A stretch of DNA of 64,000 nucleotides from Cyanobacteriota bacterium (GTDB lineage Bacteria; Cyanobacteriota; Cyanobacteriia; Thermostichales; Thermostichaceae). Each line of letters opens with the position of its first letter. The first letter of the stretch is position 1. A program made the position numbers and the translations under genes. This document shows positions 1 to 64,000 of the stretch, piece by piece. Location of the stretch: positions 64,001 to 128,000 of the forward strand of contig JANRIL010000040.1 of the NCBI GenBank assembly GCA_033764955.1. Reading direction: 5' to 3'. The notes under the pieces were generated by a model that searched no databases, was not told where the DNA came from, and saw only the letters and a list, made by a program, of their open reading frames with translations.

Positions 1-94
1 GGTAGAGGGCTTGCTTTTACTCTAGACCAAGAACCCCCCAATAACGGGCTTCCTAAAAGATCTCCAAGATCTCCCCTATTCCTTCAGACAGCGG

Positions 95-835
95 TTAGAG
101 CATCAGAACGCCCGGTTCTTTTTGTCGAGGTAAGCTGTCTAGCAGGTTGAGACGGCTACAGTAGGTCAGATCCTCCAGATAGTCAGAACTAAGCCCTAAA
201 AGCCTCTGACCATGACTTGCCTTTTGCAGTAGTCCCAGCAGGTTGTCCTGCCACTGCTGATACAGCGCTAGAGCCGCCACCGCCTCGTCGTTAGCTAACT
301 GTGGATCCTGACCTGCCACCTGCACCCTATGGATAATTGCTCCGGCACAAACCGTGTCTTCGAGGGCAAAGGATCCCTGCCAGCCGGAGCCAATCAGCCA
401 GACCTGTTGAAAGGACTGGGCAAGCAAAAACTCTACCACAGCCCCCACGTTGATCAAGGCAGCCGTCAACACTACCGGAGTGTTTTGGACTCGCTGGAGG
501 GAACGAGTGCCATTGGTGGTGCTCATGAAAATACGTTTGCCAGCCACTCTGGCCGGAGTATAGTCGAGGGGAGAATTGCCCAGATCAAAGCCTGCCACGG
601 TTTGTCCCCCCCGCTCTCCGGCGCGTAGTCGCTCAGCCGATGGCCAATTCTGGCTGACCGCTTCGAGTTCCCCCAACTCGGCAAACACTTGCACCGCCTC
701 CGCCCCCGCCGATAGAGCGGTAGCAATGGTCGTAGTCGCTCTCAAAACATCAATGACGACGGCACAATCCGGTTCCTGACTGGTTGTAGCGGGGTCGGGA
801 ACCAATTCAGGGGTGTGGAAAACGTACAGGATCAT
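95..835 (-). CDS. comB: 2-phosphosulfolactate phosphatase family protein
   Basis: [29 protein letters not shown] and EDTVCAG motifs of the ComB family. Confidence 0.9.
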
Positions 836-895
836 GTCATCTCCATTCAGAGGGAAAAATAATGGGAGGCCATCGCTACTATGGGAAGCGCATTG

Positions 896-1669
896 TCAAA
901 ATTGCCGACGAGCAAAAACAACGGTGGTGATCGTCAACAATAGGCCAGTGTAGACGATACTGTAAACGGCGTTGAGCAACAATTCCCCCGAATCGGGAAG
1001 CAAACCATAAACCGCCTGGTTTTTAATATTGAGGCGTTCCAAATCTGGCAAAACCACATACATAATCTCAAAAAACTTGGTAATCAGAGAATTTTCGGTT
1101 AAGCTGCCAAACTGAAGTAAGGCTCTACTAAAGTGCCCCATCAAATAGAGTGCGATCGTATAGAGGGTAGCTAAAATTGAAGAAGTAAAAACCCCAAACA
1201 TGAGGGCTGCTGCGACGATTAACACCAATTCCAGAAAGATAAAAACAATTGACCACAATACCCCCAGCCAGGGAGCTGTGGGATCCCTTAATAGCACCAG
1301 ACCTAAAAAGATTGCCGTCATCATCAACAGCAAAACGGAAAGCAGCGCTGACAAACCCAGATGTTTTCCCAAAATAAATTCGGAACGGCTCATGGGTTTA
1401 GCGATTAAGACAAATACAGTCCGCTTCTCTATTTCTTTGTTGACCAAACCTGTGCCGACAAAAACAGCTACAATCAAGCCCAGAAAATTGATAGCAGCTA
1501 AGCCCAAATCGAGGATAATCTTATTTTCGGCTCGATTGGCAACCTGCGGGAGCAACGTAACAGCTCCCACCATGACAATACCAAATACCAAAACCAAATA
1601 AAGAATCCGATCCCGAATCGTCTCTCGAAAGACATTACGGGCAATCGTTACCACCCGTCCAAGATTCAT
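896..1669 (-). CDS. ABC transporter permease (ABC-2-like)
   Basis: About 6 TM helices; IARNVFRETIRDR start; KEIEKRT..LIAKPMSR.EFILGK motif. Confidence 0.85.
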   Translation of the reverse strand: MNLGRVVTIARNVFRETIRDRILYLVLVFGIVMVGAVTLLPQVANRAENKIILDLGLAAINFLGLIVAVFVGTGLVNKEIEKRTVFVLIAKPMSRSEFILGKHLGLSALLSVLLLMMTAIFLGLVLLRDPTAPWLGVLWSIVFIFLELVLIVAAALMFGVFTSSILATLYTIALYLMGHFSRALLQFGSLTENSLITKFFEIMYVVLPDLERLNIKNQAVYGLLPDSGELLLNAVYSIVYTGLLLTITTVVFARRQF

Positions 1670-1772
1670 GGCTCCATTCCTTTGTTGACTGCATTGTTGA
1701 CTAAAAATGTGACTCTGGCTTGCGCTAGACTCAATAGCGTCTCGACAAATTCTGTTTCTATAAAGTTATTTT

Positions 1773-2045
1773 ATGCAGTTTCGGGTTCATATCACCATCT
1801 CCCTCCGCCCCTCCATTTTGGATCCAGCCGGAACTGCCGTGCAGGCTAGTCTCCATCAACTGGGACATACGGATGTGAACCACTTACGCATCGGCAAAGC
1901 CATCGAGATGATTCTGCCAGCGGCGGATCCCGAAACGGCTGAACGGCTTGCCTCAGCTATGTGTGAGCAGTTGCTGGTCAATCCGGTGATCGAGAACTAT
2001 CAGATTCGGGTAGAAGCGCTCCTGCCCACTCCGTCTCCTATCTAG
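1773..2045 (+). CDS. purS: Phosphoribosylformylglycinamidine synthase subunit PurS
   Basis: ILDPAG..V and LLVNPVIENY motifs; directly upstream of purQ. Confidence 0.95.
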   Translation: MQFRVHITISLRPSILDPAGTAVQASLHQLGHTDVNHLRIGKAIEMILPAADPETAERLASAMCEQLLVNPVIENYQIRVEALLPTPSPI

Positions 2046-2099
2046 AGCGATGTCTAGGCTCCATTCAGCTAACATCATCGAGGCAGCAGGTAATTTCTT

Positions 2100-2840
2100 A
2101 TGACTCAGGTAACCTTTGGCATTGTGGTATTTCCCGGATCCAACTGTGACCGCGATGTAGTCTGGGCAGTTCAGCAATTGGGCTATGGGGCACGCCTACT
2201 TTGGCATACCGAAACCAATCTTGAGGGAATCGATGTGGTGGTGCTGCCAGGAGGGTTTAGCTATGGAGATTACCTGCGCTGTGGAGCCATTGCCCGCTTT
2301 GCCCCGATCATGGGATCCCTACGGCGATTTGCCGAGGCGGGGGGATTCGTGCTGGGCATCTGCAATGGCTTTCAAATTTTGCTGGAGGCGGGGTTTCTTG
2401 CCGGTGCCCTGGTGCGGAACCGAGGATTGCGCTTTATTTGCCAGCCTGTTTCCCTGCGGGTGGAGCGCCAAGATTTGCCCTGGACCCATCACTACGCCAA
2501 ACCAGAAAAATCCCAGATTATCTTGCCGATCGCCCACGGCGAGGGCTGTTATGTCTGCGATGCCGAGACCTTGGTGGAGTTAGAGACGCACCAACAAATC
2601 GTCTTTCGCTATCAGGGCGAGAACCCCAATGGGTCCCTAAACGGGATAGCGGGCATTTGTAATCGGGCAGGCAATGTTTTGGGGCTAATGCCGCATCCAG
2701 AGCGGGCTGTAGATGGTCAGATTCATCGGCTACCCGATGCGGTGCGGCAGGGATCCACAGATGGTTGTGGGCTATGGCAGAGCATTGGAGAGGCGGTGGC
2801 TCGTCGGCAGCGCCCGGTGGTCGGATCCCGATCCTTCTGA
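2100..2840 (+). CDS. purQ: Phosphoribosylformylglycinamidine synthase glutaminase subunit PurQ
   Basis: [27 protein letters not shown] and MPHPER motifs. Confidence 0.97.
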
Positions 2841-2956
2841 ATAATTCTGGATAATATGGATAATTTGGTTGGGATGGTTCTTAACTTCTAATTAGCCAAA
2901 TATTTTTGACTTTCTATGGTTGCTATAAAAATAGCTCAGAATAAAATTAAGACAAT

Positions 2957-3394
2957 ATGAGTGGGAAAGAGAAACTGACCAAAAAATTTCCTAATTTATT
3001 TCCGGAAGATCCCCCAAGAATCATTAGCAGATCTAAGTTAGAGATTCATGACGGAAAATGGCGAGAGATTATGTCAAACCTCCAAAGTCGTACCGCTTCA
3101 GGTGTCTATAACTTCGTTACCATAGAAGAGATTATCTTTATACGTAGAGCCAGTGCGAAGGTAGGAGGTAACTTGATTGGTCATATTGATCTTGCTATGG
3201 GCAAAGACGTGGACTATGCGGGACGACTTTATTTCTCAGGACGCACAAATCGCGGCATTCTTCGGAAGTGGACTAATGAGTCTGGTCACTATCGGCCTTC
3301 TGTAGATGCTAGAAAAAGCGCTGGTCTCCCTGAAATGCTTTTTCAGCCAGGTCAATTTGGAGGTCTGGCAAGCGTAGGAACTTCCACAACGTAA
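2957..3394 (+). CDS. Hypothetical protein resembling a stand-alone polymorphic toxin tip
   Basis: AT-rich; GHIDLAMG..V.YAG.L.F...W.NESGHYRP motif pattern; followed 19 bp later by a second AT-rich ORF. Confidence 0.55.
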   Translation: MSGKEKLTKKFPNLFPEDPPRIISRSKLEIHDGKWREIMSNLQSRTASGVYNFVTIEEIIFIRRASAKVGGNLIGHIDLAMGKDVDYAGRLYFSGRTNRGILRKWTNESGHYRPSVDARKSAGLPEMLFQPGQFGGLASVGTSTT

Positions 3395-3413
3395 ATAACT
3401 CAGGATAATCATC

Positions 3414-4028
3414 ATGATGAGCCATGCAGAGTTTGACAGGCAGAATTCTCAAGTCCTGATAAACCCCTCAGAAGAGGAACAATTTAATGAAATTTGTGCG
3501 TTGCTTGAGAAAGATACTGTAGAGGCTCTGAGAGTTGCTAATTCTACGCTCAGAAGCAAAAAATATTTTCAAGATTTACTAGAAAGAGGTCTAGAGTCTG
3601 CAAATGCTAGTGAAATTGAAATATGGCTTAAATATTTAATTCCTCGACTTGGGATCCGATACGTCATAAACGTTCTTTCGGAAAAGGTTACTCAGCAACC
3701 GCAACAGGTCAGGAAAGCCTCATACTGGCTTCAAAAATTCTTAAACAATTCAAATAATAAAGAATTAAGTTTGTTTGAAAAGTTGGAGGAAAAAATGCTG
3801 GGAGAAGAATATAAAGCTGTTACACCTTCTGGAAAAGCTTACAAGTTGATCCTCAAAATCAAAAGTACTAATGAGTATGCGATTTTTGGTGGTTATCAAT
3901 TAGGTAGTCGCGGATCCGGTATAGTTGTTGAGATTTTAGATCCGCAGACTTTCTATCCTACAGGCGGAGTCAAGTTAGCATCACCAAGTGATCTTGAAAT
4001 ACTTGATCCACAGCCATACGATGATTGA
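3414..4028 (+). CDS. Hypothetical protein, candidate immunity/partner of the upstream ORF
   Basis: 204 aa AT-rich ORF; AGGA just upstream; tightly linked to 2957-3394. Confidence 0.5.
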   Translation: MMSHAEFDRQNSQVLINPSEEEQFNEICALLEKDTVEALRVANSTLRSKKYFQDLLERGLESANASEIEIWLKYLIPRLGIRYVINVLSEKVTQQPQQVRKASYWLQKFLNNSNNKELSLFEKLEEKMLGEEYKAVTPSGKAYKLILKIKSTNEYAIFGGYQLGSRGSGIVVEILDPQTFYPTGGVKLASPSDLEILDPQPYDD

Positions 4029-4313
4029 TATGTATCTAACACGTCATTGCCTCGAAACGGAAATTTATGTGATCAGTTCTGAATATATAGCTATTCCAAA
4101 TAAGAATACGACTGCTTAACTCCTCATGTCCAAGCTGTGAAAGACCCTGGATTTCTCAAGCTAAATTGGAATGACTGTACAATCGTCCGATGAGTTCAGC
4201 GGTTATTCTTAACAGAAGCATAAACAGATGATTGCGAATTCTGAACCACGGGATCCCTAAAAAAATGGTTTTATAGAGCAGCTTGCCCCTTATCTCGTCA
4301 CATTAGGTGCGTC

Positions 4314-6059
4314 ATGTCTGATCTCTTGCGTTCGCGGCGGTTCATGCTCAAGTGGCTGACCTGTAGCGGCGGTGCAGCACTTTTCCTAGCTGCCTGTGGT
4401 GGCGGATCCCAGGTTAACTCGGTGCTTCCCGAATCGGACTTATCCACCCAAGAGTCCACCAATTTGCTGGTCTCTAACCGAATTTTTCCGCAGGGGGTTT
4501 GGAGCGGTGATCCAACAACGGAGGGAGCCGTTCTCTCCACTCGCGCTTTGCCCAATGGCACCGACTTGGTGTCAGTGAATGTTCGTCTGGAAGTGGCGGA
4601 TAACGAGGGGTTTGAACCGATTGCTCAGCAATACACCCTGACCGCCTACGCGACAGCCGGTTTTGACTATCGTCAACGACCTGGCGACTATATTGCCCGA
4701 CAAGTAGTGACTGGGCTCAATCCCAGTCAGCGCTATTTCTTCCGCTTTGTGGCCTCCCTAGGGCAAACCAGCCCCGTCGGCAGCTTCAAAACCCTACCCA
4801 GCCAAGGGGAAGCCAGTCTGGTCAACTTTATTCACATGAGTTGCGCCAATCAGCCGCCCTATCCGGTGGCGAGCGCGCTCGCGGACGAACTGCAAAATTT
4901 GGATCCGGCTTTTGTTATTTTCAACGGGGATACCGTCTATGCCGATGCGTTTTGGCAGGGGGGGCAACCGGAATCGAATATCGAGTTTTATCGCAATCTC
5001 TACCGTCAACAACGGGATGCCAGTTATACGGGGCCTGGATTTCCGGATTTGTTTCTGAGAACCTCTTTTATCAGCAATTGGGATGACCATGAGGTGATCA
5101 ATGACTATAGCGGCAGAAGTGTTTTGCTGCCTGCGGCCCAGCCGGGTATCCCCCTGCCCAGCAATATCAGCGACCTGCAAGCGCTTGGCTATCAGGCATT
5201 TTTAGAATACACTCCCGTGCGACCCACCTTTGAGGATGACCCCGGAGTGGATCCCTTGACCCGTGTCTTTCGCCAAACTCGGGTGGGAGCCGACCTAGAA
5301 ATTTTTACTCTAGATTTGCGTCAGTACCGCGATCTTCCCGGTGGATTGGCTGGACAAGCTCCCCTTTTCCCGATTTTGCCGCCGGGAGTAGATCCACAGG
5401 CTCTCAGTGCGGAATTGGGCTTGACTCGCACGGCTTCCCTGGCTCTGTTTGGGTTGAAGCGAACCGAGCTTCCCCTGCGGCAAGTACCGCGCCGTTTGCT
5501 TGGCTCGGCTCAAAAACAATGGTTGAAGTCTAACCTGCTGGCCTCGAATGCCACCTTCAAAATTATTGTGAGTGAGTTTATTTTTAGTGAATCCTACGCC
5601 CAGCCCTATGACCGATGGGAGGGCTACTGGCTAGAACGGCAGGAAATTCTCAACTTTATTGAAGATAATGGCATCCGCAATGTGGTGATTTTGTCGGGAG
5701 ATCAACATGCAGGTCAAATTTCGCTGATTAATCCAGACAGCAGCAATCCGATCTGGGAGGTGGATACGGGTCCTGTCGGACGATCGACTTTAGCGGCTGG
5801 GATCAAGGAATTGGGGGAAAGCTTAGGGATCCTCAACGCCGATGTGGTGTATTACGAGATCATCAATCAATTTACTGCTCCCGTTGAGTTTGGTGGCATT
5901 CCTGGCTCCACCAACAACACCCTGCGCTTTTATGAAATTGATAACCCCAACTACTGCACGGTGGAAGTGAATGGTAGTAGTCTGCGAATTCAACTGAAAA
6001 ATAGCAGTGGCGGGGTGCTAACCGATCCCTTGGGGCGGGTGGGTGAGTTGATTCTCTAA
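4314..6059 (+). CDS. phoD: Alkaline phosphatase D family protein, predicted Tat-exported lipoprotein
   Basis: SRRFML twin-arginine signal and LAAC lipobox; FPQGVWSGDP, GDTVYAD, WDDHEV.ND, LDLRQYR, LLG.AQ.QWL, DRWEGY..ER and SGDQH motifs. Confidence 0.9.
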   Translation: MSDLLRSRRFMLKWLTCSGGAALFLAACGGGSQVNSVLPESDLSTQESTNLLVSNRIFPQGVWSGDPTTEGAVLSTRALPNGTDLVSVNVRLEVADNEGFEPIAQQYTLTAYATAGFDYRQRPGDYIARQVVTGLNPSQRYFFRFVASLGQTSPVGSFKTLPSQGEASLVNFIHMSCANQPPYPVASALADELQNLDPAFVIFNGDTVYADAFWQGGQPESNIEFYRNLYRQQRDASYTGPGFPDLFLRTSFISNWDDHEVINDYSGRSVLLPAAQPGIPLPSNISDLQALGYQAFLEYTPVRPTFEDDPGVDPLTRVFRQTRVGADLEIFTLDLRQYRDLPGGLAGQAPLFPILPPGVDPQALSAELGLTRTASLALFGLKRTELPLRQVPRRLLGSAQKQWLKSNLLASNATFKIIVSEFIFSESYAQPYDRWEGYWLERQEILNFIEDNGIRNVVILSGDQHAGQISLINPDSSNPIWEVDTGPVGRSTLAAGIKELGESLGILNADVVYYEIINQFTAPVEFGGIPGSTNNTLRFYEIDNPNYCTVEVNGSSLRIQLKNSSGGVLTDPLGRVGELIL

Positions 6060-6645
6060 TCCCTATCTTCTTTCCCGGCGAGCTAGTAAGTTAACAATCC
6101 TTTGCAATTATTCTGGTTTCTGGGAGTAGAAATACGGATATAAGCAATTTCCTGTCTCCGTAGTAAAAATGCGGATCTCTTCACCCAATTCTGGTCAAAC
6201 TCCTGCTAAATGGGCAGCCTAAGCGAGTTAGCGTAGAGAAATTACGCCGATTCATGGACTTCAAAATCCGTATTCTCCCTAGGGAAAAGCTGCCTTATTG
6301 ACTTCACACTGGAAATATCAAGAGAGAGCAATCCTCCCACCCAGTACAGGAGCTATGAATGATGTCAGCATCTTCGGATTTACAGTTTCAAACCCATGTT
6401 TTAGCCAGAAGTCTAGGGGCGGCGTTGGCCTGGGGATCCCCGATCAAAGTCAAGATTCACTTCAAATCTGCTCAGCATCAGGAAGAGGTGTTGACGATGC
6501 CGGGGTTGCTAGAAACCTCTGCTGCTTTACGCCTAGCTACTCCCTCTCTGGCCTTGGTAGCCTAGCGTTGGCTGATCAGAGTATGGATTTAGACTCTAGA
6601 ACTAACTGTCGGAGTAAGTCAGGGAAAAGCGTGGGGGAATAGAAC

Positions 6646-6846
6646 ATGGTAACCATTCAATCGATTGTGCAAGAAGCGTTGAATACTCGCGTTTTGACCT
6701 CCAGGCAGCAGCGCCACATCAACACGTTACTTCTGCACATGCAGTATCAAGAATCAGATTTTGAGGCTCTCAAGCAGCTTTACCAAGCCATCGATCAAGG
6801 CATCGTCGTGAGTGGCAGTAATAGTTTGGCTGTGATTGGAGCTTAG
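6646..6846 (+). CDS. Small hypothetical protein (cyanobacterial type)
   Basis: 66 aa helical ORF with GGGGA RBS-like sequence; resembles small cyanobacterial IxxIVQxALxTxxL proteins. Confidence 0.55.
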   Translation: MVTIQSIVQEALNTRVLTSRQQRHINTLLLHMQYQESDFEALKQLYQAIDQGIVVSGSNSLAVIGA

Positions 6847-6898
6847 TTCTTGCCTAGACTCGCCTAGACTAAAAGAGACAAGTTGCTAGGCAAGCTGT

Positions 6899-7309
6899 AT
6901 GCAGAAGTGGGCGAGGCTGAGAGATTATTGGAGAGATCAAGGGATCCAACTTTTGCTATTTCTGGTGATTTTCGCTGGACTCTGGTTAGCTGGGAGCGGG
7001 ATCCCAGCCATGGCAAAGAGCACTGTCACTACCGGACAATCTCCCGCCCTTCTCTCTGGGCGTATCTTGGGATCCGAATGGTTGGCAACACCCACCGACC
7101 AAAAGCTGGCTTATTGCGAAAAAGCCTTTCAATCCTTTCGCTCCTCCCCCTCCCAAAGCTACATCATCAGCTCGAACGTGCAGGCGATGACCCCAGCCGG
7201 CTTTTGCCAGCGCCTCGATCAGTTTTATGCCTACCCGATTAACGAAGACACCCCCCTGGGGGAGGCGGCAGCCCTTGCCCCCCTTTTGTTCTCCGACCTC
7301 CCGCTCTAG
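6899..7309 (+). CDS. Hypothetical exported/membrane-anchored protein
   Basis: N-terminal hydrophobic segment, two Cys, plausible composition. Confidence 0.55.
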   Translation: MQKWARLRDYWRDQGIQLLLFLVIFAGLWLAGSGIPAMAKSTVTTGQSPALLSGRILGSEWLATPTDQKLAYCEKAFQSFRSSPSQSYIISSNVQAMTPAGFCQRLDQFYAYPINEDTPLGEAAALAPLLFSDLPL

Positions 7310-7342
7310 GGGATCCCGTATGCTGTTCGGGGATTATCTGGG

Positions 7343-7705
7343 TTAGCGAATGACAATTCCTCCCGGCACCCAACTGGGTGGGACACCAATATAAGTGCCA
7401 TTGATAACAATGCCATCCCGCCCACGAATCACAATCCCCCCGTTGTTGGTGTAGTTGACGGCGTTGACATCGGTGCGGCGGTAAACCCGCACATCATACT
7501 TATTGCTACGGGAGCGACAGATAATCGGGGCATCGCTGGCAGCGGAAGCGGCTCGGCAGTTATAGCCCCCCCCACTTGGCTGCACTTGGATGCTGCGGGT
7601 TTCTACATTTTTTTCCTTCGGTTCTGCTTGGGCTGGGGATCCTAGCCCTAGGGCGAGCGCCGCCAAAACAGTTGCCAATCCTGTCCACGGGGTTAGTTCT
7701 TGCAT
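7343..7705 (-). CDS. Hypothetical secreted protein
   Basis: Signal peptide ending PAQA-E; start chosen at MQELTP, which has GGAGG upstream. Confidence 0.55.
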   Translation of the reverse strand: MQELTPWTGLATVLAALALGLGSPAQAEPKEKNVETRSIQVQPSGGGYNCRAASAASDAPIICRSRSNKYDVRVYRRTDVNAVNYTNNGGIVIRGRDGIVINGTYIGVPPSWVPGGIVIR

Positions 7706-7861
7706 GAGGGATCCCTCCTCTGGGGTTAAGGGTTTGTTTATTCTGGTTTGATCCTGGCTGAAGAAGAAAGGAAGCAGCAAGTTGATCAGGGGTGGCTTTC
7801 GCTACCGAAAACCGTAAGCCTCTTTACTGCTAGGAGCCAGTCTAGAATTGAATTACCGAGA

Positions 7862-8458
7862 TTAGGTGCCAGGTTCTAAGCAACATAGCCAATTTCCTGA
7901 ACCAGCCGCCTCAGAAATAACTTGGAATAATCCTTGAGCGTCTTTGTTGTGATGAAGAGTTTGCAAGAGAGGGTTTCGATGGGTATCTATCTGTTGCACG
8001 TCCAAGGGCGTTAACAATCCAGTAAAACAGTTTCGCTGCCCCGCCGCTTCTTGTAACCACCAAGGCAAGCCTGATCGAAAATGGCTGCTGATGTCGGCTG
8101 CTTTCAAAAAGGTTTTCCAAGCAGAGAGAGCATCAGCACTTAGCCCATCAAGTTGAGGTGGATTGGCTTCTAAGTCAGCGAAAAAGAAGTCTGTATATAA
8201 AATCTGATATTTCCCAATTGTACAATCCGCAAGACAAACAGCTAATATCAGTGGGGTTACGCCCTTCGGCAAGCTTACATAGTCTCCTTCACTAACCACT
8301 CCAGACAGATCCAGTTCGTCTAGAAGATCCGCCACTTCTACCACATCGTTATGGCTCGACAACATGTCCTGCCATTGGGATAGGAGAATAGAAGTAGGTA
8401 TATTAAGATATTTTTGCTCAAATTTTGGAGCATCCCATGCGAAGAAAGTAGTACGCAT
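7862..8458 (-). CDS. Hypothetical protein
   Basis: 198 aa ORF of lower GC than its neighbours; no recognisable motif. Confidence 0.5.
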   Translation of the reverse strand: MRTTFFAWDAPKFEQKYLNIPTSILLSQWQDMLSSHNDVVEVADLLDELDLSGVVSEGDYVSLPKGVTPLILAVCLADCTIGKYQILYTDFFFADLEANPPQLDGLSADALSAWKTFLKAADISSHFRSGLPWWLQEAAGQRNCFTGLLTPLDVQQIDTHRNPLLQTLHHNKDAQGLFQVISEAAGSGNWLCCLEPGT

Positions 8459-8640
8459 AGAAGTTAGGTTAATGGATGAGTATGGGATAACTATACCAAA
8501 ATGGCCCAGGTTAGGGTTGGGAAATCCCTGTTTGACGAATCCAGTTATTCAGATAAAGGCGCATAATAAATAAGGTGAGGGATCCACCGCTAGGGATCCC
8601 CGGCACACAGCCGCAGCGCTACGGTGAAGACGATATGGAG

Positions 8641-9678
8641 TTAACCTATGCCTGAGCGCCCCAACGCCAAACCCAAAACCAACATTCCTAAGACCAAAAA
8701 AGGTTGAGCACTCGCCTGATATTTCACATCATTGTTCAGGGGATCCCGTAAAAAGTACATATCCTGAAAGACAATTTGGGGAATGATCAACAGCACCAAA
8801 ATAGACGCATAAAGCTGAAGTCCAGCTCCTAATAAAAAGGCAGCCATTCCAAATTGGAAAAAGTCGATCATCAGCACCGATACCCAAGCCGCTGTTTGAA
8901 CCCCTAACATGACGGGTAAGGAAGCCAAGCCAAATTGTTGATCCCCCTCTATACTTTTGAAGTCATTGACCACCGCGATACCCAGACCAGCCAAACTGTA
9001 GAGGAGCGTTAACAGGCAGACTGTCAGATTCAGGTCTCCAAATAGGGCATGACCCGTCCACCAAGGCAAGGCGATATAGCTGGCTCCCAAGGCGTAGTTG
9101 CCTAGCCAGCCATTCTGTTTCAGTTTGAGGGGAGGAGCCGAATAGATATAAGCAATCAGGGATCCCGCCAGCGCAATGCTGCTAATCACTGGGAATTCAT
9201 GTCCCACCCACCAATCCAAACCGTAGGCTAATGCCAAGCCTAAAATGAGGAGAATCCAAATTTGCGCCACCACCCGCTTCAGAGAAATCGCCCCTGACGG
9301 AATGGGACGGTAAGGCTCGTTTACCGCATCAATCTCGCGGTCAAAATATTCATTGAGGGTTTGCGTGTATCCGGTCAGGAGGGGTCCAGCCAAAATCATA
9401 CAGACCAGCGAGAGTGCAACATTTTCCCACGTCCAACTAAACTGACCGGAGGAAGCCGCTCCCGGAATCACACCCCAAATCAAGGGGATCCAGGTGACAG
9501 GCTTCATCAGTTGTAGATGCCGTTGCCAGACCGAACGGGACTCCACAGCGGCTCCCTTCATCCCCAGCAATTGACGGGCACGGGATCCCTTGGGGCTATG
9601 GTCGTGGTTGGGAGCGGACTCAACAGAGGTTTCGGTATCGAGAGGAGCCTGAGCATCGGGGGAGAAGCTTTCGGTCAT
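8641..9678 (-). CDS. chlG: Chlorophyll synthase
   Basis: LMKPVTWIPLIWG, DREIDAVNEPYRPIPSG, VNDFKSIEGD and DVKYQASAQPF motifs. Confidence 0.97.
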   Translation of the reverse strand: MTESFSPDAQAPLDTETSVESAPNHDHSPKGSRARQLLGMKGAAVESRSVWQRHLQLMKPVTWIPLIWGVIPGAASSGQFSWTWENVALSLVCMILAGPLLTGYTQTLNEYFDREIDAVNEPYRPIPSGAISLKRVVAQIWILLILGLALAYGLDWWVGHEFPVISSIALAGSLIAYIYSAPPLKLKQNGWLGNYALGASYIALPWWTGHALFGDLNLTVCLLTLLYSLAGLGIAVVNDFKSIEGDQQFGLASLPVMLGVQTAAWVSVLMIDFFQFGMAAFLLGAGLQLYASILVLLIIPQIVFQDMYFLRDPLNNDVKYQASAQPFLVLGMLVLGLALGRSGIG

Positions 9679-9742
9679 AATGGTAACGATCCGTGAAGGA
9701 GAACATTCCTTTGATCCTGCCATTCTTTTGAAGGATTGCTAC

Positions 9743-10384
9743 ATGTTCCCCCAATACTGGTATTTACACGGGTTTGCCTCTAGCCCTCAGTCGGCGAAAG
9801 CCCAGTTTTTCCAACATAGCTTTGCGGAGAGGGGGCAAGGGCTGAGGGTTCCTGACCTCAACCAGGGGGATTTTCGTCATCTCACCCTAACCCGCCAACT
9901 TGAGCAGGTGGGATCCCAACTGCCCAACGATCCAGTGGTCATGATCGGCTCCAGTTTGGGGGGATTAGTGGCGGCTCATCTGGCGGAACGTTACCCCCAA
10001 ATTCAGCGCTTACTTCTATTGGCTCCGGCTTTTCAGTTCTTGACCCATTGGCTGCCCAAATTAGGAGACGAAGCCTTACAAAAATGGCAGGAACAGGGAT
10101 CCACTGCGGTTTATCACTATGGCGAAAAACAAAAGTTGCTCTTGGATTATGAGTTTATTCGTGATGCCCAACGCTATCAGGATAGCCATCTCACCCGCCC
10201 ACTCCCTACCCTGATTTGGCACGGTCGCCAGGATGAGGTGATTCCGGTGCAAGCCAGTCGTGCCTATGCCGCCCATCGCCCCTGGGTGGATTTGATCGAG
10301 TTGGATAGCGATCACGCCCTAACTGATCACCTAGCAATCTGCTGGCCATCCGTCCAACAGTTTTGTCTGGATCCCTATCTTTAA
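9743..10384 (+). CDS. YqiA/YcfP family alpha/beta esterase
   Basis: YLHGFASSPQSAKA, GSSLGG nucleophile elbow, HG.QDEVIP and SDH. Confidence 0.9.
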   Translation: MFPQYWYLHGFASSPQSAKAQFFQHSFAERGQGLRVPDLNQGDFRHLTLTRQLEQVGSQLPNDPVVMIGSSLGGLVAAHLAERYPQIQRLLLLAPAFQFLTHWLPKLGDEALQKWQEQGSTAVYHYGEKQKLLLDYEFIRDAQRYQDSHLTRPLPTLIWHGRQDEVIPVQASRAYAAHRPWVDLIELDSDHALTDHLAICWPSVQQFCLDPYL

Positions 10385-10500
10385 GGTAGACATCAAGGAG
10401 AATCGGTAATTCTCTGGGAGCGGGAATGCCAACAAGACTGATGAAAGGGTAAAAACCCATTCGATTAACGAATACCTAGCAACCTTGGGATAGAACTAAC

Positions 10501-10833
10501 ATGACGATTACGACGATCGAACTACCGACAGACAAAATAGCTGAATTTTGTCACAAATGGCAGGTAACCGAATTTGCTCTGTTTGGTTCTATTCTACGCA
10601 ATGACTTTCGCCCGGAGAGCAACATTGATGTGATGGTGCAATTTCGCCCAGAGGCACACCCCACCTTTCATGCCCTAGACCAGATAGAAGCAGAGTTGCC
10701 AACCATTTTTTGTCGAGAGGTTAACCTGCTTACCCGGCAGGGGATTGAAACTAGCCGCAACTACTTACATCGCCACGAAATTCTTTCCTCAGCCCAGGTG
10801 ATTTATGCAGCGGGATCTTCAATTTCTACTTGA
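10501..10833 (+). CDS. MNT-family nucleotidyltransferase antitoxin, possibly degenerate
   Basis: IAEFCHKWQVTEFALFGSILRNDFRPESNIDVMV; the usual SDID reads SNID. Confidence 0.8.
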   Translation: MTITTIELPTDKIAEFCHKWQVTEFALFGSILRNDFRPESNIDVMVQFRPEAHPTFHALDQIEAELPTIFCREVNLLTRQGIETSRNYLHRHEILSSAQVIYAAGSSIST

Positions 10834-10894
10834 TATGCTGCAATCCCCAGAACTAATCCTGGCTTACACAGCAAAGTCGCACCTGGCAGCATGA
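10805..10894 (+). pseudogene. Truncated HEPN/DUF86 (HepT-like) toxin remnant
   Basis: ATG overlapping the MNT 3' end gives MQRDLQFLLDMLQSPELILAYTAKSHLAA*, a typical DUF86 N-terminus that stops after 29 aa. Confidence 0.7.
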
Positions 10895-10976
10895 AGCCTG
10901 CAACTATCAAGAGATAACCTGTTGAAGGCAAAAATTATTGGTGGCGGATGAGCTAAGCCGCTATGCATCTAAATAC

Positions 10977-10992
10977 ATAGACTAGAATCTAT
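10977..10992. promoter_or_regulatory. Putative NdhR/CcmR (LysR-type) operator
   Basis: Perfect ATAG-N8-CTAT palindrome (ATAG actagaat CTAT) about 90 bp upstream of ndhF3. Confidence 0.7.
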
Positions 10993-11079
10993 CCGTCAAA
11001 TAGCATCTTTTGATTTTTATCTATGTAGCTTTCGCCGTAAGATGACGGAGAGTTAGCCGTGACAACGTAAACATCCACC

Positions 11080-12915
11080 ATGAGCCACTTCTTATTGAAT
11101 ACCGTCGGTTGGATCCCACTTTATGCCCTAATCGGTAGTTTGGGAGCTTTACCCTGGTCTCCAGGAGTTACCCGCAAAACGGGGCCACGTCCTGCTGGAT
11201 ATATCAATGCCTTGATGACGTTGCTAGCCTTTTTGCATAGTTTGGGGGCTTTAATCGCTATCTGGGGGCAATCGGCCTATACCGTTGAGGTGACCTGGTT
11301 GCAGGTGGCGGATCTGCGTTTGGGGATCCCGATTATGGTCTCCTCAGTAACCTTGGGGGCTTGTCTCTTGGTGACCGGGCTGAATTTGCTGGCTCAGATA
11401 TTCGGCTTTGGCTATATGGAGATGGACTGGGGCTGGGCACGCTTCTATGCTCTCCTGGGGTTATTTGAGGGGGGCATGTGTGCCTTAGTCCTCTGCGATT
11501 CGCTGTTTTTTAGCTACATGATCCTAGAGATTTTGACCCTAGGGACTTATCTGTTGGTGGGGCTTTGGTTCAATCAGCCCTTGGTGGTGACGGGGGCACG
11601 GGATGCATTTTTGACGAAGCGGGTGGGAGATTTGTTCCTGCTCATGGGGGTGTTAGCGATTTATCCCCTGACAGGAACCTGGAATTTTTCAGAGCTAGCT
11701 CAATGGGCAGAAACCGCTCAGGTGGATCCCGCCCTGATGACCTGGGTAGGATTAGCGCTTTTGGCTGGTCCGATGGGGAAATGTGCTCAGTTCCCTCTCC
11801 ATCTCTGGTTGGATGAAGCGATGGAAGGCCCTTTGCCCTCGACGATCTTGCGAAATTCGGTGGTGGTGGCGACAGGGGCTTGGGTGTTGGTCAAGCTGGA
11901 ACCTGTCTTTGCCCTCTCTCCGACGGTGCATTGGGTGGTGATCGGGATAGGTCTGGTGACCGCCATTGGGGGATCCCTGGTGGCAATGGCGCAGATTGAT
12001 ATTAAGCGGGCGCTTTCTTATTCCGTCAGTGCCTATATGGGGCTAACCTTTATTGCTGTGGGATGTGGACAACCGGACTTAGCTCTGCAACTGGTGTTGA
12101 CCTATGCGGTAGCGATGGCTCTTTTAGTGATGAGTGTGGGAGGGGTGATTTGGAATAGTATCACTCAGGATCTACGGCAATATGGCGGATTGTGGTCACG
12201 CCGACCGATTTCTGGTTTGTCATTTGTGGTTGGGGCTGTCGGGATGTTGGCTTGTCCTCCACTGGGAACGTTTTGGGTGCTGGTACAACTGGCGGATCAA
12301 ATCAGTGTTTACTATCCCTGGTTAGCTGCTTTGTTAGTTGGAATTAATGGCTTGACGGCATTTAGTTTGATGCGGGTTTTTAGCCTGATTTGGGGGGGTA
12401 AGCCCAAACAAATGACCGAGCGCTCTCCCGAAATTCACTGGCCGATGGCACTGCCCATGACGATTTTACTGGGCTTTACGGTGCATGTACCCATGCTATT
12501 AGCCAGTTGGAATTTGTTACCCGACTTCCAGCTTGTTACCCATCCAGTCGGTATTTTACTGATAATCTCAAATGCAGTAGGAATAGGGTTAGCGGGTTTG
12601 ATTTTCCTGAATGAGCGAATTCAGAAACCTTTGCAACTAAGATTCATCACTGATCTGCAAGATTTATTGGCTCAAGATTTTTATACCCAGCAACTTTACA
12701 GAGCGAGTGTGGTTTGGGTTGTGGACTGGATTTCTCAAGCAGTGGCTTATTTAGATCGAGTTTTAGTAGATGGTTTAGTCAATTTAGTGGGAGTATTGTC
12801 AGTTTTTTCAGGACAAACTCTCAAATATACGGTGTCTGGCCAATCTCAGCTTTATCTCTTAGCAATTCCTCTGGGGGTTATCCTAATTATCTTGGTGGCT
12901 TTTGGCTCTATCTAA
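11080..12915 (+). CDS. ndhF3: NDH-1 subunit F3 (inducible CO2 uptake)
   Basis: NuoL-like; PWSPG..RKTGPRPAGY, GKCAQFPLHLWLDEAMEGP; first gene of ndhF-ndhD-cupA cluster. Confidence 0.92.
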   Translation: MSHFLLNTVGWIPLYALIGSLGALPWSPGVTRKTGPRPAGYINALMTLLAFLHSLGALIAIWGQSAYTVEVTWLQVADLRLGIPIMVSSVTLGACLLVTGLNLLAQIFGFGYMEMDWGWARFYALLGLFEGGMCALVLCDSLFFSYMILEILTLGTYLLVGLWFNQPLVVTGARDAFLTKRVGDLFLLMGVLAIYPLTGTWNFSELAQWAETAQVDPALMTWVGLALLAGPMGKCAQFPLHLWLDEAMEGPLPSTILRNSVVVATGAWVLVKLEPVFALSPTVHWVVIGIGLVTAIGGSLVAMAQIDIKRALSYSVSAYMGLTFIAVGCGQPDLALQLVLTYAVAMALLVMSVGGVIWNSITQDLRQYGGLWSRRPISGLSFVVGAVGMLACPPLGTFWVLVQLADQISVYYPWLAALLVGINGLTAFSLMRVFSLIWGGKPKQMTERSPEIHWPMALPMTILLGFTVHVPMLLASWNLLPDFQLVTHPVGILLIISNAVGIGLAGLIFLNERIQKPLQLRFITDLQDLLAQDFYTQQLYRASVVWVVDWISQAVAYLDRVLVDGLVNLVGVLSVFSGQTLKYTVSGQSQLYLLAIPLGVILIILVAFGSI

Positions 12916-12967
12916 GTCCTGTTTTGCTTGAAAAATTCCTCATTCCCCATGACAAGGAGATAATGCC

Positions 12968-14512
12968 ATGTTGAGTGGTTTACTTTGGATCCCAATTGTT
13001 GGAGCCACTTTGCTGGGATTCTGGCCGGGATCCCTGACTTTTCAGCAAACTCGTCGCTTAGGGTTAGTATTTGCAACTGGATTGACTGTCTGGACAGTAT
13101 TCCTCTTTGGTCAATTTGATTTGACGCAGGGGGGATTGCAAATGCGTGAGTTTATGCCCTGGATCCCTATGTTGGGTATGAACTATGAATTGGGTGTGGA
13201 TGGTTTATCGCTGCCATTGTTAGCCGTCAACAGTGGCTTGACCTGGATTGCCATCTATGGAACGGGAGAAAAGCTAATTCGACCTCGTTTGTTCTATTCC
13301 CTTCTTTTATTAGTCAATGGAGCTGTTGCCGGAGCTTTTCTTGCCCAAAATGCCTTGCTTTTCTTCCTGTTTTATGAGATCGAGTTGGTTCCTTTTTATC
13401 TGCTCATTTCGATTTGGGGAGGTCCACGACGGGGGTATGCAGCCATCAAGTTTCTCCTCTACACTGCTGTCTCCGGTATTTTAATGTTAGCCGGATTCTT
13501 AGGGCTGTTCTGGTTAGCAGATTTACCCAGTTTTGATTATCAAACTTTGCAATCTCAGGTGCTGCCTCTGGGATCCCAAATGGTTTTACTGTTAACTCTC
13601 TTGGTTGCTTTTGGCATTAAGATTCCTCTGGTTCCTTTTCATACTTGGTTGCCCGACGCCTATACGGAAGCCTCTGCTCCAGTAGCCATGATTTTGGGGG
13701 GGGTCTTAGCCAAATTAGGAACCTATGGATTGGTGCGATTTTGCTTGGGCTTCTTTCCGGATGCCTGGTCAGCACTGGCTCCCAATCTTTCTATTTGGGC
13801 AGTGGTTTGTGTCTTGGGGGGAGCATTCGCTGCTATTGCTCAAAAAGATATCAAACGGATGGTTGCCTACAGTTCTGTGGGTCACATGGGCTATGTGTTG
13901 TTGGGTTGTGCAGCCGCTACTCCGCTATCTATCGTGGGGGCAATTGCTCAGATGGTTAGTCATGGTTTTGTCCTAGCTTTGCTATTTCACTTGGTAGGGG
14001 TGATTGAAGAAAAAGTGGGCACGCGGGAGCTGGATGTTTTGAACGGTCTCCTCAACCCAATTCGGGGGCTACCCATGATTAGTGGTTTACTGATTTTGGG
14101 GGGAATGGCCAGTGCTGGGATCCCTGGATTGGTGGCCTTTGTCGCAGAATTTCTAGTTTTTCAGGGCAGCTACTCCATATTCCCGTTGCAAACCATTTTG
14201 TGTGTGGTTGGCACTGGTTTAACGGCAGTTTATTTTGTGATTTTGTTGAATCGAACTTGCTTTGGAAAACTGGATAATAAAACTGCTTATTACCCACAGG
14301 TGATGGGGTGGGAGCAAACGCCTGCTATTCTCCTGACCTTAGTTATTTTTATCTTAGGTGTTCAACCCAATTGGTTGGTGAAGTGGAGTGAGCCTTTTTC
14401 TTATCAATTGAGCACTCATACTCCTCAATTAGTCAGCCATTGGATCCCACCTGTTATGGGTAAAAAGTTAGAAAATACTCCCATCATGATCGCTGAGGAT
14501 CCATTACTTTGA
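12968..14512 (+). CDS. ndhD3: NDH-1 subunit D3
   Basis: NuoM-like; IKIPLVPFHTWLPDAY, LNPIRGLP and LNRTCFGKLDN. Confidence 0.92.
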   Translation: MLSGLLWIPIVGATLLGFWPGSLTFQQTRRLGLVFATGLTVWTVFLFGQFDLTQGGLQMREFMPWIPMLGMNYELGVDGLSLPLLAVNSGLTWIAIYGTGEKLIRPRLFYSLLLLVNGAVAGAFLAQNALLFFLFYEIELVPFYLLISIWGGPRRGYAAIKFLLYTAVSGILMLAGFLGLFWLADLPSFDYQTLQSQVLPLGSQMVLLLTLLVAFGIKIPLVPFHTWLPDAYTEASAPVAMILGGVLAKLGTYGLVRFCLGFFPDAWSALAPNLSIWAVVCVLGGAFAAIAQKDIKRMVAYSSVGHMGYVLLGCAAATPLSIVGAIAQMVSHGFVLALLFHLVGVIEEKVGTRELDVLNGLLNPIRGLPMISGLLILGGMASAGIPGLVAFVAEFLVFQGSYSIFPLQTILCVVGTGLTAVYFVILLNRTCFGKLDNKTAYYPQVMGWEQTPAILLTLVIFILGVQPNWLVKWSEPFSYQLSTHTPQLVSHWIPPVMGKKLENTPIMIAEDPLL

Positions 14513-14576
14513 TAGCAAGACGGATAAAGTCCTCCTAAATTGTTTCCTCAACTAATGACTGGTAAGGATAGAACTC

Positions 14577-15893
14577 ATGGTACAAACAATCGCTAAACCC
14601 ACTCAAAAACTCCCTCCCTCCCGACATCCTTTTGCTGAAGTGGTTCACCGCCTTGAGGCGGGTGGGGCAATGCTGCCGGATACTCCCGAAAATTTAATGC
14701 AAATTATTGGGCTTTATAAAGCCTATGCTGTGCCAATGGACTTTTATTGGCGGGATCTCCTCTATATCGCTGAGCGAGTTTTTCTGGATCCGTTACCATT
14801 TTTTAAGTTCTTCTTACCCAAAGAGTATATTGAACTGCATAACCATTATGCGGGAGATGATGCGGATCTGCGGATTTGGCGAGGGCCAGCTACCGCTCAC
14901 CCAGAATTGATCGAGTTTATGGAGAAGGGTGAATTAAACCGCAAGCTTCCCAAGATAGTTCATCATCTTTGGCATGACCGCATCAATATGGAGTTTGCAG
15001 AAGAATGTATGCGGGCTATGCTTTGGCATCGCGATATGGGTGGGCTTTTTGACCCTTATTTAGATAGTGACGAATACAAGCAAAATGCAGATCGAGCTAT
15101 TCGGGCATACTTTCGATATAATCCGCTCATGTTAGGACTTTATCGACTATTCCCTGACTTATTTTTAGAGCAATGTCGGCAAATGTCTTATTATGCCAAC
15201 TTGGGTTTGTTCTGGGAAATCATGGCTCCTGTCTTTTTTGAGATGTCTGATCTCTACGATGAAGGCAAGATTGCAAGTGTGCCGGAAGCTATGAATTTTT
15301 TGGTGAATGGGATTTTTGCAATTGCAGGACGACCTATTTATCATCATGTTTATATTCGGGGAGAATGCTATGAAATTATCCCGAAATCAAAAGGATTCAC
15401 ATGGCTTTACGAAGCTGCTTTTCCCTATGTAGAAGCCGTCTTTTACCGTACCTCCCCCTTCCGTGGCACCAAATCCTATAATGCTCAAGCAAATCAAGTT
15501 CCGGCGGATCAAAATGATTTTCACTACGGCATTCTTTATGCTGACAAGTTTCCTGTAGCGACTGCCGGGATCCCTCCCACACTGCTGCATCAAGATATGT
15601 ATCACTTCTTACCCAAGTATTTAGTGGATTACTATAGCCAGCATTGCCGAGGAAAGGATGATATGTTGATCCAGTTGGGAGTCAGCTTTCAACGCTCGAT
15701 GTATTGTGTTACCTCTGCCGTAATTCAAGCAGGTCGAGCTGCCTTTTTGTATCCTCTAGATGATCCTAACCCTGATCATTTGCGAGCAAATCGAGCTTAT
15801 TTTGAAGGCCAGCTTAATCGGTTTTGTCGCTCGGAATATAATATTCGTGATGCTGCCCGTCTGAGTTATATTCAAAATCAGGACTACCGATAA
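14577..15893 (+). CDS. cupA: CO2 hydration protein CupA/ChpY
   Basis: 438 aa; RLEAGGAMLPDTPENLMQIIG.YKAYAVPMDFYWRDL, HLWHDRINMEFAE and PFRGTKSYNAQA. Confidence 0.95.
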   Translation: MVQTIAKPTQKLPPSRHPFAEVVHRLEAGGAMLPDTPENLMQIIGLYKAYAVPMDFYWRDLLYIAERVFLDPLPFFKFFLPKEYIELHNHYAGDDADLRIWRGPATAHPELIEFMEKGELNRKLPKIVHHLWHDRINMEFAEECMRAMLWHRDMGGLFDPYLDSDEYKQNADRAIRAYFRYNPLMLGLYRLFPDLFLEQCRQMSYYANLGLFWEIMAPVFFEMSDLYDEGKIASVPEAMNFLVNGIFAIAGRPIYHHVYIRGECYEIIPKSKGFTWLYEAAFPYVEAVFYRTSPFRGTKSYNAQANQVPADQNDFHYGILYADKFPVATAGIPPTLLHQDMYHFLPKYLVDYYSQHCRGKDDMLIQLGVSFQRSMYCVTSAVIQAGRAAFLYPLDDPNPDHLRANRAYFEGQLNRFCRSEYNIRDAARLSYIQNQDYR

Positions 15894-15931
15894 TAAATCC
15901 TCCTCATTGAATAGCATTTTGATAGAAACAT

Positions 15932-15964
15932 AAAAAAGAGGGATATCAATGATTCCCTCTTTTT
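15932..15964. terminator. Bidirectional intrinsic terminator between convergent cupA and fasciclin gene
   Basis: AAAAAAGAGGGA-N10-TCCCTCTTTTT hairpin with A/T tails on both sides. Confidence 0.75.
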
Positions 15965-16024
15965 ACTTTAATCCATTTAATTGATTAAGAATGAGGAGAC
16001 GTTGAGCTGCAACATACGGCTATT

Positions 16025-16483
16025 CTAAAAGCGAGCCATGGATGCTTCGCCACTTGCCATAATTCCAGCAAACCAATGGGGACGCATCAGAATGACAGTA
16101 TCAATAACATGAATAACCCCATTGTCGGCTTCGATATCTGGGGCAATTACGGTGGCGTTATTCACCTCAAAGAGATCAGAAGTCACATGCAAGTCAATAG
16201 TGGTTCCCTCCAGCGAGGTAAGAGTTTTCAAAGATAGCAAATCTACCCTTTTATAGCGACCCGAAACTACATGGAAGCAAAGAATGCGAGAAAGCTGAGG
16301 GATATTTTGAACAAGAGTTGTGATCGTTCCCGGAGGTAGTTTGGCAAATGCCTGATCATTAGGGGCAAATACAGTAAATGGGCCAGGACTCTTGAGTGCA
16401 CCCACTAAATCAGCCGCTTTGACTGCCGTTACTAAGGTTTCAAAGCTACCCGCGCCTACCGCAATATCAACAATATCTGGCAT
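16025..16483 (-). CDS. Fasciclin (FAS1) domain protein, CupS-like
   Basis: [50 protein letters not shown] and [10 protein letters not shown]; adjacent to cupA. Confidence 0.85.
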
Positions 16484-16972
16484 AGTTATTTTAGAGGATT
16501 GGGATCCCTTTTATTTTACTGGATCTCAAAATATTCTGATAGCTCATTCTTTTCTTCATCTATCAATCAGTACTAATCTTCTCTCAAACACAGATGTTCA
16601 ATCAAAACTTGATAGCGTGTATATGAGCTTGGAAAAATTTCTGAACTCTGATTCTATCCTTGGGATCCTCATGATTTGAGAAAATGGGTAGTGCCCTATA
16701 GGTAATGTTGACAAACTCAGCAAGGCACTTGTTGAGAATAAACGAAGTCTACGCCCCTTATTCCAGGTTATTGATTCTCAATACAGCCCTTTCGACGATC
16801 ATCAAGTACGGATGTATTCCCCTTGCCTTCTGGAGGAAGAGATGGGAGTGAGGGCTGTGCTATTCAATTATAAAGATCACATGGGGGATGAAACAGCCAT
16901 GGGATCCCCTGCCTCCAAATACGCACACATTGGTAGGTAAGGGGATCCCAATTCTATCGGGTTTATGCAGGA

Positions 16973-18637
<1,665 letters not shown>

Positions 18638-18666
18638 TTAATCCATCCTGAGCCGTAGCGGCGATC

Positions 18667-18693
18667 TTAGCACTCTGGGTGTTCGAGTGCTAA
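18667..18693. promoter_or_regulatory. CIRCE element (HrcA operator)
   Basis: Perfect TTAGCACTC-N9-GAGTGCTAA, 32 bp upstream of the groEL start. Confidence 0.95.
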
Positions 18694-18762
18694 TTTATCG
18701 CAAGTGCGGCGGTAAGAGCAACCTGTTGGGAAGGGATCAATAAAGCTAGGAGCAGCCTCAGA

Positions 18763-19062
18763 CTAGGAATTTCCCCCAAACAAAACCTCAGGAAATTTGA
18801 GTTGAGCCTCCGCCATAGGGCGATTGCGCCCTTCACTTTGCCAGTAGTTGATCACTTCTGTGGCCTTGTTGAGCAATTCCACACGTTCGGATTCTGAGAT
18901 CCAGCTTTTGGCTTCTAACTCGGCTTTGAGTTGTTCCCAGGCGTCATCTCGTGGCCAGAAAAAGTAATGGGTGAGGGGACTGCGGTTTTTGGCCACCAAC
19001 TGATCGACCGCAATCGCCAGATCTTTTTCTAACCAGAGCGCTTTGAGGGCAAATTTGGGCAC
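18763..19062 (-). CDS. ycf65: 30S ribosomal protein PSRP-3 / Ycf65
   Basis: [36 protein letters not shown]. Confidence 0.92.
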
Positions 19063-19186
19063 GGGATCCTCTTAGGGTGAAAGGGTTATTTTTGAGCATT
19101 GATCATCTTACCTGATCTGAGGATCCGCTTCTAGATCTCTGGCCGAATATGCTGGCGGGATCCTCTGGCGAGAGACAGTACCATCT

Positions 19187-20302
19187 TCAGGGGTGCAAGA
19201 ACTGATTCTGCGCCGCCAAGCCATCGATCCACTGTTGATGGGCGGGTTTGGGTTCTAGATTTTCGTCATAGAAACAGGGATCCGCCAACGGGGAGGTGTT
19301 TTCTGAGGGAGGCGTCTCCAGCCAGGAATAGGGATCTGCTAACCCCCACACACTCAGGGTGTCTACTCCCGCTTCTAGAGCCGCTTGCAAAACGGTCTGG
19401 TAAATCTGGGCTTGTTGCTCAAAACGTTCGGCTTGCGTACCCGCCACTGCCCGCATGTCCACATCTAGCTCCGTAATGTAGACGGGGATCCCGTAGGAGC
19501 GCATGGTTTGCACCAGATCCGATTGAGAGGGAGGTTCGGAGCCGTTGAGGTGCATCTGTAACCCAACCCCATCAATCAAGCCTTTACGCCGTAAGCGTTG
19601 CACAATTTGGCGGGTTTGGCGGGTGTTACTACCACTGGCGGTTTCGTTAGCAAAGTCGTTATAGAGCAAAATCGCCTGCGGATCCTGTTGTCGAGCCATG
19701 GCAAACGCTTGATCCACATAGTCAAAGCCCACCTTTTCCCGAAAAAAGTCACCTGGGCTGTAAGCCTCATTCACCACAATCCAGGTATTGATGCGACCCT
19801 CAAACTGAGTCATCACCTGCTGGATGTGATTTTGCATCAGCCCAAGAGTTTGTCGGCGGTTCCACCTGCCATTGCTAAGCCAATCGGGCAAAACTTCTCG
19901 GTTTCCCCAAACGATGACATGTCCAAACACTTTTTGTTGAGCAGCCTCAGCCAGTCCTAGTAACCGTTCTTGCTCAGCAAAGGTATAGACATCGGGTTCT
20001 GGATTGACGCTAAACCAATACACCTCCAAAAAACCAAAGTTGAATTGTTCGGCAGCAATCTCCCCAATTCTGGGATCCGGCCATCCATAGGAGTCTGACA
20101 ACACATTTCCCACCGCAATCCCCAAGGGATCCGCCAAGGAACGTAAAGTGGCTGACTCGCGGCTGTTCAGTGCCACAGGATTGTCTGCCAAAACCGTGGG
20201 TGGAGATAAAGCTGTCGAGGATTCTCCACAACCCAGCACACTGAATGCGGATCCGCAGATCAAGCAAGACAAAACCAGAGAAGCATACTTCAATCTATTC
20301 AC
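19187..20302 (-). CDS. Glycoside hydrolase family 10 (xylanase-like), predicted lipoprotein
   Basis: VLGC lipobox-like signal; GHVIVW, WIVVNEA acid/base, LLYND, IDGVGLQMH and YITELD nucleophile. Confidence 0.85.
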   Translation of the reverse strand: MNRLKYASLVLSCLICGSAFSVLGCGESSTALSPPTVLADNPVALNSRESATLRSLADPLGIAVGNVLSDSYGWPDPRIGEIAAEQFNFGFLEVYWFSVNPEPDVYTFAEQERLLGLAEAAQQKVFGHVIVWGNREVLPDWLSNGRWNRRQTLGLMQNHIQQVMTQFEGRINTWIVVNEAYSPGDFFREKVGFDYVDQAFAMARQQDPQAILLYNDFANETASGSNTRQTRQIVQRLRRKGLIDGVGLQMHLNGSEPPSQSDLVQTMRSYGIPVYITELDVDMRAVAGTQAERFEQQAQIYQTVLQAALEAGVDTLSVWGLADPYSWLETPPSENTSPLADPCFYDENLEPKPAHQQWIDGLAAQNQFLHP

Positions 20303-20597
20303 AAATTTTTCCTGAAAGCGTAAAACTACTGCCCAGCCAGATGGAGGTCACTATCCTGTATTTGGGGAACTTTCAGGGAAGCTAGGTTGACGATCCCCGC
20401 CTCTGTGGAGTGGGATCTTCTGAAACTGAGTATTCCCCTCCCAACCTCACCAGGTAACAGGGGATCCCAACGGCAGATGTTGTCGCCAAGTATTCGACAC
20501 GTCTAAAATAACGGCGGCCAGAAAGGCAACCCGATAGGATAAAAAAAAGGGATCCCCTGCCGATCCCTACAGCCACTTACCCACGAGAACCTGCCCC

Positions 20598-21464
20598 ATG
20601 CCCCAGCCCCTCACCGACCGCGTTGTGTTGATTACCGGTGCCTCCGCTGGGATTGGCGAAGCGGTTGCCCTGGCTGCTGCCCAACAAAACCCTCGCCTTG
20701 TCTTGGCCTCGCGGCGGGAGGGAGTGTTGCAGACCATAAAGGATGTCTTGGAGAAACAGGGAGTAGAAGTGCTGATTGTGCCCACCGACATGGGGGATCC
20801 CGATCAGGTCAACGCCCTGGCAGAAAAAGCCCTAGAGCGGTTTGGGCAGGTGGATATTTTGGTGAATAACGCCGGATATGGACAGATGGGACCCATTGAG
20901 GAAGTTCCCGAAGCGGCTGTCCGCCAGCAGTTTGCCGTGAATGTTTTTGGTCTGCTCGGGTTAACCCGTGCCCTCTTGCCCTCTATGCGCCAACGAGGAC
21001 AGGGACGCATTCTCAACATTAGTTCTGTGGCTGGTCAGATTTCTATGCCCTTCAGTGGTATCTATAACGCCAGCAAACATGCCGTAGAAGCGATCAGTGA
21101 TGCGTTGCGGGTGGAAGTGGCTCCCTTCGGCATCCAGGTGGTCATTATCGAACCTGGCCCCGTCACCACCGACTTTTTTCGGGTTGCCCGTGAGACAACC
21201 CTAGCGGTTCGATCCCGCGAGACTCCTTATCAATCTCTGGTGGAGGGTCTTGATGACCTGACCGACTCGGTGAAAAACCTAGCATGGCCCGTCGATAGAG
21301 TAGCCAAACAAATTCTCAAAGCCATGACAGATGATCGCCCCGCTGCCCGTTACACGGCTTTTTCAGGAGGCAAGTTGGGCTTAGGGTTCATGCGAGCCAT
21401 GCCCGCTGCTCTGGCGGATCGGATGTGGACAAAAGCCTATCGCATTGGTTCTCCACCGGCTTAA
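20598..21464 (+). CDS. Short-chain dehydrogenase/reductase
   Basis: TGASAGIG, NNAG and YNASK motifs. Confidence 0.92.
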   Translation: MPQPLTDRVVLITGASAGIGEAVALAAAQQNPRLVLASRREGVLQTIKDVLEKQGVEVLIVPTDMGDPDQVNALAEKALERFGQVDILVNNAGYGQMGPIEEVPEAAVRQQFAVNVFGLLGLTRALLPSMRQRGQGRILNISSVAGQISMPFSGIYNASKHAVEAISDALRVEVAPFGIQVVIIEPGPVTTDFFRVARETTLAVRSRETPYQSLVEGLDDLTDSVKNLAWPVDRVAKQILKAMTDDRPAARYTAFSGGKLGLGFMRAMPAALADRMWTKAYRIGSPPA

Positions 21465-21500
21465 CTGACCGAGAATTTGACGAGTTGGGATCCCCCAAGG

Positions 21501-22571
21501 CTAGCGGGTGGGCAGATCTATCACAATATTGGCTAACTCGATATCGTCATAGTCTAAAAGATCGCGGCGCGGGATCCGCGATTCCAGGGGAATGCCGATT
21601 CGCAAGTTTCCTCCCAAAAGGGGGATGCTGACGGGAACTTGCTGTCCACGTTGAGCAATGCTGGGGTGGTAGGTTTTACCGGTACGCAGAATGACCGTAT
21701 TCAGCCCCACCCGCAGATGGTTGAGGGGCAGAGGGATCCGCAAATCGTTACCACTCACGGCAATCGTACTCACCTGTACCCCATTGAGTTCCACCGCCAG
21801 AGGAGTCATATCCGATTCCACCAAGCGAGTTTGTCCTGCCCTTGCGGCTTCGGGAGTGTCCAACCCAATCAGCGATCCAATCCGCAGGCTGGGCGGTTGA
21901 GTAGGCAGGCGGCTTAAGGAGAAGGAACGAGTTAATTCGGTTCCCTGGGTTTTGAGGCGAAATTGATCGGCTCCGGCAGAATTGGGGGAGTAGGCATCAT
22001 CTCCTAGGTGCACCACATCGGTTTGCAAGAGTAAGGTAGTCGTCGGATCCAAGCGATCCAATTGCAGTTGCAAGCTTTGCCCCTGTTGAGTGGTTTGAGA
22101 GTAGGGGACGTAATTTTCCAGTTTAGCCACTAGAATCTGGTCATCGGGCAGGCTTTCTGGTAGTTGAAACCGCCCTTGGGCATCGGTACGGACGGCTACG
22201 CCTGCCCCCGGCACCTCCACCTCGACGTTGCTGAGGGGCTTACCCGTTAAGCGATCCACCACTTGCCCAGCATAGGCGGAGTTGAGGTTGATCTGGGAAT
22301 TGGGCTCGCCCGCTATCGCCTGCACGCTTTGTTGCACCTGCTGCCAGTCCCGCTCCGTAATCCGCCCATCCCGATCCACATCGGCGGCGGTAATCTGCTG
22401 ATCGCTCAGGGTGCGGATCCCGCGTAAATAGTCATCCAAAATCGTCAGATCGGCGGTAGTGACTCGCCCATCTCCATCCAAATCTCCTGGCAAAAACGTT
22501 TGGGCACTCGCCACGGTGGGTACGAGGATCACGAAGCCACGGATTGCTCTACTTAGCCATTGCCTGCCCAT
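21501..22571 (-). CDS. Secreted protein with dockerin-type Ca-binding repeat pair and carboxypeptidase-regulatory-like domain
   Basis: Signal peptide ASA-Q; GDLDGDGRVTTADL...AADVDRDGRITERD; GQVVDRLTGKPLSNVEVEV..TDAQGRF. Confidence 0.75.
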   Translation of the reverse strand: MGRQWLSRAIRGFVILVPTVASAQTFLPGDLDGDGRVTTADLTILDDYLRGIRTLSDQQITAADVDRDGRITERDWQQVQQSVQAIAGEPNSQINLNSAYAGQVVDRLTGKPLSNVEVEVPGAGVAVRTDAQGRFQLPESLPDDQILVAKLENYVPYSQTTQQGQSLQLQLDRLDPTTTLLLQTDVVHLGDDAYSPNSAGADQFRLKTQGTELTRSFSLSRLPTQPPSLRIGSLIGLDTPEAARAGQTRLVESDMTPLAVELNGVQVSTIAVSGNDLRIPLPLNHLRVGLNTVILRTGKTYHPSIAQRGQQVPVSIPLLGGNLRIGIPLESRIPRRDLLDYDDIELANIVIDLPTR

Positions 22572-22795
22572 TGCCTTTGCCCTACTCGACAGCTTTACTC
22601 AGTTCTACCCCAGCTACCACTTTGTCTAAAAACCTGCTAACGGTCAGATTGCCCACTCCAGATGGCAATTTTGGCTACTGGTAACCCGCAAAAAAAATCT
22701 CGCCAACCAGTTGTACAAATATGGGGAGGGCAGCGTAATATAGTAGATCGCTGTATTCAACCACCATTTCTGACTACCCGTTGAGGATTTTCTGC

Positions 22796-23407
22796 ATGTC
22801 CCGCTTCACAGGCCCTCGTCTCAAAGTTGTCCGCCGCTTTGGTGGCCTGGATCTCCCTGGTCTGACCCGCAAGCGCCCCAAAAACACCAATCCTCCTGGC
22901 CAGCACGGAGCCGAGCGCAAAAAGAAGTCTGAATATGCGGTTCGTCTTGACGAAAAACAAAAGGTTCGCTTCAACTATGGCATCACCGAGCGGCAGATGG
23001 TGCGCTACATGAAACGGGCACGCCGTTCCACCGGATCGACGGGGTTAGCCCTCCTGCAAATGTTGGAGATGCGGTTGGACTGCATCGTCTTTCGCCTGGG
23101 GATGGCTCCCACTATCCCTGCGGCTCGCCAAGTCGTCACCCACGGACATATCGAAGTGAATGGGCGGAAAGTGACGATTCCTAGCTATGGCTGCCGAGTG
23201 GGAGATGTGATCACTGTTGCCAATCGACCAGTCTCCCGTAAAGTAGTCAGTACCTACGCCGAATATCCCGGCTTGTTTTTGCCCGATTTTCTTGAATTTG
23301 ACAAAAACACCCTCAAAGGTCGTATTAAAGAACTGCCTCCGCGTGAGCAAGTGTCTGCCCCTGTCAATGAACTGTTAGTGGTGGAGTTTTATTCCCGCAA
23401 ACTCTAA
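22796..23407 (+). CDS. rpsD: 30S ribosomal protein S4
   Basis: [21 protein letters not shown] and LLVVEFYSR motifs. Confidence 0.98.
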
Positions 23408-23542
23408 GCATTGGCCGCCTAGGGATTGGCCGGGATCCTCCCTGGACATTATGGGTGAGGGATACCGACAAGGGATCCCCTAACATTTGAGTAATCATCA
23501 CCGGAGATCTGTGGATCCCTATGGAGCAAGGGGTTCACTCCC

Positions 23543-23929
23543 TCAGGAAGGCTTTCTCGCAATTTGAGCTTGCCACAGTATCAAAAGGGGAAAAGCTAAC
23601 TCCAGTCCAGTAAAGATCAACATCATGGGACTTGGTATACCTACCTGCCAGATGGAGACTACTCGACCCACTCCACCCAGAAATACAGAAATGCCAATAA
23701 TGCGAAAAAGGCTGGTGTGTTCTTCGATTCGGGGAATAACCCACAAACCAATCATCCCTAGTGAAAGATAATAGCCTGTAATGTAGCGATAATGGCTATC
23801 AAAATCGGGGGTAATACTAGGGTCAGGCAGCCATCTTGATAACCCCTGAGTTATCCCCAGTAGCCCAACCCAAATCGGGATCCCACTGAGTATGGCCAGA
23901 ATAATTTGTAGCCCTCGTTTCATAAGCAA
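23543..23929 (-). CDS. DUF4345-like membrane protein
   Basis: 4 TM helices; DSHYRY..G and FLGGVGR..S....G.P motifs. Confidence 0.75.
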   Translation of the reverse strand: MLMKRGLQIILAILSGIPIWVGLLGITQGLSRWLPDPSITPDFDSHYRYITGYYLSLGMIGLWVIPRIEEHTSLFRIIGISVFLGGVGRVVSIWQVGIPSPMMLIFTGLELAFPLLILWQAQIARKPS

Positions 23930-23990
23930 TGGTTCTATTCCTGCTATTTTTGGCTAATCATTCAAGGAACTGGTTCTTGCCTCTGCCACT

Positions 23991-24518
23991 TTAGGGATCT
24001 TGAGGAGAACGGGGAAGGAAATCGAGCCAGCCTTCGCCCCGTTCTTCCAGAAATTTGGCTAAAAGTCGCCGTTGTTGTGGGTTGAGAATATCTCGTATTT
24101 CCAACATAATTTGGAAGCGGGTTTCCTGCAGTCGTTGTTGCTGTTGCTGCATCACTCGAAACTGATTTTGCAGCTCAGAAGTCGAGACATCCATTGCTAA
24201 GGATTGCCGCAACTGCTGACGGGTTTGGCGGAGGGAGTGTTGCTGTTCTTGGATGGTTTGTTGGTGTTGCCGCCGCAGGGCTTGCATGTCCTGAAGTTGT
24301 TGAGGGGTTAAGCGCAGTTGCCTCAGCCAGCCTGCTTGGGGGGGAGCGAGTCCCGGAGGTGCTTGGGCATTGCCGGGATCCCTGAGTCCTAACGGTTCAG
24401 CCGACTGGGGGGGATCCCCCTGCCCTAAGAATCCTGACCAGCCCTGGCAGCCCAGCGATAGGGATCCCAACCCAATTGCGACCAGAACCGAACATAAACG
24501 CTTCATATCTCTTCTCAT
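23991..24518 (-). CDS. Spy/CpxP-like periplasmic chaperone, predicted lipoprotein
   Basis: SLGC lipobox; two LTPQQ/LNPQQ motifs; Gln-rich helices. Confidence 0.8.
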   Translation of the reverse strand: MRRDMKRLCSVLVAIGLGSLSLGCQGWSGFLGQGDPPQSAEPLGLRDPGNAQAPPGLAPPQAGWLRQLRLTPQQLQDMQALRRQHQQTIQEQQHSLRQTRQQLRQSLAMDVSTSELQNQFRVMQQQQQRLQETRFQIMLEIRDILNPQQRRLLAKFLEERGEGWLDFLPRSPQDP

Positions 24519-24546
24519 CCTTAAACACTAGCGATCCACCCCTGAT

Positions 24547-24945
24547 TCATAAATACTCCGAAGACGCCAACGTAACCTCAGCCCAGTTATCTTCCAAAAA
24601 ATCCTCCAATTCCTGCATCTCAGCCATCTGATAGCGGGTGGTCAGCAGCCAAGGTAAGCCCATAGCCAGGAGCAGACTGGCTGCCGCTAGCACTGGGATC
24701 CCCCATCGGTGGTGCAGGGAGATCCCCCAGATCAGGTTTTTCGGAGGGATTGCCTTAGCTACCCTGTCGGACTGAATGCTCTGAAGAATGCGATCTTCTA
24801 GATCCTTGGTTGCCACGGGAGCCACTGGGGCATAACTACGCAGAAAGGTCAGCCAACGCTGCTCGGATTCAGTCGGATCCAGACCATCCTCAGAATCAAA
24901 GTAGCAGTGGGGTTGTCGAGGGGAACGACGAGAGGGATCAGTCAT
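24547..24945 (-). CDS. Putative membrane-bound anti-sigma factor
   Basis: Overlaps the ECF sigma stop; FLRSYAP.AP....DLEDRIL plus one TM helix. Confidence 0.7.
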   Translation of the reverse strand: MTDPSRRSPRQPHCYFDSEDGLDPTESEQRWLTFLRSYAPVAPVATKDLEDRILQSIQSDRVAKAIPPKNLIWGISLHHRWGIPVLAAASLLLAMGLPWLLTTRYQMAEMQELEDFLEDNWAEVTLASSEYL

Positions 24946-25499
24946 GGTTGGATTCCTGCTTTTTGCAAGTAGGTACGGAGAGCAGCACGGGCATGAAAAA
25001 GGCGAGATTTAACGGTTCCCACTGGGATCTTAAGGATATCGGCAATGGCTTTCTGGGGTTGTTCCTCCAGATCGTGCAGGACAAGCACACTTCGATGTTG
25101 CCAACTCAACTGAGCCAATCCCTGCTGCAAAACTTCTTGATAGTGCCTTTTCATCAGATCCGGAGCCTCCTGCTGAAGGGGAGCAATCCGCCCCAACACC
25201 TGCACCTGTTGACGCTGTTGAGCAAAGCGCCGACGCTGATCACAGGCCACATTCCAGGCAATCCGATAGAGCCAAGTGGAAAACTGAGCCGATTGCTGAA
25301 ACTTGGGTAAGCCTCGCCACGCCCGCAAAAACACCTCCTGCACCAGATCATCCAAATGGGTAGCTCCCGCCAGTTGAAACAAAATCGATCGAACTCTTGC
25401 CTGGTGGCGCTGATACAGTTGCCGAAAGCTGCGGGGATCCCCCTCCAGACAAGCCTGTACCAAAGCCAGATCGTCATTCACCTCGGTTTGGCTGGCCAT
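24942..25499 (-). CDS. ECF-type RNA polymerase sigma-70 factor
   Basis: DDLVQEVFLRAWRGL..F, FSTWLYRIAWN and GTVKSRLFHAR. Confidence 0.92.
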   Translation of the reverse strand: MASQTEVNDDLALVQACLEGDPRSFRQLYQRHQARVRSILFQLAGATHLDDLVQEVFLRAWRGLPKFQQSAQFSTWLYRIAWNVACDQRRRFAQQRQQVQVLGRIAPLQQEAPDLMKRHYQEVLQQGLAQLSWQHRSVLVLHDLEEQPQKAIADILKIPVGTVKSRLFHARAALRTYLQKAGIQP

Positions 25500-25654
25500 A
25501 GCGATTTAATCCTGCCGCCTCAGCATACCCACACCTCCTTATTCCAGGCCAGTTACCGATTAGACCGTCGAGGAGGGGGAAGGGTTCAACGGGAGGAGAT
25601 AGGGGATCCCAAAAAGCGGCTCGCCCTGACGTTTTCGTGACTGGCGGCGACTGG

Positions 25655-26770
25655 CTACTGGCTGAGGCGAGTGCGGATAGCGACTGCATCCAATGCCTTC
25701 CCGATCACCACCAACTGGGTTACTTTGGCCTCACCGACTTGCCAAGGACGGTCATAAAACCAGTCAAATCGTTGTCCAACTCCCTGCACCACCAACCGCA
25801 TCGCTTTGTCGGGCACCACAACAAATCCCTTAATCCGATAGATTTCCTGCTCCTGAACAAGGATTTTCAGGCTGTCGATCAGGGCTTCCGGCTGAAAGCT
25901 TTGGGGTAATGTCAGAGGAATTGACTGAATCGTCTGGTCATGATCATGGTCTTCATGCTCATGATCATGCTCGTGACCACCCCAGCGCTGCTCAAGATCG
26001 GCTTCTGCTGCCGCCAGCAAGCCCATCCAGACGGGCGGAGGCACCTGCCCATTCCGCGAGGAAAGAATTTTCACCCCTGGGCGAACTTGGGGGACTAGCC
26101 ACTGATGCACCCGCTCTAGAGTGATCGGGTCGAGGCGATCCCCTTTGCTGAGCAAGACCAAATCGGCACAGGCCAGTTGATCCTCAAACAGTTCCTCTAG
26201 GGGCGTCTCATGATCCAAACTGGGATCCGCTTGCCGTTGCGCCATCAACGACGGCAGATCCGCCGCCACTGATCCCGTTGCCACCGCTTCCCCATCCACC
26301 ACCGTAATCACCCCATCCACTGTGGCGGCATGACGAATCTCAGGCCAGCGAAAGGCTTGTAGCAAAGGCTGGGGCAGAGCCAAGCCGGAGGTTTCAATGA
26401 CAATCGCATCCAGCCGATCCCGCTGTTCCAGTAGATATTGCATGGTGGGCAAAAACTCCTCCTGCACCGTGCAGCAAAGGCAACCGTTGGTCAGTTCCAC
26501 AATCGGCAAGGAAGGGGAAAGGGATCCCTGGGTTTGTTCCTGCTCAACCTGACCGTCCTGACAAATGCCACAGTTATCTTGGCTAGCATCTTGGCTGGCT
26601 CTCAGCAAATCTCCATCAATGCCAATCTCCCCAAACTCATTGACCAGGATGGCGATCCGCTTGCCCTCGTTATGGAGCAAAAGGTGGCGCAACAGGGTGG
26701 TCTTGCCACTCCCTAAAAAGCCTGTCACCACCGTTACGGGAATTTTGGCTGCCATCGCCCATCCTACCAA
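25655..26770 (-). CDS. cobW: Cobalamin biosynthesis GTPase CobW
   Basis: KIPVTVVTGFLGSGKTT, ELTNGCLCCTVQEEF, DHETPLEELFEDQL and His-rich linker. Confidence 0.92.
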   Translation of the reverse strand: MVGWAMAAKIPVTVVTGFLGSGKTTLLRHLLLHNEGKRIAILVNEFGEIGIDGDLLRASQDASQDNCGICQDGQVEQEQTQGSLSPSLPIVELTNGCLCCTVQEEFLPTMQYLLEQRDRLDAIVIETSGLALPQPLLQAFRWPEIRHAATVDGVITVVDGEAVATGSVAADLPSLMAQRQADPSLDHETPLEELFEDQLACADLVLLSKGDRLDPITLERVHQWLVPQVRPGVKILSSRNGQVPPPVWMGLLAAAEADLEQRWGGHEHDHEHEDHDHDQTIQSIPLTLPQSFQPEALIDSLKILVQEQEIYRIKGFVVVPDKAMRLVVQGVGQRFDWFYDRPWQVGEAKVTQLVVIGKALDAVAIRTRLSQ

Positions 26771-26843
26771 TCAGGGCTTTTATCCTAGCAGGTTGGGTGT
26801 GCCTCCCCCTTGGCTAGTCGTGGGTCAGTTAGGCTCGATACCC

Positions 26844-27764
26844 CTAATGATCTGGGTTGGCTTTGAAAACGACCAAGACTACCCCCGACAGAATGACCAG
26901 CATCCCCAGCCATCCCATCGAACTGAGTTGTTCTCCGGCTAGGGCAATTCCTAGCATGACAGCCACCACTGGATTGACATAGCTGTAGCTGGTGGCGAGG
27001 GAAGTTCTGACATGGCGCAGCAGGTAGGTATAAGCGCTGTAGCCTACCAGGGATCCAAAAATGATCAGATAAACCATCGCCAGCAACGGGATCCCAGTCG
27101 GGAAGTGGGTGAGGCGCTCCCCCCGCAGACCACCGATCAGCAGCAATACCAAACTCCCCCCCAGCATCTGCGCGGCACTCGACATCATCCCCCCTGGCAG
27201 GGGCAAGTGCCGACTCCAAACGGATCCCAGTGCCCAACTCATGGCGCAGCCGATCAGCAGCAGTGCCCCGCCGGGGTTGGCTTGCAGATTCCCCTCCAGA
27301 TTGAGGAACCCCACTCCTAGCAACCCAATCGCCATTCCCAACCACTCACGGCGACTAGTGGGATCCCCCCAGAGGCGGGCAAACAGGGCGGCCCAGAGGG
27401 AGGTGGTGGCGATAATCAAAGAGGCCAATCCAGTATCTACCCACTGTTCGGCGTAGGCTAAGCCGCCATTGCCGAGGGCTAACAACAAGCTCCCCACCAG
27501 GAGAGAGCTTCCCCATTGGGGGAGAGTAGGGGAAGGGGATCCCTGCCAGCGTGACCAGCCATAGAGCAAACTGCCCGCCACCATAAAGCGCAGCCCCATC
27601 AGGGTGAAGGGGGGGAAATCGTGGGTAGCGATGGCAATCGCCAGGTAGGTGGATCCCCAGATAAAGTAGAGAACAATCAGGCAAAAGATGACCGTGGGAC
27701 GATGGGGTAGAGGCGGCTCAGTCCTGGTAACGGGGGCGGTCAAAAGGGGACTTTTGGTATCCAT
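26844..27764 (-). CDS. EamA/DMT family exporter (YedA-like)
   Basis: IWGSTYLAI, YLIIFGSLVGYSAY.YLL and SYSYVNPVVAV. Confidence 0.9.
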   Translation of the reverse strand: MDTKSPLLTAPVTRTEPPLPHRPTVIFCLIVLYFIWGSTYLAIAIATHDFPPFTLMGLRFMVAGSLLYGWSRWQGSPSPTLPQWGSSLLVGSLLLALGNGGLAYAEQWVDTGLASLIIATTSLWAALFARLWGDPTSRREWLGMAIGLLGVGFLNLEGNLQANPGGALLLIGCAMSWALGSVWSRHLPLPGGMMSSAAQMLGGSLVLLLIGGLRGERLTHFPTGIPLLAMVYLIIFGSLVGYSAYTYLLRHVRTSLATSYSYVNPVVAVMLGIALAGEQLSSMGWLGMLVILSGVVLVVFKANPDH

Positions 27765-27855
27765 AATCCCCGTATGATAGACGGGATCCCCCTCCTGCCC
27801 ACCGTCTTTCTGCACAGTTCCCCTAGCCAACGATTCTCATCCAGCACGCTTTCTC

Positions 27856-28161
27856 ATGAATCCGCAGGAGCTACAAGATAAAGCTTGGCTGGGGGATGCG
27901 GTTCTTTCTTTGTATGCGCGGGAGTGGTTGCTCCGCCATCCTCTCGATTCGGATCTGACCCGCAGTCAGTTGTTTATTCGCATGACCTCCAATAACTTTC
28001 TGTCAGGCTTAGGGGATCCCACTCGCATCGAAGCCGAAATCGGTCTGATCTATGAACAGCAGGGGTTGACGGCAGCCTTCCAGCACATTCAAGAAAAGAT
28101 TTTGCCTTTGTTTCTCCGGCAGATGGCGAAGCGGCAGCGGGGACTACGGGGATCCCGATAA
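27856..28161 (+). CDS. Small RNase III-domain-like protein
   Basis: AWLGDAVLSLYARE RNase III signature, SN.FL and EA.IG; only 101 aa, no dsRBD. Confidence 0.7.
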   Translation: MNPQELQDKAWLGDAVLSLYAREWLLRHPLDSDLTRSQLFIRMTSNNFLSGLGDPTRIEAEIGLIYEQQGLTAAFQHIQEKILPLFLRQMAKRQRGLRGSR

Positions 28162-28327
28162 CCCTAGCTTCCTCCATCCAAACCCCCAGCTCTATCTATC
28201 AAGGAGATAAAAGCATAAGGATGCTAATAATAACAAGAGTCATCTTTCTCTGAGGGCTGAGATTAAATCCACTGCCATCGGAAAGGCAGACGGAGCCACT
28301 TCTTTTGATTACTATGAGTACCTATTC

Positions 28328-29248
28328 ATGTCTACTTTAATGGCCAGCCATTTGCATAAAACCTATCGCTCTGGTCGGCAGCGCATCACCGCTGTTAATG
28401 ATGTATCACTGACCCTCAAATCCGGTGAAATTTTGGCCTTTCTGGGTGCCAATGGAGCAGGCAAAACTACCACGGTCAAGATGATTGCCGGACTGATTCG
28501 ACCGGATCGGGGACAGGTGCGGATAGAAGGTAGGGATCCCTATCAAGACACCTCTGTTTTGGGATGGTTAGGAGCAGTTTTAGAAGGAAACCGCAATCTT
28601 TATTGGCGGTTGACTCCAATACAAAATCTAGAATATTTTGGTGTCTTGAGGGGGCTAAGCCAGAGAGTTTCTCGTCAACGGGCTGAGCAATTACTCGATC
28701 AATTTCAGCTAGCCCATAAACGACAAACCCCTGTGGAAAAGTTATCGCGGGGGATGCAACAAAAGGTTGCCATTGCGGTGGCATTGATTCATCATCCCCC
28801 TCTGTTGCTGCTTGATGAACCCACATTGGGATTGGATGTGGAATCAACCCAGCAGATCAAATCTCGTATCCGCGAAATTGCTAACGCCGGACAGTCCATT
28901 TTGCTAACCACCCATCAGCTTGATATGGTGGAGACCCTGGCGGATCGGGTTTCGATTATTCATCGGGGAGAGATTATTGTAGAATCAACTCCCAAACAAC
29001 TCATTCAACAGTTTTCTAGTGCTACCTATCGCATTGAATTGGCAGAACCTTTAGATACGGAACGGATGATCAAGCTGCAATCCTCACAAGTCACAATTAT
29101 TGACACACAAACCATTTCCTTTGCTCACACCCCTGAGAAGCTGTACCAAACCCTAGATATTCTCCGTCCTTTGCCTCTGATTCTTGTCAAAAAAGAGGAG
29201 GCCGACTTAACCCAAGTATTTTTGAAATTGGTGCGGGATCATGATTGA
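28328..29248 (+). CDS. ABC transporter ATP-binding protein (exporter type)
   Basis: GANGAGKTT Walker A, LSRGMQQK signature and LLLLDEPT Walker B. Confidence 0.95.
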   Translation: MSTLMASHLHKTYRSGRQRITAVNDVSLTLKSGEILAFLGANGAGKTTTVKMIAGLIRPDRGQVRIEGRDPYQDTSVLGWLGAVLEGNRNLYWRLTPIQNLEYFGVLRGLSQRVSRQRAEQLLDQFQLAHKRQTPVEKLSRGMQQKVAIAVALIHHPPLLLLDEPTLGLDVESTQQIKSRIREIANAGQSILLTTHQLDMVETLADRVSIIHRGEIIVESTPKQLIQQFSSATYRIELAEPLDTERMIKLQSSQVTIIDTQTISFAHTPEKLYQTLDILRPLPLILVKKEEADLTQVFLKLVRDHD

Positions 29249-30014
29249 GTTGTTGAAAGCGGAGCTAAAGCGCACATGGATTCAGTCTACTCGTTATCCC
29301 TTGGAGGCCTTGGGACGCATTTTTATTACTACCTGTTTTTTTTATGCCCTGTTTCTGGGATCCAAATACATCGCAGAACCTCCGGCCTCTTTTGGCAATC
29401 GTTTGGATAGTATCGTGATTGGCTATATTTTATGGACACTGGTTATTTTTATTGTCAATGATATTGCCATCACCCTACAAATTGAGGTGCAAACCGGAAC
29501 TCTCCAACAGGTTTTACTCTCCCCTTATGAGCCAGTTAAAATTTTTTTGGCTCGCGCCTTAGCCAGTTTACTGTTAAGACTGACAACCATTATCACCATT
29601 TTGCTAATCATCTTGGTTTTAACAGGTAGCCAACTGGCTTTTCCAATTTCGCTCCTGTTGCCGCTTCTGAGTGTCATTTTAGGAGCCTATGGTCTGGCTT
29701 TTATGATGGGATCCCTAGCGGTTTTATTGAAGCGTATTCAACAACTGTTGGTGATTCTGCAATTTGGGTTGCTGTTTCTTTTGGCAACCCCCATCGAAGA
29801 CTGGCAAGGGATCCCTGCCCTGCTGGGGCTATGGCTGCCGATGACTGCCGGGGCGGGTTTACTCAGACAGGTAATGGCGCAGGGTATGGCGCTAGACGGA
29901 TTCCGTGCGGGGTTGGCCTTATTAGTGGGATTACTCTATTTCATTGTGGGGTTGGCTTGCTTTCGTTGGGCGGTCAATCATGGCAAGCAACAGGGAAATC
30001 TGGGAACCTACTAG
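29241..30014 (+). CDS. ABC-2 type permease
   Basis: 6 TM helices; EVQTGTLQQVLLSP; overlaps the ATPase stop. Confidence 0.9.
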   Translation: MIELLKAELKRTWIQSTRYPLEALGRIFITTCFFYALFLGSKYIAEPPASFGNRLDSIVIGYILWTLVIFIVNDIAITLQIEVQTGTLQQVLLSPYEPVKIFLARALASLLLRLTTIITILLIILVLTGSQLAFPISLLLPLLSVILGAYGLAFMMGSLAVLLKRIQQLLVILQFGLLFLLATPIEDWQGIPALLGLWLPMTAGAGLLRQVMAQGMALDGFRAGLALLVGLLYFIVGLACFRWAVNHGKQQGNLGTY

Positions 30015-30318
30015 GTTGTGTTGATCTTTCGCTTTCACTGCTCAATTTCGTCATATTTTTGGGCATCCGTTGGTCGTTTTTTTCATCCCTAGAGCTACTC
30101 TCTAAGTCTTGCCATAGTCTAAAATCCCGCTTCATCATCTCGACTTACCCCTGCTCCATCCGCCAGGGATCCCCAAGTTCCTTGAAGTGTGTTCAAGAAT
30201 ACCTCAGCTTTTGTGCTCTATTAAGAATTACCACAGTTTTTTTTCAAAGAGTACCTGAGTCTGATACCTTGTGGGCAGTTCAGAAAAGTCTCTGATTTCT
30301 TCAACTCATTTTCTAAAG

Positions 30319-32889
30319 ATGGGATCCCTTTTCCGCAGAATGACTCACTATTTGTTGTTGGGATCCCTATTGTTGGGTTTGCTTGCCTGTGGCTCAGACA
30401 CCCCCAGTACCCTAACCACTCCAGGGGATCCCGATACCACTCAGGTTTGGTTTGAAGGGGATCCCACGACTTTTGACTCGACCGATGCCGCCATTGCCTT
30501 TGGGATTGCGGTGCTCAAAGAGCCTCCCAACTCAATAGCCAATCCTGTCAATGACCAAATTCGGGTGGAGGTGGAAAGTCGGTTTGGTATTTCTCTGAGT
30601 GAGCAACAACTCAATAGCAGCAATGGCTTTGTCTTGGCTGCTGCCGATTTGGATGGCAATGGTCAGGTTAATTCTCAAGATGCGGCGGTGGCCTTTGCGG
30701 TGGCGGTGCTGCGAGAACCTCCCAACAATGTTGCTTGCCCATCTAAGGTGCAGGTGCAAACGGAGGTGGAGAGGCGATTTGGATTCTCGGTCACCTTACT
30801 CAAACCGATTCCTTGTTCGGGATCCGCATTCCCCCCAGGGATCCCTAGTCCTGATGTGACACCCAGTGCAGAAGCAAGCGAACCACCCACCGGAACCATT
30901 CAAATTATTGGTGTGGAGGACAAAGATGGGATCCCGCTCACCATAGGCGAGACTCTTAGGTTAGAAGCGGTGGCTATCGATGCTGAGGGCAGGGATATTT
31001 CTCAGTGGATTGAGTGGCGCAATCCTCAAAATCAGGTGATGGGGAGAGGAGCCGTTCTGGATTATCCAGCCAATAGTGTGGTCATGGAAACTCTGACGGC
31101 GCAAATCGGGGAAGACCAAAGTAAAGCTCAGACTGGGATGGCTTCAGCCAGAGTCAGTTTTACGGTGTCTACACCAGAGGCGGTGATTGCTCCCCATGTC
31201 AAAGTCTTGCCAGAACAAGCGCAAGAACAGATTTTGCTGCTCGATTTTGAGAAGGGGTTGCTGCAACTAGCCGACATCTCTGCTCTGCCGACACTGCGAG
31301 TTGGGGATGTCGTGTTGGGGGCTGGAGTCGAAATTCCTCCCCATCGGATTAGCCAAATCGAGGCTCAAGATGGCACCCTCTCCTTGACCATGCAGCCTGC
31401 TTATCCGCAAGAGGTGATTAGGCAAGGAAAGATTTCCCAATGGCAGCAGGTGAGGCTTGATAGTCAAGGCAAGCTGGAAGCACGCTCTCCCCTCACCGCC
31501 AAAGCAGGCTGTGCCGGAGCTATCACCAAAAGCCTCGACCTGCCGATCTATTCCCAAGCAGCGGTGGGAGTGGGTGTGCAAGTCAACAATTCAGTCAATG
31601 GGTTTCAGGCGGTAGAGAGTCAACTGACCACCAGTTTAGAGGTGAGAGGAATTGCTGAGGTTAGTCTATGTCCTGTATTTGAGCCACCCACGATTGAGTT
31701 TAACGAAGAGGGGAATCTCTTTTCGGGTATCCGCCGTTTTGCGATGGGGGCAGGGGTAGAAGATATTACGGCACAGGCTTATCTACAAATGCAAGGGTTG
31801 TTGGAATGGGGATTTATCCGGCGGATCCCGACTCCGGCGATTAGTTTGGTGACGACACCCACGTTTTATTTGGGGCAGGTGGGGCCAGTGTCGGTGTGGG
31901 TGAGTTTTGAGGCATTGGGACATTTTCCGGTAGAAGCGGGGGTGAGCTTATCGGCAACGGGAGTGAAATTGGGGGTGGGGTATGGGGGAGGGAGTTATCT
32001 GCAACGGATCACTTATCAGGATGAGGGAGAGAGTGGGAAATGGGAAAACACTTCGGAATCGAGTTTGGGAACATTCAGTCCCATTTTGGAAGGAGATATT
32101 GACTTAGATGGCTATATACAAGTGGGGTTTAACCCAGAGATTGAGACCAGTTTATGGGGATCCCCGCCTGGGTTATCGACAGCGAGATTAAAGCTCTTTG
32201 TTTTGCCGAAGATAGGGCTGAACTTTTATGTGAGGGGGGAGGTTGAGCTACTGCCAGATGAGATTGGGGTGGAGATAGAGCAACCTCAATCGGGCACTAC
32301 ATTGGCAGGGAATGAAAGTATTGCCCTGAGGGCAAGAGCAAGTGGAGATCCAAAGCTGACTTTGTTGGCGGGAGTAGATTTAACCCTCCGCGATGGTTCT
32401 GTAGAAGATGGGTGTTCTTCTTCCTATGGAGCACAAGAAAACCAAGATAATGAGTACACTCTTCTATTAGAAGTGCAACCTTGTTATCTACAACCAAATG
32501 GTCGCCACTGGTTTAATAAAATTAGTGGTAGTAGCCCCTCTAAAGATAAAAATACTGTAATGATGCCCGACATAGATGTTTATAATGATGTGTCAGAAAT
32601 AAATGAGGGAAAGACACCTAAAGTTCAAGGGATTTTTACACTGTCTAATGGGAGAAAATATTCATCTGAAACAACATCAGCAGGATATCGACTTGTACCT
32701 GAAGAAGGCCCAGGTTTCTTTCGGATGGATAGAGGTGCGTATACAGCACTTACCATCATCAAGAAATATCATGGTATTACAGAGGCTGCATTAAATGAAA
32801 TAAACCTAAATCCAGGCATAACAGATAGTCAAAGGGATGAAGCAATTACAGTTTATGAACTTGGAGTGAGCTTAGGAGGCAAGCCCTAG
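30319..32889 (+). CDS. Large predicted lipoprotein with variable C-terminal (candidate toxin) tip
   Basis: LLLGLLAC lipobox; duplicated dockerin-like repeat; Ig-like domain; beta-rich core; abrupt switch to AT-rich sequence after about 32408; followed by a coupled AT-rich ORF. Confidence 0.75.
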   Translation: MGSLFRRMTHYLLLGSLLLGLLACGSDTPSTLTTPGDPDTTQVWFEGDPTTFDSTDAAIAFGIAVLKEPPNSIANPVNDQIRVEVESRFGISLSEQQLNSSNGFVLAAADLDGNGQVNSQDAAVAFAVAVLREPPNNVACPSKVQVQTEVERRFGFSVTLLKPIPCSGSAFPPGIPSPDVTPSAEASEPPTGTIQIIGVEDKDGIPLTIGETLRLEAVAIDAEGRDISQWIEWRNPQNQVMGRGAVLDYPANSVVMETLTAQIGEDQSKAQTGMASARVSFTVSTPEAVIAPHVKVLPEQAQEQILLLDFEKGLLQLADISALPTLRVGDVVLGAGVEIPPHRISQIEAQDGTLSLTMQPAYPQEVIRQGKISQWQQVRLDSQGKLEARSPLTAKAGCAGAITKSLDLPIYSQAAVGVGVQVNNSVNGFQAVESQLTTSLEVRGIAEVSLCPVFEPPTIEFNEEGNLFSGIRRFAMGAGVEDITAQAYLQMQGLLEWGFIRRIPTPAISLVTTPTFYLGQVGPVSVWVSFEALGHFPVEAGVSLSATGVKLGVGYGGGSYLQRITYQDEGESGKWENTSESSLGTFSPILEGDIDLDGYIQVGFNPEIETSLWGSPPGLSTARLKLFVLPKIGLNFYVRGEVELLPDEIGVEIEQPQSGTTLAGNESIALRARASGDPKLTLLAGVDLTLRDGSVEDGCSSSYGAQENQDNEYTLLLEVQPCYLQPNGRHWFNKISGSSPSKDKNTVMMPDIDVYNDVSEINEGKTPKVQGIFTLSNGRKYSSETTSAGYRLVPEEGPGFFRMDRGAYTALTIIKKYHGITEAALNEINLNPGITDSQRDEAITVYELGVSLGGKP
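32082..32408 (+). repeat. Direct repeat copy 1 (pre-tip homology arm)
   Basis: CATTTTGGAAGGAGATATT...CGATGGTTCTGTAGA matches 33723-34049 with about 16 mismatches by manual count. Confidence 0.95.
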
Positions 32890-33650
32890 TGGAGATTTTT
32901 ATTGATAAATATCCATCACTAATTGAGATTGAGCAAGCTTTAGCTGAGCTACTTAAAGTTGATATCTCTCAGGTTGCAGCTACTTTGAGCTTCTCGGAAT
33001 ATTTAAAAACGAATAAGATTATTCCTCCTGTTGTTTGTGAAATAAAAATGGTTTCTGGGAATTTTTCTTGTTGTGTTTACCTACATCTACCTATTGAAAA
33101 AAATAAGGAGAAAGTCCTTGAGGTTATAGGTGGACTGTGTGAAATTCTAAATTGCAGGGCAATGATTTCTTATCGCGTTGGAAATTCTGGAGTTAAGATG
33201 TATTTATTTCTATCAAGGAGGGAATACTATAGAATTGCAATTATGGATGATGAAGAGTATTCAATTTGGCAACAAGTTTTAGAAATCTTAATTGAAACCC
33301 CTCCGATAGCACTAGATTTAAAGAATATTTTATCTGAATCTATGTGCTTGCCAAAAGATAATTTTTTTCATGAAGATGATTGGCATAAAACTCTTTTGTC
33401 AAGAAAAGTTATTTACTCATATTATAATTCTCATCAAAAATCTTCTGGCAATCTTTGTCTTTATATTCCTACAAATCATAGGTTTCTGAATCCATATAAT
33501 GAGATGGAAGTTGCAAAGAATATATCGAGAAAAATACAATGCAGAATTGCTATTCAGGATCTTTCAATAAATGAGAATGAAAGATTATGCTTTGATCCGT
33601 TAGTTAATAGTATAACTGTTATTCCTTTGTCTGAAATCACTGGTCAATGA
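32889..33650 (+). CDS. Candidate immunity protein for tip 1
   Basis: GTG start overlaps the carrier TAG; very AT-rich; two internal repeats. Confidence 0.65.
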   Translation: MEIFIDKYPSLIEIEQALAELLKVDISQVAATLSFSEYLKTNKIIPPVVCEIKMVSGNFSCCVYLHLPIEKNKEKVLEVIGGLCEILNCRAMISYRVGNSGVKMYLFLSRREYYRIAIMDDEEYSIWQQVLEILIETPPIALDLKNILSESMCLPKDNFFHEDDWHKTLLSRKVIYSYYNSHQKSSGNLCLYIPTNHRFLNPYNEMEVAKNISRKIQCRIAIQDLSINENERLCFDPLVNSITVIPLSEITGQ

Positions 33651-33722
33651 GATTTTTATATTGACAAATGAGAGGGTATTTTATTGTTTCTCGTGTGAGC
33701 AAAATGACTGATGAACTAGCCT

Positions 33723-34049
33723 CATTTTGGAAGGAGATATTGACTTAGATGGCTATATACAAGTGGGATTTAACCCAGAGATTGAGACCAGTTTATGGGG
33801 ATCCCCGCCTGGGTTATCGACAGCGAGATTAAAGCTCTTTGTTTTGCCGAAGATAGGGCTGAACTTTTATGTGAGGGGGGAGGTTGAGCTGCTGCCGGAT
33901 GAGATTGGGGTGGAGATAGAGCAGCCTCAATCGGGCAGCACATTGGCAGGGAATGAAAGTATTGTTCTCAGAGCAAGAGCGAGTGGAGATCCAAAGCTGG
34001 CTCTATTGGCGGGAGTAGATCTAACCCTCCGCGATGGTTCTGTAGAGGA
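33723..34049 (+). repeat. Direct repeat copy 2 (pre-tip homology arm)
   Basis: See 32082-32408; offset 1641 bp. Confidence 0.95.
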
Positions 34050-34611
34050 ATGTTCAGATTCTCAGCCTAGTTCCACATCTGCTTTGACAACTAAAAGAAC
34101 ATTACTTAATACAGCTACAGGAGGAGTTAGCTATAAGGGAATATGTGAATGTAAGCAGGTTTATGTTAGAGATGGAGTTGATTTAGCTACAGTTCCAGAA
34201 CCTCCTAGTCTTCCACCGTTACCAAGACATACAACATGTAATACTCATGGACAAAATACTAGAGATACAGGAGGAGTCAACTCTCGAAAAAAATGCTACG
34301 CAGGTAGCCCATTTGAGTCACATCATATTATTCAAGAAGCTGCGGTTAAAGGTATTAATGGCTACCCTACAAGTAAATCGACCAAAGCCTATACAGTTCT
34401 GTTATCTCCATCAGATCATCAAAAAGCAAATGCAGCTCAACCTCGCCCGCGACCAGCGGGAACCTATAGTAGTGAAAGAGACATTGCAATAAATGCATTG
34501 ACAGCAGCAAACCTTCAGGGTGATGAGGTTACAAAACAAATTGAGTGTGCTGACACTTTCTTTTATAGTCTTGGATTTCAGGATGATACAATTACCAATG
34601 CCGTAAATTAA
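33727..34611 (+). CDS. Orphan toxin cassette: carrier fragment plus SHH/HNH-type nuclease tip
   Basis: First ~107 aa nearly identical to the carrier pre-tip region; no signal peptide; tip has ESHHIIQEAAV...DHQKANAAQ...GTYSSER motif pattern. Confidence 0.7.
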   Translation: MEGDIDLDGYIQVGFNPEIETSLWGSPPGLSTARLKLFVLPKIGLNFYVRGEVELLPDEIGVEIEQPQSGSTLAGNESIVLRARASGDPKLALLAGVDLTLRDGSVEECSDSQPSSTSALTTKRTLLNTATGGVSYKGICECKQVYVRDGVDLATVPEPPSLPPLPRHTTCNTHGQNTRDTGGVNSRKKCYAGSPFESHHIIQEAAVKGINGYPTSKSTKAYTVLLSPSDHQKANAAQPRPRPAGTYSSERDIAINALTAANLQGDEVTKQIECADTFFYSLGFQDDTITNAVN

Positions 34612-34630
34612 CTTGTGGAGAACTCTTAAA

Positions 34631-35125
34631 ATGACACAGGATCAAGATCAAAGCTGCAAAACGATAGAACTGTCTAGCCTCGTTCCCATACTCAAAGAAT
34701 TAGCTCATGATATCGTCAATAGAAACTTCGAGAAACTGCTTTCAAAGAATCAAATAGAACCAGAAAACTTAGACTATATGACTCAAGCTCTAGATAATTA
34801 TGCTGGGACTGCTGTAGAACCTCCTGACACAGAAATATATCGAGCAATTGGACAGATGGCTCAATACACACTAAGTAGTTTCATGGCAAATGAGATACCT
34901 AACTATGAGGAAGACTATGAGTCTTACACTAAGCAAGATATTGATAAGATGGTTGTTACTATAGATTTACCCAGTTTACCCAGTCTTTATATTGAATTAT
35001 TGCTTGAGCCTAGCCCAACAGAAAAAAAAGAAAAGCATATTACGACTGCTATATGTGTTTGCATAGATGTTTTCCTATCAAATGATAGATTCTCAGTAAA
35101 AGCTAACTACATGTATATTTCTTGA
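34631..35125 (+). CDS. Candidate immunity protein for tip 2 (copy A)
   Basis: 19 bp after the orphan toxin stop; GGAG upstream; acidic; AT-rich. Confidence 0.65.
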   Translation: MTQDQDQSCKTIELSSLVPILKELAHDIVNRNFEKLLSKNQIEPENLDYMTQALDNYAGTAVEPPDTEIYRAIGQMAQYTLSSFMANEIPNYEEDYESYTKQDIDKMVVTIDLPSLPSLYIELLLEPSPTEKKEKHITTAICVCIDVFLSNDRFSVKANYMYIS

Positions 35126-35215
35126 TGGAATGCATTGACACTTTCTTTTATAGTCTTGGATTTCAGGATGATACAATCACCAATGCCATAAAATAACTTC
35201 TGGGGGACTCTTAAA

Positions 35216-35713
35216 ATGACACAGGATGAACATCAAAACCGCAAAATGATAGAATTGTCTAGCCTCGTTCCCATACTCAAAGAATTAGCTCATGATATCA
35301 TCAATAGAAATTTTGAAAAACTAATTTCGCAAGATCAAATAAGACAAGAGAGAGTAGACTATATGATTCAATCTCTAGATGATTATGCTGGAACTGCTGT
35401 AGATCCTCCTGACACAGAAATATATCGAGCAATTGGACAGATGGCTCAAGGCACACTAGATAATTTCATGGTAAACGAGATACCTAAATATGAGGAAGAC
35501 TATGAGGCTTATACCAAGCAAAATGTTGACAATATGGTTGTTACTACAGATTTACCCAGCCTTTATAGAGAACTATATATCGAATTATTTCTTGAGCCTA
35601 ACCTAACAGAGAAAAAAGAAAAGCATATTACGACCTCTTTACGTGTTTGCATAGATGTTTTCCTGTCAAATGATGGATTCTCAGTAAAAGCTACCAACAT
35701 GTATATTTCTTGA
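35216..35713 (+). CDS. Candidate immunity protein for tip 2 (copy B, diverged paralog)
   Basis: Colinear paralog of 34631-35125 (IELSSLVPILKELAHDI, YAGTAV.PPDTEIYRAIGQMAQ, MYIS*). Confidence 0.65.
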   Translation: MTQDEHQNRKMIELSSLVPILKELAHDIINRNFEKLISQDQIRQERVDYMIQSLDDYAGTAVDPPDTEIYRAIGQMAQGTLDNFMVNEIPKYEEDYEAYTKQNVDNMVVTTDLPSLYRELYIELFLEPNLTEKKEKHITTSLRVCIDVFLSNDGFSVKATNMYIS

Positions 35714-35813
35714 TGGCATTATGAGTCTAATACTCTTGTCTGCTGGGTAAAGAGCTTTGCTTAATAAGCTTCTGATTCGTAATTATCATTTACTATAATC
35801 TTCCGAAAATAAC

Positions 35814-38489
35814 ATGAAAAAGACTTTTCTTTTCTTTGATGAATCTCTAATAACTACCTTTTCCCCTTTTCAAAGACTTATGCAAAATCTAGGACTCCTC
35901 TGTGGAATTTTGCTGCTATTTTTGATCACCAGTTGTGGCTCTAGCACCTCCTCTACGATTGCTCCTGCTGCTGCCTCCGATTCTTCCCCTCTCCAACTGT
36001 CCCTAGAAGTTCCTCTCCCTGGTTTTGCTTCCCTAGAGGTTCCCCTTATCCAAGCAAGTGAGATCTTGTCTGTGGATATCCCCATCTATAGCGCCCACTA
36101 CCCCATCATCTGGAGCAGTAGTGCTAATCCAGACCAAGTGATCGCCCAATCTCGCTCTCAACTAACCGTCTCTCCGGATCCCTGTGTCATCCCCAGCGCA
36201 GGCAACCACACCCTGACGGCGACTGTCTTCAATCCCCTCGACTTTGGCCTCTATTTCCCCCTTGCCACTACGGCTATTCCCATTACCCTTGACCCTGGTT
36301 GTATCAGCCTCTCCATTGAGTCGGTTGCTCTGCCCGCTACGACTAACGATGGCACTCCCGAATCTCTCAAAGTTTGTGTGGCGCTAGAAGATGCTGATGG
36401 CTCCCTCCTCCTCGATGAAACCGGCAATCGTCCGGCAGTCTCACTCTTGTTTGAGCCACAATCAGGTACGGTTGACCCCGCAACAGGCAGCACAGATAAC
36501 CAAGGATGCTTCCGTACCACTGCCACCCTCACTCAAAACCTGGGGACGTTCCAAGTCAAGATCACGGCTGAATACCAACCAGAGCCAAATAATTCCTATA
36601 CGCTGACCGCCAGCGATAGTGCCCAGATGAGGGATCCCTGTGATGTCAGTGACCCCGCCGAGAAACCCTTTTGCACTTGTGAAGCAGGTTCCTGTCCTTC
36701 TCCCTCTCCGGATCCCTCTCCGGATCCATCACCTAATCCCTCTCCTAATCCATCCCCATCGCCACCGCCTCCATCCCCACGACCTAGTCCACCTCCTTGT
36801 TCTAACTGCACTCCAGGCGGTAGTTGGGGTGAGCCTCATGTCTATACCTTTGACCGCCTTGCCTACGATTTCCAATCGATTGGGGAGTTTGTGCTGGCTG
36901 CTTCCCTCTACTCCGATTGGCAAATCCAAGGGCGTCAAACCTATTGGCTTCCCAAAACCCGTCAAGTGGCTATCAACCAAGCCATGGCCACTCGTCTCGG
37001 CTCCACTCGCCTGATGATTGATGCTTTTGCGGACATCCCCCTCTGGCTAGACGGTCAACCCTCTCCCCTCCAGGATGGACAACTGCTCACCTGGGAAGAT
37101 GGTTCTGCTCTCTACTATGACCTTGATGAGCGAAAGGGCAGTGGCTGGCACACCTACCGACTGATTTGGCCGGATGGATCCCAACTGCAAGCTCAAGTGC
37201 GGGGGATCAATGGCATTGATCAAGGTGAAGCCCGTTTCTTAGATCTGACATTACACTTACCTGCTCAGTTAGCAGGCTCAGTACGAGGATTATTGGGCAA
37301 TTTCAATGGGGATCCCCAGGATGATGTGCAAACTCGTCAGGGAGAAGTGTTGAGTGGGGTGCTCTCCTTTGAGCAGATCTATCAAAGTTATGCCAACTCT
37401 TGGCGGATTTCCCAGGCGGAATCCTTGTTTGACTATTCACCTGGGGAAAGCACAGCCACCTTGACTGACCTCAATTTCCCCCAGCAATATGTCAGTGCCA
37501 GTACCCTGCCAGAGGAGGACTATCAGGTGGCTCAAACCGCTTGTCAAAGCGCTGGAGTGCCAGAACTATTGCTGTCAGATTGCATTCTGGATGTAGCACT
37601 GACTGGGGATCCCAAACTGGCTACGGTGGCAGCAGAAACGGCAGCAAGCCTTGGCGCAGAAAATTTACCCACGGCTAGCTTGGGGGTGATCACTCCCACC
37701 ACACCAACTCCTGGCTACCTGTTGTGGGGCATGACTGCTGCTGGAGCCGATATCATCGCCATCACCGACACCGCAGAATTAGTGCGGATTAACCCCCAAG
37801 GAGAGATTGGGTCGATAGCGTCTGGGCTGGTCAATAATTTCACCTTTGTGGCTGGGCTAGAGGAAGATTTCATTGTGGCCTCGCCCAGTGGTTATCCGCC
37901 GCTGCGGGTGACGCCCACGGGTGAGGTGACTCCCTTCATTAGCTTTGCCGTGAGCGAGTCAGGGCCTTGGATTGAATTGGTGCGGGGATTAGCTTCCCAA
38001 GGGTCATCGGTGTGGATGACGCTCAACTCTCAATATGTGGGGGGATCCCTCCAGAGCCGCCAGAGTCCTTATGTTTTACCTGTGGGATCCCATCTGGTGA
38101 GGGTGAATGAGCAGGCAGAGGCAACGACACTATGGTCTGACTTGGAGGATCCCTATGCTTTGGGGGCGGTGACGGTGATGGGAGAGGAGGTGGTTGTGGT
38201 GAAGGGCAATCAGCTCCTCAAAATCTCTCCGACAGGACAGGCAAGAGAATGGGTCAGTTTGGATTTTGTGGCGGCGGTGCAGGGGTTGGTGGCTGGGTCG
38301 GATAGGCTGTGGTTACTTGGTCAGCCCAGCTATGGATCCCCTCCTTCCCTCTGGCGGATTAGCCCTGATGGGGAGGTGAGTCTTTTGCTGGAAGGGTTAC
38401 CTCAGATCGGTGGCATGACCCTCCTCAAGACTGACTTGATGTTGGCAGACCTCACCCACCGCCAACTGCTGCGGATCTTTCAACCCTAA
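35814..38489 (+). CDS. Predicted lipoprotein with Ig-like domains, Pro-rich linker, von Willebrand factor D (VWD) domain and C-terminal beta-propeller-like repeats
   Basis: LLFLITSC lipobox-like signal; (PSP)n linker; SWGEPH..TFD..AYDFQSIGEFVL and RGLLGNFNGDPQDD VWD motifs; Cys pair AC....DCILDV. Confidence 0.8.
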   Translation: MKKTFLFFDESLITTFSPFQRLMQNLGLLCGILLLFLITSCGSSTSSTIAPAAASDSSPLQLSLEVPLPGFASLEVPLIQASEILSVDIPIYSAHYPIIWSSSANPDQVIAQSRSQLTVSPDPCVIPSAGNHTLTATVFNPLDFGLYFPLATTAIPITLDPGCISLSIESVALPATTNDGTPESLKVCVALEDADGSLLLDETGNRPAVSLLFEPQSGTVDPATGSTDNQGCFRTTATLTQNLGTFQVKITAEYQPEPNNSYTLTASDSAQMRDPCDVSDPAEKPFCTCEAGSCPSPSPDPSPDPSPNPSPNPSPSPPPPSPRPSPPPCSNCTPGGSWGEPHVYTFDRLAYDFQSIGEFVLAASLYSDWQIQGRQTYWLPKTRQVAINQAMATRLGSTRLMIDAFADIPLWLDGQPSPLQDGQLLTWEDGSALYYDLDERKGSGWHTYRLIWPDGSQLQAQVRGINGIDQGEARFLDLTLHLPAQLAGSVRGLLGNFNGDPQDDVQTRQGEVLSGVLSFEQIYQSYANSWRISQAESLFDYSPGESTATLTDLNFPQQYVSASTLPEEDYQVAQTACQSAGVPELLLSDCILDVALTGDPKLATVAAETAASLGAENLPTASLGVITPTTPTPGYLLWGMTAAGADIIAITDTAELVRINPQGEIGSIASGLVNNFTFVAGLEEDFIVASPSGYPPLRVTPTGEVTPFISFAVSESGPWIELVRGLASQGSSVWMTLNSQYVGGSLQSRQSPYVLPVGSHLVRVNEQAEATTLWSDLEDPYALGAVTVMGEEVVVVKGNQLLKISPTGQAREWVSLDFVAAVQGLVAGSDRLWLLGQPSYGSPPSLWRISPDGEVSLLLEGLPQIGGMTLLKTDLMLADLTHRQLLRIFQP

Positions 38490-38708
38490 AGATGAGCACT
38501 GCGGCTAGCCCCTTGCCTATGGAGCGGGATCCCACACCCACTCTTGAAAAACTGGTATCTCATCATCCCAGGGATCCCTTGCCTCAACATCTGCTCTCTC
38601 AGGCTCTCTGCTTGCTGGGCGCTCACTTCTGGCTCAAATATTAAACATCAACAGAACCTAGAACCCGACGAGGCATAATAATGAGGCTCCCCTCTGCTCG
38701 GATGGAAT

Positions 38709-39035
38709 TTGATGGAGTCTTCTTCTTCCCCCGCCCCCAAGCCGGAACTAGGATTTTGGAATAGCCTGCTGGGCACTCTCCTGGCGGGATCCCTTGGCTA
38801 CGGATTTTATCTGTTGCTGAATGGCATCGCTGCTAAATTGCCGGCAATCTCTGATAACGCTGCCCCCCTGGCTCGCAGCCTCAGCATTTTGATTCGCTAT
38901 TTCTTGGTGGGATCCGTTGCCCTAATGACCTTTATGTTTGGGGTGGTGACTCTGGGTTTATTGGGCTTGACCCTACAACTGTTGGGGCAGCAAATTCGTG
39001 GCTGGTTGACAAAGCCGGATCCCTCCCAACTTTAG
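38709..39035 (+). CDS. DUF3082-like membrane protein
   Basis: Two TM helices; pattern of the cyanobacterial DUF3082 family. Confidence 0.65.
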   Translation: MMESSSSPAPKPELGFWNSLLGTLLAGSLGYGFYLLLNGIAAKLPAISDNAAPLARSLSILIRYFLVGSVALMTFMFGVVTLGLLGLTLQLLGQQIRGWLTKPDPSQL

Positions 39036-39192
39036 TTAGAAAATTGAGATCATAAGTCAACACAAAAACTCCTCACCATAAAGATAGTCAGGAGAGATAG
39101 TCAGGGAGTTCTTAGCGAGCTTGAGTAAAAAACTTGGAAAGCTAGCTACTGCCTTTCCCTTAATTATCAAGCACAGATCATGCACAGACCAA

Positions 39193-39232
39193 CTCCCCTC
39201 TCCTGTCTGGGGAGAGGGGTTGGGGGTGAGGG
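39193..39232. repeat. Dispersed cyanobacterial-type palindromic repeat (CCCCTCTCC-N7-GGAGAGGGG-TTGGGGGTGAGGG)
   Basis: 9-bp stem plus G-rich tail between convergent genes; a degenerate relative lies at about 16818-16858 (both end GTGAGGGCTGT). Confidence 0.6.
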
Positions 39233-39275
39233 CTGTATTTAACTATCTAGGGACAATCTGTAAGTCCTTTTCAGG

Positions 39276-40235
39276 TTAACGAGCTAAGTTAAGCAACTCT
39301 TTGGGAGAAGCCAGCAAATCAATCGCTACAAAGAAGATTTTCCCTTCGGGATTGAGCAAAAATCTCCAGGCAATATTCATCCCTACATTGGCTCCAAACC
39401 AGGGGGTTTGCACCTTGCCCGTGACTTTAACTTGCGTAAATCCATCCTCAATCAGTTCCGAAACACCCCGCTCAGGCAGTAATTTTAGATTTTGGCATTC
39501 TTCTAGCAAATAACGGAAGATCTCCTCCCGTCCCACAATCGGCTTTTGAAAAGGAGGCTGCAATGCCCCATCCGCTGCAAAAAGCTCCAGAACCGCACTA
39601 AAATCGTTGGCATTCATGTTGTCTATATAATTGAGGACGGTCTGGTTAAAGAGTCCTTCAATCGTGGCTTTTGTGCGTTGGGAAAGTTCTTTGGGAGGAG
39701 AGAGGGGTTCGGCAATACGGGTGTAGTTGCCAAAGGCGGAAGAGTCGTATCCCATATCCACCACAGCGCTACGCAAAATCGTGATCTGTTGCCCTTTATC
39801 TGCTTCTTGAATGGTTTTCAGAACAGCCGCTGCATTAGCCGACAGTTGATAATCACTGGGAATCGGCGCGACTAACCCCTTTTCCATCCATTGCCCTAAC
39901 TGATACCAAAAGCCCAACTTGACATTAGGAGTAAAAATCCCGTAGGTGCGCCCAATCGGAGTATCAATCCGTTTGACCAAATCAAACATCACCTTGGTTT
40001 GTTCGGAGAAAGGCATCTGCTTAATTTGGTTGAGGATCCCTTCCGCCAAGACCATGCTGGCAGCTCCGGGGGCAGCAATGGTGATGGTTTTCCCCATTTC
40101 TACATAAGCAAACCAGATCAAAGCCAGTTGATCTTCGACACTAAGCTGGGCAAATCGAGCAATCGTAGCTGGAACCACATCTGCCGTCAACGTGCTAGGG
40201 AAAATTCCTCGTGCAGAATCAACAGTAAAGCGCAT
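39276..40235 (-). CDS. ocp: Orange carotenoid protein (full NTD plus NTF2-like CTD)
   Basis: FTVDSARGIFP..L.ADVVPATIARF, KLGFWYQL, GALQPPFQKPIVG, VQTPWFG and IFFVAIDLLASPKELL. Confidence 0.97.
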   Translation of the reverse strand: MRFTVDSARGIFPSTLTADVVPATIARFAQLSVEDQLALIWFAYVEMGKTITIAAPGAASMVLAEGILNQIKQMPFSEQTKVMFDLVKRIDTPIGRTYGIFTPNVKLGFWYQLGQWMEKGLVAPIPSDYQLSANAAAVLKTIQEADKGQQITILRSAVVDMGYDSSAFGNYTRIAEPLSPPKELSQRTKATIEGLFNQTVLNYIDNMNANDFSAVLELFAADGALQPPFQKPIVGREEIFRYLLEECQNLKLLPERGVSELIEDGFTQVKVTGKVQTPWFGANVGMNIAWRFLLNPEGKIFFVAIDLLASPKELLNLAR

Positions 40236-40350
40236 AGGGTGTCCTACTTTGAAATGATTTTTGGCATCCGTCAAGGTCAAGAAACCCTGGGAATGTTGGG
40301 GACGCTGACCCAGCAATTTTTAGCCTTGACTTTACTTAGCTTATCATAAT

Positions 40351-40368
40351 GCAACATTTCTTTACAAA
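40351..40368. promoter_or_regulatory. Possible HLR1-like (RpaB) direct repeat upstream of ocp
   Basis: GCAACATT-N2-TTTACAAA; one half matches the consensus and the other is degenerate. Confidence 0.3.
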
Positions 40369-40482
40369 TTTTTCAGGATGGGCACGCCCAAACGGCTCCT
40401 CTCCCTCTCTAAACAGGCATGAAAGAGGAACCATGGGATCCCCTTTAGGGTTGGATCCCCCTAGCTCAAACCAGAAAAGTGT

Positions 40483-41649
40483 TTAGGAATGATGGGTCGC
40501 TGGCTGAGAGGCTGCCTTCTCAGATAAGGCTTTAGCCATTGTGGAGAGCAAGAGCTTTGGATCAATAGGTTTGGCCATAAAGTCGTAACAGCCCACCATC
40601 TTGGCGCGAAAACGGTTCACAATACCGTCACTGCTGCTTAGGGCAATCATGGGGGTTTCGCTAAAATGTGGCTGTTTGCGGAGTTGCGTAACCAACTCAT
40701 AGCCACTCAGATGGGGCAGCTCCAGATTGACAAGGATCACATCGGGTTTCTGCTGCATCAACTGTCGAATGGCTCGCAAGGGATCCTGAAAGGTTACCAC
40801 CCGATGTCCGGTGCGGGTAAGCAGTATCTCTAGGGATTGACAGACCCAGCGATCTTCGTCAATGCAGGCAACCAGGATGGCTGGGCAGGAGTCGCGGCTA
40901 ATGGGAGGAATGGGATCCGGCAAGTCGGGTAGGGTAACCACCTCAATTTGGCCGGACTGCAAATAAGGGGCTAGGGAGGATCCCAGATCGGCGATGTCTT
41001 GGTTGAAGGAGCGAGCCAGATCAAAAAAAGTTTGTTGCCCATCCAATCCTTCCGCCCAGGGCAGTGTTGACCAGTCTTGCCCCACCTCGATCTGAGAAGG
41101 GCAAAGAATCGGAGCCTGCCAGGGATAGCAGTGAGCTAAGCCCCTTTCCTGCCAGCGTTGGATCTGCTGGGGCAAACCCGCGAAGAGGACTTCGGGATCG
41201 AGCAACACAGGATGGGTGGAAAAGGGACTCTCTTGGGGAATCAGCTTGAGATCAGACCAAGCCAAAAGGCTGACCTCCAGCAAGACCTCTTGCAGAGCCG
41301 CCTGAATCAGTGCTGTTACCTGCTCGCGGCCAATCCAACGTCGCTCCAACCACCAGCAGAGCAGTTCATATTCCCAGCACACCCCTAAACTGTTGGAAAC
41401 CGCGTCCGAAAGATTGGTGGGCAGTTGAATGGTTTCTAGTTGGAGGTTAGGACAGTAGGCGGCTAAACAACGTCGCCAGCGCCGCACCCGATGTGGCCCG
41501 CCATTGGCGTAGAGCAACCGCCCTAGGTGAAAGTGAAAGGTATAGCTCTGGGATCCCGTCAGGATCATTTGCCCACTAAAACAGTCCCGCTTAAGGCTGA
41601 ATAGTCGGTCAGACAAGCTAGAGAGAAGAAGGGTGCTGCGCCTAGACAT
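40483..41649 (-). CDS. PatA-type response regulator (PATAN/DUF4388 plus receiver)
   Basis: FSGQM...F.LGRLLYA.GG.H.VRRWRR N-domain; C-terminal REC domain whose phosphoacceptor position reads N (ILVNLELP). Confidence 0.85.
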   Translation of the reverse strand: MSRRSTLLLSSLSDRLFSLKRDCFSGQMILTGSQSYTFHFHLGRLLYANGGPHRVRRWRRCLAAYCPNLQLETIQLPTNLSDAVSNSLGVCWEYELLCWWLERRWIGREQVTALIQAALQEVLLEVSLLAWSDLKLIPQESPFSTHPVLLDPEVLFAGLPQQIQRWQERGLAHCYPWQAPILCPSQIEVGQDWSTLPWAEGLDGQQTFFDLARSFNQDIADLGSSLAPYLQSGQIEVVTLPDLPDPIPPISRDSCPAILVACIDEDRWVCQSLEILLTRTGHRVVTFQDPLRAIRQLMQQKPDVILVNLELPHLSGYELVTQLRKQPHFSETPMIALSSSDGIVNRFRAKMVGCYDFMAKPIDPKLLLSTMAKALSEKAASQPATHHS

Positions 41650-41975
41650 CTGTGAAACCCGCCAGCCGAGTGTTCAATAAATTGAATGATGGGGAACTTT
41701 TGTTGCAAAATTTTGACTAGAGAAATAGGGATATTTATCCAACAAATTTCTGGTATTTATCTTCGCACAAACTCGAAAGCCTTGCCAGTCAAGGCATTAG
41801 ACATATCCAAACTTGGGTAAAATCTCGATTATCTCATTCGTTGCAGACAGCTAGACCCATCTGTACTTATACGGATATAAGGAAGAGGCTAGGCCAGATT
41901 CCAGGCAAGAATACTCCCCATGGGTGAGGACAATAAGTGATAAAAAGAAGGCAATGGTAGGGATCCCCGACACTC

Positions 41976-42983
41976 ATGCAGATCAACCGGATTTTGGCTG
42001 TTACTCTGATTCTTGTTTGCCTACTGGCCGCGCTGGTGGGGGGATCCCGTACCCTCAAGGCCAGTCCGGCCAGTCCATTGGCGGGGGGGGGGCTAGGGCG
42101 AATTGCCGTCGTCAAAGTAGAGGGAGCGATTGGACAGGAGAGTTCGGGGTTTGTCTCAGCGGGATCCCTAGAAACCCGTCTACTCAAGCTAGCCAAAGCT
42201 AGTGATGTGAAAGGGGTGCTCTTGCAGATCAACAGCCCCGGTGGACGGGTGGGCACCAGCCAAGAGATTTATCGAGCGATTCTGGCTATCAAGGCCGCCC
42301 AAAAACCCGTGGTGGCCACGATGGGGGATATTGCCGCCAGTGGTGGATACTATATTGCCAGCGCCGCCGATAAAATTTTTGCCAATCCGGGCAGCTTGAC
42401 GGGCAGTATTGGGGTCATCCTGCAAGGACTGAGTTTTGGGGAATTGCTGGAGGAGTATGGCATTCAACCGCAAACGTTTAAGACGGGAGCCTACAAAGAT
42501 ATTTTGTCTCCCTATCGTCTGTCCACCCCCGCCGAGAAGGAATTGTTGCAAGCCTTGATTGAAGATACGTTAGATCAATTTGTCGAGGATGTTTCCCAAG
42601 GACGGCAGCAGATCCCCAGCCAAGCAGATATTCTCTCGGAGGAGATGCTCACGCTCCGCCAGCAGATGACTCCTAGCCGTGTGCGCGAGCTAGCGGATGG
42701 ACGGGTTTTTACGGGACGACAGGCGGTGACGGTGGGTTTAGTGGATGCCATCGGTAGTTATCCAGAAGCGCTGGCGGATCTGCGGCGATTGTTGAAGGAT
42801 GACCAGGAAATGTTGAGTGTTGGGGAAGAGGGAGCCGGAGTGGAAAGCGTGATTCGCCGCTTATTGTTGTCGCAGTTGTCCGGATCTGCTGGCTTGGGAT
42901 CCCCTTGGGCAGGCGGGCTATGGCAAGAAGGGCGTCCAGAGGTGTCGCTCCTCTGGTTGGCTCCCGCCTGGTTAACTCATTAA
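41976..42983 (+). CDS. sppA: Signal peptide peptidase SppA (36K type)
   Basis: INSPGG, AASGGYYIA, TGSIGV, K.GAYKD and ADGRVFTGRQA. Confidence 0.92.
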   Translation: MQINRILAVTLILVCLLAALVGGSRTLKASPASPLAGGGLGRIAVVKVEGAIGQESSGFVSAGSLETRLLKLAKASDVKGVLLQINSPGGRVGTSQEIYRAILAIKAAQKPVVATMGDIAASGGYYIASAADKIFANPGSLTGSIGVILQGLSFGELLEEYGIQPQTFKTGAYKDILSPYRLSTPAEKELLQALIEDTLDQFVEDVSQGRQQIPSQADILSEEMLTLRQQMTPSRVRELADGRVFTGRQAVTVGLVDAIGSYPEALADLRRLLKDDQEMLSVGEEGAGVESVIRRLLLSQLSGSAGLGSPWAGGLWQEGRPEVSLLWLAPAWLTH

Positions 42984-42997
42984 AGGGAGCATAAGAG

Positions 42998-44203
42998 ATG
43001 GAGGGATCCCTGGTGGAGCGGGTGGGATCCGCAAGCCCGTTCCCACAGCTAACGAGTGCCCATTTGCTTTTGCCCAGCGACGCTTATGAGCTAGCCAGGA
43101 GTCGCGCCTGGGTTGAGGTGGATCGGCAGGCTTTGCACCACAACCTAAAGGTGTTGCGCCAGCAGTTGAGGGCTGATACCCAGATTTGGGCAGTGGTTAA
43201 GGCCAATGCCTATGGTCATGGTGTCCAGATTATTGCTCCTACCGCCATCGCTGCCGGAGCCGAAGGGGTTTGTGTCGCCACCCTGGCGGAAGGGATGGAG
43301 TTGCGCCAGCAGGGGTTAACTGCCTCGATTTTGGTGCTGGGGGCACTCAACACCGAACTGGAGGTTAAACTCGCCCTCTCTTCCCAACTGGATTTGACCC
43401 TTACGGATGCAGGTCAGATCCCTCTTCTACAGGCCGTGGGATCCCGCCATCCCACCCCGATTCCCCTACACCTGAATGTGGATACGGGCATGACCCGCTT
43501 GGGTGTACCTTGGCAGCAAGCCGCCGCTATTTGGCAGGATTTGCTCCAGATCCCAGAATTTGCCTGTCGCAGTTTGTATTCCCATTTGGCTACCGCCGAT
43601 GAAGTGGATACCCAGGTGGTGGAGCTGCAGGAGCAGCGCTTCCAGACTGTGATTGAAGACTTACAGGCACGGGGCTTAGGGATCCCTGTTTTGCATGTCG
43701 ACAATTCGGCGGGAGCTTTAGCCAGTCGGCGGCGGCATCATCAACGGGTTCGTCTGGGGCTGGTGCTTTATGGGTTGGCTCCGGCATCCCATCTCCATCT
43801 AGAGGATTTGCGCCCCCTCCTACAAATCAAAGCCCGCATTACCCATCTGCAATGGGTGGAGGCAGGCACAGGGGTCAGCTACGGCCATCGCTATCTCACC
43901 CCTCAAGCCGCCCGCATTGCCACCGTGGCGATTGGCTATGCCGATGGGATCCCCCGCCGATTGTCCGGTTGGTTGCAGGGCTATCTGCACGGACAAAAAA
44001 TTCAACAGGTGGGCACAATCACCATGGATCAATGTATGTGGGATGTCACCCCCCTAAAGCAGGTGGCGGTTGGGGATGTGGTGGAACTGTTTGGAGCCGA
44101 TCTCACCCCCCAGCACTGGGCCGATCATCTGGGCACGATTGCCTATGAAATTTTGTGTGGCTTTTCCGCCCGCTTGCCCCGCCTAGAAAAAGCATCCGGT
44201 TAG
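42998..44203 (+). CDS. alr: Alanine racemase
   Basis: AVVKANAYGHG PLP-lysine motif, DTGMTRLG, IGYADG and TIAYEILC. Confidence 0.95.
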   Translation: MEGSLVERVGSASPFPQLTSAHLLLPSDAYELARSRAWVEVDRQALHHNLKVLRQQLRADTQIWAVVKANAYGHGVQIIAPTAIAAGAEGVCVATLAEGMELRQQGLTASILVLGALNTELEVKLALSSQLDLTLTDAGQIPLLQAVGSRHPTPIPLHLNVDTGMTRLGVPWQQAAAIWQDLLQIPEFACRSLYSHLATADEVDTQVVELQEQRFQTVIEDLQARGLGIPVLHVDNSAGALASRRRHHQRVRLGLVLYGLAPASHLHLEDLRPLLQIKARITHLQWVEAGTGVSYGHRYLTPQAARIATVAIGYADGIPRRLSGWLQGYLHGQKIQQVGTITMDQCMWDVTPLKQVAVGDVVELFGADLTPQHWADHLGTIAYEILCGFSARLPRLEKASG

Positions 44204-44259
44204 TTTGAGGGGACGGCTGCTCACGTTGACCCCGTGCCGTGGCCGTCATGGATGTCAAC

Positions 44260-45620
44260 TAGAACAGCATTCCTCCCGCGCTCTACCTGAAAGGTGAGCG
44301 TCGGGAGGAATGCGCGGCAGATTGAGGGGTTCGATACCCTGAAAGCTGCCAAATACGGTATAGTCGAAGCAAGAAATTTCACCATTTGAAAATGACTCAA
44401 GTCCTTACGGTTTCTTGTAAATTGACGGTCACGCCGCAGCAGGTTGAAAAACTGGATGCGGTGCTTTCCGCCTTTGCAGCCTGCTGTGAGTTCGTGAATG
44501 CTAAGACCCCTGAAAAGCTGACAAACCAGATTGCCGTGCAGTCCTTGATTTACAAGGAGGCTAGAGCGCATTCTGGTTTGTCCGCCCAAATGACCATCCA
44601 CGCTATCCGGCGTGTCTGTGCGAACCGGAAGACAGCTAAGCAGAAGGGTAGGCTCGTTAAAGGGTTTGCCCCAACTTCCGCCACTTACGACAGCCGCACC
44701 TTCACGTTGCGCCAAGGCGCCGCTAGCACGAACAGAGAACCCGATTGGGTGGTTAGCTTGACTATGTTGAAGGGTAGAGAGAAGTTTAAGCTGCACATCG
44801 GCAACTACCAGAAGCATCTGCTGCAAGGGCAAAGCCCCAAGTCGGCAACGCTGGTTAAACGCAATGATGGCAGCTTCTACCTGCAAATCCAGTTGGAGTC
44901 TGAGCCGCCAGCCATCCCCGATACGGACGATGTGCTGGGAGTCGATTTGGGGCGCACCGACATCGCTTGTACATCCGAAGGAGGGAAGTTCAGCGGAAGG
45001 CAGGTCATGCAGACCAGGGACAAATACAGTCGTGTAGGGGCTTGGTTGCAACGCAAAGCGTCCAAAGGCACAAGGTCTAGTCGGCGCCGCTGCCGTCAGC
45101 TCTTGCAACGGTTGAGTGGACGTGAACGAAGATTCCAAGCATGGTTGAACCATACCAGCAGTTATCGACTGATCCAGAAGGCCAAAGCCGCAAATCAGTC
45201 CACCGCCCTTGAGGATCTCATAGGTATCAGAGAACGCACCAACGAACTGCCACGCTCTAAGACGGAGCGTAGACGGTCTAACAGTTGGGCGTTTTATCAG
45301 TTGCGCCAATTTCTGACCTATAAAGGCGTGAAGTTTGGCGTGGACGTGAGGCTGGTAGATCCTCGCTACACCTCGAAAACTTGTCATTGATGCAAAGTGA
45401 TCGGCAATCGACAGGGCAAAAAGTTTGAGTGCCTGAACCTGTCCTGCGGATGGGTCGGTGATGCTGATGTAAATGGAGCGAAAAATATCGCTACTTTGGG
45501 GGCGCTCGTAAACCGCCCTAGAGGCTCCGAGGTAATGTCTTGCTCTTTGCAAGATGTTGTCTTGAGGGCTACTGAAAGCCCGCTCCCTACCGATTAGGCG
45601 GTCGGAGTCGGGTAGTTTAC
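44260..45620 (+). mobile_element. IS200/IS605-family element, tnpB only (IS1341-like); ends approximate
   Basis: Left hairpin GCATTCCTCCCG...CGGGAGGAATGC (44267-44313); tnpB; right-end hairpin ending CGGGTAGTTTAC; no tnpA; no GGGATCCC sites seen. Confidence 0.85.
44392..45597 (+). pseudogene. tnpB: RNA-guided endonuclease TnpB interrupted by one in-frame TGA (45388-45390)
   Basis: GVDLG (RuvC-I), ALEDL (RuvC-II), YTSKTCH*C...FECLNLSCG (Zn finger) and DADVNGAKNI (RuvC-III); 45397-45597 is in the same frame. Confidence 0.9.
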
Positions 45621-45806
45621 ACTCGTCAGCCCCTCTGCCCGACTCCGATGGGGTGACAGCTTGCCGATCTGATCCCATTCGCGTTTGTAAAGATTGTTAT
45701 CAAGAGGCAAACATTCGGTGAGGATCCCTTGTCTTTGCGGGAGAAGGGTCTCTCAGGTCAGAGTTTCGGGTGATAGTTGGCATAGACACAGTTGATCCGT
45801 TAATGG

Positions 45807-47489
45807 TTGCGTAAGGGGATCCCAATGGCTATGGATAGGGCAAAGCAGGAGATGAATACAGCGGAATTGTTGGTGCGCTGTCTAGAGAATGAGGGGGTTC
45901 GCTATATTTTTGGCCTGCCTGGTGAGGAAAACCTGGAGGTGTTACAGGCGCTACGCCATTCCTCGATTCAGTTTATTACCACTCGCCATGAGCAGGGAGC
46001 TGCCTTTATGGCGGATGTCTACGGTCGGCTGACGGGCAAAGCGGGAGTTTGTCTCTCTACGTTAGGACCAGGAGCCACCAATTTGATGACGGGGGTGGCG
46101 GATGCCAATCTGGATGGAGCGCCCTTAGTGGCCATCACCGGACAGGTGGGAACGGATCGGATGCACATTGAATCTCACCAATATCTGGATTTAGTGGCCA
46201 TGTTTGCTCCGGTAACGAAGTGGAATGCCCAAATTGTTCGCCCCAGCATTACCCCCGAAATTGTCCGCAAAGCCTTTAAGCTTGCCCAAACCGAAAAGCC
46301 GGGAGCCGTGCATATTGATCTCCCCGAAAACATCGCCGCTATGCAGGCAATCGGACAACCATTGCGGAAAGATGGCCATGAAAAAACCTTTGCTTCCTAT
46401 CATGCGTTAAACGAAGCAGCAGCCCTGATTTCGCGGGCAGTTAACCCTCTGATTTTGGTGGGTAATGGAGCCATCCGTGCCCAAGCCAGCAACGCCCTCA
46501 CCGAGTTTGCTACCCGTTTGCATATTCCGGTGGTGAATACCTTTATGGGCAAGGGGGTGATTCCCTATACTCATCCCTTGGCGCTCTGGGCAGTTGGGTT
46601 GCAGCATCGGGACTATATTAGCTGCGGGTTTGATCAAACCGATTTGGTGATTGCCATTGGCTACGATCTGATTGAATATTCTCCAAAAAAGTGGAATCCT
46701 GATGGACGGATCCCGATTGTACATATTGCTACCACCCAAGCGGAAATCGACAGCAGTTATATCCCAGAAGTTGAAGTTGTGGGGGATATCTCCGATTCAT
46801 TGCTAGAGATTTTGCGGCGGGCGGATCGAGAGGGAAAACCGGATCCCTATAGCCTAAGTTTGCGAGCCAATATCCACGCTGACTATAAGATGTATGCCCA
46901 TGACGAAGGGTTTCCCATCAAACCACAGAAGTTAATTTATGATCTGCGGCAGGTTTTAGGATCCGAAGATATTGTCATTTCGGATGTGGGTGCTCACAAA
47001 ATGTGGATGGCTCGTCATTATCATTGTGACAAACCCAATACCTGTTTAATTTCTAATGGCTTTGCGGCAATGGGAATCGCCATTCCAGGGGCGGTGGCGG
47101 CTAAGTTAGTCTATCCTGATCGCAAGGTTGTAGCCGTAACGGGAGATGGCGGGTTTATGATGAACTCCCAAGAACTAGAAACGGCCTCTCGAATTGGCAC
47201 TCCTTTTGTTACCTTGATTTTTAATGATGGGGGATATGGCTTGATTGAATGGAAGCAACACAATCATTTTGGCGAATCGGCATTTGTCAAATTCACCAAT
47301 CCCGACTTTGTTAAGTTGGCTGAAAGTATGGGACTAAAAGGCTATCGTATTCACTCAACAGAGGAGCTAATTCCTACCCTAAAAATGGCTCTTGACCAGC
47401 CAATTCCTAGCGTGATTGACTGCCCAGTTGACTATAGTGAAAACCTTTATTTCACCCAAAAATCTGAACAAATCAGTTGTGCCATTTGA
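45807..47489 (+). CDS. ThDP-dependent acetolactate-synthase-like enzyme, most likely cyanobacterial 2-oxoglutarate decarboxylase
   Basis: MNTAELLVRCLENEGV.YIFGLPGEENL, DVGAHKMW.ARHY and GDGGFMMNSQELET, as in the sll1981-type family; true start may be 45825-45852. Confidence 0.8.
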   Translation: MRKGIPMAMDRAKQEMNTAELLVRCLENEGVRYIFGLPGEENLEVLQALRHSSIQFITTRHEQGAAFMADVYGRLTGKAGVCLSTLGPGATNLMTGVADANLDGAPLVAITGQVGTDRMHIESHQYLDLVAMFAPVTKWNAQIVRPSITPEIVRKAFKLAQTEKPGAVHIDLPENIAAMQAIGQPLRKDGHEKTFASYHALNEAAALISRAVNPLILVGNGAIRAQASNALTEFATRLHIPVVNTFMGKGVIPYTHPLALWAVGLQHRDYISCGFDQTDLVIAIGYDLIEYSPKKWNPDGRIPIVHIATTQAEIDSSYIPEVEVVGDISDSLLEILRRADREGKPDPYSLSLRANIHADYKMYAHDEGFPIKPQKLIYDLRQVLGSEDIVISDVGAHKMWMARHYHCDKPNTCLISNGFAAMGIAIPGAVAAKLVYPDRKVVAVTGDGGFMMNSQELETASRIGTPFVTLIFNDGGYGLIEWKQHNHFGESAFVKFTNPDFVKLAESMGLKGYRIHSTEELIPTLKMALDQPIPSVIDCPVDYSENLYFTQKSEQISCAI

Positions 47490-47561
47490 GGGTTCAAAAG
47501 CTCTTTTTGATCTTTTGTGCTTGCCTTTTCTTCTCTTAAGATCGTGAGTAGTGTAAACGGC

Positions 47562-49787
47562 TCAGGTAACGGGATCCACCGTTACCCAGGCATTGTAGTC
47601 GGGCACACCCTCCTGGGAACGGCGAGTCTTATCGAGGAGGATATTCCCCTCCGGCCAATAAATTTGTAGGTTGCCCGGTTTAACGGCAGCAATCTGGATG
47701 CGTCCCTGATATTCTCCTTGGGCATTCCGCAGGATCACGGGATCCCCTGCCCGCAGGTGGAGAGCTTGGGCGTCGGCTGCATTCATATAGACGGCATCCC
47801 GTAGCGCTCCCGTGATGGCATCTTTCTTCTCCTGTACCATGCTGTTAAATTGCTTGCCTCGCCGTGTGGTGACCCGAAATTGCCCCGGAGGGATGGCGGA
47901 GTCGGGCAAGGGTAGGGCACTAAAGTGAGCTTTGCCGTCGGCGGTGGGAAAGTTCCAGCCAAAGCAGAGATGGGATCCCCCATACTGAAACTGATCGCCC
48001 GCTTCCTTGAGGTGTTGGATGCCAGCATATTGAGGATTCACCCGTGCAATTTCGGCGCGGATGGCTGCCGTCGAGTCAAAGCGCAATTGATCCTCCAACT
48101 CAGGACGCACCCGTTGGGCGATCTCCATAAACACCTGCCATTCTGGACGCGCTTCGCCAATCCGAGGGCCAGGAATTTCGGGACTAAAAATCACCCGTCG
48201 TTCGGTGCTGGTTTCCGTGACTCCCCCTGTCATCTCGTAGCGGGTGGTGGCGGGTAGCAAAATGACTGTATCGGCGGGATCCACCAACATCTGACTGGAG
48301 CAGACGATATCCCAATGCACCCGCAGAGGCACCTGGGCGAGTGCTCCATCCACATAATCGGGATCCGGCAAAACCTCTAGGAAGTTCCCCCCCACCGTCA
48401 GTAACACATCCAACTCTCCAGCCGCCGCCGCCTCGATCATCTCGGTCGCCGTCCGCCCCACCTGATCCGGCACCGGAAATCCCCAAAGCTGGCTGAGGGA
48501 CTCGGCATTTTCAGGACTAATCGGTTTGCCCCCCGGCAGAACGGTGGCATAGCAGCCCATCTCCGCTCCTCCCTGCACCCCCGAATGTCCGCGAATCGGC
48601 ATTAAGCCGCAGCCTTCCCGTCCGACAAACCCTTTGGTTAAGGCCAAGTTGATGATGGCACGCACATTGTCTTCCCCACAGGCATGTTGGGTGATCCCCA
48701 TACTCCAGACAAAAACCGCCTTATTAGCCTGGGCAACCATCTGGGCAAAGCGCCCCATTTCTGCTGCTGATATACCGGATAACCGTTCCAGATCTGACCA
48801 GGATTGCTGATCCAGAGAGGCTTTTAGCTCAGCAAAGCCAGTGGTGTAGTTTTCAATAAAGGCGTGATCCACTCCATTTTGCTCAATTAAGTGTTTGATC
48901 ACCCCATGCAAAAAGGCGACATCCCCGCCGATATTGACCAAGAAAAAATCTTCGACAAACTTAGTGCCAAATAGGGCGCTTTCGGGAATAGAGGGCACCC
49001 AGTAACGTTCCATCCCCGGTTCTCGATAGGTATTGATGCCCACCATGCGAGTCCCTGCTTTTTTCGCCCAATGCAGATACTTGACGGTGACGGGCTGGTT
49101 GTTGGCCACATTCGAGCCAATAAATACCAATAGATCCGTACCAATCCAGTCTTTATACGAACAGGTGGTGGCGGCGGCTCCGATCGAGGCTTTCAGGGCA
49201 GCGGTGCTGGGGGAGTGACAGATACGGGCTGCATTATCGATGTGGTTGCATCCCATTGCCCGCATCGCCTTTTGGATGGCATAGTAAGTTTCATTAACCG
49301 TGCCTCGACTGGTCACATATCCACTAATCCGTGCGGGGGAGGAGGCGCGAATCCGCTCAGCAATAGTGGAGAGGGCTTCTTCCCAGGAAATACGCTGAAA
49401 GCCGGCATCCCCTTTTTGTCTCAACATCGGATAGGGTAAGCGCCCCATTTCCCGCAGTTGGGCACTTTTGAGTCCGCGCAATGCCGCCACATCCTGCAAA
49501 CGAGCGATATCCAGGGATCCCATCGTATTCATTTGCAAGAGGCGCAGCCGCACATTACAAACATGCAGCCCATCCAACGTCCAATCCTTCATGCCCGTTG
49601 TACCAAGGGCACAGCCATCGCAAACCCCTTTGTTGAGAATCTCCCAGGCATAGGGCAGATTTTGCCGACTTTGCCAGATAGCCCGCATCACCTCCCAATA
49701 ATTGTTGGGATATTGCTCTCCCCATCCAAAGGGCTTCCAGGTAGCCCAATGTTCGGGAGTCCAACCAGATTGGGGTTTTGGCAGCAT
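47562..49787 (-). CDS. FdhF/YdeP family molybdopterin oxidoreductase
   Basis: GVCDGCALG, NAARICHSPS, PIRGHSGVQG and TRRGKQFNS. Confidence 0.9.
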   Translation of the reverse strand: MLPKPQSGWTPEHWATWKPFGWGEQYPNNYWEVMRAIWQSRQNLPYAWEILNKGVCDGCALGTTGMKDWTLDGLHVCNVRLRLLQMNTMGSLDIARLQDVAALRGLKSAQLREMGRLPYPMLRQKGDAGFQRISWEEALSTIAERIRASSPARISGYVTSRGTVNETYYAIQKAMRAMGCNHIDNAARICHSPSTAALKASIGAAATTCSYKDWIGTDLLVFIGSNVANNQPVTVKYLHWAKKAGTRMVGINTYREPGMERYWVPSIPESALFGTKFVEDFFLVNIGGDVAFLHGVIKHLIEQNGVDHAFIENYTTGFAELKASLDQQSWSDLERLSGISAAEMGRFAQMVAQANKAVFVWSMGITQHACGEDNVRAIINLALTKGFVGREGCGLMPIRGHSGVQGGAEMGCYATVLPGGKPISPENAESLSQLWGFPVPDQVGRTATEMIEAAAAGELDVLLTVGGNFLEVLPDPDYVDGALAQVPLRVHWDIVCSSQMLVDPADTVILLPATTRYEMTGGVTETSTERRVIFSPEIPGPRIGEARPEWQVFMEIAQRVRPELEDQLRFDSTAAIRAEIARVNPQYAGIQHLKEAGDQFQYGGSHLCFGWNFPTADGKAHFSALPLPDSAIPPGQFRVTTRRGKQFNSMVQEKKDAITGALRDAVYMNAADAQALHLRAGDPVILRNAQGEYQGRIQIAAVKPGNLQIYWPEGNILLDKTRRSQEGVPDYNAWVTVDPVT

Positions 49788-49985
49788 AGGAGGTATCCGC
49801 AGGAATAAATAGGAAGAATCGAATCAGTCGTTGGTGGGGGTTTATCTGAAAAGTTTTTTGTGGGCACTTGAGGCTAAAGTTGGCGGGGTCTATTTAGTCT
49901 CTGGTTAACTATAGATTCAGAGAGCAAAAAACGAAAGCTCAGCTTCTCCCCCTGCACAGGCAAGAAACCGACTCAGGCCATTGCT

Positions 49986-51218
49986 TCAAAAAACGGTTCC
50001 ATCACTGATAATTTGTAGGGGTGGGATCCCACCGGGACGCCGCTGTGCCGCCATCTGACGACCCGCCAGCCAGGTTCCTCCCTGAAGCACTTTCACCAGG
50101 GGCAACGATTGGCTGGTCAACCCCAAACTCTGGCGGATGACCTGAGCCACCTCATCCAAGAGACAAACCGTTAAAGCTCGCCACTCCACCACCAGCTCAG
50201 AACCCACCCAATGCGCCTGTTGGACGTGCGTCGGATCTCGGAGGGTGAGCAACCCTAGATCGAGAAAAAGGCCGCCATTGCGATATTCTGGTAAACCTGT
50301 CAAAGCATCAAGATCCGTGATGGATGCTCCCAATGCCTGGAGGGGCTCCAACAAGGAATAGGTTAACCATTGGGAGAGCTTGTGAAAAGGCACCCATTGG
50401 TGGTGAGGCTGGGATCCGCTAAGGGACGAGTGGAACCAGGCATCTCCCAAATTGACCCCTTGCCAGTGCAGCCGACCCGGCCAAATCGTGCCCAAACTAG
50501 CCATGACCGCATCAAAGACCGCCTGCGCTGAAATTGGGGATCCCGTTTGCCAAAGATAGTCCACCAGATAACCCAGACGCCCCGGAGCGCTGCCAAAGAA
50601 GGCTGGCTGATTGGTTAGCGCTTTGCCCAATTGCTGCAATAAATGCCAACGTCCCTCCAGCCCCACCAATGGATTCTCCGCGCTGACCTGCAATCCCACC
50701 GCCAACTGCTCTAGGGTGAGGTTTTGTAACCCCTGCCCATCCGTTTGCCAAGGAAAATCAGGACGGCTAGAAAAAGATCCTGTCTTAAATAGGTGAAAAC
50801 TGGCGATGGCTAAGCCTTCTGAGCGAGCATAGCGGGTTTGGGTGAGGGGATCCCAATAGCTCCAGCCCGCTCCGGCTCCCGCATCCAGCAACACACTGGG
50901 AATCACCCAGTCAAACTTGACTCTCGCCTTGTCTAGAGCCGATAGGGGGGGCAACTCCTGGTCTAGGTGCTGCCAACGATCCACACCTCCCACTTCTAGG
51001 TGTCGCCAGCGACTGTGAAAAGGGATATCAAGATCGGGATAATGACGGCGCATTGTTGCCACAACATAGTCCGCTACCCCTTGCATTTTGGAAGGATTCA
51101 CCCGAAAGTGCGGCAGATGATCGACACCAGCCAACTCAAAAAGCTGAAGGCAGCGGTCTCGAATCGCCGGAGCCGACAGCAGATAACGGACGGGATCCCC
51201 AGGATAATCTTCTGGCAT
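49986..51218 (-). CDS. URC4/urg3 family protein (DUF1688)
   Basis: IPFHSRWRH, SVLLDAGAG, RSEGLA.AS, FHKLSQWLTYSL, TGLPEYRNGGL and VEWRALTV. Confidence 0.9.
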   Translation of the reverse strand: MPEDYPGDPVRYLLSAPAIRDRCLQLFELAGVDHLPHFRVNPSKMQGVADYVVATMRRHYPDLDIPFHSRWRHLEVGGVDRWQHLDQELPPLSALDKARVKFDWVIPSVLLDAGAGAGWSYWDPLTQTRYARSEGLAIASFHLFKTGSFSSRPDFPWQTDGQGLQNLTLEQLAVGLQVSAENPLVGLEGRWHLLQQLGKALTNQPAFFGSAPGRLGYLVDYLWQTGSPISAQAVFDAVMASLGTIWPGRLHWQGVNLGDAWFHSSLSGSQPHHQWVPFHKLSQWLTYSLLEPLQALGASITDLDALTGLPEYRNGGLFLDLGLLTLRDPTHVQQAHWVGSELVVEWRALTVCLLDEVAQVIRQSLGLTSQSLPLVKVLQGGTWLAGRQMAAQRRPGGIPPLQIISDGTVF

Positions 51219-51231
51219 GGGATACCCAAAA

Positions 51232-51435
51232 CTAGTGGCCGGAACGACGCAATCCCATCACCACCGTATGGCGAAACTGCCAAAGCAAATTTCGTAGATA
51301 AAGGGAGAGATTGCGCTGGGAGAGACTTTGGTTTTTGAGGCGGACTAATTGACTCCGTTGCTGTAAGGAACGACTACGCAGATGAACGGCTTTCTGACGA
51401 GCCGCCAACAAACGACGGGAATCCAAATCAGTCAT
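51232..51435 (-). CDS. Possible small basic protein
   Basis: 67 aa ORF that fills the gap between co-oriented genes; no motif. Confidence 0.3.
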   Translation of the reverse strand: MTDLDSRRLLAARQKAVHLRSRSLQQRSQLVRLKNQSLSQRNLSLYLRNLLWQFRHTVVMGLRRSGH

Positions 51436-51482
51436 GCTGGCTCAGGGAGTAGGGATGTTTACGATTATACTCATCCGTCCTT

Positions 51483-51878
51483 CTAAGAAAGCCACTGTCC
51501 CCAGCGAGTCAGTTGATTCTGGTAGCGCCTCAACCACCCTCTCAACGAAGAGGGGTGGGGATGCTCCTGCCCCTCCTGCAAGCGCTCCCACAACACCCGC
51601 CCCAAGGGAGCAAGCCGATAGCTGTCGGTAATCCCCTGTCCATCCACCTCTCGCCGCAGGATCCCCACCTGGATCAGCCACATCAACTCATCATCCGCCT
51701 GTCGCTCCGATAGAACCTGTTGGGTCAACCCCGCCTGATAGCCCACTTGACCCGCAATCCGGCTGAGGGCAATTCCCCGCGCCGAGAGCGCCGCCAACAA
51801 CTCAACCCGAAACGGCGCGCACTGCCACGCCCGTAAAGCCCGTTCATAAATTTCTGCGGAATAGTCAAACTGAGACAT
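51483..51878 (-). CDS. Npun_F0494 family protein
   Basis: RA..C.PF..EL and LMWLIQVGILRREVDGQGITDSYRL. Confidence 0.85.
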   Translation of the reverse strand: MSQFDYSAEIYERALRAWQCAPFRVELLAALSARGIALSRIAGQVGYQAGLTQQVLSERQADDELMWLIQVGILRREVDGQGITDSYRLAPLGRVLWERLQEGQEHPHPSSLRGWLRRYQNQLTRWGQWLS

Positions 51879-51929
51879 CGTGCAGTTACCGTCCAGTTGG
51901 CTGGGAACTCTGTTACAATAGTTAATACT

Positions 51930-52205
51930 ATGATATTCATGATTGCGATTGTGATCGTCCTGGGTTTTTGGGCTTTGCGCCTGATGGAGCAAGCTTATGA
52001 ACAGCAGGAGTTTTCCAGGATGCTAGCCGGCGTCTTGGTGGTGGTGGCTGCCGGTGGGGTTTTGACCACCTACTTTTTGATGAGCGACTATTTCAGCTTT
52101 GTCCGACAGGGATCCCTCCTCCAGCAAACCGCCGAAACACCCCCTGTACAGGTGAGCTGGGCGGAGGATGGAGACTATTGGCGGGTAACGTCCCCCTTTC
52201 CTTAA
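51930..52205 (+). CDS. Small membrane hypothetical protein
   Basis: Two TM helices flanking LME.AY...EFS.ML.G. Confidence 0.6.
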   Translation: MIFMIAIVIVLGFWALRLMEQAYEQQEFSRMLAGVLVVVAAGGVLTTYFLMSDYFSFVRQGSLLQQTAETPPVQVSWAEDGDYWRVTSPFP

Positions 52206-52374
52206 CGTTTGCTGCTTCCTAGCCTTGTCCTTCCATAAAGAGAGTGGATCCTTTCAAGTCTTCTCGATCTACCCGATTCTCATCTGGTCAAGGTGGGCAG
52301 AAGGGATCCCCCACTAGAATGGGGAGAGGGCGGGATCCCTCTGCCGCCCCCCTCAGTGGATCTAAGGAGAAGAT

Positions 52375-52800
52375 ATGCGTATTTTGCATACTATGCTGCG
52401 AGTGGGCAACCTGGAGCGGTCGTTGGCTTTTTACTGTGATGTCTTAGGGATGAAACTGCTGCGCCGCAGTGATTATCCGGCGGGTGAATTTACCCTCGCT
52501 TTCGTTGGGTATGGAACGGAATCGGAGGGAGCCGTGCTGGAGCTGACCTATAACTGGGGCACCGATCACTACGACTTGGGCAACGGCTATGGTCACATTG
52601 CCCTAGGGGTGGATGATATCTACGCAACCTGCACCGCCATTGCCGACAAAGGGGGCAAAATTACCCGTCCTCCTGGTCCGATGAAACATGGCTCTACTGT
52701 CCTCGCTTTTGTGGAGGATCCGGATGGCTACAAGATTGAACTGATCCAGGTGAGGCTAAATCCGAACCATCAGCCTGCTCAGGTTGCCGCGGTTTCTTGA
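52375..52800 (+). CDS. gloA: Lactoylglutathione lyase (glyoxalase I)
   Basis: [30 protein letters not shown] and [11 protein letters not shown]. Confidence 0.97.
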
Positions 52801-52862
52801 GGAGTCCCTCCGCTCCCGTGGTTCTCAATAGGGATCCCCGTGTCTAGCCGCAGGGGTTTTGT

Positions 52863-53985
52863 TCAGGCAATGGCTTTTTGCTGTTCCTGTCGTAGATAGG
52901 CTTGGATGAAGGCCATGATTGGCTCAGGATCCCCATTCATAAAGGCATCTACGTTATAAGTCTCTGCGTTGGTGCGATGATCTTTGATCAGTTTGTAGGG
53001 GTCAAAGGTATAGGTGCGAATCCGTCCTCCAAACCCCTGAGTGACCATCTCTCCCCGAATTTCGGCTAGCTTCTGCCGCCGTTTTTCCTCCTCTAGCTCA
53101 ATCAATTTGGCCTGCAAAATCTGGATGGCTCGCTCTTTATTTTGTAGCTGGGATCGTTCTTCGGTGCAGCGCACCGCCAGCCCCGTCGGTTTGTGGATGA
53201 CGCGCACCGCCGTCTCGACTTTATTGACGTTTTGCCCTCCTGCTCCCCCCGATCGGGAGGTTTCAAATTCGAGATCCTCCGGTTTGATGACAAACTTACC
53301 CTCATCCGCCACAATCGGCATAATTTCTACCCCCGCAAAGCTGGTCTGCCGCTTACCGTTAGCGTTAAAGGGACTGATCCGCTCCATGCGATGGTTGCCT
53401 TTTTCGGCGGAAAGATAGCCATAAGCATAGCGCCCCTCGATCATCAGGGTGGCTGACTTGATACCCGCCTCACTCCCCTCGGAATACTCCGACAGACTAA
53501 CCTTGTAGCCCTGATTCTCCCCCCAACGGGTATACATTTTCAGGAGCATTTCCGCCCAATCTTGGGCGTCGGTTCCGCCTGCTCCGGCGGTGATGGTCAA
53601 AATCGCCCCGTGATCATCGTAGGGACCTGACAACAGTTGCTGCAACTCCCACCGATCCAAGCCCCTCGCCACCTGCCCAAGCACCTGCTCCATCTCTGCG
53701 AGAAGATCGGGATCCGCTTCCACTTGCAGCATCTCTAGGGCAGCTTCCGCATCCGCCAACTGGCTTTGCCAGCGATGCACTTGCTCCCAGGTGCTCTTCA
53801 AATCCGTCAGTTTTTGCATCTCACGACGAGCCGCCTCCGCATCCTCCCAAAAGCCGGGATCCGAAGCCTCCTGTTCCATCACCGCGATTTGCTCAGCTAT
53901 GTTGGGCAAGTCAAAGATAGTCCTGAGCATCGCTCAGGCGGTTAGTGAGGACAGTGTGGCGGCGTTTGAGTTCAAAAAGTTCCAT
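52863..53985 (-). CDS. prfB: Peptide chain release factor 2 (+1 programmed frameshift)
   Basis: ATG at 53985 gives [24 protein letters not shown], then CTT TGA C at 53916-53910; the +1 frame continues DLPNIAE... with SPF and GGQ motifs. Confidence 0.95.
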
Positions 53986-54083
53986 AACTTGTTAGGGTCC
54001 AAACCTGTGGACGGAAGGAGAGGGATCTCTACTTTACGGCAGGGATCCCCCACGAGGCCATGTCTTGCCCAGAATGAAACAGT

Positions 54084-55067
54084 TCAATTGGAAGTGGATC
54101 CCATTGGATCGGGACGATGGTTGGTGGTGGGGATATAAATCCGGCTACCTGCCCATTGCAGTTTTTCGCGGAGGGTGCGGAAGTAGGACAACTGCCGTTC
54201 CAGAATCACCATCTTAGCCATGTGGGGAGCCTGGCGGATCTCCACCCATTGCCCAGGATTGACACTTTGCGCGGCCACCCCATCCGTCCAGAGGCGGGTC
54301 AAGCCTTCGGGATCCGAAAGCGGCCAAATCTCCACCCGCACATCCCCACCAATCACAATCGGGCGGCTGGATAAACTGAGGGGGCAGATAGGGGTAATCG
54401 TGATCACGTCCAATTCGGGGGCAATGATCGGGCCATTGGCGGCTACGGTATAGGAGGTCGTACCCGTTGGGGTAGCCACCAACACCCCATCCCCGTGATA
54501 CTGATCCAAAATTTCTCCGTTCACCTCGATTTCCATAATCGCCGAGGGCAAACGGGTTTTGCTGGTGGGTTTGAGACACATCTCATTCAAACAATAAAAC
54601 ACCTCGCTGACGGACTGGCGCCGCCGATGGCTCCCCCCCTGCCCCGGCACGGGATCCCCCTGCCCCAGTTGTACCTGCTCTTGAATTTCTGCCTGAAGCA
54701 TCATGCGCGACTGCCAGACAAAATCATCGGCGGCAATCCGCTCCCAGGGATCCTCCTGCAACACCTGCGCGGACTGAGCCAAAAAGCCCAGATGTCCCCC
54801 CGCTTTCACCGGCAAAATCGGGATGCCAAAGGGAGCCAGATAGCGAGCCGCCGCCAGCACCGAGCCATCTCCCCCCAACACCACCGCCAGATCAATCGGC
54901 TCGGAGGTGGCCTCCAGAAACACCGGATAAGGATTGTGATAGGTGCCCGTCGGAGCCGTCAACACCGTCACCCCCCGTTGACGCAATTGCTCAGCACACA
55001 CCTGACAGGCGGTTTTGCTGGTATAGTCTCCCTCTTTGTAGGCAATCACAACTTGATGCAGATGCAT
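54084..55067 (-). CDS. nadK: NAD(+) kinase
   Basis: VLGGDGSVL, GHLGFL, LNE and GDGVLVATPTGTTSY. Confidence 0.92.
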   Translation of the reverse strand: MHLHQVVIAYKEGDYTSKTACQVCAEQLRQRGVTVLTAPTGTYHNPYPVFLEATSEPIDLAVVLGGDGSVLAAARYLAPFGIPILPVKAGGHLGFLAQSAQVLQEDPWERIAADDFVWQSRMMLQAEIQEQVQLGQGDPVPGQGGSHRRRQSVSEVFYCLNEMCLKPTSKTRLPSAIMEIEVNGEILDQYHGDGVLVATPTGTTSYTVAANGPIIAPELDVITITPICPLSLSSRPIVIGGDVRVEIWPLSDPEGLTRLWTDGVAAQSVNPGQWVEIRQAPHMAKMVILERQLSYFRTLREKLQWAGSRIYIPTTNHRPDPMGSTSN

Positions 55068-55651
55068 GGGATCCCTTGATGGTGTGCAGATAGTGGCGGG
55101 CGACTGGAAGCCAATGACAATTTAATGACAATTTATAGCTGGCGACCCCTCAGGCGTGACGATCATCACAGCTAACCCTCGATAGCTATCACTGTTGCCG
55201 GATGGATCCACCTTCTATCTTCATAGAAGAGAGTCTTTTCGCCACTACCCTCAGGATAAGAACACGATGGCCAGTCTCGGCATGGACATTCAGCTACTCT
55301 GGACAATTCTGGGCATACCCAAACGGACAACCCTTCTCAAGCGGTTGTGGCTCCTAGCCGTCCAAAAGTATTGGATTGGTTGGGATCTCTGCGGTTGGTG
55401 GCAGACGTGCCGCCCACTGCTCTGGCTTGGATGTGGCCTCAAGATTGACTAGCCGCATGGATGCTTGGGCAACGTTGACGATGCAGAGGCGATCAATCAC
55501 AGGCGATCCATCACAGACCCAAAAGTAGACCTTTAATTATGACAAGCCCTTCCGGTTCGATCTATCGTGGTCTAGAAGCATCTCCTTTATCATTGGATAG
55601 TTTTCTGGATATTTTCTGGATAGTTGTGCTCCCTAAATTTCCCCAAAGATT

Positions 55652-58240
55652 ATGGCTACTGATGATCTAATTGGCAAAATCATCGACAACCGCTATCGCT
55701 TGACCGAAGTGGTGGGGGGTGGCGGTATGGGTTGTGTCTACAAAGCTGAAGACACAAAACTACACAATCGTGTGGTTGCCATTAAGGTTCTCTACCAAAA
55801 TATGTCGGGGGGGGATCTAACTCGCAAGCACCTACGCGACCGTTTCTCCGAAGAGATCCGCATCAGTATTTTGTTGGGGGAACACCCGCGCATCATCAAA
55901 GTTTTTGATCACGGATTGGAGGCGGATCAACCCTACCTGGTGATGGAATATCTGAGGGGAATCGATCTCTCGGTTTTGATCAAGCAAAAGAAAGATCTGG
56001 ATTTGTTAAGAATCGTGAGGATTGCTACCCAGATCTGTGATGGGCTGCACCATGCCCATTGTTTTGAGACCACCCTAGACGGGCGACAGATTAAAGGGGT
56101 TGTTCATCGAGATATCAAACCCAGTAACATTTTTATTTTGAACGAGCGGGGGATTGGCGAAACCGTGAAAGTCCTTGACTTTGGGGTAGCCAAGACAGTT
56201 TCCGATTTATCCGTGAGTATGGGAACCCAAAAGATGGGGGGATTTATTGGGACTGTGCGCTACGCTTCCCCCGAACAACTCAAGGGGAAGGTGCTGGATG
56301 CTCGTTCCGATATTTACTCCTTGGGTATTGTCCTCTACGAAATGTTGACGGGCAACATGCCCTATATCCCGGAAACGGATTCCTTCCCTGGCTGGTATGA
56401 AGCTCATAATTTCAAGGATCCTCGTCCCTTCACAGGCGTGGGCTGGGCACGTCCTATTCCCCCCAGTTTGCAAGCGGTAGTGCTGGATTGTCTGCAAAAG
56501 GATCCCAATCAGCGCCCCCCATCCATGCAGGTTTTGAGTGAACGGCTAGAGTCTGCCCTCAGCCAAGCCGCCCAAGAAACACAACTGCCCGGTCAATGGG
56601 TTGCTCCCCTCGGTTATGGGGATGGAGGGGATCCTCAGGTAGCTCCCGCCACAACCCCCCTAGGAAATTTGGCAGACAAACCCCCGATCAGTCCGGTGGT
56701 GCCCGTCGGCCCCCATAGTCCTAACTCCAATTTAGGGGGCTATCAATTTGGGGATCGAGATGCTGAACCCTTGCCGATTGGGGAATGGGAAGCCGGTGAG
56801 ATGTGGGATCCCCTCACGTCTGACGCTTCAGGAGGAGCGGTGTCCATCGGGGACAGTGAAAAGCAACCCCCCACCCTGACCCTACCGCCCATTGAACAGC
56901 GCCACACCAGCCCTCCCCAGCCCAGCCCCGCGCAGCCTCGCTCAGCCCAACTTAGCCCAGTGCCATCCGAGCCAATTGTGAAAATTGCGCCTGCCCTTCC
57001 TGCCTCGGTGGTTAAGCCTATCTCCACTCCGCAAGCCAACATTCCCTCCTCTGCTCAGCCTGTGGGTAGTCCTGTCGCCGCGACTCCTATCACGGATGCT
57101 ACTATTCCCCACAAACGTCCCCCCGCCCATACCCAAGGGATCCCTACCCTGATTCTGGATAAACGACCCGCCCAACCCTGGGGATGGATAGCCGCCATCC
57201 TGGTGGCCGGGGTGGGATCCCTGACGCTTGCCCGCATGGTTCCTTGGGGAGAACTGACGGAGAAATATTTTTCGGGATCGACCCCCATCCCAACCCGTCA
57301 GCCCCAACCCACCCCCACCACTTCTCCGGTAGCTAGTCTCCCCAACCCGATGACTTCTGCGGGATCCCCGTCACCTGCCGCCGCTAGCCCCCTCCCCACC
57401 GCCACGCCCCTAGCGGCTAACCCCTCCCCCACCGCCACGCCGGTTCCCCTGCCGACCCCCCCCAAGCCCAAGCCTCCCATTGCGTTGAAAGACTATTACC
57501 GTGAACTGGACAAAGTGGCCCAAGCATCGGTAGCCAACCGCAATTGCCAGCCTACTATTGATTTGATCGATAAGATTTTGTTTGACTATCCAGACCAGCA
57601 GGCCAGCCTCAACAAGTATTGGGTAGAACTCAAGCCCCGCTGTCAGGCCACCCCACCCCCACCCCCACCGACCCCTGCCCCCACCTCGCCTCCTACTCCC
57701 ACTCCCACTCCTCCTCCGACCTCAACACCGCCGCCTGCAACTCCTCTTTCCACACCCGCAACACCTACTTCCCCCCCCCCAGCGACCTCAACCCCAATTC
57801 CCAGGCTGAGTCCGCTCATTCCCAAGACGACTGTGCCACCTGCTACTCCGGCTGCCACCCCCACTCCGGTTCCGCTTGCGGTGGCTACCCTCCCTCCTAC
57901 CCCAGAAACTCAACCCCTCAACTTGACGGGCACTTGGACTTATCGCGGGGGGGTCTTTGCGTGGCCCAACGCCAGTCAGTGCCGCGTCGATGTTACTGGT
58001 GGACGGCAACTAGCGGTAACGATTTCTCAAGACGGCGGCAACCTGAGTGCCAGCTATGGAACCACCCGTCCCCGCTCTGGTACCTTGCAGGGCAATTCGG
58101 TAACGATTAGTGGCAAGATTGATCTGGGATCCCCAGAGATTATCTGGAATGGAACCGTCAGCCCCGATGGAAAGACCATCTCCGGCACCGCCACCTGTAA
58201 AAATGCTTCTTTTCCCATCACCTTGACACGGGGATCCTAG
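55652..58240 (+). CDS. Hanks-type Ser/Thr protein kinase with TM segment and Pro/Thr-rich extracytoplasmic region
   Basis: GGGGMG.VY, VAIK, HRDIKPSN, DFG, YASPEQ and SDIYSLG; central TM helix; Pro-rich linkers. Confidence 0.93.
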   Translation: MATDDLIGKIIDNRYRLTEVVGGGGMGCVYKAEDTKLHNRVVAIKVLYQNMSGGDLTRKHLRDRFSEEIRISILLGEHPRIIKVFDHGLEADQPYLVMEYLRGIDLSVLIKQKKDLDLLRIVRIATQICDGLHHAHCFETTLDGRQIKGVVHRDIKPSNIFILNERGIGETVKVLDFGVAKTVSDLSVSMGTQKMGGFIGTVRYASPEQLKGKVLDARSDIYSLGIVLYEMLTGNMPYIPETDSFPGWYEAHNFKDPRPFTGVGWARPIPPSLQAVVLDCLQKDPNQRPPSMQVLSERLESALSQAAQETQLPGQWVAPLGYGDGGDPQVAPATTPLGNLADKPPISPVVPVGPHSPNSNLGGYQFGDRDAEPLPIGEWEAGEMWDPLTSDASGGAVSIGDSEKQPPTLTLPPIEQRHTSPPQPSPAQPRSAQLSPVPSEPIVKIAPALPASVVKPISTPQANIPSSAQPVGSPVAATPITDATIPHKRPPAHTQGIPTLILDKRPAQPWGWIAAILVAGVGSLTLARMVPWGELTEKYFSGSTPIPTRQPQPTPTTSPVASLPNPMTSAGSPSPAAASPLPTATPLAANPSPTATPVPLPTPPKPKPPIALKDYYRELDKVAQASVANRNCQPTIDLIDKILFDYPDQQASLNKYWVELKPRCQATPPPPPPTPAPTSPPTPTPTPPPTSTPPPATPLSTPATPTSPPPATSTPIPRLSPLIPKTTVPPATPAATPTPVPLAVATLPPTPETQPLNLTGTWTYRGGVFAWPNASQCRVDVTGGRQLAVTISQDGGNLSASYGTTRPRSGTLQGNSVTISGKIDLGSPEIIWNGTVSPDGKTISGTATCKNASFPITLTRGS

Positions 58241-58253
58241 TCTCCGCCGAGCC

Positions 58254-59123
58254 TTGCCCGAAATTGCTTTACGGGGTGTGCCCCATTACTACCAGTGGAT
58301 CACCGACCAGGGAGATGCACGGGATCCCCTTAGCCAGAAACCTGTCCTGCTGTTTGTGCATGGGTGGGGAGGCTCCAGTCGGTATTGGCAATCTACCGCT
58401 CACGCACTGGTGACAAGCTATGATTGCCTACTCTACGATTTACGGGGCTTTGGCCGTAGCCAGGCGGCTGCCAGTAGCCCCCGTGATCCGATCTATGAAA
58501 TGGGCTATTATGCCGCCGAATTGAGCGATCTCATCCATCAGCTTGGCTTAGGCAGTGTGATCATCAATGCCCATTCGATGGGAGCCTCGCTAGCGACGTT
58601 GTTGGCGGCGCGCGCTCCTGAGCAAGTTCGGCAGTTGATTCTGACCTGTAGCGGCATCTTTGCCTACAACCCCGTTACCTTTCCCCTCTTTCATCAGATT
58701 GGCGGAGGAGTGGTAAGCATCCGTCCCCGTTGGCTAGGCCGCATCCCTGGCATGGATCGCTTATTTATGGCACGTTTTTTGCATCGCCCCCTACCTTTTG
58801 CTTTTCGGCAAGCCTTTTTAGAGGACTATCTCAACGCCGATCAGACCACGTTATTGGGCACCATCTACACAGCAGTCAGCCAACAGGCCAGCCAAGAAAT
58901 GCCCAGTGCTTTTGCTCAGTTAGGGATCCCTACGCTCCTGATTGCAGGAGAAAAAGATATCATTATTCCCACCCAATTAGGCCAAGCCGCCGCCCGCCTC
59001 AACCCGATTATTCAATACGTTGAAATTCCCAGAACCGCCCACTTTCCCATGCTAGAAGATAGCTCCGCTTATCTGTCGATTGTTCAAGCCTTTCTATCCC
59101 AAGGGGATCCCCTAACTGCTTAA
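58254..59123 (+). CDS. Alpha/beta hydrolase
   Basis: VHGWGGS, YDLRGFGRS, HSMG and HFPMLE. Confidence 0.9.
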   Translation: MPEIALRGVPHYYQWITDQGDARDPLSQKPVLLFVHGWGGSSRYWQSTAHALVTSYDCLLYDLRGFGRSQAAASSPRDPIYEMGYYAAELSDLIHQLGLGSVIINAHSMGASLATLLAARAPEQVRQLILTCSGIFAYNPVTFPLFHQIGGGVVSIRPRWLGRIPGMDRLFMARFLHRPLPFAFRQAFLEDYLNADQTTLLGTIYTAVSQQASQEMPSAFAQLGIPTLLIAGEKDIIIPTQLGQAAARLNPIIQYVEIPRTAHFPMLEDSSAYLSIVQAFLSQGDPLTA

Positions 59124-59150
59124 TAATGATGGCCTGTTCTCTCCTGATTT

Positions 59151-59615
59151 TTAGGTCTCGCTCGATGGAGATGGATCACAACGGATCTCCAGCAACAACC
59201 CATCGGGATCATAAAAATAGATTCCTCGTCCCGTGGGGCGTTGAATTGGGCCATGATCAATAACAACCTGATGGTCATGCAAAACCTTGACAGCATAGTC
59301 AAACATGTCAGGATCAATATCAAAAGCAAGATGGCTAATTCGTGTAAATTGCTGGGTTGGATCTGGGTGAGGAGGGTAAAGATCCGGCTCAGAAAACAGA
59401 TCTAAAACTAGCCCGTCTCCCATCACAAAGTTACATACCTTTCCAGCCGCTACTAAATCGACCAACGTGGATGGGATCCCTGCCCCTGTTAACTCTGTCA
59501 ACCCTAAGACTTCTCCATAAAAATGCCTAGATGCCTTCATATCTCGAACATTCAGAGCAATATGATGCACCTTTCGCAAACCGTTCTTACTGAGAGTTAC
59601 TGGTGGTGTCTGCAT
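59151..59615 (-). CDS. VOC/glyoxalase family protein
   Basis: VHHIALNV.D...S..FY, HLAF and YFYDPDG..LE; start uncertain. Confidence 0.85.
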   Translation of the reverse strand: MQTPPVTLSKNGLRKVHHIALNVRDMKASRHFYGEVLGLTELTGAGIPSTLVDLVAAGKVCNFVMGDGLVLDLFSEPDLYPPHPDPTQQFTRISHLAFDIDPDMFDYAVKVLHDHQVVIDHGPIQRPTGRGIYFYDPDGLLLEIRCDPSPSSET

Positions 59616-59684
59616 AAAGACCTGCATAAAAACTATAGAGGCAGATGGGAGTTTGCAGAATCTGACAACTATTCGACACGGCAA

Positions 59685-60701
59685 CTATCCCAAGCTATTA
59701 AGTCGATAAACTAATTGCCAAAGGCGGCCAAAGTTACGTTGATTAAAAGACATCGCTAGACGAGGTAAATGGGCGATCTCTGGTTCATCCTCTTCAGGAA
59801 AAGCGGCACACTGCCAGATGGATCCCGACTCTAAGATATCGGAAAACTCATCATTGAGAATATGCAAAGCCTCTTCAGAAAGGGGTGTATTGATCCGTAA
59901 TACCAACAAATCTTTGATGTAGCGATTGCTATGAAAAATGTGGTAAAAATTAGTGACATGATGACAGGCTCCCTCTACACTGTCCGTCAGGGTATAGAGG
60001 CTCAAATCTTCAGGACTAATCAGAGATCGCACCAAAACATGCTCTCGGATGTATTGATCCCATTCTTGCCAATAACGACCATTTGGTTTGTCAACCAACA
60101 CCAACGGCATCAGCTTGGTTTTACCCGTTTGCATCAAGGTCAAACACTCAAAGGCTTCATCTTGGGTGCCAAAACCCCCCGGAAAAAGCACAACGGCATC
60201 GCTCTCTTTTACAAAAAATAACTTGCGGGAGAAGAAGTACTTAAAATTAATCACCCGATCACTGGCGGCTAAGACTGGATTGGCCATTTGCTCAAAGGGC
60301 AGTTGAATATTGAGGCCAAAAGTATTTTCCAGTCCTGCCCCACGATTGCCTGCCTCCATGATGCCGCCCCCTCCCCCAGTCAGCACCATAAACCCCTGCT
60401 GACTAATCTGATAGGCAAAAGCTACAGCCTGTTGATATTCAGGAGTGGTGGGTTCTAGACGGGCAGAACCGAAAATCGTCAGCTTACGCTGTTGCCGATA
60501 ATGGTGAAAAGCGGCAAAGCCCTGCTCCAGATCCTCAAGGGTCGCCGCCAAGATTTTGGCATCCAAACGACTCAGCCCCAGAGTGTACATCTTGAGCAGG
60601 GAATGAAATGAGCGCAACCAAAACCCCTGGTTGGGATCTTGGTGCAGTTGCTCAAGCTCCTGCTGCAATGCTTGCAGCAGATTAGAGATCTCTTGTGTCA
60701 A
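59685..60701 (-). CDS. LOG family (TIGR00730-like) nucleotide-binding protein
   Basis: TIFGSAR, TGGGGGIMEAGNRGA, LNIQLPFEQ and PGGFGTQDE. Confidence 0.9.
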   Translation of the reverse strand: MTQEISNLLQALQQELEQLHQDPNQGFWLRSFHSLLKMYTLGLSRLDAKILAATLEDLEQGFAAFHHYRQQRKLTIFGSARLEPTTPEYQQAVAFAYQISQQGFMVLTGGGGGIMEAGNRGAGLENTFGLNIQLPFEQMANPVLAASDRVINFKYFFSRKLFFVKESDAVVLFPGGFGTQDEAFECLTLMQTGKTKLMPLVLVDKPNGRYWQEWDQYIREHVLVRSLISPEDLSLYTLTDSVEGACHHVTNFYHIFHSNRYIKDLLVLRINTPLSEEALHILNDEFSDILESGSIWQCAAFPEEDEPEIAHLPRLAMSFNQRNFGRLWQLVYRLNSLG

Positions 60702-60911
60702 CCAAGCAACCAGAATTCATCTGTAAATTACTTTAATTCTAGCTACCCACCAAAACTTCACTGATTTGGGCGTAGTTGCATAAAGTAATCATTCTGACCG
60801 AAAGAACCACTTCAGACCCAAAAGTTGCTTGAATCTGAAGTATGCAAATTCAGTTCCAGGAGTTTTACCTCAGCCAACCCACAAAAACTCTCCCCATCTT
60901 GCTGGTTGAGT

Positions 60912-61253
60912 TCAGGCTGTAGCTTCTGCATTGAGGTGACGTTCTAGAGTGCTGGCAAGGGTAGCCTTGGGAACCGCCCCTACGACCACATCAACTTTCT
61001 GCCCACCCTTGAAAATCATTAAGGTTGGAATACTGCGGATCCCGTACTGGCTGGCAGTTTGAGGGTTTTCGTCCGTATTGATTTTGACAACTTTGATCTT
61101 GCCCTCGTATTGCTCGGCGATCTCTTGGACAACGGGAGCAACCATTCGGCAGGGGCCACACCAGGGAGCCCAAAAATCGACGAGGACAGGCATTTCGCTG
61201 CCCAAAACTTCTTGCTCAAAGGTGGCATCAGCGATATCGACGGCGGCGGACAT
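60912..61253 (-). CDS. trxA: Thioredoxin (m-type)
   Basis: [16 protein letters not shown] and YGIRSIPTL. Confidence 0.96.
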
Positions 61254-61530
61254 GCTGGCAGAACTCCTGATAGGTACTCTTCCTTATATTATCATAGGCA
61301 TTTTGACGGTTGAGAAGGCAGGCTACCCGCCATCGACAGCCGAGAACCCCTGTTCAACCCAAGCTCTCTAGCCTACGGCAGGGTAGGGTGACTGAGGCAG
61401 CAAACCGGAAATTAAAAAAATGCAGAATAAAAACTTAACCGTATCTCTGCTCTGTCTCGGTTTTATCTGTGGTGTTTAGGGCTGAGGGTGGTTACCCTAG
61501 CAGGGTTGAGAAGGAATCCGCAAGGATAGG

Positions 61531-62187
61531 GTGATGTCTATTTATTTTCATGAACAGCTTTATCGTTCGATGACTGTGATGAGCCGTCTACGACAGCAAC
61601 CGGTGGTGATTGGGGGGGCAGGGTCACTGGGATCCAACATCGCCGAGAACCTAGCCCGCTCCGGCTGGGGGCAACTGACCGTTATTGATCGGGATCGCAT
61701 TGAACAGCGCAACCTCTCGACCCAACCCTATTACCAATCTGATGTCGGAGCTTTCAAGGCAAAAATTCTTGCGAACAGCCTCTACCGAGCGATAGGGATC
61801 CCGATTGCTACCGATACCCGTGAGCTAACTGCCGATAACACCCCTCAACTATTGGGGAATCAGGCTTGGCTGATCGATACGTTTGACAATAGTGTGGCTC
61901 GACGAGCCGTAGCGGAGCACTGTCGGCGGACGGGACAGCCCTGTCTACATGTGGGATTGGCGGCGGATTATGCGGAGGTGATTTGGGATCCCCTGTATCG
62001 GGTTCCTTCCGAGGCTCAGGACGATATCTGCGACTATCCTTTGGCGCGCAACCTGGTTTTGCTGGCGGTGGCGGTGGCCTGCGAGTCCTTGACCCATTTT
62101 TTGATGACTAATGAGGCGAGCAGCTATACCATCACCCTGCGGGACTTATCGGTTCACCCCCTAGAAGCTGGATCCTCTGTGGACTAG
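61531..62187 (+). CDS. ThiF family adenylyltransferase
   Basis: GAGSLG, IDRDRIE.RNL.TQ, DTFDN..AR and DICDYPLARN. Confidence 0.85.
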   Translation: MMSIYFHEQLYRSMTVMSRLRQQPVVIGGAGSLGSNIAENLARSGWGQLTVIDRDRIEQRNLSTQPYYQSDVGAFKAKILANSLYRAIGIPIATDTRELTADNTPQLLGNQAWLIDTFDNSVARRAVAEHCRRTGQPCLHVGLAADYAEVIWDPLYRVPSEAQDDICDYPLARNLVLLAVAVACESLTHFLMTNEASSYTITLRDLSVHPLEAGSSVD

Positions 62188-62587
62188 CCATGGTCGGTGT
62201 CTTGGCAACTGGATTTTTGCTCCAAGATTAGGATCCATAGTTCAGCCACTTACCCCAAAATTCGATAGGATTAACGTAGATTTTTCTTAACTCTCTCTTA
62301 GCCTGAAGCTGTTGAGGAGAGCCTCCCAAGGGTGGCTGAGGAGTCAAGTCAGTCCACTCCGCCTACCCCCTGTAGTCTGCCCTAAAGGCTTCAAACACTT
62401 AGGCTTGCCTGGCTAGAGCCTGTATATCCGGATACCTCAGCACCAGTTATCTGACTGTATATATCACTACTTTTAATCAGAGAAAGGAAATGTTAAGGTT
62501 TGGATAGATTTTTGAGACGAGTGACACAGGAAATCGGCGAAAAACTTCAAAAGCAGTTGAAATTGTAGCTGGAGCGGTTGGAACACA

Positions 62588-63169
62588 ATGGTACATGCCT
62601 CTAAGACTGTGTTAGTAGCTCAGCAACTATCTGAGCAGGCTAATCTCTGGAAGGACGTTCTGGAATCTCAGTCTTGCCAGGTGATTTTTAATCCTCCTCA
62701 GCCCGACCTTTTGAACGTTGCGGCTGCCTACAACTTAGACCTGATGATCGTAGATATGACCACTGGGCTATTCAATCCCTATGCCCTTTGTCGAGAAAGC
62801 CGTACTCGCTTTCCTCAGGTGCCGATCGTCCTCACCCATCAGGTGCAGCGGCAGATTGAGCCAGCCGAGCAGCGTTGGGCTATCTATCAGGGGGCAGCGG
62901 AAGTCGTACCTGGACTTTCGGATGCTGCCGATATTCTTGAGGCATTGGGGCGAGTGTTTCGCGCCATAGGCTGGCCTGCGGTTGATAGTGAAAAACTTTA
63001 CGCCAAGCTGGAGAAAATTGGATTATGGCCTCGCCCTCAAGATTGGGTAAAAGAAATCCCTCCTCCTGTCAAGGCTGACCCCCCTCCTCCCCCTAAATCA
63101 AATCCCGTGTTGGTCAGCGATCAGGCTAAATATCAAGTCCTCTACCGAGGTCGTCCTGTTAAGTCCTGA
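62588..63169 (+). CDS. Receiver-like domain protein with C-terminal YRG motif
   Basis: DLMIVDM, NPYALCR and QRWAIYQGA atypical receiver; Pro linker; YRGRPV tail. Confidence 0.7.
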   Translation: MVHASKTVLVAQQLSEQANLWKDVLESQSCQVIFNPPQPDLLNVAAAYNLDLMIVDMTTGLFNPYALCRESRTRFPQVPIVLTHQVQRQIEPAEQRWAIYQGAAEVVPGLSDAADILEALGRVFRAIGWPAVDSEKLYAKLEKIGLWPRPQDWVKEIPPPVKADPPPPPKSNPVLVSDQAKYQVLYRGRPVKS

Positions 63170-63280
63170 CGATTCTCAAGCGCAACTAGGGGAAAGTGGC
63201 AGGGGATCCCTAGCGTGAGCTAGCTTGAATATCCCCTACTGAATAGGGGCAGATTCCATACGTTTCTTGGTCACAACGGC

Positions 63281-64000
63281 ATGAATCCCCCTGATCCCAA
63301 CGCCCTCAGCGTTACGTTTTTGGGCACAAGCTCTGGGGTTCCCACTCGCCAGCGTAACGTTTCTGCTTTGGCTCTTCAGCTACCTCAACGGGCGGAAACT
63401 TGGCTTTTAGACTGTGGGGAAGCCACCCAGCACCAAATCCTCCGCCATCCTGATCTGAATGCCAGCCAGATTCGTCGTATTTTTATCACCCACATGCACG
63501 GGGATCACATCTACGGCCTGCCGGGATTGTTAGCCACCTGTGGCATGAGTGGCCGACCGGAGGCCATGGATATTTATGGTCCACCCGGTTTAGAGGACTA
63601 TCTCAAAGGGGTCATCCGCTACAGTGATACCCATCTCCACTACCCCATCCAGGTGCATACGGTGGAAACGGGCTTGATCTTGCAGGAGGCGGAATATTCG
63701 GTTTACTGTGCTCCGTTGGATCATCGCGTCGTCGCTTTTGGCTATCGGATTGTTGAGCATGACCGCACCGGATCCTTTGATGTGGCCAAGGCGGAGGCGC
63801 ATGGCATCCCATTTGGTCCTCTCTACGGACGCTTGAAGGCGGGCGAACAGGTGACGCTGCCAGATGGTCGCATCCTGGATGGGCGAGATTATGTCGGATC
63901 CCCCCAGATCGGGCGAAAACTAGCCTATTGCACCGACACCACCTATTGCCGAAATGCGGTGGATCTGGCGCGAGCTGCCGACCTGCTGATTCACGAAGCC
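63281..64000 (+). CDS. rnz: Ribonuclease Z (runs off the window end)
   Basis: Manual translation: VTFLGTSSGVPTRQRNVS, DCGEATQHQ, THMHGDHIYGLPG, YCTDT and LIHEA; absent from the ORF track because there is no stop. Confidence 0.93.
   Translation, partial: MNPPDPNALSVTFLGTSSGVPTRQRNVSALALQLPQRAETWLLDCGEATQHQILRHPDLNASQIRRIFITHMHGDHIYGLPGLLATCGMSGRPEAMDIYGPPGLEDYLKGVIRYSDTHLHYPIQVHTVETGLILQEAEYSVYCAPLDHRVVAFGYRIVEHDRTGSFDVAKAEAHGIPFGPLYGRLKAGEQVTLPDGRILDGRDYVGSPQIGRKLAYCTDTTYCRNAVDLARAADLLIHEA

What the first reader, a model, noticed from the sequence alone, without database searches (positions are those of the whole stretch)
30319..38489. Candidate new polymorphic toxin system built on a dockerin/Ig lipoprotein carrier, with a silent exchangeable tip cassette
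Seen: carrier lipoprotein with tip 1, coupled AT-rich ORF, orphan ORF (copy of the carrier's pre-tip region plus a different tip), two paralogous small ORFs, then a VWD lipoprotein. Established: this toxin-immunity-orphan toxin-immunity layout, with shared homology upstream of the tips, defines polymorphic toxin loci such as Rhs, CdiA and MafB. Inference: I cannot see RHS/YD repeats, haemagglutinin repeats, LXG/WXG, PAAR/VgrG or a HINT domain. The carrier is instead a Sec lipoprotein, so this may be an undescribed surface- or vesicle-delivered contact-antagonism system in mat-forming cyanobacteria.
Basis: partly seen in the sequence, partly recalled or inferred. Interest (0 to 1): 0.88.

Follow-up and report, generated by a model that had tools for sequence, protein, structure and literature searches.

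The report
Cyanobacterial lipoprotein polymorphic toxin locus
A cyanobacterial gene cluster encodes a membrane-anchored protein whose swappable tail is a toxin, together with matching antidote genes, a spare toxin cassette and a conserved partner protein; this bacterial-warfare design is known from other bacteria, but the carrier and partner used here match no family in the libraries or papers searched.

Summary
Window 30319-38489 encodes a lipobox carrier with tip 1, an overlapping AT-rich ORF (B), an orphan (333 nt of pre-tip at about 95% identity plus a different tip), two paralogous small ORFs (D and E, 77% identical) and a VWD lipoprotein.

Relatives confirm the polymorphic-toxin reading.
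- Homologous carriers in five other genomes of the same family share the core. Most share a junction, (A/G)G(V/I)D(L/F)TLRDG(S/R)VE, and diverge after it.
- Their tips include NucA/NucB, AHH, a toxin-deaminase, DUF6972 and DUF6310.
- The next genes are ComJ, Imm11 and SUKH-1, the expected immunity families.
- Tip class and downstream-ORF class co-vary. The same tip classes occur on full-length carriers and as orphans, in arrays of up to three.
- A VWD lipoprotein closes the array in 17 of 30 loci. In 12 of the others the contig ends too soon to tell.

The carrier core matches no Pfam or NCBIfam family and no solved fold above noise. It was found only in the window's own family and order.

In kind this resembles SitA, MafB/MafA and other Sec-dependent polymorphic toxins. 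It is a new variant, not a new category. The delivery route, toxicity and silence of the orphan are untested.

The parts
30154..31233 (.). 5' block shared with the second locus of the same genome (G000:C44): 92.0% nt identity over 1080 nt. It covers 165 nt upstream of the start and the first ~305 codons.
   Evidence: blastn
30319..32889 (+). Carrier lipoprotein gene with tip 1. ORF from GTG 30271; likely start ATG 30319; a collection record starts at 30340.
30319..30390 (+). Type II signal peptide with lipobox LLAC (Cys40 in ORF numbering from 30271).
   Evidence: sequence read directly; no signal-peptide predictor was available
30448..30825 (+). Duplicated dockerin-like N-terminal module (FDSTDAAIAFGIAVL.EPPN / DLDGNGQVNSQDAAVAFAVAVLREPPN). 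It is also carried by four unrelated lipoproteins of this genome and is replaced by CBM_2 pairs in relatives.
   Evidence: repeat D4; Dockerin_1 E 0.053, below cut-off
31138..32079 (+). Carrier core: a small beta domain (..VKVLP..GDV..GA..) followed by a long antiparallel beta-meander. No known family.
   Evidence: alignment A3; AF2 models, pLDDT 73 and 81
32080..32412 (+). Pre-tip homology region, copy 1 (Ig-like; weak Big_7). This is the recombination substrate shared with the orphan.
32380..32406 (+). Junction motif LTLRDGSVE (residues 704-712).
32407..32886 (+). Tip 1, 160 aa. It has a Cys715...Cys738 polar loop followed by a domain of unknown family. A homolog (44-45% identity) occurs as an orphan in G004.
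32889..33650 (+). B: candidate immunity protein for tip 1. 253 aa, no signal peptide, GC 0.31, start overlaps the carrier stop. A homolog follows the tip-1 homolog in G004.
33727..34611 (+). Orphan cassette. It has pre-tip copy 2 (33721-34053), junction LTLRDGSVE (34021-34047), a Cys loop and tip 2 with an ESHH..N..H signature (SHH at 34318-34326). It has no signal peptide.
34631..35125 (+). D: candidate immunity protein for tip 2 (ORF listed from TTG 34613; ATG at 34631). Weak DUF7668 match.
35128..35196 (+). Remnant of the last 22 codons of a tip-2-type gene (ECIDTFFYSLGFQDDTITNAIK*), left by a 585-nt tandem duplication.
35216..35713 (+). E: duplicate of D (77% aa identity).
35814..38489 (+). 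VWD lipoprotein, the conserved last gene of the system. It has lipobox LITSC (35922-35936), Ig-like N-terminal region, a Pro/Ser linker, a VWD domain starting at GEPH (36828-36839) and a C-terminal region that matches no family.
38215..38581 (.). 3' block shared with the second locus (91.6% nt identity over 367 nt).

Best explanation
The locus (about 30154-38581) is a Sec-dependent, lipoprotein-borne polymorphic toxin-immunity system.

Carrier. It is exported and lipidated at Cys40. From N to C it has:
- an exchangeable anchoring module (dockerin-like here, CBM_2 pairs in relatives);
- an Ig-like domain;
- an all-beta core of about 310 aa;
- an Ig-like pre-tip domain;
- the junction ..AGVDLTLRDGSVE;
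- a polar loop of about 20-35 aa bounded by two cysteines;
- a toxin domain of about 110-160 aa.

Immunity and spare cassette.
- The gene that starts on the carrier's stop codon (B) encodes the cytoplasmic immunity protein for tip 1.
- The orphan is a spare cassette with no signal peptide: the last 111 pre-tip codons plus an HNH/EndoVII-like (SHH-type) tip, with its own immunity gene D and a duplicate, E.
- Homologous recombination across the 333-nt pre-tip repeat would put tip 2 on the carrier and delete tip 1 and B.

Partner. The VWD lipoprotein is a fixed partner of the carrier. It probably acts in surface presentation or adhesion, or as the receptor.

Shown here: the anatomy; the polymorphism after a fixed junction; the co-variation of tips with downstream genes; orphan arrays; known toxin/immunity families on this carrier; and the carrier-VWD linkage.

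Inferred, not shown: toxicity and neutralisation; delivery to neighbouring cells from the cell surface; nicking of the Cys loop with release on reduction, by analogy with the disulfide loops of AB toxins as I recall them; and actual tip switching in this strain.
For: 1. A second locus in the same genome (G000:C44) has a carrier 60% identical over residues 1-706. Its tip is Pfam DNase_NucA_NucB (6.9e-7, 30.2 bits against 23.8). The next ORF matches ComJ (3.6e-5, 23.9 bits against 25). Zhang et al. 2012 list this pair as Tox-ComI/Imm-ComJ (passages).

2. Other carriers of the family carry known pairs:
- AHH (3.9e-5, above cut-off) followed by three Imm11-like ORFs, one above cut-off;
- Toxin-deaminase (29.9 against 29.6) followed by two SUKH-1 ORFs and then the VWD gene;
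- DUF6972 and DUF6310 tips, each about 3e-25.

3. 21 of 21 ORFs carrying the junction motif diverge right after it.

4. All 8 pairs of similar downstream ORFs lie behind similar tips. Of 10 tip-similar pairs in which both have a downstream ORF, 8 have similar downstream ORFs.

5. Tip 1 and B recur together as an orphan pair in G004: tip 45% identical, B homolog 25% identical at 2e-17.

6. A tip-2 homolog (33% identity, 9e-12) ends a full-length carrier in G002. It is followed by a DUF7668 ORF (27.8 against 27). D has a weak DUF7668 match (E 0.031) and BLASTP E 0.006 to that ORF.

7. G010 has arrays of three orphans on each of three contigs. The same tip classes occur on full-length carriers and as orphans.

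8. A Cys lies 2-5 residues after ..VE in 21 of 21 tips, and a second Cys at +23 to +39 in 19 of 21. The carrier's six non-lipid Cys fall in three close pairs, which fits an extracytoplasmic protein.

9. B, D, E and the ComJ-like ORF show no signal peptide (sequences).

10. A VWD homolog lies downstream in 17 of 30 loci. Core and VWD are fused in single proteins: P0032 and 1684- and 1957-aa ORFs in G018 and G014, and by coordinates also 1757- and 1690-aa ORFs in G022 and G017.

11. GC drops from 0.53 in the carrier body to 0.38-0.40 in the tips and 0.31-0.36 in the small ORFs, as expected for imported cassettes.
Against: - No toxicity, binding or expression data exist.
- Tip 1 and B belong to no known family. 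The best hit is BA_2335-like at E 0.0055, below cut-off. A search among longer proteins found only the window's own protein.
- Tip 2 reaches only 16.5 bits for Tox-SHH against a cut-off of 22.7.
- D and E match no immunity family above cut-off.
- 15 of 26 relatives' tips had no Pfam hit at E<=0.1, and only 3 of 26 passed a curated cut-off.
- The relatives are few, closely related and mostly fragmented metagenome-assembled genomes, so the counts are not independent.
- One locus (L047) has 3.4 kb downstream of a weak pre-tip match without a VWD match.
- The second locus's VWD gene looks degraded, so the partner may be dispensable or shared.
- Nothing shows where the lipoprotein ends up, or how a nuclease would cross a target cell's envelope.
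Confidence: 0.75

Rival explanations
1. It is the same polymorphic toxin, but it is delivered as in Myxococcus SitA. The lipoprotein would sit in the outer membrane and pass to kin by membrane fusion or vesicle transfer, not by display on the surface. The VWD lipoprotein would play the part of the recognition receptor (TraA-like) or the helper (SitB-like).
For: The lipobox carrier, nuclease tips, cytoplasmic immunity and an accessory gene in the operon parallel sitBAI (abstract, passages). The VWD protein's N-terminal region seems to vary with the carrier core subtype, as a recognition partner would.
Against: SitA orthologs were reported only in species with traAB and only in Myxococcales (passage). 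TraAB was not looked for here. The N-terminal modules in this family (CBM_2, dockerin-like) suggest binding to an extracellular polymer or partner, not free diffusion in a membrane.
Confidence: 0.15
2. It is a released, bacteriocin-like toxin. The carrier would be cleaved from its lipid anchor or at the junction loop and diffuse away. The core and pre-tip would serve as receptor-binding and translocation domains, as in colicins and S-pyocins.
For: The Cys-bounded polar loop between carrier and toxin would suit proteolytic nicking. The nuclease tips and cytoplasmic immunity proteins resemble nuclease bacteriocins (my knowledge).
Against: A lipobox is conserved in 10 of the 13 carriers whose N-termini were read. 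No lysis or release gene was seen in the loci. Anchoring modules are conserved.
Confidence: 0.12
3. It is not a weapon. These would be surface nucleases and other enzymes for scavenging extracellular DNA, remodelling the matrix or supporting competence. The small ORFs would be inhibitors that protect the producer before export, as with Bacillus NucA/Nin.
For: NucA/NucB+ComJ is originally a competence nuclease and its inhibitor (passage). CBM_2 and dockerin-like modules are typical of matrix-bound enzymes (my knowledge).
Against: This does not explain several features: the orphan arrays, the fixed junction with unrelated tips (deaminase, AHH, NTase-like, ParB-like), the SUKH and Imm11 immunity families, or the tandem immunity duplicates.
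Confidence: 0.05
4. It is a variable adhesin or antigenic-variation locus. The tips would be binding domains and the small ORFs chaperones.
For: The locus has Ig-like domains, a VWD partner and a silent-cassette layout.
Against: Three tip families and three downstream-ORF families pass Pfam cut-offs for toxins and immunity proteins. The small ORFs lack signal peptides.
Confidence: 0.03

Closest known systems
SitA/SitB/SitI lipoprotein polymorphic toxins of Myxococcus (Vassallo et al. 2017, 2021; abstract and passages read)
   Same: A type II signal/lipobox carrier with a family-specific N-terminal 'escort' region and polymorphic C-terminal nucleases. The immunity gene lies immediately downstream and an accessory gene sits in the operon. 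The family is restricted to one lineage.
   Different: No sequence family is shared, as far as Pfam and NCBIfam can show (no SitA sequence was compared directly). SitA depends on TraAB outer membrane exchange. SitB lies upstream, has a type I signal and is predicted to be a beta-barrel. Here the accessory gene lies downstream and is a VWD lipoprotein, and orphan arrays with a fixed junction motif are prominent.
MafB/MafA/MafI of Neisseria, and the 'T2SS/Sec-dependent' class of Zhang et al. 2012 (MAFB-N, MicroscillaN, and APD1/APD2 with lipobox; passages)
   Same: Sec export, a lineage-specific conserved N-terminal region and polymorphic C-termini, with a non-polymorphic lipoprotein (MafA) encoded alongside. 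Orphan tip+immunity cassettes are also shared (recalled for MafB).
   Different: MafB itself is not a lipoprotein, and MafA lies upstream. Pfam returned only Big_7, BA_2335-like and Dockerin_1 for the carrier at E<=1, so no MAFB-N-type domain matched. The core, the junction and the VWD partner differ.
CdiA-CT and Rhs-CT orphan arrays (VENN and PxxxxDPxGL junctions; recalled)
   Same: A conserved junction motif sits directly before the variable toxin. Promoterless orphan tip-immunity modules retain a stretch of pre-tip homology. The tip families are shared with other systems (AHH, deaminase, NucA/B, SUKH, Imm11).
   Different: There are no TpsA/haemagglutinin repeats, CdiB, RHS/YD repeats, PAAR or VgrG. 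The carrier is 720-1070 aa, not several thousand. The junction is ..TLRDG(S/R)VE followed by a Cys-bounded loop.
Bacterial vWD-domain proteins (Lipocone preprint, passage: a myxobacterial toxin architecture described there as the first bacterial example of vWD)
   Same: A VWD domain associated with a secreted toxin system. An adhesion role is proposed there.
   Different: Here the VWD domain is on a separate lipoprotein that closes the toxin operon, or is fused to the carrier core without a toxin (P0032 and the genus g2 proteins).

Membership tests
Polymorphic toxin system (sensu Zhang et al. 2012) | Homologous carriers share the N-terminal and central regions but have unrelated C-terminal toxin domains | tested here: met
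   21 of 21 motif-bearing ORFs diverge after ..RDG(S/R)VE, giving about 12-13 tip classes. Pfam finds NucA_NucB, AHH, Toxin-deaminase, DUF6972 and DUF6310.
Polymorphic toxin system (sensu Zhang et al. 2012) | An immunity gene lies immediately downstream and is specific to the tip | tested here: met
   Co-variation is seen in 8 of 8 pairs of similar downstream ORFs. ComJ, Imm11 and SUKH-1 lie behind NucA/B, AHH and deaminase tips. Specific neutralisation itself was not testable.
Polymorphic toxin system (sensu Zhang et al. 2012) | Standalone (orphan) toxin cassettes share pre-tip homology, allowing recombination | tested here: met
   The window orphan shares 333 nt at about 95% identity. G010 has arrays of three orphans on each of three contigs. 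The same tip classes occur on full-length carriers and as orphans.
Polymorphic toxin system (sensu Zhang et al. 2012) | The toxin is delivered to other cells and kills those lacking immunity | not testable with these tools
   Needs competition assays.
SitA (Myxococcus OME toxins) | Lipobox carrier with a polymorphic C-terminal nuclease and downstream immunity gene | tested here: met
SitA (Myxococcus OME toxins) | Sequence homology of the escort domain to one of the SitA families; presence of traAB | not tested
The carrier matches no Pfam or NCBIfam family. SitA homologs were reported only in Myxococcales (passage).
MafB | MAFB-N (DUF1020) N-terminal domain | tested here: not met
   No such Pfam hit at E<=1. 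That the model is in the library copy is recalled, not checked.
CdiA / two-partner secretion | TpsA secretion domain, haemagglutinin repeats, pre-toxin VENN, CdiB neighbour | tested here: not met
   None at E<=1 in Pfam. The neighbours are an ABC transporter and the VWD gene.
Rhs / T6SS / T7SS toxins | RHS/YD repeats, PAAR, VgrG, LXG/WXG, HINT | tested here: not met
   None at E<=1 in Pfam or NCBIfam.
Tox-SHH (HNH/EndoVII) for tip 2 | Match to the family model; [SG]HH motif and a downstream His | tested here: inconclusive
   16.5 bits against a cut-off of 22.7, E 0.014. ESHH..NG..SDH is present in the sequence. No fold model was made.
DNase NucA/NucB + ComJ (second locus, G000:C44) | Matches to both family models in adjacent genes | tested here: met
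   NucA_NucB scores 30.2 against 23.8. ComJ scores 23.9 against 25, just below. The same pair occurs in G010:C209.
VWD domain (partner lipoprotein) | Match to PF00094; G[DE]PH at the start of the domain | tested here: met
   7.9e-9. Four homologs match at 2.1e-15 to 9.4e-4. G[DE]PH is present in the 5 homologs found by searching for it. Autoproteolysis at this motif was not testable.
Outer-membrane beta-barrel / (inverse) autotransporter for the carrier core | Closed transmembrane barrel fold | tested here: inconclusive
   The best VIA Z-scores are 7.4-7.7 to autotransporter and TamA barrels, at rmsd 5-10 A, which is within the noise range stated by the tool. Atlas structural look-alikes include clusters from Actinomycetota and Bacillota, which argues against an outer-membrane barrel.

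The most novel reading that the evidence does not exclude
The carrier and the VWD lipoprotein together form a previously undescribed two-lipoprotein delivery apparatus. The beta-meander core and its co-varying VWD partner would mediate recognition of neighbouring cyanobacterial cells. They would also mediate translocation of a toxin that is released by nicking and reduction of the Cys-bounded loop. This would be a contact-dependent route unrelated to T5SS/CDI, T6SS, T7SS or TraAB membrane exchange. The whole interior of the locus (core, tip, immunity gene, VWD N-terminal half) would be exchangeable between conserved flanks as a second tier of polymorphism.
Probability: 0.25. Interest if true: 0.85.

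Novelty: new variant of a known kind. Interest (0 to 1): 0.62.

Why it matters
My searches found no paper describing a polymorphic toxin system of this design in cyanobacteria. The terms searched were polymorphic toxin + cyanobacteria + lipoprotein; contact-dependent + toxin + immunity + orphan + cyanobacteria; and polymorphic toxin + VWD.

This locus family offers several things.
- It gives a compact, testable candidate system of six genes in one cyanobacterial family.
- It provides a new pre-toxin junction motif and a profile (alignments A3, A4) for mining further toxins and immunity proteins. At least 15 of 26 tips here have no family.
- It links a bacterial VWD lipoprotein to toxin loci.
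- Its Cys-bounded linker suggests a release step that biochemistry could test.
- It shows that a widespread, unnamed lipoprotein scaffold domain has been recruited to carry toxins. That domain also occurs in Bacteroidota-like and Actinobacteria-like lipoproteins.

Tried and rejected
- Complex prediction of tip 1 with B (alignments of 2 rows each): 'no answer', score 0.00. This is no evidence either way.
- The look-up of sequencing runs for 30319-38489: none was listed and no RNA holder was listed. Expression and the silence of the orphan could therefore not be examined, and read laying was not used.
- PDB sequence search with the carrier and the orphan: nothing below E 0.09.
- Foldseek against PDB with both core models: no match at E<=0.001. 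BFVD: none.
- VIA-align wide search: best Z 7.7 and 7.4, with no Z>=8. I considered an inverse-autotransporter or outer-membrane-barrel reading of the beta-meander and dropped it as unsupported. The rmsd was high, and the Atlas look-alikes include clusters from monoderm phyla.
- The small N-terminal domain of the core resembles phage baseplate-hub and VgrG domains only at Z 5.2-7.1 (rmsd 2.4-4.3 A over 63-74 residues). This is a lead, not a finding.
- The Atlas lead to DUF8402/DUF8403 (TM 0.51-0.63) produced no match, and I did not check whether the Pfam copy at hand holds those models. No paper mentions them.
- Atlas search for B: no named family.
- Searches among longer proteins for tip 1 (only the window's own protein) and tip 2 (none).
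Two metagenome-contig scans, with core and junction patterns, found no relatives.
- The upstream ABC transporter (28328-30014) was considered as part of the system and rejected. It is absent from the second locus.
- Earlier findings of the scan: none near, by sequence or by words.


Full report
**1. The observation**

- The carrier ORF runs 30271-32889. From ATG 30319 it reads MGSLFRRMTHYLLLGSLLLGLLAC, a type II signal peptide with a lipobox.
- B (32889-33650) starts with a GTG that overlaps the carrier's TAG.
- The orphan (33727-34611) shares a sharply bounded block with the carrier. 32080-32399 against 33721-34040 matches at 304 of 320 positions on one ungapped diagonal. The block ends at the codons for ..LTLRDGSVE, after which the two sequences are unrelated.
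- D and E are 77% identical. They arose by a 585-nt tandem duplication that also copied the last 22 codons of tip 2, now a remnant at 35128-35196.
- The last gene (35814-38489) is a lipoprotein (..LFLITSC) with a Pfam VWD domain (7.9e-9).
- GC falls from 0.527 in the carrier body to 0.382 (tip 1), 0.312 (B), 0.398 (tip 2) and 0.35 (D, E). It returns to 0.537 in the VWD gene.
- Pfam at E<=1 and NCBIfam find none of the classical delivery domains. 'Dockerin' and 'Ig' are only sub-threshold hints.

**2. A second locus in the same genome**

A search of the window's own assembly found a second carrier on contig C44, 60% identical over residues 1-706 but with another C-terminus.
- That tip is DNase_NucA_NucB (30.2 bits, cut-off 23.8).
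- The ORF that follows it matches ComJ, the inhibitor of that nuclease (23.9 bits, cut-off 25). A VWD-type lipoprotein gene comes next.
- Zhang et al. 2012 list Tox-ComI with Imm-ComJ among polymorphic toxin pairs (passages).
- The two loci share 92% nucleotide identity over 1080 nt at the 5' end (30154-31233) and 91.6% over 367 nt at the 3' end (38215-38581). The interior is diverged, with only the VWD-domain region aligning, at 73%.
- The whole interior therefore behaves as a replaceable block between conserved flanks.

**3. Relatives**

- The core (residues 290-720) matched 13 of 61 related genomes including the window's own: 11 of 22 in the same family, 1 of 7 in the same order and 0 of 31 in other families of the class.
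- A profile of 12 cores matched 12 of 23 genomes of the family.
- In an even sample of the phylum, no genome other than the window's own matched at E<=1e-10 (1 of 401).
- Against 1.84 billion representative proteins the profile found 149 at E<=0.001 and 38 at E<=1e-30.
- Near-complete cores with toxin-type ends occur in G003, G004, G010, G013 and G017.
- The only organism name attached to any relative is a record title for a Synechococcaceae cyanobacterium metagenome-assembled genome.

**4. Polymorphism, immunity genes and orphans**

- In 21 ORFs (2 in the window, 19 in relatives) the motif (A/G)G(V/I)D(L/F)TLRDG(S/R)VE is followed by unrelated sequence of 98-187 residues.
- Of 26 relatives' C-termini scanned, 11 had a Pfam hit at E<=0.1 and 15 had none. 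DUF6972, DUF6310 and AHH passed the curated cut-offs. NucA_NucB missed by 0.3 bits. EndoU, NTase (twice), HNH (twice) and ParB_N were weak.
- Further carriers of a second core subtype end in a Toxin-deaminase (29.9 against 29.6), followed by two SUKH-1 genes. One ends in a homolog of the window's tip 2 (33%, 9e-12), followed by a DUF7668 gene.
- An AHH-tipped carrier is followed by three Imm11-like genes.
- Downstream ORFs co-vary with tips. All 8 similar pairs of downstream ORFs lie behind similar tips, and 8 of 10 tip-similar pairs with both ORFs present have similar downstream ORFs.
- Tip 1 and B recur together, as an orphan pair, in G004.
- G010 carries three orphans in a row on each of three small contigs.
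- Three tip classes are found both on full-length carriers and as orphans in other genomes. That is the footprint of cassette exchange.

**5. The junction loop**

- Every one of the 21 tips has a Cys 2-5 residues after ..VE, and 19 have a second Cys at +23 to +39. The stretch between them is polar and variable.
- The diverged second locus has the same arrangement.
- The carrier's other non-lipid cysteines also come in close pairs: 156/182 and 414/467.
- I infer a disulfide-bounded linker loop. By analogy with AB toxins (my knowledge) it could be nicked, so that the tip is freed on reduction in a target cell. This is untested.

**6. The carrier body**

- The N-terminal module is duplicated, with a dockerin-like Ca-loop signature. 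It is shared with four other lipoproteins of this genome that carry beta-helix, glucose-dehydrogenase-like or other bodies.
- In relatives it is replaced by one or two CBM_2 domains. It therefore looks like an exchangeable anchoring module.
- AlphaFold models of the core (pLDDT 73 with 12 sequences, 81 with 45) are all-beta with strands of 30-45 residues.
- No solved structure matched above noise.
- Distant sequence relatives are lipoproteins with the same core directly after the lipobox. They then have Big_1 or PKD domains and non-toxin ends such as Fib_succ_major or Laminin_G_3.
- Atlas look-alikes include clusters from monoderm phyla.
- The core is thus best read as a widespread, unnamed lipoprotein scaffold, not as a membrane barrel.

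**7. The VWD partner**

- A VWD homolog lies downstream of the last cassette in 17 of 30 loci examined. In 12 of the other 13 the contig ends within about 2 kb. One (L047) has 3.4 kb without a match.
- Within the family the same 11 genomes hold both genes; VWD matched 12 of 22, the extra one weakly. Part of this overlap is trivial. In G014 and G018 the core's first domain and the VWD region lie in one 1684- or 1957-aa protein with LRRs and no toxin. By coordinates, G017 and G022 have the same arrangement in ORFs of 1690 and 1757 aa.
- P0032 is a similar fusion. Such fusions argue for a functional link.
- G[DE]PH opens the VWD domain in the 5 homologs found by searching for the motif.
- The role of the VWD protein (helper, adhesin or receptor) is open.

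**8. Comparison with known systems**

- The design is established: Sec or lipobox export, a lineage-specific conserved region, polymorphic nuclease tips, immunity downstream and an accessory (lipo)protein. Examples are the Sec-dependent class of Zhang et al. 2012 (MafB with MafA, APD1/APD2 with lipobox; passages) and the SitBAI toxins of Myxococcus (abstract and passages).
- New here are the carrier family, its junction motif and Cys loop, the VWD lipoprotein partner, and the two tiers of exchange.
- My literature searches found no description of it. Subscription journals and supplements were not covered.

**9. Verdict**

This is a real, well-supported polymorphic toxin-immunity locus on a new, lineage-restricted lipoprotein carrier. 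Identity as a polymorphic toxin system: about 0.85. The specific delivery route is unknown.

Noticed in passing
G000 loci L004-L007 (C5:180830, C5:173013, C11:110550, C48:84549): Four other lipoproteins of the same genome share the carrier's duplicated dockerin-like N-terminal module (45-55% identity). Their bodies are unrelated: beta-helix repeats, a glucose/sorbosone-dehydrogenase-like propeller, and a short protein. This looks like a genome-wide sorting or anchoring tag for lipoproteins.
   Followed up: partly
G000:C44 about 129755-131345 (L043 5851-7535, minus strand): The VWD gene of the second locus looks degraded. It has a 454-aa ORF ending within the VWD domain, an in-frame TAG, and then a 92-aa ORF in another frame that is 94% identical to the last 90 residues of the window's VWD protein.
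   Followed up: partly
window 30154-31233 and 38215-38581 versus G000:C44: The two loci have about 92% identical flanks around a diverged interior. This suggests whole-interior replacement by recombination, a second level of polymorphism above tip switching.
   Followed up: partly
window 35128-35196: A 22-codon remnant of the 3' end of a tip-2-type toxin gene lies between D and E. It marks a 585-nt tandem duplication of 'toxin end + immunity gene'.
   Followed up: yes
G014:C1:789731-795601 (L097) and G018:C61:819-5870 (L096); also protein P0032: Giant proteins of 1684 and 1957 aa (and P0032, 1602 aa) combine a dockerin-like N-terminus (read in P0032 only), the carrier core, a VWD domain and leucine-rich repeats. 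The C-terminal 600 aa scanned show LRR/VWD and no toxin family. ORFs of 1690 and 1757 aa in G017 and G022 match both the core and VWD queries but were not examined further. Function unknown.
   Followed up: partly
L045 (G010:C225) 3-1934 and 1918-3072: A carrier appears split into two overlapping ORFs (644 and 385 aa), the second ending in an AHH nuclease domain. This could be a frameshift, an assembly error or a true split.
   Followed up: no
L042 (G003:C12) 4477-14598: Two complete systems lie in tandem: carrier, an ORF of about 300 aa, a VWD gene, a second carrier, an ORF of about 290 aa (near-threshold DUF7738 match, 24.5 bits against a 24.6 cut-off) and a VWD-like fragment.
   Followed up: no
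window 39276-40316 (-): Orange carotenoid protein gene (Carot_N 5.3e-65 plus NTF2). It supports a cyanobacterial origin for the window.
   Followed up: yes
window 28328-30014 (+): An ABC-type ATPase and a permease lie directly upstream of the carrier. They are not present at the second locus, so they are probably unrelated to the system.
   Followed up: partly
core model residues 19-92 (window about 31192-31413): The small beta domain at the start of the core resembles hub domains of phage baseplates, tail tips and VgrG. The Z-scores are 5.2-7.1 at rmsd 2.4-4.3 A in 16 of the 50 rows. This is below the tool's noise mark but recurrent.
   Followed up: no
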